A stretch of DNA of 32,000 nucleotides. Origin: Myxococcota bacterium (lineage in GTDB: Bacteria > Myxococcota_A > UBA9160 > JAFDDA01). The notes under the pieces are model-generated. The model saw only the letters and a list, made by a program, of their open reading frames with translations. It ran no database searches and was not told the origin of the DNA. Positions within the stretch are counted from its first letter, which is position 1. The number at the start of each line of letters is the position of its first letter. The position numbers were made by a program, and so were the translations under genes. Where the stretch lies: the NCBI GenBank assembly GCA_965228475.1, contig OZ245817.1, positions 4,080,931-4,112,930 on the forward strand, read 5' to 3'. Positions 1 to 32,000 of the stretch are shown in pieces.

Positions 1-2
1 AG

Positions 3-1424
3 ATCGGCGCCGGCGCTTCCCCGATGGATGCGGACACCGTGCGTGCCCTCGACACCTTCGCGGCCGAGCGGCACGTCGAGCTGGTGCCGACGCTCCAGTC
101 GCTCGGCCACATGCGCCACGTTCTCGCTCTCGACGGCTACCGCCACCTCGCCGAGACCGACCGCCTCTGGACGCTCGCACCCGTCGACCCCGGCACCTAC
201 ACCCTGCTCTCGGACCTCTACGCCGAGTACCTGCCGAACTTCCGCTCGGCCTTCTTCAACGCGAACTGCGACGAACCCTACGATCTCGGCCGCGGCCGCT
301 CGGCCGAACGCTCGCGCGAGCTCGGGCCGGGCGGCCTGTTCCTCGAGCACGTCCGCCGCATCCGCGACCTCGCCCGCGACCACGGCAAGCGCACCCTCGT
401 CTGGGGCGACGTCGTCCACCAGCATCCCCAGCGCATCCCGGAGATCGACCGGGACCTCGTCCTGCTCGACTGGTGGTACGAGGCGAAGGGCGACTTCGAG
501 CGCGTGAAGCGCTTCGCGGAGAACGGCATCGAGTTCTGGGTCTGCCCGGGGACCTCTTCGTGGAACTGCCTCTTCCCGCGCGTCGCGAACGCCGAGCAGA
601 ACGTCGCCGCCTACGCCGATGCGGGCCGGCGCCACGGCGCCGCCGGACTCGTGAACACCGACTGGGGCGATCACGGCCACTACAACCTCCAGGCCAACTC
701 CTGGCTCGGCTACGCCCAGGGAGCGCAGCAGGCCTGGTCCGGCGAGTACGACGCGAAGCGTTTCGACGGTGCGTTCTCGCGCCTCTGCTTCGGGGACGAG
801 ACCGGGCGTGCCGCACGCCTCTACCGCGAGCTGGGCGCCGTGCACGACGTCGGAAGCCCCGTGTTCAACGGCTCGCTCCTGCAGTTCATCTTCTTCGACG
901 ACGTGGGCTCGGCACTCTTTTGCGTGGGCGGACGGGCCGCGAAGCTGCGCCGCGCCCTCGCCAAGCTCGAGCGCGCGCGCGAGCGCATCAGCAATGCCCC
1001 GGAGGCCTTCGTCGGCGACCCCCACGCCCACGACGAACTCCTCTACGCCGCCGACGCCTCCTGCTTCGCCGCCCGCAAGGGCCTCGCCGCCCTCGAATGG
1101 CTCGCGTGGCGAAAGAAGCCCGAGCGGCTCGGTACGCGCGAGCGCAGGAAGCTCGCCAAGACGCTGCAGCGCCTGGCCGGCGAGCAGGCCGGGCTCGGGC
1201 GCCGCCTCCGCCGGCTCTGGCTCGCACGCTCGGGGCCCGGCGGCTTCGAGGTCGTGGCCGCCCGCCTGGCCGGCTCGGTGAAGAGCCTGCGCGCGGCGGC
1301 GCGACGGCTCGAGCAGGGCAGACCGCCCGCCGAGGCACCCCCCGAGGCCTTCGATTTCATGACCGGATACCGCGCGTTGACCGAACAGGTTGCGCGCTCG
1401 GGACCGATCCTGCCCGACGCCTGA
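3..1424 (+). CDS. Glycoside hydrolase family 20-like protein (hexosaminidase-like), 5' end cut by window edge
   Basis: ORF 24..1424 stays open in the same frame back to nt 3, so the gene starts upstream of the window. Segments VELVPTLQSLGHM, FFNANCDEPYDLG (Asp-Glu pair) and NTDWGDHGH resemble the GH20 TIM-barrel core. Strong G/C third-position bias. Family call is from motif memory only. Confidence 0.6.
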   Translation: MGAGASPMDADTVRALDTFAAERHVELVPTLQSLGHMRHVLALDGYRHLAETDRLWTLAPVDPGTYTLLSDLYAEYLPNFRSAFFNANCDEPYDLGRGRSAERSRELGPGGLFLEHVRRIRDLARDHGKRTLVWGDVVHQHPQRIPEIDRDLVLLDWWYEAKGDFERVKRFAENGIEFWVCPGTSSWNCLFPRVANAEQNVAAYADAGRRHGAAGLVNTDWGDHGHYNLQANSWLGYAQGAQQAWSGEYDAKRFDGAFSRLCFGDETGRAARLYRELGAVHDVGSPVFNGSLLQFIFFDDVGSALFCVGGRAAKLRRALAKLERARERISNAPEAFVGDPHAHDELLYAADASCFAARKGLAALEWLAWRKKPERLGTRERRKLAKTLQRLAGEQAGLGRRLRRLWLARSGPGGFEVVAARLAGSVKSLRAAARRLEQGRPPAEAPPEAFDFMTGYRALTEQVARSGPILPDA

Positions 1425-1518
1425 CGGCGCCCACCCCGGTTCTTCCAGGTTTCCCAAGCAGGCTCCCGTTCAGTTCGCCCGAGCCCTGGCCGATTCCCCT
1501 CGCAGGAGAGCCATCCCG

Positions 1519-2214
1519 TTGGGCAGCACCGTACGCATCCTTTCTGCCAACCTCTGGAACGGCGCCGCCGAAGCCGACGCCTTCGCCCGCCTGGCGTCCG
1601 ACCTCGACGCGGACGTCGTCGCCGTCCAGGAGCTGGCACCGGCCCAGGCCGAGGCGCTGGCCGACGCCTTCCCCTACGGCCTGCTCGAGCCGCGCACGGA
1701 CTACAACGGCGGCGGCCTCGTCCTCCGCCATCCGGCCGAGGTGCGCCCGGTACCCATGGGACGGCGCCACGGCTACGGCGCGACCCTCGACCCCGCCGCC
1801 TGGCCGATGCTCGACGCCCCCCTCGAGGTCTTCGGCGTCCACGTCTTCGCGCCCCACGCATACTACGGGCTCGGCCTGCCCCTGCGCTGGCCGCAGATGC
1901 GGGATCTCACCCGGCGCCTCGACGGCGCCGAAGGCCGCTCCCAGGTCGTCGTCGGCGACTTCAACTCGACGCCCTCGTGGCCGCTCTACTGGCGCATGCG
2001 CCTGCGCTTCGCCGATGCCGCGCTCACCGTCGCGCGCCGGAGCGGCGAGCGGCCGCTTCGCACCTGGGGCCCCTGGCACGGCGCGCCGCGCCTGCTGCGC
2101 ATCGATCACGCCTTCGTGCGCGGCGGGGAGCCCGAGACCTTCCGGCGCATCGAGGTCCCGGGCTCGGACCACAGCGCGGTCCTCCTCGACCTCGCCGTGA
2201 ACGCTTCGCGCTGA
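1519..2214 (+). CDS. Endonuclease/exonuclease/phosphatase (EEP) family protein
   Basis: VRILSANLWNG, DADVVAVQEL, GDFNSTPSWP, RIDHAF and GSDHSAVLLDL match the EEP (DNase I-like) fold motifs. The ORF track begins at TTG 1390, overlapping the upstream gene by 35 nt. I prefer in-frame TTG 1519, which has AGGAGA 8 nt upstream. The stop is firm; the start is uncertain. Confidence 0.75.
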   Translation: MGSTVRILSANLWNGAAEADAFARLASDLDADVVAVQELAPAQAEALADAFPYGLLEPRTDYNGGGLVLRHPAEVRPVPMGRRHGYGATLDPAAWPMLDAPLEVFGVHVFAPHAYYGLGLPLRWPQMRDLTRRLDGAEGRSQVVVGDFNSTPSWPLYWRMRLRFADAALTVARRSGERPLRTWGPWHGAPRLLRIDHAFVRGGEPETFRRIEVPGSDHSAVLLDLAVNASR

Positions 2215-2309
2215 TCCGCCCCGACGGGCCACCTGCGCTCTTTCGGTAAGATCGACGCCCGCGACGGAAACCATCCGTCCGCGTCGGGAATCCCGAGGAG
2301 GCGTGCGCG

Positions 2310-3101
2310 TTGGACTACCAGGACATCCGGTTCGAAACGAGCGACCACGTCGCCACCATCACCCTCGACCGACCCGAGGTGATGAACGCCTTCCGCGGGC
2401 GAACCTGCGAAGAGCTGATCCACGCCCTCCATCGCGCCGGCTACGACCGCGACGTCGGCGCGATCATCCTGACCGGCGCCGGAGAGCGGGCCTTCTGCAC
2501 CGGCGGCGACCAGTCGGGCCACGACGAGGACGGCGCCTACTCGGGGAGCCGCGGCGTGATCGGCATGCCGATCGACGAAGTCCACACCGCCATGCGCGAC
2601 GTGCCGAAGCCCGTCCTCGCCAAGGTGCGCGGCTATGCCATCGGCGGCGGGAACGTGCTCGCGACGATCTGCGATCTCACCCTCGCGGCGGAGAGCGCCA
2701 TCTTCGGCCAGGTCGGACCGAAGATGGGTTCGGTGGATCCGGGCTTCGGCACCGCCTACCTCGCGCACGTGGTCGGAGAAAAGAAAGCGCGGGAGATGTG
2801 GTACCTGTGCCGCCGCTACTCAGCCCAGGAAGCGAAGGAGATGGGCCTCGTGAACGAGGTCGTCCCCGACGACCAGCTCGACGCCGTGGCCATGGAGTGG
2901 GCCCGCGAGATCGCCGAACGGAGCCCCACGGCGATCGCGCTGGCCAAGCGCTCCTTCAACGCGGACACCGAGAACATCCGGGGCATCGGCAGCCTCGGCT
3001 TCCAGGCGGTCGCGCTCTACTACGGAACCGAGGAGTCCAAGGAAGGCGGAGCCGCCCTCGCGGAGAAGCGCCGGCCGGACTTCCGCAAGAAATCCGGCTG
3101 A
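2310..3101 (+). CDS. Crotonase-superfamily enzyme of the MenB/BadI subfamily (2-ketocyclohexanecarboxyl-CoA hydrolase / dihydroxynaphthoyl-CoA synthase-like)
   Basis: TTG start with GAGGAGG 8 nt upstream. MNAFRGRTCEELIHAL, GAGERAFCTGGDQS, YAIGGGNVLATICDLT, GQVGPKMGSVDPGFG and a C-terminal KRRPDFRK tail closely resemble my recollection of MenB and especially BadI. The substrate cannot be assigned from sequence alone. Confidence 0.85.
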   Translation: MDYQDIRFETSDHVATITLDRPEVMNAFRGRTCEELIHALHRAGYDRDVGAIILTGAGERAFCTGGDQSGHDEDGAYSGSRGVIGMPIDEVHTAMRDVPKPVLAKVRGYAIGGGNVLATICDLTLAAESAIFGQVGPKMGSVDPGFGTAYLAHVVGEKKAREMWYLCRRYSAQEAKEMGLVNEVVPDDQLDAVAMEWAREIAERSPTAIALAKRSFNADTENIRGIGSLGFQAVALYYGTEESKEGGAALAEKRRPDFRKKSG

Positions 3102-3147
3102 CGCGGTCGCCGCAGACGTCGCTACGTTCTTCACGAGGGGGATCGAC

Positions 3148-3897
3148 ATGAGCACGGAAGGTTCCGGGGCGTCGCGAGCCGCAGGAGACGGGCTCCACAA
3201 CGAAGACGTGTTCGTCGTCGAGCCGGGGCTCGGCCTGTATCTCGTCTGCGACGGCGCCAGCGGCGCGCCGGCCGGCGAGGCCGCGGCCCGCATCGCCAGC
3301 GAGGCGATCGAGGCCTTCGTCGAGCGGGCCGACGAGGAGATCGACCTCGGTGGGAGCCGGGCGAGCCTCGCAGTCGTCGAGCGCGCCATGCGCTACGCGC
3401 TCGGCTGCGTCCTCGACTCCGACGAACTGACGCCCGGGCCGGGGCTTCTCACGACCGCCACCCTGCTTCTGGCCCACGGCCGCACCGGAGTGATCGGACA
3501 CTGCGGCGACAGCCGCGCCTACCTCGTCCGCCAGGACCGCTGCCATCAGCTCACGCGCGACCACGAGCTCACGGAAGAGAGCGCCGGCGGTGGCGAGGTG
3601 CCCTTCGACGTCTTCCGGGTCGACCTGCATGCCGGCGACACGGTGATTCTCTGCACGGACGGAGCCGAGGACGTCGTCCAGAACCGGGAGATCGTCCGGG
3701 CCGCTTCCCGGCTGGCGCCCCGTGTCCTCGCCAGCCGGATCGTCAGCGTGGCCAACCGCGAGCACTCGGATCAGGACGCGACCGCCGTGGTCGTTCGCGT
3801 TCAGCACGAGCGAGATCCGGGTTGGCTCGGCGTCTCCGAGCCCACGCGCGGGACGTCCTACGGCCACACGCTCGAACACGCGTCGCGGCCGGCCTGA
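3148..3897 (+). CDS. PP2C-family Ser/Thr protein phosphatase
   Basis: ATG preceded by GAGGGGGA. NEDVFVV, LVCDGASG, GHCGDSRAYLV, LTRDHE, ILCTDG and DATAVVVRV follow the order of the PPM/PP2C metal-binding motifs. Confidence 0.8.
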   Translation: MSTEGSGASRAAGDGLHNEDVFVVEPGLGLYLVCDGASGAPAGEAAARIASEAIEAFVERADEEIDLGGSRASLAVVERAMRYALGCVLDSDELTPGPGLLTTATLLLAHGRTGVIGHCGDSRAYLVRQDRCHQLTRDHELTEESAGGGEVPFDVFRVDLHAGDTVILCTDGAEDVVQNREIVRAASRLAPRVLASRIVSVANREHSDQDATAVVVRVQHERDPGWLGVSEPTRGTSYGHTLEHASRPA

Positions 3898-3900
3898 CGA

Positions 3901-3930
3901 GCCGCGCCCCCCTCGGAAGAGGGGCGCGGC
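3901..3930. terminator. GC-rich stem-loop between convergent genes (probable bidirectional terminator)
   Basis: GCCGCGCCCC(CCTC)-GGAA-(GAGG)GGGCGCGGC inverted repeat: a 10-bp perfect outer stem plus inner CCTC/GAGG pairing with a small bulge. It lies exactly in the 51-nt gap between the PP2C stop (3897) and the minus-strand stop at 3949. No long U-tract on either side. Confidence 0.55.
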
Positions 3931-3948
3931 GCCAGCATCACACTGGAG

Positions 3949-6894
3949 CTAGAGGCAGGCGTTCACGCCGGAGTTGTCCACGCAGATGGGCATCTCCGGG
4001 GAGAGCGGGCCGTGCGGGTTCTGCACCTGGAGCAGGTGCAGGCCGTTCGGCGGCACGCTGCTGAGCGAGATCACGACGGTCTGCGAATCGCAGTACGGCG
4101 TGAAGCTTCCGCCCTGACAGCTGATCGAGCCGCTCACGACCTGGCCGTCCACGATGATCTGGGCATCGCCGCGCACGTCCACGCCGACCAGGGTCATCGG
4201 GTTCTCGGCGGGAAGGACCGGCAGATCCGGGTTGCCCGTCGCCCCGTTCCCGTTGCCCACCTGCGACAGCAGCGGCATGCGGTGGGTCGCCGCGCCGTAG
4301 TTCTGCGGAAGCGCGCCGGTGAAGGTCAGCGTCGCGTCGCCGGCCGCCGCCAGGGCGATCAGCGAAGCCCGGGTGTGGGAGATCGAGTCGTTGGCGTTCT
4401 TGTAGGTGCCGTCGTCCCGGTAGGAGAGAATGACCCAGACGGAGTTGCCGCCCTGGTCGATCTCGCCGTGGGCGCGCAGGTTCACCATGCCGTCGTCGTC
4501 CGCTTCTTCGAGCCGGGCGATCACCGCCTCGGTGTCGGTGAGCTCGGGTGCGACGGAGGTCACGTCGTTCAGGGTGACCTGCCGGCCGAGAACCCCGCTG
4601 AAGCCCGTGCTCGCCTCTTCCGCCATCTGGAAGATGTCGAAGACGCCCTTGCCGTAGACCGGGAAGAACACGGCGAAGGCCGCCGAGAGGACCGCGTCCT
4701 CCTCGAAGCCCTGGGCCGGGTCGTAGGGAATCTCCGTGGCGAGCGTCGCGATCGGGAAGCCCAGGATGTTGATGATCTGCGAGGTCTTCGCCCACTCCAT
4801 GGTCTCTTCCGCGGCGGTCACGCCGAGGGAGAACTGGAGCCAGCGGTCCGTCATGCCGCGCATGGTCGGCACGTCGAAGCCGCCGAGGGTCGACGAGCTG
4901 TGCCCGACGCCGAGGGGCAGCGAGTGGCACCCGGAGTTCGAGTCCGCACAGGTCAGGACGCCCACGAACCCGCCGGCGCCGCCGACGTCGACGAAGAAGT
5001 CCGAGAAGCCCTGGTTGGCGCTCGCCGTGAGCGCGTCGTCCGCGCGGCGCGAGCGCGGCGGCGGGTAGGCGACGTTGCCGAGGAAGACGGCCATGTCGTC
5101 CTGCTCCTGCACCGAGAGCTCGTTCCCGCCGAGCGGGCAGCCGGCCGGGTTGGTCGCGAGGTTCTGGTCGCACATCACGCCGGAGAGCGCGTGGACGACC
5201 AGATCCAGGAAGCAGTCGTGCTCGTCGCCGTCGGAGATGTCGCAGCTCGGCGGGACGTTTCCGTTCACGCCGACCGCGCCGTCCGCGCCGCCGAAGGGGT
5301 CGCCGAGGGCACCGTCCCAGTGGAGCGGCACGGTGTTGGCGAGGCCGCGCACGGGCATCGTGCTGCGGATCTCGTCGTTCTCGTTGCAGGCCCCGAAGAA
5401 GCAGGCGCCGCCGATCCGCCAGAGCAGCTGGTCCGTGTTGCCGTCCGGGTGGCAGCTCTCGCAGGAGAACGTGCCGTCCGTCGAGGCGAAGCCGCTGCTG
5501 AAGGCGATGCGGCCGCGGCGGATGGCATCCGGCGTCGGATCGGCACCGACCGTGAACTTGCCCGTGTGCGTGATGGCCCCGGGCGTGCTCACGTCGACCA
5601 CGGAGACCGTGTTCTCGAGCGTGTTCAGCACGTAGGCCGTCTGGGGCGCGCCGCCGCCGTCCGAGAGGAGCGCCACGCCCTTCGGGATCTGCTGGCCGAA
5701 GTCCGCCGGCACGCCGGCGTTCAGGTCGAGCGTGTCGAGGATCGCGCCGGTGCTCGCGTTCATCGTGAACACGCGGCTCGTCCCGGCCGCGGTCGCCACG
5801 ATCGTCGCGTCGTTGTCGCTCAGGGCGATGCCGTAGGGGGTGGCCAGGGCCGTCGTGACCGGGCTCCCCGGCGCCGGCTCGAGCTCGATGCTCGTCTGGA
5901 CGCTGCAGCTCGCGCCGCTGCAATCCACGTTGCCGATCTGATTCAGGAACATGCGGTTCTCGAGGGCGACGAGGTCGTTCGCTCCCGTGTCGTTGTTGCC
6001 GCCGTTCACCTCGTTGCGCGCCTCGACCTGCGTGATGAAGACCTCGTCCGTCGAGCTGATGACGAGGTCGTAGAGCAGGGTCCCGACGCCGGTGACGGCT
6101 TCGTCGAGCGTATCCGTGGCGGTGTCGATCACGAAGAGGTCGCGGTCCGGCACGTCCGGGTCGATCACGATGCGCGAGTCCTGACCGGGGATGTTCGGCG
6201 AGACGAGCACGAAGTCCGCCAGGTCCGCGGCATCGAGGGTGCACTGGGGCGGGTTCAGGCCGCCGGGGCAGAGCGAGAGCTCGGACTGGTTGCCCGACTC
6301 GAAGACGGCGACGTAGAGCTTGCCGTTGCGGACGGCGATGGCCCGCGGCTCCTGGGCGGTGATGTGGATGCGCCCGGTGACCTCGTAGGTCGTGGTGTCG
6401 ATGATCGCGATGTCGTTGCGCGAGGAGAGCGCCACGTAGGCCTTGGCGTTGCTCGCGAAGGCGATGCCGGTCGGCTCGTCGAACTGGCTCACGCCGTTGC
6501 TGTCGACGTCCTGCACGGTCTCGATCACGCGGTACTGCGTGTCGCCCGCCGTGAGGTCGATGACCGAGACCGAGTCCGAGAGGTGGTTCGAGACCCAGAG
6601 CTCGGAACCGTCGGGCTTGAGCGCGAGGCTTCCGGGCTCGAGCCCGACCTCGATGGTGGCGAGCGGCGAGTTGCCGGCGGTCGCGATCACGCTGACCGTG
6701 CCGCTCGTCGTGTTGGCCACGAACAAGAGCGAGCCGTCGCCGGAAAGAAGGATGGGCTTGACCTGGGGACTCGCGAAGGTCTGCTGCCCCTTCGGTTCGT
6801 GGTTGTTCACTTCGTTGCAGGCGGCACCGAGGTGCGAGACGCCGAGAACGACGGCTGCCAGAACGAACCAGCGGGCGGAATGGTTGGGGCGCAT
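3949..6894 (-). CDS. Secreted/lipoprotein beta-propeller (YVTN/lactonase-type repeats) protein with a c-type haem-binding CXXCH motif
   Basis: I chose ATG 6894 (MRPNHSARWFVLAAVVLGVSHLGAAC), with GGAGGA 5 nt upstream, over the ORF-track start 6951. It has a signal peptide with a Cys after LGAA. Repeated blades are LFVANTTSGTVSVI, LWVSNHLSDSVSVIDL, AYVALSSRNDIAIID, LYVAVFESGN and AYVLNTLENTVSVVD. FSCESCHPDG (nt 5449-5463) is a canonical CXXCH. The C-terminus looks like an Ig/IPT-type beta domain. Confidence 0.8.
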   Translation of the reverse strand: MRPNHSARWFVLAAVVLGVSHLGAACNEVNNHEPKGQQTFASPQVKPILLSGDGSLLFVANTTSGTVSVIATAGNSPLATIEVGLEPGSLALKPDGSELWVSNHLSDSVSVIDLTAGDTQYRVIETVQDVDSNGVSQFDEPTGIAFASNAKAYVALSSRNDIAIIDTTTYEVTGRIHITAQEPRAIAVRNGKLYVAVFESGNQSELSLCPGGLNPPQCTLDAADLADFVLVSPNIPGQDSRIVIDPDVPDRDLFVIDTATDTLDEAVTGVGTLLYDLVISSTDEVFITQVEARNEVNGGNNDTGANDLVALENRMFLNQIGNVDCSGASCSVQTSIELEPAPGSPVTTALATPYGIALSDNDATIVATAAGTSRVFTMNASTGAILDTLDLNAGVPADFGQQIPKGVALLSDGGGAPQTAYVLNTLENTVSVVDVSTPGAITHTGKFTVGADPTPDAIRRGRIAFSSGFASTDGTFSCESCHPDGNTDQLLWRIGGACFFGACNENDEIRSTMPVRGLANTVPLHWDGALGDPFGGADGAVGVNGNVPPSCDISDGDEHDCFLDLVVHALSGVMCDQNLATNPAGCPLGGNELSVQEQDDMAVFLGNVAYPPPRSRRADDALTASANQGFSDFFVDVGGAGGFVGVLTCADSNSGCHSLPLGVGHSSSTLGGFDVPTMRGMTDRWLQFSLGVTAAEETMEWAKTSQIINILGFPIATLATEIPYDPAQGFEEDAVLSAAFAVFFPVYGKGVFDIFQMAEEASTGFSGVLGRQVTLNDVTSVAPELTDTEAVIARLEEADDDGMVNLRAHGEIDQGGNSVWVILSYRDDGTYKNANDSISHTRASLIALAAAGDATLTFTGALPQNYGAATHRMPLLSQVGNGNGATGNPDLPVLPAENPMTLVGVDVRGDAQIIVDGQVVSGSISCQGGSFTPYCDSQTVVISLSSVPPNGLHLLQVQNPHGPLSPEMPICVDNSGVNACL

Positions 6895-6937
6895 GAATCC
6901 TCCAGACGGGTCCGCGAAGTGTACAGACGCGGGCCGA

Positions 6938-6961
6938 GGGGGTCGACGCACTTCGACCCCC
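6938..6961 (-). other. Perfect 9-bp stem-loop in the leader of the beta-propeller gene
   Basis: GGGGGTCGA-cgcact-TCGACCCCC. It ends 44 nt upstream of ATG 6894 and lies about 130 nt downstream of the acyl-CoA synthetase stop. No U-tract, so its role (terminator, attenuator or stabiliser) is unresolved. Confidence 0.3.
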
Positions 6962-7066
6962 CGGTAAGTGCCTCAAGCCCTTGAAAAGTGTCGGGGATTT
7001 CCGTTTCCGGAGGCCGCCCGCCCGAAAGGAGGGCCTGAGAGCCTCTCGGCCCGTTTTCGCCCGCTT

Positions 7067-7105
7067 CGACGCAGCGCGACGCCCCGGTCTAGACGCGCTG
7101 CGTCG
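7067..7105 (-). other. 12-bp stem-loop enclosing the stop codon of the acyl-CoA synthetase gene
   Basis: cGACGCAGCGCG (7067-7078) pairs perfectly with CGCGCTGCGTCg (7094-7105). The 15-nt loop contains the TAG stop (7089-7091). No U-tract follows on the minus strand. Confidence 0.35.
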
Positions 7106-8690
7106 CGACCCCTTCGGCCCAGCGGTAGTCCGGCTTGCCGCTCGGCGAGCGCTCGACGGCCTTCACCAGGTGGAGCTCGCGCGGGACCTTGTACCCGGCC
7201 AGGTGCTCGCGGCAGTGGGCCTGGAGCCCTTCGAGATCGAGTGCGGCGCCTTCTCGCGGCGCGACCACCGCGGAGACGCGCGCCCCCCAGCGTTCGTCGG
7301 GAACGCCGACGACCACGGCGTCCCAGACGGCCGGGTGGGACTTCACGGCGGTCTCCACCTCTTCGGGGAAGATCTTCTCGCCGCCCGAGTTGATGCACTG
7401 GGAGCCGCGCCCGAGGAGCGTGATGGTGCCGTCGTCCTCGAGCCGCGCGAAGTCGCCCGGGATCACCGCGCGCCGCCCGCCGATCTCGACGAAGGTCTCG
7501 GCGGACTTCTTCGGATCCTTGTAGTACTCGAGCGGCACGTTGCCGCAACGGGCGAGCTTGCCGGTGACGCCGGGCGGAGTCGGCTCGCCCGCTTCGTCCA
7601 CGACCAGCGTGTCGAGGCCCGCCTTCACGTTGGGGCCGCCCCGCGTGAAGGCCGTCTTCCCCTTCACGATGATGGTGAGCCCGTTCCCGCCGCCCTCCGA
7701 GGAGCCGATGCTCTCGGTGATGACGAGGTTCGGCAGGTGCTCGAAGAACTCGTCCTTCACCGCCGGCGAAAAGACCGCCGCGGTGCTGACCACCGCGATC
7801 AGCGAGGACAGGTCGTGCGTGTTGCGGCCGAGCGCTTCCACGAGAGGTCGCCCCATGGCGTCGCCCGTGATGAAGAGGCTCTGGATCTTCTCGGCCTCGA
7901 CCAGACGCCAGACGTCGTCCGGGTCGAAGCGCGAGACGAGGCCCGTCATGCGGCCAACGAAGCTCCCCCCCATGACCGACCACTGGGTCGCGCCGTGCAT
8001 GAGCGGCGCGAGCGGCAGGAAGCGCGTGAGGCCCGGGCGGTTGCCCTTTTCGATCATGTCCTCGGGCGCCTTCGCGCGGGAGCCGTCCTGGAGGTCGACG
8101 CCGCCGCCGAGGGCGTAGAAGACGTCCTCGTGGCGCCAGACCACGCCCTTGGGCATGCCCGTCGTGCCGCCCGTGTAGAGGATGTAGTGGTCGTCGTTCG
8201 AGCGCGCCGGGAAATCCCGCTCGGCGGAACCTTCCGCGAGGGCGGTTTCGTAGGGGACCGAGTCCATGCCCGAGAGATCCGCGCCCGATCCGTCCTCGAT
8301 CACGATCGAGTGCGAGAGGAGCGGCATCACGTCGAGCACCGAGCGCACGCGCGGCGCGAACTCCCGGGCGTAGACCAGGGCCTTCAGGTCCGCGTTGTCG
8401 AACAGGTAGCGGAGCTCGTCCTCGACGTAGCGGTAGTTGATGTTGATCCAGACGGCGCGGACCTTGAACACGGCCCAGAGCGTCTCGACCCACTCGACGC
8501 AGTTGTAGGCGTAGATGCCGACGTGGTCGCCGGGGCCGATGCCGTTCGCGGCCAGGTGGTGCGCGAGCTGATTCGCACGGGCGTCCATCTCGGCGAAGGT
8601 GCGGCGCTCGCCTTCGGCGACGAGGTATTCGCGGTCGGGCCACGCGTCTACGGCTTGCTCGAACAGATCGGCGAGATTGAACGTCGTCAT
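7089..8690 (-). CDS. AMP-dependent acyl-CoA synthetase/ligase (FadD-like)
   Basis: 533-aa ORF. It has the adenylate-forming signature YTGGTTGMPKGVVWRHEDV, later GDFARLEDDGTITLLGR and a C-terminal SPSGKPDY (catalytic Lys region). Overall layout is typical of the ANL superfamily. Confidence 0.9.
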   Translation of the reverse strand: MTTFNLADLFEQAVDAWPDREYLVAEGERRTFAEMDARANQLAHHLAANGIGPGDHVGIYAYNCVEWVETLWAVFKVRAVWININYRYVEDELRYLFDNADLKALVYAREFAPRVRSVLDVMPLLSHSIVIEDGSGADLSGMDSVPYETALAEGSAERDFPARSNDDHYILYTGGTTGMPKGVVWRHEDVFYALGGGVDLQDGSRAKAPEDMIEKGNRPGLTRFLPLAPLMHGATQWSVMGGSFVGRMTGLVSRFDPDDVWRLVEAEKIQSLFITGDAMGRPLVEALGRNTHDLSSLIAVVSTAAVFSPAVKDEFFEHLPNLVITESIGSSEGGGNGLTIIVKGKTAFTRGGPNVKAGLDTLVVDEAGEPTPPGVTGKLARCGNVPLEYYKDPKKSAETFVEIGGRRAVIPGDFARLEDDGTITLLGRGSQCINSGGEKIFPEEVETAVKSHPAVWDAVVVGVPDERWGARVSAVVAPREGAALDLEGLQAHCREHLAGYKVPRELHLVKAVERSPSGKPDYRWAEGVATQRV

Positions 8691-8739
8691 GGCGGCATCT
8701 TACCGTGACGGGCCGCCCGGGTGGCAAGCGTCCGAGCGG

Positions 8740-10011
8740 CTACGCGGACGCGTCGGGCCGGTGCCGCGGTTCGTCGACGAAGCGCCAGGTCACGAGGAAG
8801 GCCAGCGCCTGGAACCCGACCGTCACGGCGATGAGGACTTCGTAGCCGAACTGCGCGGCCAGGAGCCCGCCGAGGAGCGGCGCCGCGATGCCCACCGCCT
8901 CCGACGCCGAGTTCGCCACCGCGATGCGCATCGGGAGATCGGCGCGCGACCCGAACTCGAGCACCAGGCTCTGGGCGGACATCATGAATCCACCGAGGCC
9001 GGCGCCGAGGCCGACGAAGGCCACGAGCACCGCGCGATAGGAGTGAGCGTCGAGGAGCAGAAGAGCCGAAGCCATCCAGACGACGAGTGCCAGGAGCAGC
9101 GTCGCACGGAACCCGCGACGATCAGCGATCGAACCGAAGCCGAGGTTCAGGGCGCCCTGCGCCGCGACGAAGGCGACCGTCAGCTCCCCGATTTCCTCGC
9201 CGGAGAAGCCGAGGCGCTCCTTGGCCATGATGATGTAGAACGGCATGGCCATGCGGCCCATCACGCCGAGAGAGCGTGCGACGAGATAGCGCGCGAAGGC
9301 GGGATCCTCACGCAGCAGCGGGAGGAGATCGGAGAAGCGCTCGCGCAGCGGCGTCGCGGTCCGCGGCGCCGGGGAGTCCGGCTCCTTCAGCATCATGAAG
9401 AGCGCGAGACCGAGTGCCGTCAGGACGAACGAAACGAGGAAGACGGTGGCGTAGCCGTTGCCGAGAGTCTCGCGCGCGAGCAGCGTGCCTCCGATACCAC
9501 CCACCAAGACACCCGCGAGGCTGCCGAGAGCATTGCGCAGCCCCTGAAGCCACCCACGCCGCTCGAGCGGAACGACCTTCGAGAACAGGACGTTGAAAAG
9601 CACGCCCTGCATCCCGAGGAAGAAGCCGAACATGCCAAGGAAGACGCAGACCGCCACGACGTTCGCACTCGGTGCCAGGAAGAAGCCCGCGAGGGCGATG
9701 CCGAGAATCTGCACGCGCATCGCGGCGCCGACCCAGAGTGCGGTGGGCAGGGCGCGTCGACGGTGCTCGACGAGGCTTGCGCTGAGGATCGGCGAGAGGA
9801 ACTGCCCGAAGGCCTGGACCGCCCGCGCCACACCGACCACGAACTCCGAGCCCGAGATCATGAACACGTAGGCCGGGATGAAGGTCGGCGCATGGATCAT
9901 GCGAAACCCGGTCTGCCCGAGCAGGCCGTGGATGAGCAGGACGACGAAGTTTCGTCGGTAGTAGCGCTCCGCCTCGGCCCGCAGCGTTCGTTCGCCCGCG
10001 GCCTCGCTCAC
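8740..10011 (-). CDS. MFS transporter
   Basis: About 12 hydrophobic segments by eye and an MFS loop motif GSIADRRGFR. The ORF-track start 10458 would overlap folC by 450 nt. GTG 10011 forms a GTGA overlap with the folC stop (10008-10010) and gives a sensible 423-aa protein. Confidence 0.8.
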   Translation of the reverse strand: MSEAAGERTLRAEAERYYRRNFVVLLIHGLLGQTGFRMIHAPTFIPAYVFMISGSEFVVGVARAVQAFGQFLSPILSASLVEHRRRALPTALWVGAAMRVQILGIALAGFFLAPSANVVAVCVFLGMFGFFLGMQGVLFNVLFSKVVPLERRGWLQGLRNALGSLAGVLVGGIGGTLLARETLGNGYATVFLVSFVLTALGLALFMMLKEPDSPAPRTATPLRERFSDLLPLLREDPAFARYLVARSLGVMGRMAMPFYIIMAKERLGFSGEEIGELTVAFVAAQGALNLGFGSIADRRGFRATLLLALVVWMASALLLLDAHSYRAVLVAFVGLGAGLGGFMMSAQSLVLEFGSRADLPMRIAVANSASEAVGIAAPLLGGLLAAQFGYEVLIAVTVGFQALAFLVTWRFVDEPRHRPDASA

Positions 10012-11369
10012 GGCTGGCCCGCGCGCAACACTTCCCGCGCGATGCCGGCGAGGTAGACCGAGCCCGTCACGCAGAGGAGCTCTCCCGCACCGGTCCGCTC
10101 GCGCGCGGCGCGGACGGCGAGGTGCGGGTTCGGCACGACGTGGAGCTCGGTCCCGGGCGAGAGCTGCCGGACGAGCTCCGCGACCTCGCTCGCCGCGAGC
10201 GAGCGCGCCGCCTCGGCGCGGGTCACGGTGACGTCGCGCACCCCGGGAAGCAGCGGCGCGAGCACGGCCTCGAGATCCTTGTCCGCAGAGATCGAGACCA
10301 CGAGGCGCACGCCCTCGTTCGGAATCGTGGCGAGGGCACCGGCCAACGCGGCGGACGCGGCGGCGGTGTGCGCCGAGTCGACCACTACCACCGGGTCCCG
10401 GGAGAGGCACTCGACCCGGCCGGGCAGATGCGCGCCGGCGAGCGCCTCGGGCGCGCACCGGCGCAGCGCATCGACGTCCACGCCGGGCAGCCTTCGCACG
10501 GCGGCCAGTGCGACGCTCGCGTTCGCCACCTGGTGTGCGCCGAGGGCCGGAATCCGGGCTTCGAGCTCGAAGCCTTCGTCGCGGAAGCGGAAGGCCGTGC
10601 CGTCGATCCCCGCGGAGAGCACCTCGCCCTCGAACTCCCTCCCGTGGCGCGAGAGCGGAGCGTCGAGTTCCTGGGCCCGTGCCTCGACCACGGCGGCCGC
10701 CTCGGGCGGGAGCGCCCCCATCACGACCGGCCGCTCCGGCTTCACGATGCCCGCCTTCTCCCCCGCGATCTTCGCGAGGGTGTCGCCGAGGAAGTTCACG
10801 TGTTCGAGCTCGATCGAGGTGATGCAGGCGACCTCGGGCAGGACGACGTTGGTCGAGTCGAGCCGCCCGCCGAGCCCGACCTCCACCACGGCGCGTTCCA
10901 CCGCCTCGGATCGGAAGATCGAGAAGGCCGCCGCCGTCGTGACGTCGAACCAGCTCGGCACTAGCCGCGCCTCCGCTTCGCGCAGCGCCTCGACGTGCGG
11001 GCGCAGCGCCTCGACGGCCGCGACGAGCCCCTCCGCCGCCACCTCGCGGCCGTCGATGCGGAACCGCTCCGTCCAGCGCTCGAGGTGCGGCGAGGTGAAG
11101 GTCCCGACGCGCTCCCCGAGCCCGCGCAGCAGCGCCTCGGCGAACAGCGCGGTCGAGCCCTTCCCCTTCGAACCGGCGATGTGCAGCACCGCGAGCCCGG
11201 CGTGGGGGTCCCCCGCCCGCGCCAGCAGCGCGCGGATGGGCTCGAGCCCGAGCCGCTCGTAGGGCACGTCGCGCCGCCGCTCGACGTTGATCAGCCCCGC
11301 GAGCCAGGCTTCCGCGCCCGCGAGGTCCGTGATGGGATCCAAGTCACTCTCCGGAGAAATGACACCCAA
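10008..11369 (-). CDS. folC: Bifunctional folylpolyglutamate synthase / dihydrofolate synthase
   Basis: It has the Mur-ligase P-loop HIAGSKGKGST, FTSPHL, GLGGRLDSTNV and a C-terminal Mur-ligase domain. The ORF-track TTG start 11369 lies inside the U-tract of the upstream terminator, so the true start may be in-frame TTG 11342. Confidence 0.85.
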   Translation of the reverse strand: MGVISPESDLDPITDLAGAEAWLAGLINVERRRDVPYERLGLEPIRALLARAGDPHAGLAVLHIAGSKGKGSTALFAEALLRGLGERVGTFTSPHLERWTERFRIDGREVAAEGLVAAVEALRPHVEALREAEARLVPSWFDVTTAAAFSIFRSEAVERAVVEVGLGGRLDSTNVVLPEVACITSIELEHVNFLGDTLAKIAGEKAGIVKPERPVVMGALPPEAAAVVEARAQELDAPLSRHGREFEGEVLSAGIDGTAFRFRDEGFELEARIPALGAHQVANASVALAAVRRLPGVDVDALRRCAPEALAGAHLPGRVECLSRDPVVVVDSAHTAAASAALAGALATIPNEGVRLVVSISADKDLEAVLAPLLPGVRDVTVTRAEAARSLAASEVAELVRQLSPGTELHVVPNPHLAVRAARERTGAGELLCVTGSVYLAGIAREVLRAGQP

Positions 11370-11401
11370 CGAAAAGAGGCGGCCCGGGTGGGCCGCCTCT
11401 T
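11366..11401 (-). terminator. Rho-independent terminator after the small Cys-rich gene
   Basis: 11-bp perfect stem AGAGGCGGCCC / GGGCCGCCTCT (11375-11385 / 11390-11400) with a 4-nt loop. On the minus strand it is followed by TTTTCGTT. It starts about 27 nt after the stop at 11428. Confidence 0.75.
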
Positions 11402-11427
11402 CATGAAACTCTCACCAAGCCTCTCGG

Positions 11428-11754
11428 CTACTGAGCCATGTACCGCTTCCACTGGCGATACTGCTGGACGGCCTGGCTCGTCGTCTCCGTCGCCGGGAAG
11501 AAGAACTTCACCGCGTGGCCGCACTTCTTGCAGATCTTGTAACAGAACTTGAAGCCCTCGACCTCGCGCTCCTTGCCGACGGTCAGGCGGTTCGCCTCCG
11601 TGCAGCACTTCGACGGCGTCGGCGGCGACACGATCTTGCGCGGGTAGTTGTTCTTCGGCTTCTCCTTCGTCGTGTAGGAGATGATGTTCTTCGTCGGACG
11701 GTTCGACTTTGCGTCCGCGTTCTGCTTGCGAATGTTGCTACCGATGCGCCTCAC
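11428..11754 (-). CDS. Small basic Cys-rich protein (putative zinc ribbon), function unknown
   Basis: GTG start with GAGAGGA 7 nt upstream. 108 aa with a Lys/Arg/Asn-rich N-terminal half, then SKCC-x20-CYKICKKCGH (five Cys). Overall GC is lower, yet codon third positions are still G/C, as in a genuine highly biased gene. It is followed by a strong terminator. No family recognised. Confidence 0.6.
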   Translation of the reverse strand: MRRIGSNIRKQNADAKSNRPTKNIISYTTKEKPKNNYPRKIVSPPTPSKCCTEANRLTVGKEREVEGFKFCYKICKKCGHAVKFFFPATETTSQAVQQYRQWKRYMAQ

Positions 11755-11772
11755 GTGATGGTCCTCTCTTTC

Positions 11773-12540
11773 TCACCGTCCCGTCACGACAGGGCCGACG
11801 CCGAGTTCGTGCAGGAGTTGCGAATGATCTTCGTAGTCCGTCGTGCAGGGCGGGCCGTCGGCGAAGCGCCATTCGCTCCGCGTCCCGGGCTCCCCCCGCC
11901 AAAGCAGGCTCGAGCTGCGCGTGCCGTAGCCCTTGCCCTCGAGGCCCGCGTGGATGCAGGTGTTCGAGAGCGGGCCGGTCCGGCCTTCGTGGGAGCGGCA
12001 GACGTCGGCGAGGCGGTCGAGCAGGCGATCCGCCGGGCCTTCGAGGGCCCTCTCCGCGTCCGCGAGAATGCGGGCGACCTTCGGGTTCGAGCGGTCGTCC
12101 GGGTCCGCATTCCCGATCACGTGGACGCCGGGCTCGAGCGCCTCGACGCGCACCGTTTCCTCGTAGACCGCCACGTAGGCATTCTCCGCATCCGCCACCA
12201 GCAGGTTGAACGGGTTGTACTCGCCCGCCGGCAGCGCGTTCATCCAATCCACCGCCTCGGCCGCCTTCGTCACGCCGAGTGCGTCCATCACCAGGAGGCC
12301 CCGCGAGCGGCGCCCCGCGTCCACGCACGAGGTCGGCCGGTTCGTCAGGGCCGCGAAGGTCCCGTGGGCGTTCACGCCGAGCCAGGTCCCTCCGGCACGC
12401 AGATCCCGCGGCGCCGCAATGCGCCCCCCCGCCCGCAGCGCCGGCCCCTCGGCGGGGCGCTCGTGGTACTCGTCCCGGTTGGCCGCCACGACGAGGGGCG
12501 CGCCCGGGACGCAGCGGTGCAGGGTGATCAACGTGCACAT
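11773..12540 (-). CDS. NRDE-family protein (TANGO2/DUF833-like)
   Basis: N-terminal MCTL and the eponymous AANRDE motif at residues 20-24. Size of 255 aa is typical of the family. Confidence 0.8.
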   Translation of the reverse strand: MCTLITLHRCVPGAPLVVAANRDEYHERPAEGPALRAGGRIAAPRDLRAGGTWLGVNAHGTFAALTNRPTSCVDAGRRSRGLLVMDALGVTKAAEAVDWMNALPAGEYNPFNLLVADAENAYVAVYEETVRVEALEPGVHVIGNADPDDRSNPKVARILADAERALEGPADRLLDRLADVCRSHEGRTGPLSNTCIHAGLEGKGYGTRSSSLLWRGEPGTRSEWRFADGPPCTTDYEDHSQLLHELGVGPVVTGR

Positions 12541-12673
12541 GAGAGTGCCCGGGCAGGTCCTCCGGGTGACGCAGGGCCAAAATCAAGACAGACCCTGGGG
12601 AACTTCCGAGGATAGCGGACATCCCCCGGGGGCGCAATTTCTTGCGGACTTTGGGTGACGCGAAGCGTCGGGC

Positions 12674-14035
12674 TCAGGCGCCCTGGTCGCCGACCAGCCG
12701 GAGGGAGGGTTTGTCCTCCTCGGGGTCGAACTCCTCGTCCTGCCCCGCCCAGCCCTTCTTCGCGCGCATGCGCTCGGCCTTGCGGCGGGCGACGTCGCGG
12801 TCCATCTCGAGCCCGTAGCGGCTGAGCACCCCGGCCAGCTGGTCGTAGTTCTGCTCGATCGAGCCCCGGACGGATTCGAAGCCGTGCTGGACCGCCTCCC
12901 AGCGCTTCCAGAACGCCAGCGGGTTCACGCCGAAGAAGTCCGCGTCCGTCTCGCGCGGCTCGAGCAGCACGATGTCGCCCTGGAAGCGGTCGTCGGTCAG
13001 GTAGCGCTGGATGCCGAGCTTGAGCCGCGAGTGAAGCAGCGTGCGGAAGACCTGGTTCACCACGGCCTTCAGCCCGCGGTCCGAGAGGTAGCGCCCGTCC
13101 GCGAAGTAGGTCGGCTCCTCGTCCTCGCCGTCGATGCGGTTCAGGAAGGGGCGGAACGGGTTGTAACAGATGATCAGGTCCGCGCCCTTTTCGATCCCGA
13201 TGTCGATGTTCGCCGTGTGGCGGACGCCGCCGTCGACGTAGTCGATGCCGCCGATGCGCGCGGGCTTGAAGAAGCCGGGCAGCGCCGTCGAGGCCTGGAC
13301 GGCCTGGGAGATCGAGACCTCGTTCACCTCGTCGGGGCCGAAGACCACGCGCTCGGCCGTGTCGAGATCGCAGGCCGTGATGTAGAGCTGCTTCTCGCGC
13401 TTGCGCTGGAAGGCGCGGAAGTCGTTCGGCATGCGGATGCGGCGCAGGTTCTCGCTGAGCCACGCTTCGAGGGTGTAGTTGTCGAACAGGCCCGAGGGAA
13501 TGTGGTTGCTCAGCGCGGGGATCTCGCGGTCGGGCGAGACGTGCTCGAGCGTGGCCATCGCGAAGGCTTCGAAGTGGGTGTAGTTGGGTTTGCGGACGAA
13601 GGCCTGGAAGCGCTGGCTCACGGCTTCGGGCAGCGCGGGCAGGGCCTTCGCGAAGTCGTTGGCGACCCCCGGGAAGTAGGAGAGAAAGTCGTAGGCGAGC
13701 TTCGCGGGCCGTTGGGCGAACTCGCGCCAGTTCGGCGAATAGAAGTCGAGGGGGCGGAGCTGACTGAAGCGGGTGCTCGTGCCTTCGAGGACGCGGAGCA
13801 TCTCCTCGGGCGGGATGCCGCCGGCGAGCGGCACCGCGAGCAGGGCGCCGGCGGAGAGGCCGACGTAGGTGTCGAAGTCCGTCGTCTTGCGGCCGACCAG
13901 GTAGTCGTCGAGGGCCTTCAGGCCGCCGACCTTGAAGGCGCCGCCGGAGACCGCGCCGCCGGCGAGCACCAGCGCCACCTTCGGGTTGCGCTTGCGACGT
14001 CGCCCATCGCTCTTGCGGATCAGGGTCAGGCCCAC
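12674..14035 (-). CDS. Patatin-like phospholipase
   Basis: GTG start with GGAGG 7 nt upstream. It has the Gly-rich oxyanion loop LVLAGGAVSGGAF, the nucleophile elbow GLSAG (GxSxG) and the catalytic Asp motif YVDGGV. A C-terminal extension of about 150 aa has no recognisable motif. Confidence 0.85.
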   Translation of the reverse strand: MGLTLIRKSDGRRRKRNPKVALVLAGGAVSGGAFKVGGLKALDDYLVGRKTTDFDTYVGLSAGALLAVPLAGGIPPEEMLRVLEGTSTRFSQLRPLDFYSPNWREFAQRPAKLAYDFLSYFPGVANDFAKALPALPEAVSQRFQAFVRKPNYTHFEAFAMATLEHVSPDREIPALSNHIPSGLFDNYTLEAWLSENLRRIRMPNDFRAFQRKREKQLYITACDLDTAERVVFGPDEVNEVSISQAVQASTALPGFFKPARIGGIDYVDGGVRHTANIDIGIEKGADLIICYNPFRPFLNRIDGEDEEPTYFADGRYLSDRGLKAVVNQVFRTLLHSRLKLGIQRYLTDDRFQGDIVLLEPRETDADFFGVNPLAFWKRWEAVQHGFESVRGSIEQNYDQLAGVLSRYGLEMDRDVARRKAERMRAKKGWAGQDEEFDPEEDKPSLRLVGDQGA

Positions 14036-14307
14036 TCGGAGACCTCCGGAGCGCCAGCCCTCCGCGCGAAACCCTGCGACATCGGGCGGAGGCTCTGCTG
14101 CATCGCGTTAGAGGGTAACCAGACGGTCTCCGTAGGTCGAGCCTAGAATGGGCCGAATCCGGCGCCCCCGGGAAAGAAAAAGTGAGGAAAACACGCTGTT
14201 TGCGACGATCAGGCGCACGAGGCGGAGTGAGGGGTTCAGACAACGCTCCGCTGCCGCGCTGCGTCGGCTTCCCGTGAAACCTGTCTCCCGCTCGGGAACA
14301 CTTTATT

Positions 14308-15630
14308 ATGCTGGGCATCCAAGCTGGCGAGGCCCCCGTGAAGACGCCTGAAATCACACGAGGATTGAGACTGGTGGTGGCCCTGGCGTTCACGCTCGCC
14401 ACGGGCTGCGCCTCGAACACCGGGCCCGCTCCGGGCAGCGCCGGTGGCCCGCCCGGCGCCCAGAGCCCGAGCGTCGCGGCCGGCCCGCCCGGCCCCTCCG
14501 CCATGGACCGCAGCACGGCCGCCCTCGAGGGGGCTGTCCTGGGCGCCATGATCGGCACCTGGATGGGCCCGATCGGCGCGGCCGTCGGCGCCGGCGCCTT
14601 CATGCTCTACGGCGCCATGACCGGCCGTGTGATGGGCTCCCCCGGCCCGAACACCGGGCCGCGCAACGAACGCGAGCGCGAGGAAATCCTCGAGGACCAG
14701 ATCGATCAGGAGATGCAGCGCCACGCCTCGCTCGAGTCCGAGATCGAAGCGGAGCTCCGCCGGCAAGAGGAGCTGATGTCGCGCATCGAGCAGGACGAGG
14801 CCATGGCCGAAGCCCTCGGCGACGAGATCGCCCCCGAGCTGAGCCAGGAAGAGATCGCCGAGCACGCCGACGCCCGCGCCGCACCGCTCGCCCCGAAGGA
14901 CCGCGACCTCCCCGAGTACATCTTCGACGTCGACACGATCGAGGTCGCGCGCGGCGAGTGGGGCAACCGCAAGAAGATCGAGGCCACGCGGCGCAGCCTG
15001 GATGCGGACCGTGACGGAAAGCCGGAAGAAGTCCGCTACTTCGACCCCCAGGGCACCTACCTCCGCAAGGAGGAAGACCGCGACTTCGACGGCAAGATCG
15101 ACGCCTGGTCGGTCTTTCGCGGCGGCGAGCTCGCCACACGCGAACTCGACTCCAACGGCGACGGCCAGCGCGACACCTGGGAACACTTCGCGCGCGGCCG
15201 CATGACGGCCCGCGAGGTCGACCGCAACAACGACGGCAAGCGCGACGCCTTCTTCGAGTACCAGAACGACTCGCTCGTCCGCGAGCGTCACGACACCAAC
15301 TACGACGGCACGATCGACTTCCGCGTCACCTACGCGAACCGCCGGCGCGTGAAGGCGGAAGAGGACGCGAACAAGGACGGGAAGATCGACACCTGGACGA
15401 GCTACATAGCCGTCGAGGACCGCGAGGCCGTCGACCGGATCGAGCGCGACCAGGCCGGCGACGGCAAGGCCGACACCTTCGAGGTCTACGTCCAGACCGG
15501 CGGGAAGTCCGTCCTCCAGAAGAAGGAAGAGGACAAGAACGCCGACGGCGAGATCGACATCACCTCGATCTACGAGAACGGCAAGCTCGTCCGCCGGGAG
15601 ATCAGCGACCCGGCGATGATGCCGCTCTAG
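14308..15630 (+). CDS. Lipoprotein with glycine-zipper segment, coiled coil and eight EF-hand-like DxDxDG repeats
   Basis: Lipobox-compatible LATGC, then a Gly/Pro-rich linker. A glycine-zipper-like stretch follows (GAVLGAMIGTWMGPIGAAVGAGAFMLYGAMTG), then a Glu/Arg coiled coil. After that come eight approximately 22-aa repeats, D-x-[DN]-x-DG-x-x-[DE]-x-[WF]-x-x-[FY]. In-frame GTG 14338 (GAGG 5 nt upstream) is an equally plausible start. Confidence 0.75.
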   Translation: MLGIQAGEAPVKTPEITRGLRLVVALAFTLATGCASNTGPAPGSAGGPPGAQSPSVAAGPPGPSAMDRSTAALEGAVLGAMIGTWMGPIGAAVGAGAFMLYGAMTGRVMGSPGPNTGPRNEREREEILEDQIDQEMQRHASLESEIEAELRRQEELMSRIEQDEAMAEALGDEIAPELSQEEIAEHADARAAPLAPKDRDLPEYIFDVDTIEVARGEWGNRKKIEATRRSLDADRDGKPEEVRYFDPQGTYLRKEEDRDFDGKIDAWSVFRGGELATRELDSNGDGQRDTWEHFARGRMTAREVDRNNDGKRDAFFEYQNDSLVRERHDTNYDGTIDFRVTYANRRRVKAEEDANKDGKIDTWTSYIAVEDREAVDRIERDQAGDGKADTFEVYVQTGGKSVLQKKEEDKNADGEIDITSIYENGKLVRREISDPAMMPL

Positions 15631-16256
15631 GCGATCTCCTCGGACAGCCGCTCGGGCGCATCGATCGCGATGTAGCCGCCCTCCAGCCGCACGACGCCAC
15701 CCGCCACCCAATCCCGCAGGTGTTTGTTCACGCTCTCGCGTGAGGCGCACACCATCGAGCCGAGTTCTTCCTGGGAGATCCGGAGATCGATGCGGACGCC
15801 GGAACCGTCGGGCACCCCGAATCGTCTGCGCAGAGCGAGCAGCGTCTTCGCGATCCGCGCCTTCACGTCGAGAAAGGCCTGATCTTCGAGCCGTTCGCCG
15901 AGCGCACGGATCCGGCCGGCGAGCACCTCGAGGAGCCGGAACGCCGAGTCGGGATGGCCGCGGACCAGCGCCGTCAGCTCTCCGCCGTCGAGGACCACCA
16001 GCTCGCAGTCCTCGAGCGCCGTCGCCGTCGCGGTCCGACGGCCTCCAGAGAGGGCCGAGAGCTCGCCGACGAGATCGCCGGGGCCGGCGATCCCGAACAC
16101 GAATTCCTGGCCCCGGGGCGAAACCGCGCCCAACCGCAGCCGACCCCGCCGCACCACGTAGACCTCGTGGCCTAGCTGCCCCTTGTGAAAGAGCTCGTCG
16201 CGGGCTTTCAGGGCGAGCGTTCGGCTGGGCACCTCGGGACCTCCGGGATCGAGCAT
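15627..16256 (-). CDS. Crp/Fnr-family cyclic-nucleotide-binding transcriptional regulator (distal copy)
   Basis: cNMP-binding beta-barrel with the phosphate-binding cassette GELSALSGGRRTATA, and a C-terminal HTH ISQEELGSMVCASRESVNKHL (compare E. coli CRP GCSRETVGR). The N-terminus is unusually short. In-frame GTG 16232 has a better SD (GGAGG, 7-nt spacing) than ATG 16256. Confidence 0.85.
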   Translation of the reverse strand: MLDPGGPEVPSRTLALKARDELFHKGQLGHEVYVVRRGRLRLGAVSPRGQEFVFGIAGPGDLVGELSALSGGRRTATATALEDCELVVLDGGELTALVRGHPDSAFRLLEVLAGRIRALGERLEDQAFLDVKARIAKTLLALRRRFGVPDGSGVRIDLRISQEELGSMVCASRESVNKHLRDWVAGGVVRLEGGYIAIDAPERLSEEIA

Positions 16257-16278
16257 GGAGCCCGGCGGCCGGAGACGC

Positions 16279-16294
16279 CGTGAAGCACTTCACA
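16279..16294. promoter_or_regulatory. CRP-type palindrome (cGTGA-N6-TCACA) upstream of the distal crp gene
   Basis: CGTGAAGCACTTCACA has 9 of 10 consensus half-site bases and the same AGCACT spacer as the box at 24203. Its centre is 30.5 nt from ATG 16256 and 54.5 nt from GTG 16232. It overlaps the TGA stop (16290-16292) of the upstream crp gene. Confidence 0.6.
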
Positions 16295-17027
16295 GAGTCG
16301 GGGTTTCGCTCGTGCGCCCGGCGCGCGCCGGATCCGCCAGGGCCTCGAGCGGCCCCCGGTCGTGGACGCGCACGACGCCCGACTCGCTCGAGAGCCAGCC
16401 TTCCTGCTCGAAGGCACGCATCTGCTTGTTCACCGCCTCCCGGGTCGCCCCGACGAGGTTGCCGAGCTCGGTCTGGGACAGCTTGAGGTCGATGCGCAGG
16501 CCGTCGGACTCCTCGACGCCGTACTCGTCCGCCAGGGCGAGCAGGGAGCGGGCCAGGCGGTTCGGGAGGTTGCGGAAGAGCGTGTCCTCCATGACCTCGC
16601 TCACGTGAGTGAGGCGCTCGGCCAGGGACGACATGCAGGCGATGGCGATCTCGGGCTGGCGCCGCATCACGTCGAGGAGGTCCCGCCGGTGGATCACGAG
16701 GAGCTCCGCGGGCGTCAGCGCGGTCACGGTCGCGGTGCGGCGGCCGCCGAAGAGCATCGCGACCTCCCCGATGACCTCGCCTTCCTTCATGATCGAGAAG
16801 GTGATCTCCCGGCCGTCCTCGGAGGTCGACGCTGCCTTGAGGCTGCCGCGAAGGACGGCGTAGGCCTCGTTTCCCTCGTCTCCCTTGTGAAAGAGCTCCT
16901 CGCGGGCGGCCAGCTTCTTGCGGACGGTCCGCTCGGCGAGCAGGTCGAGTTCGGCCTCGCCGAGCGACGCGAACACGAAGATCTGCGAAAGCAGCTGACG
17001 GCGATCGACGACGGCGGTGTCGCTCAT
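16290..17027 (-). CDS. Crp/Fnr-family cyclic-nucleotide-binding transcriptional regulator (proximal copy)
   Basis: I chose ATG 17027 (MSDTAVVDRRQLLSQIFVFASL); the ORF-track extension to 17354 is Arg/Ala-rich off-frame-type sequence. Phosphate-binding cassette is GEVAMLFGGRRTATV and the HTH is LSQTELGNLVGATREAVNKQM. The ATG overlaps the upstream stop as ATGA. Confidence 0.85.
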   Translation of the reverse strand: MSDTAVVDRRQLLSQIFVFASLGEAELDLLAERTVRKKLAAREELFHKGDEGNEAYAVLRGSLKAASTSEDGREITFSIMKEGEVIGEVAMLFGGRRTATVTALTPAELLVIHRRDLLDVMRRQPEIAIACMSSLAERLTHVSEVMEDTLFRNLPNRLARSLLALADEYGVEESDGLRIDLKLSQTELGNLVGATREAVNKQMRAFEQEGWLSSESGVVRVHDRGPLEALADPARAGRTSETPTL

Positions 17028-17434
17028 GGCCCGTCCAGACGATGGTTCCGCCCGGTCACGAGGTAGGCCACGCCCGCCACGAGCAGGCCGATGGCCGTCG
17101 CACTGGAGAGGTTCACGCCGAAGCACGGCCAGCCGCACTCGGGCGTGGCGAGCGAGATGAACAGCACCGGAAAGATCACGAGCGCGCCGACGAGCGGCCC
17201 GCGCAGCCACCACGGCTCGGGCCAGGTCGAGACCCCGACCCAGAAGCCGACGAGCATCCGCGCCGTGTAGAACGCCCAGACCATGCGCGAGCCGTCGAGG
17301 TAGTGCGTGTCGAACTTGTAGGGGATCGGGCCGTGCAGATACTGCGGCAGCCACCCGAGTGCGATGCCGAGCACTGCGCAGAGTGCGACGTACGGGACGT
17401 TCCGGCGCGCGCCATCCTGCGAGAACTCAGACAA
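17024..17434 (-). CDS. Small integral membrane protein (about 4 TM helices), function unknown
   Basis: Four hydrophobic segments: VALCAVLGIALGWL, MVWAFYTARMLVGFWVGV, LVGALVIFPVLFISLA and ATAIGLLVAGVAYLV. There is a PECGWPC loop. TTG 17434 has GGGAGGAA about 5 nt upstream and overlaps the methyltransferase stop by 8 nt. The stop overlaps the crp ATG (ATGA). Confidence 0.6.
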   Translation of the reverse strand: MSEFSQDGARRNVPYVALCAVLGIALGWLPQYLHGPIPYKFDTHYLDGSRMVWAFYTARMLVGFWVGVSTWPEPWWLRGPLVGALVIFPVLFISLATPECGWPCFGVNLSSATAIGLLVAGVAYLVTGRNHRLDGP

Positions 17435-18566
17435 GCGTTTCCTCCCGAGGCGCCCGGCCGGCGACGAGATGATACGCCTGGGTCCGGTTGGTCTCGAGGA
17501 ACGCCTCCGAGGCACGCAGGAAGACCCGGAAGGCCCGGACCGACTCCTCGCCGAAGCGTTCCGCCAGGGCCTTCTCTTCCCGCTCCAGCGCGTCCGCCCA
17601 GTCGCGACAGGTCCATGCGTAGGAGATCGTGTCGTCGACGAGTTCGTGCACGTTGAAGCCCTGGGCGACGAGCGCTTCGAGGAGCTTCGGCACGTTCACG
17701 TAGCGGGCGGTGCCCGGGAAGATGTAGCGGCCGAGGAACGCGCCGACCTGGAACCCGCTTCGCTCGCTGCAGAAGTCCGCCCAGAGGCGGCCGTCGTCGC
17801 GGAGGTGGGTCGCGAGGAAGCGGGCGGCATAGGCGTAGTCGGTGAAGTGCTCGAAGGTTCCCATGAAGACCGCGCCGTCGAAGGGCATGGCGGGCTCGAA
17901 GTCGAGCAGGTCGATCCGTTCGACGCAGCAGGGGAGCGAACGCTCGCGAATCAATCCTTCGACGAAACGCCGCTGTTCCTCCGAGAGCGTGATGCCGTGC
18001 ACCTCGATTCCGCGGAGTCCGGCGAATTCGAGGAACGAGCCCCAGCCGCAGCCCATGTCGAGCACACGCATGCCCGGTTCGAGCCCGAGCGTCTCGATGG
18101 CGCGCTCGAACTTGCGGGCCTGGGCCTCCTCGGGAAGATCGTCTTCGGACGCGTAGAGCCCGTGCGAGTAGGAGCGCCAGCGCTCGAACCAGGGCAGGAA
18201 GAACTCGGGCGGGCGATCGTAGTGGAAGGCCACGGACTCGCGCTGCAGGCTGCGGCGGTCGCGGAGCAGGAGCTGTGCCGCGAAGCGCAGCCGCTCGTAG
18301 AGCGAGGGGTCCGGGGCGATCACCTCGGTGAGTCGGATGACTTCGCGGAAGTCCCCTTCGACGTCGATCGCGCCGTGCAGATAGGCCTCGGCGACGCCGA
18401 GCAGGTCCTGCCGCTCGAGGGCGCAGAGCGCCTCGTCTTCGTGGAACACGACCCGCGTTCGCTCCGGGTCCGGGCCGACCCGGTGGAGCACCTCGCTCTC
18501 GTTCTCGAGGGTGAGGTTGGCGCCGGCCTCCGCGAGGGCGTCGATGAGCGGGACGAGGGCGTTCAC
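17427..18566 (-). CDS. Cyclopropane-fatty-acyl-phospholipid synthase family SAM-dependent methyltransferase
   Basis: FHYDRPPEFF, SYSHGLY, LEEAQARKFE and the SAM motif I MRVLDMGCGWGSF are typical of the CMAS/CFA-synthase family. GTG 18566 forms a GTGA overlap with the giant-gene stop. The ORF-track extension to 19649 is off-frame-type sequence inside the giant gene. Confidence 0.8.
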   Translation of the reverse strand: MNALVPLIDALAEAGANLTLENESEVLHRVGPDPERTRVVFHEDEALCALERQDLLGVAEAYLHGAIDVEGDFREVIRLTEVIAPDPSLYERLRFAAQLLLRDRRSLQRESVAFHYDRPPEFFLPWFERWRSYSHGLYASEDDLPEEAQARKFERAIETLGLEPGMRVLDMGCGWGSFLEFAGLRGIEVHGITLSEEQRRFVEGLIRERSLPCCVERIDLLDFEPAMPFDGAVFMGTFEHFTDYAYAARFLATHLRDDGRLWADFCSERSGFQVGAFLGRYIFPGTARYVNVPKLLEALVAQGFNVHELVDDTISYAWTCRDWADALEREEKALAERFGEESVRAFRVFLRASEAFLETNRTQAYHLVAGRAPREETLV

Positions 18567-21500
18567 GCGGCGCTCTTCGACCCCTCCGGGCGCGTGCGCC
18601 GGCGCCGCAGGCGCGCCAGGCCGAGCAGGCCGATCAGCTCGGGGCCGAGCCCGCAGCCACCGGCCTTTTCCTTCGCAACGTAGGGGTTCCCGTTGCACTG
18701 CGGGTCGGGCAGGCCGAAGCCGCCGCCGTCGTAGTCCGTGAAGCCGTCGGCGTCGTTGTCGAGACCGTCGCTGCAGGCCGGGTCTTCCCGGGCGCCGTCG
18801 GGGGCGATGCAGCCCGGATCGCCACCGACGTCGGAGCCGTAGTCGCCGTCGTTGTCCCGGCCGTCGTCGCACACCAGCAGGTTCGAGCGCTCGCTCGTGT
18901 CCGCACCGTCGTCGCAGCCGGCGTCGGCGAGATCCACGAGGCCGTCGCCGTCGTTGTCGATGCCGTCGCTGCAGGCGTTGCCGCCTCCGACGTAGGCGCA
19001 AAGAGAATCGCAGACGCCATCGATGCCGTTCTGCGAACCGTGGTCGCAGCCTTCTCCGTACTCCTGGATGCCGTTGCCGCAGCTCTGGCGGTCGCAGGCA
19101 TCGCCGATGCCGTCGCCATCGACGTCGAGCTGATCGCCGTTGGCGACGTCCTGGCAGTTGTCGATCGGGTCGGCGAGGCCGTCGCCGTCCGCGTCGGCCG
19201 CGGTGGCGATGGTCGTCGTGCCGAGGTCGCAGGTGGCACCTTCGTTGCACTGAGAGTCGTTGTCGCAGGAGCCGTCGCCGTCGGAGCAGCGGCCGCGCGT
19301 CACGTAGCGCTGGCGGCCGTCCTCCGCCTCCTCGAGCGTGGCGAAGAGCGCCTCCGGGTTCAGACCGTCGTCGACGCAGACCTCGGTGGCCGCGCACTCG
19401 GCGTCGGTCAGGCACGGCCCGGTGATGTCCTTGCAGGTGAAGGACCCCGGAACGCCGAGCACGGGGGAGCAGAACTCGTCCCCGGGGCACGAGTCCGGAA
19501 CCTCGGGGTTGCAGCCCGAGCCGGTGTCGAAGAGGCAGCCACCCGGCGGGAAGTAGCATTCGCCTCCGCCCGAGCAGTCGGCATTGCTCGCACAGCCCGC
19601 CGCCGTGACGGTGCAGATGCCCGCGACCGCTCCACCGACGATGTCGCACGCGTCCTCCATCGATCCGCCGGCGATCAACGCCTCCGGGTTGAAGTGCTGG
19701 ATGACGAGGTTCAACGGCCCGCCGCTCTGGTCGAGGTCGTTCCCGCCCTGCTGGGCCTCGAGCGTGAGGAAGCTCACCTTCGTGCCGAGGACGCGGTACG
19801 GGATGCGCGGATCACAGGCTTCCACCGGGCACGGAATGGCGGCCTGCATGCCGTTGTAGGTGCGGCCCGTGGACAGGTCCATGACGTGCATGACCGAATC
19901 GAAGAGATCGCCGTCCGCCACGCCTCCCACGATCGGCGGCACGACGCCGTTCAGGTTGACCCCCTCCCCTTCTTCGCTCACCCGGAACGCGATGATGTCC
20001 TCTCCGAGGACGAAGTCGTCGACGGCGGGGTTGAAGCGAGCCACGCCCTGGTCGTCGAGGAAGGCGACGGGCTGTCCGCTGGCGTCGTAGACGTGCAACA
20101 CGCGGTCGAGCTGATCGCCGTCTCCGTTCAAGGCGGCTCCCTGGTCCGCCTCCGGCACGGTGAAGGCGACGAAGCCTCCGACGGTCTGGACGTCGTCCGC
20201 GGCCAGGAAAAGGTTCTGCCAGGTCCCGCTCGTTCCCGTCGCCGTGTCGTTCAGATGGACGACGAGGTCGTCCATGTCGCCATCGCCGTTCAGGAAGAGG
20301 CCTTCCTGCGCCTCCGAGGCCAGGGCTGCAACGACCTGACTCGAAACCGCGACCTGATCGGCGGCCAGGGCCAGGTTCACCGCGGGGCCGGCCTGGCGGT
20401 TGCGGTAGAGCTGGACGACGAGGTCGTCGAAGTCGCCGTCGCCGTTGTGGTCGACTCCAGCGCCCGCCGCGGACTCGTCGGCCAGGAAGGCCGCGTTGCC
20501 ATCGCGCACGCTGACGGCCTCGGCGCTGCCGAAGCGAAGGACGGTGAAGGGGCCGACCGCCTGCGTGTCCGCGACCGCGAGCACCGTGTCGCGCGAGTCC
20601 CCGTCGCCGTTCAGGTCGTTGCTCGCGCCGTCGAGCGCGGGTTTGCGGAGGTAGCGGCCGCCCGGAAGCAGCTTGGCGTGGAAGACCGTCTCGGCGTCCC
20701 CCTGGATCTGCCCGGAAGTGTCGGGCTGATTGCCGAGTCCGTCGGGGAAAAACGAGAAGATCCTGGTGACTCGGTCCACGAACTGCGGAGCGAAGCTCCC
20801 GGAAGGATGGCCACCGAAGTAGAAGGGCTGGACGAGTGCGTAGCGGCCGTCCGAAGAGAGCGTGCCTCCCTGGCTGGGCGTGTCGAAGCCCAGCGTGGAG
20901 AGCCCGACCTCCTCGCGCGACACCGTCCCCGGCTCGTCGAAGATGCCGTCGTCGTCGCCGTCCCGATCGTAGATGACCGCCAACCCGCCGGGCTGCCAGC
21001 CCATGATCACGCGGCCGTCGTCGCTCATGTCCGTCGGGATGATCCACTGGGTGTCGAGCAGGGAGGGCGAGACGAACTCGGCTTCGCCGCTCTCGTCGTA
21101 GATTCCGTCGCCATCGAGGTCTCGGTCGAGGATGAAGGCGTCGCTGCGCAGGTTCGTATCCCCCGCGATGAGGTTCGACGCCGTCGAGCGGAAGAGAACG
21201 TAACGGCCGTCGCGAGACATCTCCGCCGGCGTGAACAGGTCGTCGTTGGGCGCCACGCCCACCCCGAGCACGGCGTCACTCGCCCGATAGCTCGCGATCG
21301 CCCCGGGCTCGTCGTAGATCCCGTCTTCGTCGGTGTCCCGGTCGTGGATGACGAGCTCGCTGTCCAGGAACGCGTCGCCAGCGATCATGTTCGTCGCGCT
21401 GGAGGCGAAGACCACGAACCTTCCGTCGTCGCTCATGCGCGGACGCGAGGAGCCGTTGTTGGCCTGGACACCGGCCGAGCTCACGCTCACCCGGACGTTC

Positions 21501-24148
21501 GCCACGAAACCCGGCTCGTCGTAGATCCCGTCCTCGTCGGTGTCCCGGTCGTGGATGAACACGTCGTCGCTGCCGTTCGTGTCGCCCGCGATCAGGTTGC
21601 TCGCGTCCGAGGAAAAGGCCACGTAGCGGCCGTCGGCGCTGATGTCTCCGATGTGGTGGTCCCCGGCGACGGGGTTGCCCAGGGTGTCGAGGCTCACGGT
21701 GATCCGGACGAAGCCTTCGTCGAGGATGCCGTCGAGATCGTCGTCCCTGTCGTAGACCTCGAGGAACGAGCTCGTCTCGTTCTGGTAGGCGATCCAGCGC
21801 TGGTTGCTCGAAAAGCGCAGCTCGTCGCCGAGGAACGAACGGTTGGCGACCTGCCAGCTTGCACCCCCTCGCTCCGACTCGCGAAAGAAGACCAGGCCGT
21901 CGGACACCGCCAGGGTCTGCCCGTTGACGTCCGCGATCGGATCGACTGCGAGATCGAGGCCGGCGGTCAGCTCGGTCGGAGCGGGCGTTTCGATCCGGAA
22001 GACTCGCAGGAGCGTGTCCAGACGGTCGCCGTCGCCGTTCAACCCGCCCAAGACCGACGGGGACTCCCATCGCTCCGCCTCGAGGAAGGCGGCGATGTCG
22101 TCCTCGATCGCCAGCGGCGGGAAACGATAGATCCCGTCCCGGACGCGGGCAGAGGCCCGGCCGGTTCCGCCGACCCGGCGCGCGATGTCCGCGGAATCCG
22201 CACTGTCGTCGATCTTGAGGTCGATGATCGTCTCGTCCGTCGAGTCGCCGTCGAGGTTGAGATCGGTGGACTCGAGCCGTTCCGAGCGCACGAACGCGAA
22301 CAGGTCGTCGGTCTGGGCCAGCGACTCGATCGCGACGGGGTTCAGGGCCTCGGCGGTGTACTCGGCGCTCGCCAGGAGGATCGGGCCGGTTCCGCCCGAG
22401 TAGCGATCGCTGAAGTCGAAGTTGCTCGGACCACACTCCCCGCCGGGACAGGCGCCATCCCCGGTGCACGCGACCCCGTCGTTGACGCCACCCCGGCAGA
22501 GCGCCTGGACGCAGGTCGAGGACGGACACTCGAAGTCGGCGATACAGGCCAGCCCGCCCCGGGTCCCGGCGGCGCACTCGCGGAACTCGGGGCTCCGGCG
22601 CAGCACGCGGATCACGCCGATCTCGGCATCCGTGGACCCGAACAGCGTCGTGTCGGTGCTCGTGGGGTTGGAGAGTGGGTTGAACAGCGGATCGACTCGT
22701 AGCCCCTTCTGCGAGAGCGACTGCAGGAAACGCGCGCCGGGAATCTCGATCGGCGCTCCCGGCGTCTGGTTCGCCTCGGGCGGCGCCCCAGTGAACGCAG
22801 CGATCGAGCTCTGGATCTGGACGAGGCGTGGAATGGGCAGGGTTCGTGGCTGGACGAGAACGCCCCGCCAGTCCACCGGAATGACCAGGTTGCCCTCGGC
22901 GTCCGTCGTGAACTGGACGTCGGCGCCGCTGTTGTTGCAGCTCACCGACGGGTTCCCGGCGGTGCAGATGTCTTGAAAATCATTGGGCGCGGGCAGCGCC
23001 GTCACGCCGGCGAACTGCTCGTGGGCGTTCTCCGGTCCCGCCTCACAGGTCCCGTCGGAGGCGTAGATCCGGTCGATGCAGGCAACGAGGCCGCCTGGCG
23101 CACCTGGCCCCCCGCACTCGGTCGTCGCGAGGGCGCACGGCAGTGCGGCGCCGCTTGGAGAGACCGCAAGGGTCGTCGGGCCCACGAAAGCGGTATCCGG
23201 AAAAGCGAAGGAGATGGCATCGGCCTGGACGCTCGGCGACAGGTCGTCGCGGCAGGTCGCAGTCCCGCCGCCCAGACTCGCGTTGCAGGCGGCGACCTGA
23301 CTGACGAATGCGGTGCAGTCCCCACCGGGCCCCGGGATGATCACGGCGTTCGCCGGACCCGAGGGCGGCTCGAAGAGGACCGTCGTCGTGGCGGGGCTCG
23401 CCGAATCGTGCAGGGTGAAGTTGTCGATCGCCCACCAGTCGTTGGCCGCCTGCTTGAGCTCGGCCAGAATTCGAAGCTCGTCCACGTCGGCAAGGAGTGC
23501 AGCCCAGCTCCCCGAAACGAGCTGCCAGTTCCCGGTCGGCCCCGCGCTCGAGATCGGGATGTCGAAGCCGCTGCCCCATTGCTCGAAGGGGATGGCCGAG
23601 ATCTCGGCCTGGTCGGCCTGGTACTCGGCGACGCCTCCGGGGCCTTCGATGCGGATCAGCGCGACCGGGGCCGTGAGGTACGGGCCGGCATCGAACCCGG
23701 TCCAGTGCTCCCACGAGATCCGGTTCACGCCTCGCGCCAGCCAATCGCCGAGGTACTGCGACGGCGCGAGCAGGCTCGCCACGTCGCCAGCGCTTCCGTC
23801 GCCGCCGAACAGCACGCGCCCGGGCGGAGGGTTCCTTCCGGCGTTGAAGAAGAAGGCGTGCGTCCCGAACGTCGCCCAGGCTTCCAAGCCGCCTGACTCG
23901 AAATCGCTCAGCGTGGCGGCCGAGCCGAAGCTCGTACCCGATTCGCACCCCGCCGGGTCGAGGGCGATGCGAACCGGGTCACCGGGGCTCGCGAACACCC
24001 GGTTCACGCTTCCCGCGGCGCCGCGAAACTCGGTCTCCGGCTGGGGAATGACGTCGCAGTACGAGGCAGCGGTGCTCGGCAGGAGCGCCGAGGCCAGGAC
24101 GGCCAGGGCAACGATCGCAAGTGAACCCGCGCGGCAGGAGATCTTCAT
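18563..24148 (-). CDS. Giant secreted acidic Ca-binding-repeat / Cys-rich surface protein, paralog A (1861 aa)
   Basis: ATG 24148 (MKISCRAGSLAIVALAVLASALLPSTAAS/YCDV) has GAGGGA 10 nt upstream. After the signal peptide comes a lectin/CBM-like module ending in DNFTL, then Cys-rich segments. Next are five PD40/TolB-like blades (S.DGR.V.F.S.A.NLIAGDTN), each followed by DRDxDxDGI[YF]DE. LNGDGDxxDxV[LV]H repeats follow, then thrombospondin type-3 repeats (DADGDGLADPIDNCQDVANGDQLDVDGDGIGDACD). A Myxococcus-type Cys-rich repeat (CGNGIQEYGEGCDHG...C) and three C.DG.DNDGDG modules come next. The C-terminal tail is GGCGLGPELIGLLGLARLRRRR. Confidence 0.85.
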   Translation of the reverse strand: MKISCRAGSLAIVALAVLASALLPSTAASYCDVIPQPETEFRGAAGSVNRVFASPGDPVRIALDPAGCESGTSFGSAATLSDFESGGLEAWATFGTHAFFFNAGRNPPPGRVLFGGDGSAGDVASLLAPSQYLGDWLARGVNRISWEHWTGFDAGPYLTAPVALIRIEGPGGVAEYQADQAEISAIPFEQWGSGFDIPISSAGPTGNWQLVSGSWAALLADVDELRILAELKQAANDWWAIDNFTLHDSASPATTTVLFEPPSGPANAVIIPGPGGDCTAFVSQVAACNASLGGGTATCRDDLSPSVQADAISFAFPDTAFVGPTTLAVSPSGAALPCALATTECGGPGAPGGLVACIDRIYASDGTCEAGPENAHEQFAGVTALPAPNDFQDICTAGNPSVSCNNSGADVQFTTDAEGNLVIPVDWRGVLVQPRTLPIPRLVQIQSSIAAFTGAPPEANQTPGAPIEIPGARFLQSLSQKGLRVDPLFNPLSNPTSTDTTLFGSTDAEIGVIRVLRRSPEFRECAAGTRGGLACIADFECPSSTCVQALCRGGVNDGVACTGDGACPGGECGPSNFDFSDRYSGGTGPILLASAEYTAEALNPVAIESLAQTDDLFAFVRSERLESTDLNLDGDSTDETIIDLKIDDSADSADIARRVGGTGRASARVRDGIYRFPPLAIEDDIAAFLEAERWESPSVLGGLNGDGDRLDTLLRVFRIETPAPTELTAGLDLAVDPIADVNGQTLAVSDGLVFFRESERGGASWQVANRSFLGDELRFSSNQRWIAYQNETSSFLEVYDRDDDLDGILDEGFVRITVSLDTLGNPVAGDHHIGDISADGRYVAFSSDASNLIAGDTNGSDDVFIHDRDTDEDGIYDEPGFVANVRVSVSSAGVQANNGSSRPRMSDDGRFVVFASSATNMIAGDAFLDSELVIHDRDTDEDGIYDEPGAIASYRASDAVLGVGVAPNDDLFTPAEMSRDGRYVLFRSTASNLIAGDTNLRSDAFILDRDLDGDGIYDESGEAEFVSPSLLDTQWIIPTDMSDDGRVIMGWQPGGLAVIYDRDGDDDGIFDEPGTVSREEVGLSTLGFDTPSQGGTLSSDGRYALVQPFYFGGHPSGSFAPQFVDRVTRIFSFFPDGLGNQPDTSGQIQGDAETVFHAKLLPGGRYLRKPALDGASNDLNGDGDSRDTVLAVADTQAVGPFTVLRFGSAEAVSVRDGNAAFLADESAAGAGVDHNGDGDFDDLVVQLYRNRQAGPAVNLALAADQVAVSSQVVAALASEAQEGLFLNGDGDMDDLVVHLNDTATGTSGTWQNLFLAADDVQTVGGFVAFTVPEADQGAALNGDGDQLDRVLHVYDASGQPVAFLDDQGVARFNPAVDDFVLGEDIIAFRVSEEGEGVNLNGVVPPIVGGVADGDLFDSVMHVMDLSTGRTYNGMQAAIPCPVEACDPRIPYRVLGTKVSFLTLEAQQGGNDLDQSGGPLNLVIQHFNPEALIAGGSMEDACDIVGGAVAGICTVTAAGCASNADCSGGGECYFPPGGCLFDTGSGCNPEVPDSCPGDEFCSPVLGVPGSFTCKDITGPCLTDAECAATEVCVDDGLNPEALFATLEEAEDGRQRYVTRGRCSDGDGSCDNDSQCNEGATCDLGTTTIATAADADGDGLADPIDNCQDVANGDQLDVDGDGIGDACDRQSCGNGIQEYGEGCDHGSQNGIDGVCDSLCAYVGGGNACSDGIDNDGDGLVDLADAGCDDGADTSERSNLLVCDDGRDNDGDYGSDVGGDPGCIAPDGAREDPACSDGLDNDADGFTDYDGGGFGLPDPQCNGNPYVAKEKAGGCGLGPELIGLLGLARLRRRRTRPEGSKSAA

Positions 24149-24202
24149 CGTCAGTGCGTCCCTCATCATGGACGGAGCTTCCGCAATCCTGGCCGCCGGC
24201 TC

Positions 24203-24218
24203 TGTGAAGCACTTCACA
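24203..24218. promoter_or_regulatory. Perfect CRP-type palindrome TGTGA-N6-TCACA upstream of giant paralog A
   Basis: TGTGAAGCACTTCACA extends to the 18-bp perfect palindrome CTGTGAAGCACTTCACAG. Its centre is 62.5 nt upstream of ATG 24148, in the 208-nt gap between the two giant genes. Confidence 0.65.
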
Positions 24219-24226
24219 GGAAAGAT

Positions 24227-24248
24227 CGAAAAGTGGGGCGCGAGCCCC
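24227..24248 (-). terminator. Weak candidate terminator after giant paralog B
   Basis: On the minus strand, GGGGC-tcgc-GCCCC (5-bp stem) is followed by ACTTTTCGATCTTTCC. It lies between the paralog B stop and the CRP box of paralog A. The stem is short and the homologous position upstream of paralog B folds differently. Confidence 0.3.
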
Positions 24249-24309
24249 CCGAGGAAGTCTGGACGGTGGCCGTATTGTACTCTCAGGCGGCCCCTCGAGG
24301 GACCCTGAG

Positions 24310-24360
24310 TCAGCGCTTTTGGCCGACGCGGGCCCCGATGAGCGGGACGAGGGCGTTCAC
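24310..24360 (-). pseudogene. Duplication scar: 16-codon remnant of the methyltransferase 5' end
   Basis: Nt 24336-24366 repeat nt 18542-18572 almost exactly (cgatgagcgggacgagggcgttcacgcgg). This preserves the GTGA stop/start overlap after paralog B. The remnant reads VNALVPLIGARVGQKR*; its first 8 residues are identical to the methyltransferase N-terminus VNALVPLIDAL. Confidence 0.65.
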
Positions 24361-27300
24361 GCGGCGCTCTTCGACCCCTCCGGGTGCATGCGTCGGCGCC
24401 GCAGGCGCGCCAGGGCGAGCAGTCCGATCAGCTCGGGGCCGAGCCCGCAGCCCGTGCCTTCCTTGTTCACCGAAGCGTTCGGGCATTGCGGGTCCGGATC
24501 GCTGAAGCCACCGCCGTCGAAATCGGTGAAGCCGTCGCCGTCGTTGTCCAGACCGTCGCTGCAGGCGGGATCCTCGCGAAGCCCGCCCGGGAGGAGGCAG
24601 CCCGGGTCACCCCCGACGTCCGCACGGTAGTCCCCGTCGTTGTCCCGGCCGTCGTCGCACACCATCACGTTCGTGCGCTCGCTCGCGTCGGCCGCGTCGT
24701 CGCAACCCGGATCGATCAGATCCACCCGGCCATCGCCGTCGTTGTCGATGCCATCGTTGCACGCGGTTCCGGCGCCCTCGTAGGCGCAGGCCGCGTCGCA
24801 CACGCCGTCGATCCCGTTCTGGGCGCCGTGGTCGCACCCCTCGCCGTACTCCTGGACCCCGTTCCCGCACACCTCGCGGTCGCAGGCATCCCCGATGCCG
24901 TCGCCATCGATGTCTAGCTGGTCGCCGTTGGCGACGTCCTGGCAGTTGTCGATGGGGTCGGCGAGACCGTCGCCGTCGGCGTCGGCCGCGGTGGCAATCA
25001 CGAGGACGTCGAGGTCGCAGGTCGCACCCGCGTTGCACTGGGCATCGCTATCGCAAGACCCATCCCCGTCCGAGCAACGGCCCCGGGTCACGTAGCGCTG
25101 GCGGCCATCCTCTTCCTCGCGGATCGAGGCGAAGAGTTGCTCCGGGTTCGACTGGTCCGCGACGCAAACCTCGGATGCGGAGCACTCATCGTCCGTCAAG
25201 CACGGGCCGGTGAATTCCTGGCAGGTGAACGTTCCCGGAGAACCAGGCTGAGGTGCACAGAACTGACTACCGCTGCAAGTCACGGGGTTCTCCGGTGCAC
25301 AGATCGTCCCGGTGTCGGAGAGGCAGCCGCCGGGTGGGAAGTAACAGGTGCTCCCTCCGGTGCAGTCGAGATCGCTCGCGCAGCCTTCGCCCGTCGCGGT
25401 GCAGAACCCCCCGATGGCTCCGCCGAGGATGTCGCACGCGTCTCCCATCGGCGCCCCAGCAGCCAAGGCACCGGCGTTGAAGTGCTGGAGCACGAGGCTC
25501 AGAGGCCCCCCGCTCTGGTCCAGGTCGTTTGTCCCCTGCTGCGCCTCGAGGGTGAGGAAGGTGACCTTGTCGCCCAGAACGCGGTAGGGGACACGCGGAT
25601 CGCAGGCTTCGACCGGGCACGGAATCGCCGACTGGTTCGAGTTGTAGGTGCGGCCGGTCGCCAGGTCCATCACGTGGATCACGGCGTCCAGCAGGTCGGC
25701 GTCGGCGACCCCACCGGGAATAGGCGGAACCACGCCGTTGAGATTGACGCCCTCCCCCGCCTCACTGACCCGAAAGGCGATGATCTGCTCACCCAGGACG
25801 AAATCCTCGACTGCGGGGTTGAAGCGCGGTGCGCCAGTTTCGTCGAGGAAGAGAACGGGCTGGCCGGCCCCATCGTAGACGTGCAGCACGCGGTCGAGCT
25901 GATCACCGTCGCCGTTCAGCGCGGCACCTTGGTCAGCCTCCGGGACGGTGAATGCGACGTAGTCACCCCGGGCCTGAACGTCGTCCGCCGCCAGGAAGAG
26001 ACTCTGCCAGGTCGCATCGGTGCCGGTTGCCGTGTCGTTCAGGTGGACGACGAAGTCGTCCATGTCGGCATCGCCGTTGAGGAACAGGCCTTCGCCGGCC
26101 TCGGAGACCAGAGCTGCGACCCACGCGTCCGAAACCGCGACCTGCGATGCCGCCAGGCCGAGGTTGACGGGACTCCCGACCTGCCGGTTCCTCCACAGGT
26201 GGACGACCGAGTCGTCGAAGTCGCTATCGCCATTGAGATCGAGGACCGGATCGGCGGCTTCGTCGCGGAGCCAGACGGCCGTCCCGTCCGCAATCTGCAC
26301 GTCCTCGCCCGGGCCAAGGAAGGCCGCGGCTGGCATCGCGGCCTGGGTGTCGAGAACCGAGAGCAGCACGTCCTCGGCGTCCCCGTCGGAGTTCAGGTCG
26401 GCACCGAGATCGAAGCGATCGACCGTCGAGATCATCAGCGTATCGTTGTCGTTGAAGGGCGCGATGGTGTCCCGCACCACGATGCTGGTGGCATCCGCCG
26501 AGACGGGCATCATCCAGGGCCCATCGGCCAGACCCAGGACCAGCGCGTTCCCCCGGAGGCCGGTCTCGAAATCGGCGGTCTCGATCCCGAAGCGGGTGAA
26601 GCCGACCCGTCGTCCCGATGGATCGAGGCCCAACGCTTGATCGTCGACGACGCCGAGATCCACGATGTCGATGCCGTCCGATTCGTCGAAGACACCGTCC
26701 TCGTCCGCGTCGCGGTCGACGACGATCGCAGCGACGCACGAGGTGAAGGGACACTCACCGTTCGCGAGGAAGCTCACGAAGCGCCCGTCGTCGGAGACGT
26801 CTGTGAGCTCGACGACGTTGCTCACCCCGGGAAGGGGCATGATCGAGGACACGATGGTCGCGGCGGTGATCGTCCCTGGCTCGTCCAACAACCCGTCGTC
26901 GTCGGAGTCGCGGTCGAAGACGACCACTTCCGCGTTCACGTTGAGGAAGGCCGCGATGAATCGACCATCCGGCGTCATCTTGAGCGGCCGATTCGTGGTC
27001 GGCAGACCCAGGCCGGCCTCCGTGCCGAGGTCGATCACGACGTTCGGCGGAGCGATCTCATCGTAGATCCCGTCGCCATCGGGGTCTCGATCGGTGACGA
27101 AGACTCCACCGACGAATCCGCCGCCAACCTCGTTTCCGCGCAGGGCGGCGACGTGGCGCCCATCGGACGAGATCTGCGGAAACACGGTCGCGAAGATCGG
27201 CACCGCGAAGTCGAGCAGCGTGGTCGTCGGCAGCCCGGGGCCGGGCCCCTCGTCGAAGATGCCGTCCTCGTCGGGGTCCCGGTCTCGCACGTAGACGTCG

Positions 27301-29978
27301 AAGTTCCCGTCGACGTCGCCCGGCCCGAGGGATCGCGTCGCGAGAGCGAGATGGCGCCCGTCGTCACTCAGGTCTGCGCCGCCGAAGGTGTAGATGGGGA
27401 ACGGGTCGCAGATGCCGATGCAGCCGATCTCTGCCCCGGTGTCGGAGAGGCTTTGCCTCGTGATCTCGGTGGCGCCGGCCTCGTCCAGGATGCCGTCCGC
27501 GTCGGTGTCGCGATCCAGCACGAAGTGATCGGGGTCGAAGTTGGTGTCCCCAGCGACCAGGTTGTCGGCATCGCTCTCGAAGATCAGGAATCGACCATCG
27601 GGCGTGATGTCCCCCGGGAAGGTCATCGAGTTCGGAGCCGGTTCGGGCGACAGCACGACGGTGCTCCGGACCGCCGAGTCGAGCTCCGAGCTGCGGTAGA
27701 AGAGCAGACCGTCAGAAAGGCGTAGCGGCGCGTCTGCCACCTCCGGGAGGGCGTCGAGTGCCGGGGGCGTGCCCGTCACGAGCGCGACGGGAGACCCAGC
27801 CTCCAGCCGGAAGGCGCGGAGTACGCCATCGACCGTGTCTCCGTCGAGAGTGGAGTCGGAATCGCCCTCGCCGTACTCGGACTCGACCATCGCCAGGACG
27901 TCACCTTCGACGTCGAAGGCCGGGAAGCGGTAGGGGAACACGCGGACCCGCGTGCTTGCACGCCCCGCGGCGCCCGGAGCGCCGATCTCGACGACCTCGC
28001 CCGTTTCGGCGTCGACCATCGAGACGATCGTGGTGTCGTCCTGGTCGCCGTCCAGGTTGAGGTCTGCCGACTCGAGGGGCTCGGACCGGACGAACATGAA
28101 CAGATCGTCGTTGGCGACGAGGCCATCGATCGCTGCCGGGTTCGCTGCCTCGGCCGTGTAGTCGACGCTCGACAGCAGGACCGGGCCCGTCCCCCCCGCG
28201 GAGTAGCGATCGCTGAAGTCGAAGTTCGAGGGTCCGCACTCCCCGCCCGGGCAGGCGCCGTCGCCCGAGCAGACCAACCCGTCCCGGCTTCCGCCGCGGC
28301 AGCGCGCCCGGACGCAGGTCGAAGCCGGGCACTCGAAGTCCGCGATGCAGGCCAGAGCGCCTCGCGGACCACCGGCACACTCCTTGAACTCAGGACTCCG
28401 GCGAAGAACCCGGATCACTCCGATCTCGGCGTCCGTGGAGCCGAACAGGGTGGTGTCGGAACTCTGGGGGTCGGAAATCGGGTTGAACAGCGGATCGACC
28501 CGCAGCCCTTTCTGGGAAAGCGACTGCAGGAAGCGCAACCCGGGTACCTGGATGGGCGCACCGAGTGTCTGATTGACCTCCGGTGGGGTGCCCGTGAACG
28601 CGGCTACGGAGGTACTGACGCTCACGAGCCGGGGAATGGGCAGGGTCCGGGGCTGAACGAGGACCCCGCGCCAGTCCACCGGCACGACGACGTTGCCCTC
28701 TGCATCGGTCGTGAACTGGACGTCGACACCGCTGTTGTTGCAGCTGACGGAAGGATTGGTTGCGGTGCAGATGTCCTGGAAGTCGTTGGGTGCGGGAAGC
28801 GCCGTCAGCCCGGCGAACTGTGGGTGGGCGTTCGCGGCGTCGGTCTCACAGGTCCCGTCCTGCGCGTAGATCTCGTCCGTACACGCGATGAGACCGGCCG
28901 CGGGGCCGAGGTCCGCGCAGCGGTTCGTTGCCAGTTCGCACGGCAACGGACCGCCATCGAAGGTCACCGCGACGGAGACGGGACCGGCGAAGGACGTTGC
29001 CGGGAAGTCCAGAGTCAGCCGATCCGTCGTCGCCGTGATCGCCGGATCCTCGACGCAGGTGGGCATCGGCCCGCCGAGCTCGGCGCCGCAAGCCGCCAGC
29101 TCTGCGGCCATGGCGGCGCAACCCCCGGCGACGGGAGTGACCACCACGGCGTTCGAGGGTCCGGCGGGCGGCTCGAAGACGAAGGTCACCACGTTGGGCG
29201 TGCTCGTCGATTCTTGGAGCGTCAGGTTGTCGATGCCGTAGGAATCGCATGAAGCGTCGCCCAGCTCGCCGAGGATGAGGACGCTGCTGACGTTCGAGAG
29301 CACCTGGTCCCACGTCTCGGCGCCCGCCGCGAGGCTCCAACCGGGCGGCGGACTGCTGCCCGGCGCGACGGGAATGCTGAAGCTCCCCCAGCTCCCGACG
29401 GGAATCGCGTCGATCTCGGCCTGTGAGGGCTCGTACTGGTAGGTGGTTCCAGCTCCGGAAAGGACTCGAACGAGCGGGATCGGCACCGTCAGACGGGCGC
29501 CTCCGCAAAGACTCACGATCTGGTGGTCCCACGCAATGCCGGTGACACCACGCGCGATCCAGTCGCCGTCCCAGCTCGAGGGCGCGCTGACACCGGCGTC
29601 GGTCGTCGGTGCGATGTCCTGGCCGAACACATGGCCATCGGGGTTGCCACCGGGCGATTGCCAGAAGAACAGGTCGTGGAAGCCGCTCACCAACCAGCCC
29701 TCGAGATCCGCCGCGAACGGGCTGACCAGCGGGCTGGGCATGCTGTTCGGGAAACTCGTGCCCGCCTCGCAGCCGGCGGGGGCATCGTCGAGCGAAACCA
29801 CGAGTGGATCGCCGGCGCTCGCGTACACGCGGTTCAGGCTTCCGACGGCGCCGCGGAACTCGGTCTCGGGTTGGGGAATGACGTCGCAATACGACACGGC
29901 GGGGGTCGGCTGGAGGACGAGGACCAGGGCGACCGCCACGGCCGCCCGAAGAGAGGTGGTGCGAACGGAGATCTTCAT
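24357..29978 (-). CDS. Giant secreted acidic Ca-binding-repeat / Cys-rich surface protein, paralog B (1873 aa)
   Basis: ATG 29978 (MKISVRTTSLRAAVAVALVLVLQPTPAVS/YCDV) has GAGGGA 7 nt upstream. It has the same module order as paralog A. The N-terminal about 650 aa and C-terminal about 650 aa align colinearly with many identical blocks. The central blade region has diverged. The tail is GCGLGPELIGLLALARLRRRR. Confidence 0.85.
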   Translation of the reverse strand: MKISVRTTSLRAAVAVALVLVLQPTPAVSYCDVIPQPETEFRGAVGSLNRVYASAGDPLVVSLDDAPAGCEAGTSFPNSMPSPLVSPFAADLEGWLVSGFHDLFFWQSPGGNPDGHVFGQDIAPTTDAGVSAPSSWDGDWIARGVTGIAWDHQIVSLCGGARLTVPIPLVRVLSGAGTTYQYEPSQAEIDAIPVGSWGSFSIPVAPGSSPPPGWSLAAGAETWDQVLSNVSSVLILGELGDASCDSYGIDNLTLQESTSTPNVVTFVFEPPAGPSNAVVVTPVAGGCAAMAAELAACGAELGGPMPTCVEDPAITATTDRLTLDFPATSFAGPVSVAVTFDGGPLPCELATNRCADLGPAAGLIACTDEIYAQDGTCETDAANAHPQFAGLTALPAPNDFQDICTATNPSVSCNNSGVDVQFTTDAEGNVVVPVDWRGVLVQPRTLPIPRLVSVSTSVAAFTGTPPEVNQTLGAPIQVPGLRFLQSLSQKGLRVDPLFNPISDPQSSDTTLFGSTDAEIGVIRVLRRSPEFKECAGGPRGALACIADFECPASTCVRARCRGGSRDGLVCSGDGACPGGECGPSNFDFSDRYSAGGTGPVLLSSVDYTAEAANPAAIDGLVANDDLFMFVRSEPLESADLNLDGDQDDTTIVSMVDAETGEVVEIGAPGAAGRASTRVRVFPYRFPAFDVEGDVLAMVESEYGEGDSDSTLDGDTVDGVLRAFRLEAGSPVALVTGTPPALDALPEVADAPLRLSDGLLFYRSSELDSAVRSTVVLSPEPAPNSMTFPGDITPDGRFLIFESDADNLVAGDTNFDPDHFVLDRDTDADGILDEAGATEITRQSLSDTGAEIGCIGICDPFPIYTFGGADLSDDGRHLALATRSLGPGDVDGNFDVYVRDRDPDEDGIFDEGPGPGLPTTTLLDFAVPIFATVFPQISSDGRHVAALRGNEVGGGFVGGVFVTDRDPDGDGIYDEIAPPNVVIDLGTEAGLGLPTTNRPLKMTPDGRFIAAFLNVNAEVVVFDRDSDDDGLLDEPGTITAATIVSSIMPLPGVSNVVELTDVSDDGRFVSFLANGECPFTSCVAAIVVDRDADEDGVFDESDGIDIVDLGVVDDQALGLDPSGRRVGFTRFGIETADFETGLRGNALVLGLADGPWMMPVSADATSIVVRDTIAPFNDNDTLMISTVDRFDLGADLNSDGDAEDVLLSVLDTQAAMPAAAFLGPGEDVQIADGTAVWLRDEAADPVLDLNGDSDFDDSVVHLWRNRQVGSPVNLGLAASQVAVSDAWVAALVSEAGEGLFLNGDADMDDFVVHLNDTATGTDATWQSLFLAADDVQARGDYVAFTVPEADQGAALNGDGDQLDRVLHVYDGAGQPVLFLDETGAPRFNPAVEDFVLGEQIIAFRVSEAGEGVNLNGVVPPIPGGVADADLLDAVIHVMDLATGRTYNSNQSAIPCPVEACDPRVPYRVLGDKVTFLTLEAQQGTNDLDQSGGPLSLVLQHFNAGALAAGAPMGDACDILGGAIGGFCTATGEGCASDLDCTGGSTCYFPPGGCLSDTGTICAPENPVTCSGSQFCAPQPGSPGTFTCQEFTGPCLTDDECSASEVCVADQSNPEQLFASIREEEDGRQRYVTRGRCSDGDGSCDSDAQCNAGATCDLDVLVIATAADADGDGLADPIDNCQDVANGDQLDIDGDGIGDACDREVCGNGVQEYGEGCDHGAQNGIDGVCDAACAYEGAGTACNDGIDNDGDGRVDLIDPGCDDAADASERTNVMVCDDGRDNDGDYRADVGGDPGCLLPGGLREDPACSDGLDNDGDGFTDFDGGGFSDPDPQCPNASVNKEGTGCGLGPELIGLLALARLRRRRMHPEGSKSAA

Positions 29979-30029
29979 GGTTGCGTCCCTCGTCATGGAC
30001 GGAGCTTCCGCGATCTTCGCCGGTAGCTC

Positions 30030-30045
30030 TGTGAACCACTTCACA
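30030..30045. promoter_or_regulatory. Perfect CRP-type palindrome TGTGA-N6-TCACA upstream of giant paralog B
   Basis: TGTGAACCACTTCACA has both half-sites perfect. Its centre is 59.5 nt upstream of ATG 29978 and it begins 85 nt downstream of the STAND/TPR gene stop. Confidence 0.65.
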
Positions 30046-30129
30046 GGAGACCCGGAAAGTCGGGTCCCCGAAGGAAGAGCGCCCTGGGGCCGCATTGTAC
30101 CTGGGCGCGGGGGTCTCATGGACCGCGGG

Positions 30130-32000
30130 TCAGGCCCGGGGGCCGCGCAGTCCCATTCCGGCTAGTGCACGATCGACCCGCTCGACCTCCGGGAGCATCC
30201 CGAGCGCCTCGGCTTCGGCGCGGGCCCGGAGCCACCAGCGGCGGGCGCCCCGGGCATCGCCGATGAGCGAACGGCGCGTTCCTTCGAGGCGCTGGATCTC
30301 GGGCCGGCGCAGGGCCACCCAGCCTCCGGCGCGCAGCGCTTGCCGGGCGACCCTGCGCGCGAGCTGCCGGTCTCCCCGGCCCTCCGCGAGGGCATCGAGC
30401 TCGCACAGCAGCCGGGAGCGCAGCACGACCGCCTTGTGGAAGGGAGGCACGAAGGCGGTCGCCTCGGAGAGCAGCGACTCCGCGGCGGTCAGGCTGCGCT
30501 CGGCCTCCTCCCGCCGCCCGAGGCCCAGCTGGGCCTTCGCCTTGTTCCCGAGAGCCAGGAGGTTCGGGAGCGGGTCCGGCTGCTCGCTGAAGTGCGCCTC
30601 GGCCGCCTCGATCGCCCGCTCCCATTCTTCCCGCTCGAGCGCCAGGAACGTCTCGAGCGCCCGCACCGTGGCCTTCGCCTGCTCGAACTGGAAGAGTTCG
30701 GCCACATGCTCGAGGCGCGCGATCCCCGTGCGCGCCTCCTCGAACCGGCCCTGCATGATGCGGCGCTCGGTCTGCAGGCCCAGGTAGTTGGTGACGTCGA
30801 AGAGCTGGCCGTCGCGGATCCGGTCCTCGAGGAAGTCGACGGGCAGCTCGTGTGCCGCGCTCCAATCGCCGGCCAGCGTTTGGTGGGTGGCATTCATCAT
30901 GCCGTAGATCATGCGCTCTTCCGGGTCGTCGGCGTCCACGAGTTCCCGGGCCTGGGCGAGGAACCGCTCGCTGATGGCGAAGGAGACGCCGCCGAAGGAG
31001 AAGATCCCGACGCTCGATGCGAACTGTCCGCCGGCGAGCGGAAGCGTGCGCGGGTCGACGTCTCCCAGGCGACGCACGGCGTCCATCCAGTCGAAGAGGT
31101 AGCGGTCCGTCGCGTTCGTCGTCTGCGCGCGCGCGCGCTCGTAGACGAGCTCCTGGATCTGGCGTTCCGTTTCCGTCGCCCCGCGACGCGCCCTCCCGAA
31201 GCGGCGGAAGTAGACGCGGCCGAGGATCAGCGCGAGGTCGCGCACGAGGCGGAGGTTGCGGCGAATCGGCTGCTTCGCTCCGACCACGCCATGGCATTCG
31301 AGCGCCGCGTCGAAGTGGAGGATGGCCTCGGCATAGCGGCCGCGGTTCACGAGAGCCAGGGCCATGTTCCGCTCGAGCAGGCCGAGCTTCTCCGAGCGGT
31401 CTTCCTCACCGTGGAGATTGCGGAACAGGGCGGCGGCGTCCTCGAAGAAACGCAGTGCCTCGTCCGATGCCGCGGAGCGCGCCGCTTCGTCGCCGGCCGC
31501 GAACAGGTGGTGCTCGGCGCGCTCCACGTCCCCCGCACGACTGAAGTGGTGCGCGAGCATCGCGTGGGCACCGGGCTCGTCGCCGTCGAGCCGCGCCTCG
31601 ACGGCGCGGCCCACCTGGCCGTGCAGCTCGCTGCGCCGGCCCTCGAGCATCGAGTCGTAGACGACCTCCTGGATCAAGGGATGCTTGAACTGGAACTCGC
31701 CGGCTCGCCCTTCGCGGCGTTCGATCATCTCCGACGTCTCGAGGCGCGCCAGGTCGCCCTCGACCGCGCGGCCCTCCACATCGGCGAGGACATCGCCCTC
31801 GAAGGCGAAGCCGATCGCCGACGCGACGCGCAGGAGGTCGCGCCCCTCCCGGCCGAGACGGTCCACGCGGGCCATCACGACCTCCTGGAGGGTTCCGGGG
31901 ACGGCGACCTCGTGGATCCGGGGCGTCGCGACGAGTCGGCCGCCGCGCTCTTCGAGCGCGCCGGCGTCCCGCAGGCCGCGGACGACCTCCTCGGCGTAGA
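30130..32000 (-). CDS. C-terminal part of a large STAND/AAA(+)-TPR signalling protein, 5' end beyond window
   Basis: The reading frame is open from nt 31998 (YAEEVVRGLRDAGALEERGGRLVATPRIHEVAVPGTLQEVVMARVDRL). The blocks TLQEVVMARVDRL, FQFKHPLIQEVVYDSML and HAMLAHHFSRAGD are typical of the winged-helix/linker after an AAA_16-type NTPase. About 450 aa of TPR-like helical repeats follow. The N-terminal effector domain is not visible. Confidence 0.75.
   Translation of the reverse strand, partial: YAEEVVRGLRDAGALEERGGRLVATPRIHEVAVPGTLQEVVMARVDRLGREGRDLLRVASAIGFAFEGDVLADVEGRAVEGDLARLETSEMIERREGRAGEFQFKHPLIQEVVYDSMLEGRRSELHGQVGRAVEARLDGDEPGAHAMLAHHFSRAGDVERAEHHLFAAGDEAARSAASDEALRFFEDAAALFRNLHGEEDRSEKLGLLERNMALALVNRGRYAEAILHFDAALECHGVVGAKQPIRRNLRLVRDLALILGRVYFRRFGRARRGATETERQIQELVYERARAQTTNATDRYLFDWMDAVRRLGDVDPRTLPLAGGQFASSVGIFSFGGVSFAISERFLAQARELVDADDPEERMIYGMMNATHQTLAGDWSAAHELPVDFLEDRIRDGQLFDVTNYLGLQTERRIMQGRFEEARTGIARLEHVAELFQFEQAKATVRALETFLALEREEWERAIEAAEAHFSEQPDPLPNLLALGNKAKAQLGLGRREEAERSLTAAESLLSEATAFVPPFHKAVVLRSRLLCELDALAEGRGDRQLARRVARQALRAGGWVALRRPEIQRLEGTRRSLIGDARGARRWWLRARAEAEALGMLPEVERVDRALAGMGLRGPRA

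Follow-up and report, generated by a model that had tools for sequence, protein, structure and literature searches.

A putative cyclic-nucleotide-controlled envelope locus with two CRP-type regulators in an uncultured Candidatus Binatia bacterium

The window analyzed here, a stretch of 32,000 nucleotides from an uncultured Candidatus Binatia bacterium, appears to carry the distal half of an envelope locus under cyclic-nucleotide control, in which Crp would activate the cargo genes as well as its own expression, a reading that we hold with moderate confidence. In the proposed circuit, a cyclase would turn a signal into cAMP or cGMP, Crp1 and/or Crp2 would bind the nucleotide and then three operators, and Crp would activate giant B, the unit of giant A, methyltransferase, 4TM and crp1, and crp2. 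Activation is suggested by the class-II geometry of the sites, and since the proposed targets include crp1 and crp2, the autoregulation would be positive. The output would be coordinated: a very large Ca-binding protein would be secreted to the surface while a non-canonical CMAS methyltransferase and its tightly coupled 4-TM partner tailored membrane lipids. We infer from the sequence which genes are co-transcribed, where transcription starts and whether Crp activates or represses.

The first-pass annotation had proposed a feed-forward or positive-feedback design. A loop leading from the cyclase through the cyclic nucleotide and Crp to the giants, methyltransferase, 4TM and crp genes is plausible, because predicted operators lie upstream of both giants and crp2 and the regulators are bona fide CRP-type proteins. 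The design is, however, not unprecedented (gcyB-gcyC-cgrA, below), and two genes just past giant B, cyclase-STAND and lnt, with which circuit and module become complete, had been missed. The genes concerned are as follows.

15627..16256, minus strand: Crp2, 209 aa from the ATG or 201 aa from the GTG at 16232, which is preceded by GGAGG; 43% identical to Crp1
16290..17027, minus strand: Crp1, 245 aa, CRP/GlxR-type cNMP-binding regulator by domain matches and structural relatives
17024..17434, minus strand: orphan 4-TM protein (4TM), 136 aa, with invariant C19, HGPIPxK, R59, R78, C100-x3-C104 and N108
17427..18566, minus strand: CMAS-family SAM methyltransferase, 379 aa, with full-length CFA-synthase architecture and His266 replaced
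18563..24169, minus strand: giant A, secreted protein of 1868 aa with Ca-binding repeats, a C-terminal region rich in Cys and the tail CGLGPELIGLL...RRRR
24357..29996, minus strand: giant B, 1879-aa secreted protein (1873 aa from the ATG at 29978), paralogue of giant A
30130..32000, minus strand: 3' part, covering the AAA/TPR region, of the gene for a double class-III cyclase/AAA_16 STAND ATPase/TPR protein of ~1482 aa; the gene runs past the window end

The gene chain and its products

The block was said to be co-directional and chained by overlapping stop and start codons, and both statements are borne out: all genes from crp2 through giant B are on the minus strand, as is the cyclase gene upstream of giant B, and the three junctions read as follows.

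18566-18563, minus strand: giant A/methyltransferase junction, GTGA; giant A ends ...GCC GCG TGA (TGA at 18565-18563) and the methyltransferase opens with the GTG at 18566
17434-17427, minus strand: methyltransferase/4TM junction, TTGTCTGA; the methyltransferase ends ...CTT GTC TGA (17429-17427) and the TTG at 17434 opens 4TM, giving an 8-nt overlap
17027-17024, minus strand: 4TM/crp1 junction, ATGA; 4TM ends CCA TGA and the crp1 ATG lies within the overlap

The calls of 379, 136 and 245 aa have identical boundaries in a public contig (L057) that is 99-100% identical, and the same starts were chosen by a purpose-written GC3-based gene caller, although it was permitted to trim starts against overlaps. 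Homology among methyltransferase orthologues begins within 3-4 residues of the GTG, which has no in-frame start close upstream, while homologues of 4TM open 5-20 residues ahead of the invariant Cys19, and after the TTG no further in-frame start occurs until past Cys19. In the related locus L058 the corresponding junctions are GTGA (giant/methyltransferase), GTGGCTGA (methyltransferase/4TM) and ATGA (radical-SAM gene/crp1), and the methyltransferase/4TM overlap is 4 nt in L024 and L044. Overlaps of 4 nt are frequent in GC-rich operons and another co-directional overlapping pair occurs in the window at 10008-10011, so the overlaps reflect tight packing and are nothing unusual per se. The coupled chain proposed earlier stands in part: giant A, methyltransferase, 4TM and crp1 look like one translationally coupled unit, but crp2 is probably a separate unit, because it has its own predicted operator and follows a 33-nt gap. 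A consensus promoter and terminator scan gave one intragenic promoter-like match (17497-17469) and four terminator-like matches, none above chance, and an Rfam scan of the whole window for leader RNA elements gave no match.

Crp1 and Crp2 match PF00027 at 77 and 72 bits and PF13545 at 59 and 54 bits, respectively, all exceeding the cutoffs. The phosphate-binding cassette Gly-Glu...Arg-Thr/Ser-Ala is present in both (IGEVAMLFGGRRTAT in Crp1 vs FGELSIFDPGPRTSS in M. tuberculosis CRP, and VGELSALSGGRRTAT in Crp2). Their recognition helices are TREAVNK and SRESVNK, where CAP has RETVGR and M. tuberculosis CRP has SRETVNK, and an Arg-Glu-x-x-x-Arg/Lys recognition helix reads TGTGA (PMC10187061). 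The closest solved relatives of Crp1 are M. tuberculosis CRP and GlxR (E about 1e-29), and no NCBIfam equivalog cutoff is reached, PRK11753 being best with 93.7 bits vs a cutoff of 266. By sequence criteria, Crp1 and Crp2 are CRP-type family members, not equivalogs of E. coli CRP.

The gene immediately upstream of giant B matched TIGR03903 (kinase/cyclase region 768-951, E 3.8e-22), well below the model cutoff. The full gene in L057 encodes the order Guanylate_cyc-AAA_16-Guanylate_cyc-AAA_16, and its homologue in L038 was confirmed by Pfam. Divergent from the cyclase gene, just outside the window, lies lnt, the product of which has LNT_N and CN_hydrolase domains. It passes the TIGR00546 equivalog cutoff of 132.9 (244.3 bits in L057 and 246.4 bits in L061) and may be a plain housekeeping gene.

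Giants A and B are colinear tandem paralogues of 55% identity. Giant A has TSP3/COMP-like repeats, a faint PD40 match and an acidic double-disulfide repeat match below cutoff, and no Pfam domain is above threshold in either giant. Giant B has an SPase-I-type signal followed by YCDVIPQ. A lipobox has the form [LVI][ASTVI][GAS]C with no charge at -3 (the rule of PROSITE PS51257). In most giant homologues the signal ends AxA↓xC and position -3 is K, R, H, E or D; the copies in the window read AAS↓YC and AVS↓YC, a better fit to SPase I. A lipoprotein nature of the giants, which would explain the linkage with lnt, was rejected because the signal ends fit SPase I cleavage and are charged at -3. The giants of this clade end in CG[LI]GxEL..LL...RRRR, i.e., a small Cys/Gly/Glu motif, a short hydrophobic stretch and an Arg cluster; those of more distant Binatia are without this tail. 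Known CTERM sorting domains were also rejected for the tail, as no NCBIfam CTERM model matched even with E up to 10 allowed, the only one to appear being WGxxGxxG-CTERM (E 1.6, 8.8 bits). A homologue search with the N-terminal 800 aa of the giant, limited by its word index, returned 2 matches.

The methyltransferase matches the CMAS catalytic domain PF02353 at 141.9 bits vs a cutoff of 27. Its N-terminal region gives 23 bits with DUF7884, short of that model's cutoff of 27, and alignments with 5z9o and NF053839 start near residue 8-36; the best PDB relatives are 7qos, 5z9o and 6bqc. All NCBIfam equivalog cutoffs are missed (NF008686, 124.8 vs 400; CfaB, 131.3 vs 650). Cyclopropane synthase binds bicarbonate through Glu239, His266 and Tyr317 (PMC11387697). 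In an alignment with E. coli Cfa, Glu239 and Tyr317 are kept and His266 is replaced (Ala-Asp for His-Thr). The change of LLHTIGS to LWADFCS is found in this methyltransferase and in 8/8 module-linked orthologues, and neighbouring distant CMAS paralogues retain the His. The earlier label "CFA-synthase-like" needs correction in that one catalytic bicarbonate ligand, His266, is missing. For the 4TM family, neither relatives outside the lineage nor a solved fold match could be detected, and assignment to known redox or metal membrane families (DsbB, VKOR, MerC-like) was rejected for lack of sequence or fold similarity.

Predicted CRP-type operators and the sign of regulation

Three predicted operators and two further elements between the genes bear on regulation.

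30030..30045, unstranded: CRP-type operator B (predicted), TGTGAAGTGGTTCACA as read on the minus strand, 33 nt before the start codon of giant B (ATG at 29996)
24336..24360, minus strand: duplication scar, a second copy of the opening 25 nt of the methyltransferase gene (GTGAACGCCCTCGTCCCGCTCATCG) located after the giant B stop codon
24235..24248, minus strand: terminator-like hairpin GGGGCTCGCGCCCC with a T-rich tail in the stretch that separates giant B from operator A, suggestive in position alone, as such matches are not enriched vs shuffles
24203..24218, unstranded: CRP-type operator A (predicted), TGTGAAGTGCTTCACA, 33 nt before the start codon of giant A (ATG at 24169)
16279..16294, unstranded: CRP-type operator C (predicted), TGTGAAGTGCTTCACg, spanning the crp1 stop codon upstream of crp2

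The pattern GTGAA-N4-TTCAC has three zero-mismatch matches and a fourth with one mismatch, where 0.34 are expected, and four were reached in 0/100 shuffles. The full TGTGA-N6-TCACA is present before giant A and giant B, and the site before crp2 keeps 15/16 bases. The operator blocks are conserved between the upstream regions of the two giants, though the proteins are just 55% identical. Sites of the same type occur in close relatives: TGTGAAGTATTTCACA between cyclase-STAND and giant in L063, cGTGA-N6-TCACg upstream of the giant in L061 and TGTGAAGCGCTTCAtA between crp1 and crp2 in L058. In about 20 more distant Binatia loci, no CRP-type site was found upstream of the giant homologues, so the operator is clade-specific.

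An nAnnnT hexamer lies 22-27 nt beyond each of the three operators. The rule for class-II spacing and the contacts of R180/E181 to TGTGA have been described (PMC10187061), and this geometry is why we propose activation by Crp. The candidate -10 hexamers GAAGCT and CATGCT are weak. Upstream of both giants a block GTACAAT(A/G)CGGCC is conserved, placing TACAAT, closer to TATAAT than the hexamers downstream of the operators, ~55 nt upstream of the operators. Were transcription to start from TACAAT, the giant-gene operators would lie within the 5' leader, and Crp occupying them (or, for crp2, covering the promoter) would act as a roadblock or repressor; CAP can repress from a site downstream of a promoter (PMC10187061). 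Autoregulation would then be negative, relieved or imposed by the nucleotide. We regard this opposite sign as unlikely: the consensus scan found no -35/-10 pair at the TACAAT position, the crp2 operator has no equivalent of TACAAT, the 22-nt class-II spacing to an nAnnnT hexamer is common to all three sites, and in L061 the site is followed by good -10-like hexamers (TATTGT, TAGGAT).

The conserved neighbourhood in Binatia

The neighbourhood of 4TM is restricted to Binatia. Among 58 4TM loci, the neighbours are lnt in 24, giant homologues in 16 (and weak ones in a further 7), cyclase-STAND in 14 and this methyltransferase in 8; about 25/58 have no module gene within 10 kb, many of the contigs being short. 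A B12 radical-SAM gene joins the neighbourhood in close relatives (L058-63). The order giant-methyltransferase-4TM recurs in L058-60 and L061, and methyltransferase-4TM in L006, L024 and L044. Module-linked 4TM genes are scattered over the entire 4TM family tree.

Crp behaves differently. Its link to the chain is confined to this lineage and one close relative, and Crp1 orthologues of 60-72% identity are located elsewhere. In L096 a Crp1 orthologue is divergent from a cyclase-AAA_16 gene, and a metagenome scan with Crp1 found only relatives at 31% identity or less. Crp is absent from the neighbourhoods of the ~20 more distant Binatia giant loci. The four-gene set of the first-pass annotation thus survives as the giant-methyltransferase-4TM order but not with Crp as a member, and the conserved unit, judged from gene order, is the Binatia 4TM neighbourhood (lnt, giant, cyclase-STAND, methyltransferase and sometimes B12 radical-SAM). 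As the distant loci have neither CRP-type sites nor Crp, the regulatory story is not generalisable to the module; within the favoured explanation, the in-operon Crp pair and its canonical operators are somewhat more probably than otherwise a recent, lineage-specific addition. The literature on Binatia/Binatota and on lnt with radical SAM and cyclopropane clusters yielded no description of the module.

Gene content also bears on whether the giants belong mechanistically with their neighbours. The methyltransferase and 4TM, with lnt and B12 radical-SAM in relatives, might constitute a separate pathway for tailoring lipids or lipoproteins, with the giant gene simply a neighbour under a shared promoter. 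In favour of this, the neighbours of 4TM include lnt in 24 loci but giants in 16, methyltransferase-4TM and lnt-4TM pairs overlap or lie 11-23 nt apart with no giant gene between, a fatty-acid desaturase family joins in 4 loci, and the giants, with SPase-I-type signals and no lipoboxes, are not obvious Lnt substrates. We nevertheless find such a separation doubtful, since giant homologues have remained within 10 kb of 4TM despite many rearrangements, and do so throughout the 4TM tree, with giant-to-4TM and giant-to-methyltransferase gaps of 36-41 nt in L013 and L053. A far more speculative idea, to which we attach little probability, is that the 4TM family, which has a His/Cys/Asn cluster at the membrane face, represents a new type of envelope enzyme, or an obligatory subunit of one, that together with Lnt, the His266-less CMAS protein and, in relatives, B12 radical-SAM attaches or tailors a lipid on the giants, or sorts them, in a Binatia-specific lipidation or anchoring pathway switched on by a dedicated cyclase/CRP circuit. 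That nothing here is functional, the common 4-nt overlaps and co-direction being compaction of a GC-rich genome and the palindromes chance or generic hairpins that could fold as RNA, is highly improbable, given that no shuffle reached the palindrome count, that the sites fit the consensus known for the family of the adjacent regulators and all lie between genes or ahead of start codons, and that synteny is kept in many genomes.

If the proposed Crp-activated circuit is true, it would be a compact and self-contained second-messenger switch in a phylum without a cultured member, with sensor-cyclase, two receptors, three operators and cargo in about 20 kb, and it would be directly testable by heterologous reconstitution because all its parts lie within that distance. 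The cargo is the less ordinary part: giants, a CMAS protein without the bicarbonate ligand, lnt and a relative-less 4TM could reveal new membrane-lipid chemistry or a new mode of handling giant surface proteins.

Comparison with known systems

The nearest parallel to the proposed circuit is gcyB-gcyC-cgrA of Rhodospirillum centenum, the cGMP-CRP switch of cyst development, where cyclase subunits and a CRP-like receptor are encoded in one operon behind a perfect CAP motif, TGTGAactgctTCACA (PMC10187061). Both systems combine a cyclase with a CRP-family receptor in a self-reinforcing nucleotide/receptor loop, which is inferred here from the genes. The present locus differs in having a 1482-aa double cyclase-STAND-TPR protein encoded by a separate upstream gene, two Crp paralogues and three operators, and a cargo of giant secreted proteins, methyltransferase and 4-TM protein, with either cAMP or cGMP as the nucleotide.

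M. tuberculosis CRP (Rv3676) and C. glutamicum GlxR share with the regulators described here the cNMP-phosphate motif, the recognition helix RE[TA]VNK and sites of the TGTGA-N6-TCACA type. Those proteins are global regulators that are encoded alone, whereas Crp1 appears to be translationally coupled to a cargo operon, and identity to them is moderate. The methyltransferase is colinear over its full length, apparently including the N-terminal region, with E. coli Cfa (PDB 6bqc), 7qos and 5z9o, and shares the GCGWG SAM motif, FEH (Glu239) and Tyr317, but unlike Cfa it has His266 replaced and scores far under the equivalog cutoffs.

The giant tails resemble C-terminal sorting signals such as PEP-CTERM (exosortase) and MYXO-CTERM (myxosortase). 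Unlike these, they match no curated CTERM model, and no gene for exosortase, rhombosortase or CPBP was seen near the giants. Mycobacterial class III adenylate cyclase-STAND ATPase fusions likewise join a class III cyclase to AAA_16/STAND and helical repeats, but in the protein described here the cyclase-ATPase unit is doubled, the end is TPR-like and there is no DNA-binding domain, and its gene is syntenic with giant genes in 14 loci. The wiring is thus of a familiar kind, and the genes that it would control are a conserved and previously undescribed module.

Gene layout and junctions

With a G+C content of ~70% in the window, genuine genes are set apart by GC3 values of 0.84-0.96, and the genes of the locus are arranged on the minus strand in the order cyclase-STAND (a double class-III cyclase/AAA_16/TPR gene), giant B, giant A, methyltransferase, 4TM, Crp1 and Crp2.

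Genes of the locus
from 30130, minus strand, cyclase-STAND gene, 3' part
24357-29996, minus strand, giant B, secreted paralogue of giant A
18563-24169, minus strand, giant A
17427-18566, minus strand, CMAS-family methyltransferase
17024-17434, minus strand, four-TM protein (4TM), 136 aa
16290-17027, minus strand, Crp1, CRP/GlxR-type regulator
15627-16256, minus strand, Crp2, CRP/GlxR-type regulator

The three stop/start overlaps reported in the first-pass annotation are present as described: GTGA (18566-18563), TTGTCTGA (17434-17427) and ATGA (17027-17024). Their start codons are independently backed by a 99-100% identical public 2.45-Mb contig (ENA assembly), whose genes of 1868, 379, 136, 245 and 201 aa have the same boundaries, by the methyltransferase, which is similar to its orthologues from residue 3-4 on and has no close in-frame start upstream, and by the 4TM homologues, which begin 5-20 residues ahead of the invariant Cys19, the next candidate start lying past Cys19. 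One further stop/start overlap occurs in the window (10008-10011). Overlaps of this kind are common in GC-rich operons; they show tight packing and are not unusual per se.

Downstream, crp2 meets a convergent 440-aa gene (14308-15630), whose product has a hydrophobic N-terminal stretch and acidic repeats, at the palindrome CTAG (15627-15630), where the two TAG stops overlap on opposite strands; no terminator-like hairpin is found between them. A 108-aa ORF (11428-11754) with a Lys/Asn/Ser-rich start combines a GC3 of 0.94 with a first-position GC of just 0.44, which is unusually low; it has no Pfam match and is also a called, conserved gene in loci L001 and L058. Past the window end, the identical contig carries lnt (515 aa; TIGR00546, 244 bits against a cutoff of 133), divergent from the cyclase-STAND gene, which directly abuts giant B and whose 1482-aa product has the architecture Guanylate_cyc-AAA_16-Guanylate_cyc-AAA_16 plus TPR-like repeats.

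The 4TM family and its neighbourhood

A word-indexed search returned 135 matches to 4TM, and a profile search of 1.8 billion proteins returned only 72 representative clusters, every one the family itself; no Pfam or NCBIfam model matches it. The hosts are almost only metagenome-assembled genomes named Candidatus Binatia or bearing older delta-proteobacterial/myxococcal labels. The predicted fold is a confident set of four long helices (pLDDT 91.5) with no Foldseek match in the PDB. By the positive-inside rule the N terminus is probably cytoplasmic, which would place HGPIPxK and C100-x3-C104-x3-N108 at the outer face.

The window proteins were compared with 54 GTDB and 6 metagenome loci, and neighbours were counted around 4TM.

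Genes within 10 kb of 4TM in 58 non-redundant loci (lower bounds, since many contigs are short)
lnt (apolipoprotein N-acyltransferase): at least 24
giant homologue: at least 16, plus 7 weak or partial
cyclase-STAND: at least 14
window-type methyltransferase: at least 8, plus 4 with distant CMAS paralogues
B12-binding radical-SAM/DUF4070 (rSAM): at least 3
Crp pair: at least 1

The four-gene combination that the first-pass annotation singled out is therefore not the conserved unit: the Crp pair joins the chain only in the window and one close relative, and linkage to lnt, giant and cyclase-STAND genes is broader. Order and strand of the module genes vary across loci and spacing is tight, with a 4-nt methyltransferase/4TM overlap in L024 and L044, lnt and 4TM only 11-23 nt apart in L005, L011 and L030, and 41 nt separating giant from 4TM in L053. 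4TM genes linked to the module occur throughout the family tree, which indicates that the linkage is old.

The chain recurs with Crp1 and Crp2 in the closest relatives, L058-60 (4TM identity 78%), with rSAM between 4TM and Crp1: giant, methyltransferase (GTGA), 4TM (GTGGCTGA), rSAM, Crp1 (ATGA) and Crp2, followed by the same genes as in the window. The window thus differs by the missing radical-SAM gene, and crp1 appears to be coupled to whatever gene stands before it. In L058 this gene (4308-5840, 510 aa) lies between 4TM and crp1, and is missing from the window (compared at 17024-17040); the window 4TM has four additional C-terminal residues, LDGP, which may mark the deletion joint. L061 and L063 have giant(-methyltransferase)-4TM, convergent lnt and then the same rSAM gene, without Crp. 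A perfect TGTGAAGTATTTCACA nevertheless lies between cyclase-STAND and giant in L063, and cGTGA-N6-TCACg upstream of the giant in L061; no CRP-type site was found ahead of the giants in ~20 more distant loci. Crp1 orthologues (60-72% identity) are solitary in L095 and L097 and divergent from a cyclase-AAA_16 gene in L096. Given relatives that lack Crp and Crp1 orthologues that stand elsewhere, the Crp-in-operon arrangement is recent and local. The cyclase-giant linkage is broad.

In one Binatia genome (L002/L010, 7783-10378) 4TM follows, after a 200-nt gap, an arsenic-resistance set of an ArsR-type HTH, an SBF/Acr3-type carrier and a low-molecular-weight phosphatase/ArsC-type protein, a setting of possible relevance in view of the Cys and His residues that are invariant in 4TM. 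Upstream of 4TM in L004, L005, L008 and L009 is a recurrent fusion, read by eye as a glutaminase-like, then a STAS-like region, then a cyclic-nucleotide-binding domain; if correct, this would be a second tie of the family to cNMP signalling.

Giant proteins and methyltransferase

The SPase-I-type signals of the giants lead into a conserved xC[ND][LVI]IP. No Pfam domain scores above threshold; they contain thrombospondin-type-3/COMP-like Ca-binding repeats, acidic double-disulfide repeats that score under the cutoff and, by eye, PD40-like and FG-GAP-like DxDxDG repeats. The ends of giants A and B are 80-90% identical and the centres strongly diverged, the central repeats at residues ~770-1180 (20700-21900 versus 26400-27700) being nearly unalignable. 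An unalignable centre with conserved flanks is typical of diversifying surface-exposed repeats. In this clade the C-terminal tail reads CG[LI]GxEL..LL...RRRR with a hydrophobic stretch before RRRR (18563-18660, 24357-24450; L058, L061, L063) and resembles signals for sorting or anchoring, with no match among curated CTERM models; more distant homologues have other ends, some dockerin-like. After the giant B stop, 24336-24360 repeats the opening 25 nt of the methyltransferase, GTGA overlap included, a scar which shows that giants A and B arose when a unit ending inside the methyltransferase gene was duplicated in tandem. Over their final ~400 nt the giants share 88% identity, far more than the protein average of 55%.

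The methyltransferase is colinear with the full-length CFA synthases 7qos, 5z9o and 6bqc and keeps Glu239 and Tyr317 (the latter position is Cys in some module-linked orthologues). His266, one of three bicarbonate ligands in CFA synthase (PMC11387697), is replaced, LLHTIGS having become LWADFCS (17740-17800, residues ~258-266). (Y/W)ADF instead of LLHT is common to 8/8 module-linked orthologues, and the distant CMAS paralogues in L013, L034 and L047 keep the His. Because the ligand is lost throughout the orthogroup, the protein is not filed as a cyclopropane synthase.

Operators and proposed cyclic-nucleotide wiring

Crp1 and Crp2 each have cNMP_binding and HTH_Crp_2 domains, and among proteins of solved structure they come closest to M. 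tuberculosis CRP (Rv3676) and C. glutamicum GlxR (E ~1e-29). Crp1 keeps the GE...RTA phosphate-binding motif and has the recognition helix TREAVNK, compared with SRETVNK in M. tuberculosis CRP/GlxR; in CAP, TGTGA is recognised through the Arg and Glu of this helix (PMC10187061). Three perfect GTGAA-N4-TTCAC palindromes occur in the window, besides a fourth that carries a single mismatch (expected 0.34; four reached in 0/100 shuffles).

The three perfect GTGAA-N4-TTCAC palindromes, extended to 16 bases
24203-24218, operator A, TGTGAAGTGCTTCACA, 33 nt upstream of the giant A ATG
30030-30045, operator B, TGTGAAGTGGTTCACA, upstream of giant B at the same distance (33 nt)
16279-16294, operator C, TGTGAAGTGCTTCACg, spanning the crp1 stop codon, upstream of crp2

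The fourth, GTGAAGCGCTTCGC (504-517), falls within coding sequence well away from the locus and could be a further Crp target or a chance match. Both giant upstream regions retain the operator, a GTACAAT box and the block GCGGAAGCTCCGTCCATGA although the proteins are only 55% identical, which argues for constraint.

An nAnnnT hexamer (GAAGCT, GAAGCT, CATGCT) lies at offset 22-27 after every operator, and a 22-bp spacing is typical of class-II CRP promoters (PMC10187061); the three operators would have class-II geometry, with weak hexamers. Transcription would then start at the A of the giant ATGs at 24169 and 29996 (ATGATGAGG and ATGACGAGG) and near 16245 for crp2, whose GTG (16232) has GGAGG seven nt upstream, and the giant mRNAs could therefore be leaderless. 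Alternatively, the giants may start at the downstream ATG 24148 or 29978, with GAGGGA upstream; the two copies differ in this region by an in-frame 3-nt indel.

With the cyclase-STAND gene beside giant B, the locus brings together a source of the nucleotide, its two receptors, three operators and the cargo. On these observed parts, gene order, operators and synteny, the best-supported reading is an activation loop, for which we infer co-transcription, activating sign, nucleotide and all biochemical functions: a signal would act on the cyclase-STAND protein, the cAMP or cGMP made would be bound by Crp1 and/or Crp2, and these would occupy the operators and switch on giant B, the giant A-methyltransferase-4TM-crp1 unit and crp2, with positive autoregulation, so that a huge secreted Ca-binding protein is made alongside lipid tailoring. 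One rival, supported by the TACAAT box upstream of the giant-gene operators, is Crp as a repressor or roadblock of transcription from that box. Another treats the methyltransferase, 4TM, lnt and rSAM as a lipid pathway that has only its regulation in common with the giants. Pure compaction as the explanation of the overlaps and packing is disfavoured.

The observation in the first-pass annotation holds and its interpretation is right in part, but the weight it placed on the four-gene combination and the overlaps was misplaced. The undescribed part is the module that surrounds the orphan 4TM family and is confined to Binatia; no paper in the library searched mentions it. The wiring resembles that of CRP/GlxR regulons generally and of gcyB-gcyC-cgrA of R. 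centenum, an operon behind a perfect CAP motif (PMC10187061); it is a known design in modified form, not a novel one.

Follow-up and report, generated by a model that had tools for sequence, protein, structure and literature searches.

Ancient, mosaic tandem genes for predicted giant surface proteins in a Myxococcota genome, with a probable recent conversion tract at their junction

The giant genes and their locus

The window analyzed here, a 32,000-nt stretch of a Myxococcota genome assembled as a single 5,006,157-bp contig, carries two giant genes, A and B, of ∼5.6 kb each. They lie head to tail on the minus strand as direct repeats with offsets of 5788 to 5830 nt, confirming the sequence-only reading that had taken them for tandem paralogs. 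Their overall identity is 60% at the amino acid level and 66% at the nucleotide level. The genes of the locus are as follows.

30130..32000, minus strand: cyclase-STAND gene, 3′ part; stop codon at 30130-30132; extends ∼2.6 kb beyond the window
24357..29978, minus strand: giant gene B; 1873 aa; has an ortholog, P0013
18563..24148, minus strand: giant gene A; 1861 aa counted from MKIS; paralog of B
17427..18566, minus strand: CMAS/cyclopropane-fatty-acid-synthase-type methyltransferase; its GTG overlaps the stop of A; matched by Pfam CMAS (3.3e-41) and by NCBIfam
17024..17416, minus strand: small membrane protein of ∼130 aa, conserved with the locus
16290..17027, minus strand: crp paralog 1 (crp1); cNMP-binding domain and Crp HTH; start overlaps the preceding stop (ATGA)
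15627..16256, minus strand: crp paralog 2 (crp2); 43% identical to crp1

B is predicted to have a signal peptide, an N-domain, Cys-rich blocks, and a PD40-type propeller cassette with DxDxDG loops; it also has repeats of the TSP3-like and acidic double-disulfide types, and its C-terminal tail consists of a Cys, a short helix, and an Arg cluster. The cyclase-STAND product, whose ORF we extended in the genome, is ∼1480 aa long and contains two class III nucleotidyl cyclase domains, AAA_16/STAND ATPase domains, and TPR (Pfam Guanylate_cyc, 6.5e-41, in two stretches; AAA_16, 1.9e-30).

The order cyclase-STAND gene, giant gene(s), CMAS methyltransferase, and small membrane protein is conserved. A cyclase-STAND gene also precedes the giant gene at three other loci (L186, L187, and G033:C92), a CMAS-type methyltransferase gene lies directly 3′ of the giant gene at L187 and L188, and the small membrane protein is 67 to 71% identical to products of genes that follow the methyltransferase or giant gene at L188 and L191. 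Comparison with other genomes, proposed along with the tandem repeat, turned up the single-copy state: L187 has the order cyclase, PEMT, one giant gene, and methyltransferase.

In translation, the tails of A and B are tripartite: a GCGLG.EL motif with a Cys, a short hydrophobic helix, and an Arg cluster. This is the architecture of the Cys-containing C-terminal sorting signals (MYXO-CTERM and related types) that are processed by myxosortase (PMC11980579; bioRxiv 10.1101/2023.06.07.544157). As with MYXO-CTERM, the tripartite tail ends large secreted proteins of a Myxococcota-affiliated genome, several other genes of which bear the same tail. In contrast, the MYXO-CTERM model TIGR03901 found no match at the A and B tails in a genome scan at E ≤ 10 and was absent from the protein scan, so we rejected membership in that family. 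A and B also have 10 extra residues after the Arg cluster (...PEGSKSAA), which are unique to these two proteins within their own family.

Upstream regions and candidate promoters

The regions in front of the two giant genes, and one site further along the locus, contain the following elements.

30088..30100, minus strand: conserved block GTACAATGCGGCC upstream of B; one of two GTACAATNCGGCC copies; aligns with 24268-24280
30030..30045, minus strand: CRP/FNR-type palindrome of B; perfect TGTGA-N6-TCACA, 51 nt before the ATG
30003..30008, minus strand: GAAGCT, candidate −10 hexamer of B; begins 22 nt past the box
24268..24280, minus strand: conserved block GTACAATACGGCC upstream of A; the other GTACAATNCGGCC copy, aligned with the B block
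24235..24248, minus strand: terminator-like hairpin and T-run between the end of B and the A box; one found versus 0.2 expected
24203..24218, minus strand: CRP/FNR-type palindrome of A; perfect TGTGA-N6-TCACA, 54 nt before the ATG
24176..24181, minus strand: GAAGCT, candidate −10 hexamer of A; begins 22 nt past the box
16279..16294, minus strand: third box, with one mismatch; overlaps the crp1 stop and lies in front of crp2

The leaders of A and B are homologous (42 of 48 nt match between box and ATG), and the regions upstream of the box are similar when taken as a whole (score of 19 versus a null maximum of 17; 0 of 3000 null scores reached the observed value). The segment distal to GTACAAT is not significant by itself: 225 of 3000 null scores equaled or exceeded its own. 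The block GTACAATNCGGCC occurs at two sites in the whole genome, upstream of A and upstream of B, and was therefore rejected as a genome-wide motif. The best local alignment extends across the 24 nt that had been read as junction filler and reaches the final codons of the upstream gene. This stretch may thus be decayed coding sequence, although its identity to those codons (10 of 24) is not significant.

These results bear on how much of the repeat unit can be delimited. Homology through the leader, the box, and GTACAAT, as originally described, stands for the region as a whole and fails for its distal part; an end exactly at the TCA of the upstream stop codon is not borne out, nor is a filler of ∼24 nt. 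Of the unit boundaries said to be readable from the sequence, the 3′ edge is indeed sharp (18542/24336), whereas at the 5′ edge homology fades and no boundary can be fixed.

Perfect boxes are rare: 0.19 would be expected by chance in the window, and there are only four in the 5.0-Mb genome. The box is kept before family members in other genomes; across 12 family promoters it lies 48 to 67 nt before the likely ATG, and a NAnnnT hexamer starts 22 to 23 nt after it. In class II CRP/FNR-dependent promoters (the Busby and Ebright model), the activator site is centered near −41.5 and replaces the −35 element. The A and B regions resemble such promoters in their perfect 16-bp palindrome, a −10-like hexamer 22 to 23 nt on, and the lack of a −35 element; the locus also encodes a nucleotidyl cyclase and Crp-family regulators with a cNMP-binding domain and HTH_Crp (two genes in the window). 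They differ in that the candidate −10 (GAAGCT) is weak and there are two candidate regulators. A promoter scan found no σ70 consensus promoter at GTACAAT, and we rejected that assignment.

Each copy does have its own CRP-type box and promoter region, in keeping with the proposal that promoter and operator were duplicated with the gene. The operator part of that proposal is disfavored because a NAnnnT hexamer 22 to 23 nt after the box fits class II activator geometry; operator function for the box, downstream of a promoter at GTACAAT, is improbable. In our model, A and B would each form a transcription unit of their own, and each would have a weak promoter that needs a CRP-family activator at the palindrome, centered near −41.5; the likely regulatory inputs would be the double cyclase and the pair of crp genes that flank them.

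Age of the copies and the 3′ patch

The A and B coding sequences are old. Their synonymous sites are almost saturated: the same codon is used at a fraction of 0.600, versus 0.548 expected from codon usage alone, and dS is ∼1. B has an ortholog in another metagenome-assembled genome (MAG), P0013, which is 78% identical to B at the amino acid level over the part its contig spans (B aa ∼360 to 1480, so that neither gene end is visible, and with first 106 nt that resemble an assembly artifact). The ortholog excludes A in the tree (P0006,(A,(B,P0013))), recovered with starred support, and B-P0013 identity exceeds A-B identity in every window compared. Because B has an ortholog in another MAG, the A/B split is older than the divergence of B from P0013.

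Ancestry is not uniform along the genes. Segment trees place A and B as sisters in aa 351 to 650 and aa 1230 to 1830. In the N-domain tree, B groups with P0006 and A with P0005/P0007; in the central propeller cassette, A groups with P0005 (100/98) and B plus P0013 lie elsewhere. Monophyly of A and B is rejected in both (approximately unbiased [AU] test, p = 8e-5 and 1e-3, respectively, for groups that were named after the first tree was seen and in fast-evolving cassettes that give long branches). Thus, two of four segments reject A plus B, and the copies are not each other's closest relatives along their whole length, as a plain tandem duplication would have them. They do have the other mark of a tandem segmental duplication, head-to-tail copies that include noncoding flanks (coding sequence, leader, and 24 nt past the stop). 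Taken together, A and B appear to be very old, mosaic tandem copies encoding predicted giant surface proteins, and the duplication appears too old to have left a readable scar.

Searches for closer relatives were negative within their scope. The genomes of the same genus and of the same family (89% and 81% complete) have no homolog, a search of genome contigs returned only relatives of ≤55% identity, a metagenome contig search gave no match above 61% on short pieces, and the last 400 aa of B, used as a protein query, matched no fragment of an ortholog.

Against this background, the 3′ ends of the two genes stand out.

24336..24452, minus strand: patch, B side; final 31 codons of B with its stop, plus 24 nt that match the methyltransferase start
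24310..24360, minus strand: remnant ORF of 16 codons, VNALVPLIGARVGQKR*; its GTG overlaps the stop of B (GTGA)
18542..18658, minus strand: patch, A side; encodes the sorting-signal tail of A and the beginning of the methyltransferase; identical to the B side at 111 of 116 nt

An exact run of 49 nt (18542-18590 = 24336-24384) is the longest in-register exact match between the units, the second longest being 32 nt; the pairwise alignment thus bears out the match of 24336 to 18542 on which the sequence-only reading had relied. The run spans both TGA stops, the GTGA overlap, and the first eight codons of the CMAS-type methyltransferase gene, and homology stops abruptly at its low-coordinate edge. 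From 18543 on, 111 of 116 nt are identical (96%), with a sharp fall in identity on either side. The remnant ORF is as described: it keeps the GTGA overlap with the B stop, its codons 1 to 8 are the methyltransferase start, and a Shine-Dalgarno-like GGAGGGG lies inside the tail of B. Beyond 18542, we found no residual homology between the methyltransferase coding sequence and the junction at 24222-24336 (1116 of 3000 null scores at or above the one observed); because of this null result, we treat the match CTCGAGGG in a MAFFT alignment as chance.

The identity of the patch extends to sites that protein-level constraint would not hold. In the last 117 nt, dS is 0.08, versus ∼1 in every other 60-codon window of A and B, and the same codon is used at 26 of 28 positions with identical amino acids (0.929, versus 0.437 expected), the most extreme value of all windows. 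Such an abrupt local drop in both synonymous and noncoding divergence is what a gene-conversion tract would leave, as is the segment-wise phylogenetic discordance described above. A preserved primary junction, in contrast, would be as divergent as the units it joins, and here the values are 96% and 66%. The methyltransferase start was thus indeed carried to the end of B (24 nt, 8 codons), but dS of 0.08 versus ∼1 speaks against its being a relic of the duplication, and the view of the junction as a preserved duplication scar is not sustained. A neutral 24-nt remnant of the duplication's age could not have stayed 100% identical, so the patch should be young. Gene conversion from A to B is its most likely origin; the A side was most likely the donor, at least for the portion after the stop.

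Other genes of this genome with the same type of tail have only 71 to 79% nucleotide identity over the patch region. The RNA fold of the patch was unremarkable versus shuffles (z = 0.08 and −1.75), and an Rfam search gave no match. Together with values of +1.1 and −2.45, these results led us to reject RNA structure as the reason for conservation of patch or leader; among the folds tested, the B leader alone was mildly unusual.

Comparable 3′ ends occur in independent paralog pairs of the family. In the L186 tandem pair (P0005/g2), most of the sequence has reached saturation, and nucleotide identity is 88 to 98% over the last ∼650 visible nt, with 148 of 150 nt identical at the contig end. At L188, the visible 3′ end of the upstream giant gene is identical to that of P0008 at 106 of 110 nt; just 149 nt of the upstream copy are visible, too few to read overall divergence, so L188 is suggestive of a third locus with 3′-end homogenization. 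The tandem pair in G031 is a counterexample, rejected as a further case: its C termini differ and its 3′ ends are not homogenized.

Explanations and parallels

We consider it probable that A and B are ancient mosaic tandem paralogs at a conserved locus and that the junction after B is the end of a recent conversion tract. Gene conversion, or an equivalent template switch, would have overwritten the last ∼117 nt of B with A sequence. The copy would comprise the sorting-signal tail with its stop as well as the ribosome-binding site, GTG, and first eight codons of the methyltransferase gene; the 16-codon ORF would be a by-product. Recurrent conversion of 3′ ends would keep the C-terminal sorting module alike while N-domain and propeller cassettes diverge or swap. 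Conversion requires flanking homology, and there is none beyond 18542 and only ∼75% identity just upstream of 18658; for this reason, either the tract may end where an older homology ended, at the original breakpoint, or recombination may have been illegitimate. Constraint on the sorting signal explains part of the patch identity, but not its synonymous and noncoding part.

A single tandem duplication of a 5.8-kb unit with its junction intact (25 nt of methyltransferase gene, ∼24 nt of filler, and the stop of the upstream gene) would account for the sharp 3′ end of homology at 18542/24336, for the alignment of the remnant-ORF stop with the upstream-gene stop, and for the existence of single-copy loci in which giant and methyltransferase genes adjoin. 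Because a conversion tract has to stop where homology does, an old breakpoint may indeed be recorded in the location of the 3′ end, but not in the sequence found there. We nevertheless think such a history unlikely: synonymous sites are saturated, the B ortholog excludes A, the phylogeny is mosaic, distal 5′ homology is not significant, and 24 of 24 identical positions in a neutral remnant have p ∼5e-5 at a background of 66% identity and ∼2e-3 even at 77%. Slightly less credible still is an old patch held identical by nucleotide-level selection on the 16-codon ORF, on translational coupling, or on an RNA or DNA element across the stop. The patch does contain a Shine-Dalgarno-like GGAGGGG, a GTG, and an open 16-codon frame, and a sorting signal of this architecture (PMC11980579) is functionally constrained. 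Yet protein-level constraint does not lower dS, the patch folds no better than shuffles and belongs to no Rfam family, the first 8 to 10 methyltransferase residues are not conserved among orthologs, the L186 and L188 junctions have no such ORF, and the other genes with the same tail share 71 to 79% nucleotide identity there.

The different nearest relatives of A and B in the N-domain and central cassette, the patchy family distribution (not found in the same-genus and same-family genomes), and the existence of independent tandem pairs would also suit a history in which B (or A) is an inserted family member, or had cassettes replaced horizontally, with similarity of the flanks made later by conversion. 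The sister relationship of A and B in conserved blocks argues against it, as do the locus-specific block shared by their upstream regions and found nowhere else in the genome and the lack of mobile-element genes seen at the junction; the same data are compatible with old duplication plus differential loss, and we regard insertion or replacement as improbable. As for an error of assembly or polishing, the genome is one contig and the copies are 34% divergent, too much for a collapsed or expanded repeat, which makes false duplication implausible; a falsely homogenized 3′ patch would hardly retain five differences, and the gene caller's proteins are on record for both copies. We give artifact almost no credence.

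The closest parallel to the recent conversion tract that we favor comes from Helicobacter pylori. According to PMC3960876, which cites Pride and Blaser (2002, J Mol Biol 316:629), babA/babB and homA/homB undergo concerted evolution of their 3′ segments by intragenomic gene conversion. Like A and B, these genes are surface-protein paralogs with divergent 5′ and middle parts, 3′ ends alike within a genome, and segment-wise discordance of similarity. A and B differ in forming a tandem of immediate neighbors, in their length of 5.6 kb, and in being much older; their tract is only ∼117 nt and runs past the stop into the start of a neighboring gene; and their host belongs to an uncultured-type Myxococcota lineage rather than being a host-adapted pathogen. 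A bab-like form of surface variation in free-living bacteria, combining recurrent 3′ concerted evolution, diversified N-terminal and propeller cassettes, matched anchors, and cyclic-nucleotide/CRP control, is a tentative extension that we think could well be wrong.

As an evolutionary mechanism this is not new: it is ordinary gene-family evolution, in a well-documented case. It does illustrate how a clean-looking breakpoint scar can mislead, in that identity at a junction dates the last conversion and not the duplication. If the tentative extension is true, a lipid- or sorting-anchor module is matched between tandem copies at a cyclase/giant/methyltransferase locus of an uncultured order, and in one genome the conversion tract passes the stop and copies the translation-start cassette of the next gene. 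On the favored reading, A and B would be a naturally occurring case in which concerted evolution is partial and acts on a sorting-signal module. The locus itself represents a conserved module in a little-known lineage, made up of a double cyclase-STAND protein, one or two giant, putatively Ca-binding surface proteins, a lipid-type methyltransferase, a small membrane protein, and Crp regulators; its family-wide promoter architecture leads to testable predictions on cyclic-nucleotide control of surface proteins.

Layout, proteins, and age of the A-B pair

A and B, two neighboring genes for giant surface proteins, lie between a large upstream gene and a methyltransferase gene, all on the minus strand.

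Genes of the A-B locus (window positions)
stop at 30130, minus strand, 3' part of a large upstream gene that continues beyond the window
24357-29978, minus strand, giant gene B, 1,873 amino acids
18563-24148, minus strand, giant gene A, 1,861 amino acids from the MKIS start
17427-18566, minus strand, CMAS-type methyltransferase, whose GTG overlaps the A stop
17024-17416, minus strand, small membrane protein
16290-17027 and 15627-16256, minus strand, two crp paralogs

The genome is a single contig of 5,006,157 bp (G+C, 70.5%), whose order-level relatives are MAGs with the NCBI label Myxococcota. When its ORF is extended in the genome, the upstream gene encodes a product of ∼1,480 amino acids with two class III nucleotidyl-cyclase domains, AAA_16/STAND domains, and TPR. 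The tandem crp paralogs (15627-17027) are 43% identical to each other.

Searches of the A and B proteins against Pfam and NCBIfam gave almost no matches; matches to PD40, TSP3, and Myxococcus Cys-rich repeats occur in their relatives. The tail of A and B consists of a Cys motif, a short helix, and an Arg cluster. It resembles MYXO-CTERM, described with a tripartite architecture (PMC11980579), and by analogy may work like a MYXO-CTERM-type signal; however, we did not assign it to MYXO-CTERM because the curated model does not match either tail.

The sequence-only reading of A and B as paralogs arranged as direct repeats is correct (offsets, 5,788 to 5,830 nt), but the pair is old. Identity is 60% between the proteins and 66% between the codon-aligned DNA sequences, with dS of ∼1 (0.6 to 1.8) in all 60-codon windows except the last. 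Identical residues use the same codon in 60.0% of cases, compared to 54.8% predicted from codon usage at full saturation (GC3, 89%); thus, almost no synonymous signal remains between A and B. The tree of 32 family members reads (P0006,(A,(B,P0013))), with starred support. P0013, the B ortholog, is a partial protein from a different MAG; it shares 78% identity with B and is nearer to B than A is in all windows that it covers, so the A/B split is older than the divergence of B and P0013.

Segment trees give different placements along the proteins. The conserved blocks (amino acids 351 to 650 and 1230 to 1830) recover A and B as sisters. The N-domain tree (amino acids 60 to 350) places B with P0006 and A with P0005/P0007; the tree of the central propeller cassette (amino acids 780 to 1190) joins A to P0005 (support, 100/98) and puts B plus P0013 elsewhere. 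The AU test rejected A+B monophyly for the N-domain (P = 8e-5) and the central cassette (P = 1e-3), in trees with long branches and for groups chosen after a first tree had been seen. At the 5' end, the leaders are 88% identical, and the same-codon fraction in the first 60 codons is 0.73 versus 0.52 expected (n = 37; not significant alone). This raised similarity of the leader and signal-peptide region may reflect an older layer of conversion or regulatory constraint.

A young segment at the 3' ends

Both boundaries of the repeat unit had been considered mappable. This holds for the 3' end, where homology starts abruptly at 18542/24336. No such limit can be drawn at the 5' end: upstream of the promoter palindrome, A and B are similar over the region as a whole (0 of 3,000 random genomic segments reach its score), but the part distal to GTACAAT shows no significant similarity alone (225 of 3,000), and the best alignment continues across the ∼24 nt proposed as junction filler and reaches the 3'-terminal codons of the upstream gene. 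The filler matches those codons at 10 of 24 positions (not significant) and may derive from the cyclase-STAND gene as decayed coding sequence. Closer to the genes, 42 of 48 nt are identical from palindrome to ATG, and the GTACAATNCGGCC block has only two copies in the genome, one upstream of A and one upstream of B.

No in-register exact match between the two units is longer than the 49-nt run 18542-18590 = 24336-24384 (the second longest is 32 nt), which covers both TGA stops, the GTGA overlap, and methyltransferase codons 1 to 8. The 16-codon remnant ORF at 24310-24360, which starts like the methyltransferase gene, is present as first described. Its interpretation as a scar recording the duplication is wrong in both age and nature, given the near-saturated synonymous sites of the genes and the youth of this segment. 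Between 18543-18658 and 24337-24452, 111 of 116 nt are identical; dS falls to 0.08 in the last codon window, and 26 of 28 identical residues share a codon (0.44 expected), the most extreme value of all windows. Immediately upstream of this patch the A/B alignment collapses with indels, and immediately downstream A/B homology is absent. If neutral and of the same age as the genes, a remnant could not still be identical (P of ∼5e-5 to 2e-3 for 24 of 24 positions).

Same-type tails of other genes in the genome are only 71 to 79% identical over the patch region, and the ten residues that follow the Arg cluster are common to A and B alone in the family. The fold of the patch is no more stable than that of shuffled sequences (z = 0.08 and −1.75), and the patch matched no family in an Rfam search; the N-terminal methyltransferase residues vary among orthologs. 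The simplest reading is that a recent gene-conversion or template-switch tract made the patch. Because the post-stop sequence is native only to the A-methyltransferase junction, at least this part would have moved from A to B. Such a tract would have handed B the tail of A, its stop, an SD-like GGAGGGG, the GTG, and eight codons, with the small ORF after B as a by-product. Since conversion cannot go past homology, the tract possibly ends where the older homology ends, that is, at the original breakpoint.

Putative activator boxes and proposed transcription units

A perfect TGTGA-N6-TCACA palindrome of the CRP/FNR type lies upstream of A (24203-24218) and of B (30030-30045), so that each copy has its own box, as proposed. 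The window contains three matches with ≤1 mismatch (0.19 expected), and the whole genome only four perfect boxes. In other genomes, palindromes of this type lie 48 to 67 nt upstream of the probable starts of family members (P0006, four paralogs in G033, G030:C17, P0012, P0008, and both genes on contig L186). A hexamer of the form NAnnnT (e.g., TAGAAT, TAGGAT, TAGGCT, TACTCT, GAAGCT, or GAGGCT) begins 22 or 23 nt past the box in 12 of the promoters with such boxes, A and B included. With the box end set at −34, the hexamer falls at −12/−7 and the box center near −41.5. Class II CRP/FNR-activated promoters show such geometry, with the −10 element at −12/−7 and the site centered at about −41.5. 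The earlier view of the box as an operator is therefore probably wrong. A scan found no σ70 consensus promoter at GTACAAT.

The stretch separating B from the A box contains a terminator-like hairpin followed by a T-run (24248-24235). Together with the box/hexamer geometry, it points to two separate activator-dependent transcription units, one for B and one for A. The B transcript would end at the hairpin. Transcription from A would continue into the methyltransferase and membrane-protein genes and crp1, each of which starts within or close to the stop of the gene before it. Regulatory input would most obviously come from the double cyclase and the two Crp-family genes that flank the pair.

The third box in the window has one mismatch; it overlaps the crp1 stop and precedes crp2, with a CATGCT hexamer starting 22 nt past it; this suggests autoregulation or cross-regulation of the crp genes. 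Outside the window, two neighboring boxes 29 nt apart (one perfect, one with one mismatch; G000:C1:786120-786164) lie just upstream of a gene whose product has the Cys-rich C-terminal modules of A/B (matches at 786813 and 788508). The putative regulon may be a set of surface proteins. In the leaders (24149-24202 and 29979-30029), a small hairpin (CGUCC...GGACG) could pair with part of a Shine-Dalgarno-like GAGGGA, and its sole A/B substitution sits in the loop. Statistically, the A fold does not stand out (z = +1.1), and the B fold is mildly unusual (z = −2.45).

Related loci and homogenization of tandem copies

Contigs carrying family members share a conserved locus. The single-copy state to be sought in relatives is found on L187, in the order cyclase-STAND, PEMT, one giant gene, CMAS methyltransferase; L191 has a giant gene, the small membrane protein, and cyclase-STAND. 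The small membrane protein (∼125 to 130 amino acids, with a PECGWPC motif and without a Pfam family) is 67 to 71% identical across 17024-17416, L188:7211-7600, and L191:6014-6388; it always adjoins a giant gene, the methyltransferase, or the cyclase and is a conserved part of the module. After the methyltransferase, L187 (16237-17817) and L188 (7578-9152) carry an apolipoprotein N-acyltransferase-like gene (LNT_N + CN_hydrolase) and a B12-binding radical SAM gene; with the CMAS- and PEMT-type methyltransferases, these hint at lipid modification tied to the Cys-anchored giant proteins. The P0013 contig, L026, is labeled Gemmatimonadota by NCBI, whereas other close relatives are labeled Myxococcota, which may be a binning error; at its start is a 44-nt inverted repeat (L026:1-106) that has no relation to the gene and is probably an assembly artifact.

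Contig L186 carries cyclase-STAND, P0005, and a second giant gene. Its two giants share 66% protein identity and are both nearer to A than to B, making them an independent pair. Synonymous sites of this pair are saturated along most of the length, but nucleotide identity climbs to 88 to 98% in the final ∼650 nt visible, with 148 of 150 nt matching immediately before the contig end; a break there is the expected effect of a near-identical repeat in short-read assembly. On L188, the final 48 codons of another giant precede P0008, which is followed by the methyltransferase and the small membrane protein; the visible 3' end of the upstream copy matches that of P0008 at 106 of 110 nt, diverging only in the Arg tail. 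We did not find 3' homogenization in the G031 pair, a more distant and younger duplication whose C-termini differ.

Thus, the window and L186 represent two genomes with clear homogenization of the 3' ends of tandem copies, and L188 suggests a third. The pattern is the same as that of Helicobacter pylori babA/babB and homA/homB, whose 3' segments are reported to be under concerted evolution (PMC3960876). The initial observation was largely right, and what it captured is a pair of old tandem paralogs with partial concerted evolution, a phenomenon already known in kind; the A/B case is of moderate interest because it is clean and recurs within the family.

What the first reader, a model, noticed from the sequence alone, without database searches (positions are those of the whole stretch)
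24203..30045. Perfect CRP-consensus palindromes in front of both giant surface-protein genes
TGTGAAGCACTTCACA (24203-24218) and TGTGAACCACTTCACA (30030-30045) each match all 10 specified bases of the classical CRP/GlxR operator TGTGA-N6-TCACA. Their centres lie 62.5 and 59.5 nt upstream of the two start codons. If the geometry is class II (-41.5), the transcription start would fall about 5 nt upstream of the GAGGGA Shine-Dalgarno sequence in both copies. The same cluster encodes two Crp-family proteins whose recognition helices keep the Arg-Glu pair (ASRESV, ATREAV) that reads GTG in E. coli CRP and mycobacterial Crp. A fully specified 10-base pattern is expected well under once by chance in 32 kb (rough estimate, composition not modelled). 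I found no other full match in the window. This suggests that expression of enormous envelope proteins is wired directly to a cyclic-nucleotide signal.
Basis: partly seen in the sequence, partly recalled or inferred. Interest (0 to 1): 0.8.

Follow-up and report, generated by a model that had tools for sequence, protein, structure and literature searches.

The report
CRP-type operator boxes before giant genes
Two perfect CRP-type DNA boxes, plus a third near-perfect one, sit at activator distance in the promoters of two giant secreted-protein genes and a regulator gene in an uncultured Myxococcota genome; this is a well-supported but fairly ordinary case of cyclic-nucleotide-type gene control.

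Summary
TGTGA-N6-TCACA occurs exactly twice in the window, at 24203-24218 and 30030-30045, with 0 expected by chance. A third box with one mismatch lies at 16279-16294. All three lie upstream of minus-strand genes: giant gene A, giant gene B and crp1.

The two perfect boxes are not independent. They are old tandem-duplication paralogs of a ~5.8 kb unit.

Independent support comes from 76 related Myxococcota loci that carry orthologs of the local regulator Crp2:
- 19 perfect boxes are found where 0.25 are expected.
- 35 of 49 boxes lie within 1.5 kb of the crp gene.
- The spacer consensus (TGTGAA-S-Y-R-S-TTCACA) is the same as in the window.
- A -10-like nAnnnT hexamer sits exactly 22 bp after the core, which is the class II (-41.5) signature.

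All three window boxes have this hexamer (GAAGCT, GAAGCT, CATGCT).

The predicted transcription starts are 24169, 29996 and about 16245. At both giant genes the predicted start coincides with an in-frame ATG.

Giant A, a CMAS-like methyltransferase, a small membrane protein and crp2 overlap and form one operon, which implies an autoregulatory loop.

The ligand, the direction of regulation and the surface location of the giant proteins remain inferred. Verdict: a new member of a known kind, of moderate interest.

The parts
24203..24218 (.). Box A: perfect TGTGA-N6-TCACA. The extended palindrome on the minus strand is CCTGTGAAG-TG-CTTCACAG. It lies in the promoter of the giant A operon.
   Evidence: It matches the lineage consensus TGTGAA-S-Y-R-S-TTCACA.
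30030..30045 (.). Box B: perfect TGTGA-N6-TCACA in the promoter of giant gene B.
16279..16294 (.). Box 3: one mismatch (minus strand TGTGAAGTGCTTCACG). It overlaps the TGA stop codon of crp2 (16290-16292) and lies upstream of crp1.
   Evidence: The 16 nt CTGTGAAGTGCTTCAC are identical to box A.
24176..24181 (-). -10-like hexamer GAAGCT. It occupies positions 22-27 after box A, which puts A at -11 and T at -7.
30003..30008 (-). -10-like hexamer GAAGCT after box B, at the same spacing.
16252..16257 (-). -10-like hexamer CATGCT after box 3, at the same spacing.
24167..24169 (-). Predicted transcription start of the giant A operon (24169, box centre + 41.5). It coincides with an in-frame ATG, which the gene caller used as the start (1868 aa).
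29994..29996 (-). Predicted transcription start of giant B (29996). It coincides with an in-frame ATG 18 nt upstream of the called start.
18563..24169 (-). Giant gene A (1861-1868 aa). It has a signal-peptide-like N-terminus, PD40-like and thrombospondin-type-3-like acidic repeats, and a C-terminal hydrophobic helix followed by RRRR.
24357..29996 (-). Giant gene B (1873-1879 aa), an old tandem paralog of A. A terminator-like hairpin follows it at 24248..24235.
17427..18566 (-). CMAS-like methyltransferase gene. It overlaps the end of giant A by 4 nt.
17024..17434 (-). Gene for a 136-aa hydrophobic protein. It overlaps the CMAS gene by 8 nt and crp2 by 4 nt.
16290..17027 (-). crp2 (245 aa), the last gene of the giant A operon. 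It belongs to a large Myxococcota Crp family with an invariant RE..NK recognition helix.
15627..16232 (-). crp1 (201 aa, GTG start preceded by GGAGG at 16244..16240). Its recognition helix reads ASRESVNK.

Best explanation
The three boxes are operators for the locally encoded CRP-type regulators (Crp2 and/or Crp1). Each box is centred at about -41.5 of an activator-dependent (class II) promoter. These promoters lack a -35 element and have a weak -10 of the form nAnGCT.

The proposed mechanism is as follows. A Crp dimer, probably loaded with a cyclic nucleotide, binds TGTGAAG-yr-CTTCACA and recruits RNA polymerase. Transcription then starts at 24169 (giant A - CMAS-like methyltransferase - small membrane protein - crp2 operon), at 29996 (giant B) and at about 16245 (crp1).

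Because crp2 is the last gene of the giant A operon and crp1 has its own box, the circuit is autoregulatory, most likely with positive feedback.

What is shown:
- the boxes, their spacing to the -10-like hexamers and to the ATGs;
- the overlapping genes that define the operon;
- the family-wide association of this box with this Crp family, and the class II spacing across genomes.

What is inferred:
- which of the two Crp proteins binds;
- activation rather than repression;
- the ligand (cAMP or cGMP);
- the exact transcription starts;
- whether translation begins leaderless at the ATG at +1 or at the downstream ATG behind GAGGGA.
For: - The two boxes are exact and none is expected by chance. 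The third box shares 16 of 16 nt (CTGTGAAGTGCTTCAC) with box A.
- Crp1 and Crp2 carry cNMP_binding + HTH_Crp_2 domains. Their best solved relatives are M. tuberculosis Crp and GlxR, with the same RE.VNK helix and the GE...R-T phosphate-binding residues.
- In 1.11 Mb around 76 Crp2 orthologs there are 19 perfect boxes (0.25 expected) and 30 one-mismatch boxes (9.5 expected).
- 35 of those 49 boxes lie within 1.5 kb of the crp gene, p = 3e-15.
- The unselected spacer positions give TGTGAA-S-Y-R-S-TTCACA, as in the window.
- A at position 23 together with T at position 27 after the box occurs in 22 flanks, against 0-6 at other offsets. This equals the 22-bp core-to--10 spacing that a review describes as exclusive to class II promoters (PMC10187061).
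- All three window boxes show this spacing.
- No sigma-70 -35/-10 pair is detectable at any of the three promoters.
- The promoter block is better conserved between the old paralogs (box 15/16; -10 to Shine-Dalgarno block 29/31) than most of the coding sequence.
- The giant homolog in L002 keeps the box, GACAAT and the ATG at identical distances.
- Gene overlaps of 4, 8 and 4 nt define the operon.
- Class III cyclase genes lie next to or behind boxes in three related loci.
Against: - There is no experimental binding or transcription-start data.
- Boxes A and B descend from one duplication.
- The -10 hexamers are weak and were recognised after the fact.
- No cyclase gene lies in the window or in 6.8 kb of extra flank.
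- Some CRP-family proteins act without a ligand or respond to other ligands (PMC10187061).
- Only 3 homologs of the giant protein exist in 5.8 billion proteins, so direct footprinting of this promoter rests on a single degenerate box.
- Several close Crp2 orthologs (L005-L008, L011) have no box within 10 kb.
Confidence: 0.7

Rival explanations
1. The same regulator binds the same boxes, but it acts as a repressor or roadblock. A box that overlaps the -35 region occludes RNA polymerase, and the box between crp2 and crp1 limits read-through. The circuit would then be negative autoregulation.
For: The box occupies the -35 region. Box 3 overlaps the crp2 stop codon inside a possible crp2-crp1 co-transcript. 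CRP proteins repress some promoters, including their own (PMC10187061).
Against: No -35 element or sigma-70-like promoter is present that could work without an activator. The fixed 22-bp spacing to a weak -10 across 22 related promoters is the activation geometry.
Confidence: 0.13
2. The palindrome is the site of a different transcription factor encoded elsewhere in the genome. Its proximity to crp1 and crp2 is coincidental.
For: No binding data exist. Many CRP/FNR paralogs exist in Myxococcota, and TGTGA-type cores are recognised by several subfamilies.
Against: Boxes cluster within 1.5 kb of Crp2 orthologs in dozens of genomes (p = 3e-15). Both local proteins carry the RE..NK helix of the TGTGA-binding Crp(Mt)/GlxR proteins.
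Confidence: 0.07
3. The boxes are non-functional: a chance palindrome that was copied along with the giant gene by the tandem duplication.
For: A and B are paralogous, so two perfect matches reflect one origin.
Against: The paralogs are old (30-85% identity per 60-nt window, with no long identical tracts), yet the box and the -10/start block are nearly invariant. An independent third box exists. The same motif and geometry recur across related genomes.
Confidence: 0.03
4. The palindrome works as a nucleic-acid hairpin, for example an RNA stability or termination element in a longer transcript started at the conserved TACAAT upstream.
For: The box can form a 7-bp hairpin of -8.2 kcal/mol. A conserved GTACAATRCGGCC block lies 57-70 nt upstream.
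Against: The upstream regions fold no better than shuffles (z = -0.8 and -1.0). There is no U-tract after the box and no Rfam match. Across related genomes conservation follows the DNA half-sites TGTGA/TCACA with a variable centre, and not compensatory pairing.
Confidence: 0.03

Closest known systems
Actinobacterial Crp/GlxR (M. tuberculosis Rv3676, C. glutamicum GlxR)
   Same: These are the best solved-structure matches (E = 2e-29 for Crp2 and 8e-37 for Crp1). They share the RE.VNK recognition helix, the GE...R-T nucleotide-binding residues and the TGTGA-N6-TCACA operator.
   Different: The phylum is different (uncultured Myxococcota), and sequence identity is modest: the matches are strong by E-value (2e-29 for Crp2, 8e-37 for Crp1) but percent identity was not computed. 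Two paralogs sit side by side. The ligand is unknown. The targets here are giant secreted proteins.
E. coli CAP class II promoters (e.g. galP1; site at -41.5)
   Same: The box replaces the -35 element. [quoted passage not shown] The same core half-sites are used (PMC10187061).
   Different: The -10 is GC-rich (nAnGCT). The activating regions were not examined. About a third of the related promoters have an ATG at the predicted start, which suggests leaderless mRNAs. This has not been checked against E. coli.
Rhodospirillum centenum CgrA (cGMP-responsive CRP) with TGTGAactgctTCACA before the gcyB-gcyC-cgrA operon
   Same: The regulator gene lies in the same operon as its box-controlled targets. 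The identical sequence TGTGAACTGCTTCACA occurs in related loci L036 and L066 (PMC10187061). Cyclase genes are box-linked in related genomes.
   Different: No cyclase is present in this operon. Nothing here discriminates cGMP from cAMP.
Myxococcus xanthus MrpC (a CRP-family developmental regulator)
   Same: Same phylum and same superfamily (PMC10187061).
   Different: According to that review, MrpC is controlled by its synthesis and by phosphorylation, not by a cyclic nucleotide. From my own knowledge, it binds different sequences. It was not compared here.

Membership tests
CRP/FNR superfamily, CRP (CAP / Crp-Mt / GlxR) type regulator | N-terminal cyclic-nucleotide-binding beta-roll domain plus a C-terminal Crp-type helix-turn-helix | tested here: met
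   PF00027 (E = 3e-20 and 1e-21) and PF13545 (E = 1e-14 and 4e-16) hit both proteins.
CRP/FNR superfamily, CRP (CAP / Crp-Mt / GlxR) type regulator | Recognition helix with the Arg-Glu pair and a basic residue five positions later (RETVGR in CAP, RETVNK in Crp-Mt) | tested here: met
   The helices read RESVNK (Crp1) and REAVNK (Crp2), aligned to RETVNK of 3d0s/3mzh/3h3u. R, E, N and K are invariant in 21 family members.
CRP/FNR superfamily, CRP (CAP / Crp-Mt / GlxR) type regulator | Binds cAMP (or cGMP) and is allosterically activated by it | not testable with these tools
   The GE...RRTA phosphate-binding cassette is present. The position equivalent to T127 on the C-helix reads V in Crp2 by my own hand alignment, not a tool result. 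Ligand binding needs biochemistry.
CRP/FNR superfamily, CRP (CAP / Crp-Mt / GlxR) type regulator | Binds TGTGA-N6-TCACA | tested here: inconclusive
   The in-silico association is strong: 19 perfect boxes against 0.25 expected, and 35 of 49 boxes beside the crp gene.
Class II CRP-dependent promoter | Site centred near -41.5, i.e. [quoted passage not shown] | tested here: met
   A at position 23 and T at position 27 after the box are found in all three window promoters and in 22 related flanks, against 0-6 at other offsets. The transcription start itself is not mapped.
Class II CRP-dependent promoter | No functional -35 hexamer; the activator site takes its place | tested here: met
   No sigma-70-like promoter is found at any of the three sites. 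TTCACA lies 21 nt from the -10, which is too far to serve as a -35 (my reading).
Class II CRP-dependent promoter | Transcription depends on the activator | not testable with these tools
   Reporter fusions or in vitro transcription are needed.
PEP-CTERM / MYXO-CTERM sorted surface proteins (for the giant proteins) | C-terminal sorting domain recognised by TIGR02595 / TIGR03382 | tested here: not met
   The C-termini GCGLGPELIGLLGLARLRRRR give no hit even at E <= 10, whereas the L053 target does hit PEP_CTERM (E = 4e-5). They resemble the format (a helix followed by an Arg cluster) but are not members.
Secreted calcium-binding repeat proteins (thrombospondin type 3-like) | Acidic DxDxDG repeats similar to COMP/thrombospondin | tested here: inconclusive
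   There is one short match to COMP 3fby (E = 4e-6, residues 1652-1686) and sub-threshold NF033662 acidic double-disulfide repeats. No Pfam family passes threshold.

The most novel reading that the evidence does not exclude
An undescribed regulon spans uncultured, mostly marine, Myxococcota. In it a conserved Crp uses class II promoters, and a sizeable share of these (about a third of those with a recognisable -10) start transcription on the ATG itself, giving leaderless mRNAs. In this genome the regulator has been captured into the operon of an extremely rare giant secreted protein. A cyclic-nucleotide pulse would then lock cells, through positive feedback, into displaying two paralogous 1,870-aa calcium-binding proteins.
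Probability: 0.3. Interest if true: 0.55.

Novelty: new member of a known kind. Interest (0 to 1): 0.4.

Why it matters
The finding gives a concrete, testable wiring diagram for an uncultured lineage: operator, -10, predicted transcription starts, operon and feedback loop. It ties a nearly orphan family of giant secreted proteins (3 homologs among 5.8 billion proteins) to a second-messenger-type regulator.

The cross-genome analysis also defines the operator (TGTGAA-S-Y-R-S-TTCACA) and the promoter architecture of a widespread Myxococcota Crp family. Candidate regulon members include:
- class III cyclases;
- DUF3604/P450 gene pairs;
- a tyrosine-phosphatase-like gene;
- an ECF sigma factor;
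- PEP-CTERM and PKD-like secreted proteins.

This does not change what is known about how CRP proteins work.

Tried and rejected
- Sigma-70 consensus scans of all three promoters found nothing.
- A sigma-54 reading (GG-N10-GC) of the sequence after the box failed, because the spacing differs between copies A and B (my reading).
- An RNA-element reading failed. There is no Rfam hit, and the upstream regions fold no better than shuffles.
- Direct footprinting through orthologs of the giant gene was limited. Only 3 homologs exist. L001 is truncated at the contig end, L003 (34% identity, GC 62%) has no box, and only L002 was informative.
- A genome-wide scan of the host was not possible. The host genome is not among the GTDB representatives. 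Extending the host sequence gave 6.8 kb on the left with no further box. The look-up on the right failed because the called start of the TPR gene differs from mine.
- Matches with two mismatches in the window are at chance level (7 found, 4.7 expected) and were ignored.
- PEP-CTERM/MYXO-CTERM membership of the giant proteins was tested and not met.
- My first crp1 start (ATG 16256) was rejected. That ATG lies inside the predicted -10, and the gene caller uses GTG 16232, which sits behind GGAGG.
- A literature search found no paper on this Crp family in Myxococcota, and none on leaderless transcription there.
Full report
OBSERVATION

The pattern TGTGA-N6-TCACA occurs exactly twice in the 32-kb window, at 24203-24218 (TGTGAAGCACTTCACA) and at 30030-30045 (TGTGAACCACTTCACA). 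None of 100 dinucleotide-preserving shuffles produced a match.

The window is about 70% G+C. GC3-based gene finding, together with the public gene calls, shows that the relevant genes are on the minus strand.

Allowing one mismatch adds a third box, CGTGAAGCACTTCACA, at 16279-16294. Two-mismatch hits are at chance level (7 found, 4.7 expected) and were ignored.

ANATOMY OF THE LOCUS

Read on the minus strand, the order of features is as follows:
- a TPR protein gene (30130..31878);
- box B;
- giant gene B (24357..29978/29996);
- a terminator-like hairpin (24248..24235);
- box A;
- giant gene A (18563..24148/24169);
- a CMAS-like methyltransferase gene (17427..18566);
- a gene for a 136-aa hydrophobic protein (17024..17434);
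- crp2 (16290..17027);
- box 3;
- crp1 (15627..16232).

The four genes giant A, CMAS-like, membrane protein and crp2 overlap by 4, 8 and 4 nt. They are therefore almost certainly one operon driven from the box A promoter. Box 3 overlaps the TGA stop codon of crp2 and lies in the 58-nt gap before crp1.

THE TWO PERFECT BOXES ARE PARALOGS

The upstream regions of A and B align. Directly after the stop codon of giant B lies a remnant, VNALVPLIGARVGQKR*, of the first 8 codons of the CMAS gene that follows giant A. A unit of about 5.83 kb was therefore duplicated in tandem. It comprised the last ~40 nt of the TPR gene, the promoter, the giant gene and ~25 nt of the CMAS gene.

The duplication is old. 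Identity per 60-nt window ranges from about 30% to 93%, with no long identical tracts. Against that background two blocks stand out: the box (15/16) and the block GATYGCGGAAGCTCCGTCCATGAYGAGGGACGCA (29/31). The two perfect matches thus count as one origin, but they have been maintained by selection.

THE REGULATORS

Crp1 and Crp2 both carry cNMP_binding and HTH_Crp_2 domains. Among solved structures they are closest to M. tuberculosis Crp and C. glutamicum GlxR (Crp2 E = 2e-29; Crp1 E = 8e-37).

Their recognition helices, ATREAVNK and ASRESVNK, align to ASRETVNK. The GE...RRTA nucleotide-binding cassette is retained. These are the residues that read TGTGA in CAP (review PMC10187061).

INDEPENDENT TEST ACROSS GENOMES

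Crp2 belongs to a large orthologous family of about 235 aa with R-E-x-x-N-K invariant. The family is found almost only in uncultured Myxococcota / 'Deltaproteobacteria' MAGs. The host genome itself is not a GTDB representative; the best hit has 76% identity.

I analysed 76 high-GC loci, 1.11 Mb in total, covering +-10 kb around these orthologs:
- TGTGA-N6-TCACA occurs 19 times perfectly (0.25 expected from first-order Markov simulations) and 30 times with one mismatch (9.5 expected).
- 35 of the 49 boxes lie within 1.5 kb of the crp ortholog, in 19% of the sequence (binomial p = 3e-15).
- For most boxes, no in-frame start codon lies upstream of the box in any overlapping high-GC3 ORF. I did not formally classify boxes as intergenic or coding.
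- Positions 6-11, which were not part of the search pattern, give TGTGAA-S-Y-R-S-TTCACA. This matches the window boxes, and L053 even carries the identical TGTGAAGCACTTCACA.

This ties the motif to this Crp family about as firmly as sequence data alone can.

PROMOTER GEOMETRY

I aligned the 98 directional flanks of those boxes. Position 23 after the core is A in 41 flanks (background 16%), and position 27 is T in 30. The two occur together in 22 flanks at that offset, against 0-6 at any of 16 other offsets.

This is a -10 element of the form nAnnnT with exactly 22 bp between the core and the second -10 position. A review describes that spacing as exclusive to class II CRP promoters (PMC10187061).

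The three window boxes all conform:
- GAAGCT at 24181..24176;
- GAAGCT at 30008..30003;
- CATGCT at 16257..16252.

No -35/-10 sigma-70 pair is detectable, which fits activator dependence. The predicted starts are 24169, 29996 and about 16245. The last lies 1 nt before a GGAGG, which is followed by the GTG start that the public gene call uses for crp1 (201 aa).

LEADER OR LEADERLESS?

- copy A reads ATGATGAGGGACGCACTGACGATGAAG;
- copy B reads ATGACGAGGGACGCA---ACCATGAAG.

The indel between the copies is 3 nt, so the frame is kept. The gene caller used the upstream ATG for A and the downstream ATG for B.

Three observations favour a leaderless start:
- The only informative homolog of the giant protein (P0002 in L002; 44-51% identity, collinear N-termini) has a degenerate box TGTGACGCCGTGCACG (273-288), GACAAT at positions 22-27 after it, and its annotated ATG at position 34 with no Shine-Dalgarno sequence.
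- In related loci, 7 of the 22 flanks with the -10 signature have an ATG at positions 32-35, where about 0.8 is expected.
- The in-frame ATG and the frame-preserving indel noted above.

Three observations favour the short-leader reading:
- GAGGGA is conserved.
- ATGAAGATCTCC is perfectly conserved.
- The crp-ortholog promoters in L080 and L091 clearly use a leader of about 27 nt with a GAGGA Shine-Dalgarno sequence.

I leave this open. Both starts give a plausible signal peptide.

WHAT THE BOXES CONTROL ELSEWHERE

Behind boxes in related loci lie:
- the crp orthologs themselves;
- class III nucleotidyl cyclases in three loci (L015 with AAA_16, L052 with CHASE2, L074);
- divergent DUF3604 / cytochrome P450 gene pairs;
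- a Y_phosphatase3 gene;
- DUF928 and DUF1295 genes;
- an ECF sigma factor gene;
- an 812-aa PKD-like secreted protein;
- a 738-aa PEP-CTERM protein.

The cyclases support a cyclic-nucleotide link, and the large secreted proteins show that such targets recur. No cyclase lies in the window or in 6.8 kb of extra host flank.

THE GIANT PROTEINS

They have no Pfam family above threshold. There are only weak PD40 hits, a thrombospondin/COMP-type acidic repeat match, and sub-threshold 'acidic double-disulfide' repeat hits.

Their C-termini (GCGLGPELIGLLGLARLRRRR) have the format of an X-CTERM sorting signal but do not match the PEP-CTERM or MYXO-CTERM models. Only three homologs exist among 5.8 billion proteins.

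'Surface protein' is therefore a reasonable inference from the signal-peptide-like N-terminus and the C-terminal anchor. It is not a demonstrated fact.

RIVALS

- Repression by the same regulator is possible, but it fits poorly with the absence of any activator-independent promoter.
- A different transcription factor is unlikely, given how closely the boxes cluster with the crp genes.
- A relic palindrome is excluded by the conservation between old paralogs and by the third box.
- An RNA hairpin role lacks support: fold z-scores are -0.8 and -1.0, there is no Rfam hit, and conservation follows the half-sites rather than base pairing.

VERDICT

The system works like a class II CRP/GlxR-type promoter set with an autoregulatory loop.

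It is a new member of a known kind, in an unstudied lineage. The added points of interest are the possible leaderless starts and the capture of the regulator into the operon of a near-orphan giant protein. Interest is moderate (0.4). The mechanism would not surprise a specialist, but the prediction is unusually well anchored and directly testable.

Noticed in passing
24310-24360 (minus strand): A 17-codon remnant ORF, VNALVPLIGARVGQKR*, overlaps the stop codon of giant B. It copies the first 8 codons of the CMAS-like gene that follows giant A. It marks the junction of a ~5.83 kb tandem duplication.
   Followed up: yes
24268-24280 and 30088-30100: A conserved block GTACAATRCGGCC (12 of 13 identical on the minus strand) lies 57-70 nt upstream of each box. 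It contains a near-consensus -10 (TACAAT) but no matching -35. It could be a second promoter or another binding site.
   Followed up: partly
18563-24169 and 24357-29996: The giant proteins form a near-orphan family, with only 3 homologs in 5.8 billion proteins. One comes from a MAG labelled Gemmatimonadota. The L003 homolog also lies near a CMAS-like gene, with a 1085-aa PKD/beta-helix protein encoded next to it.
   Followed up: partly
16279-16294, 24203-24218, 30030-30045: Each box contains GTG AAG TGC TTC AC on the minus strand. ORF finders therefore report spurious 'MKCFT...' starts inside the box (e.g. 18563..24217 and 14236..16293).
   Followed up: yes
L009/L015:9729-9744: In a Myxococcota MAG (crp ortholog at 65% identity), a perfect box CCTGTGAACTCCTTCACAGG lies between the crp gene and a divergently transcribed 1247-aa adenylate/guanylate cyclase-AAA_16 gene.
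   Followed up: partly
L021, L029, L036, L046, L041: A recurrent divergent gene pair, DUF3604 (secreted, ~580-650 aa) and cytochrome P450, has a box in the shared intergenic region about 1.3 kb upstream of the crp ortholog.
   Followed up: partly
14308-15630 (plus strand): A 440-aa protein, convergent with crp1, has a signal/lipoprotein-like N-terminus, a coiled-coil stretch and repeated D-x-N/D-x-D-G-x-x-D motifs. It has no Pfam family.
   Followed up: no
L001:1-60: The partial giant homolog's contig starts with an AT-rich inverted repeat (tctctttatgttgtacg...cgaacaacataaagaga). It is unlike the rest of the 67% GC contig and may be a mobile-element end or an assembly artefact.
   Followed up: no
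L014, L018, L021, L025 and others: Several MAGs carrying this Myxococcota-type crp family, at ~70% GC, are labelled 'uncultured Spirochaetales'. This looks like taxonomic mislabelling of binned genomes.
   Followed up: no
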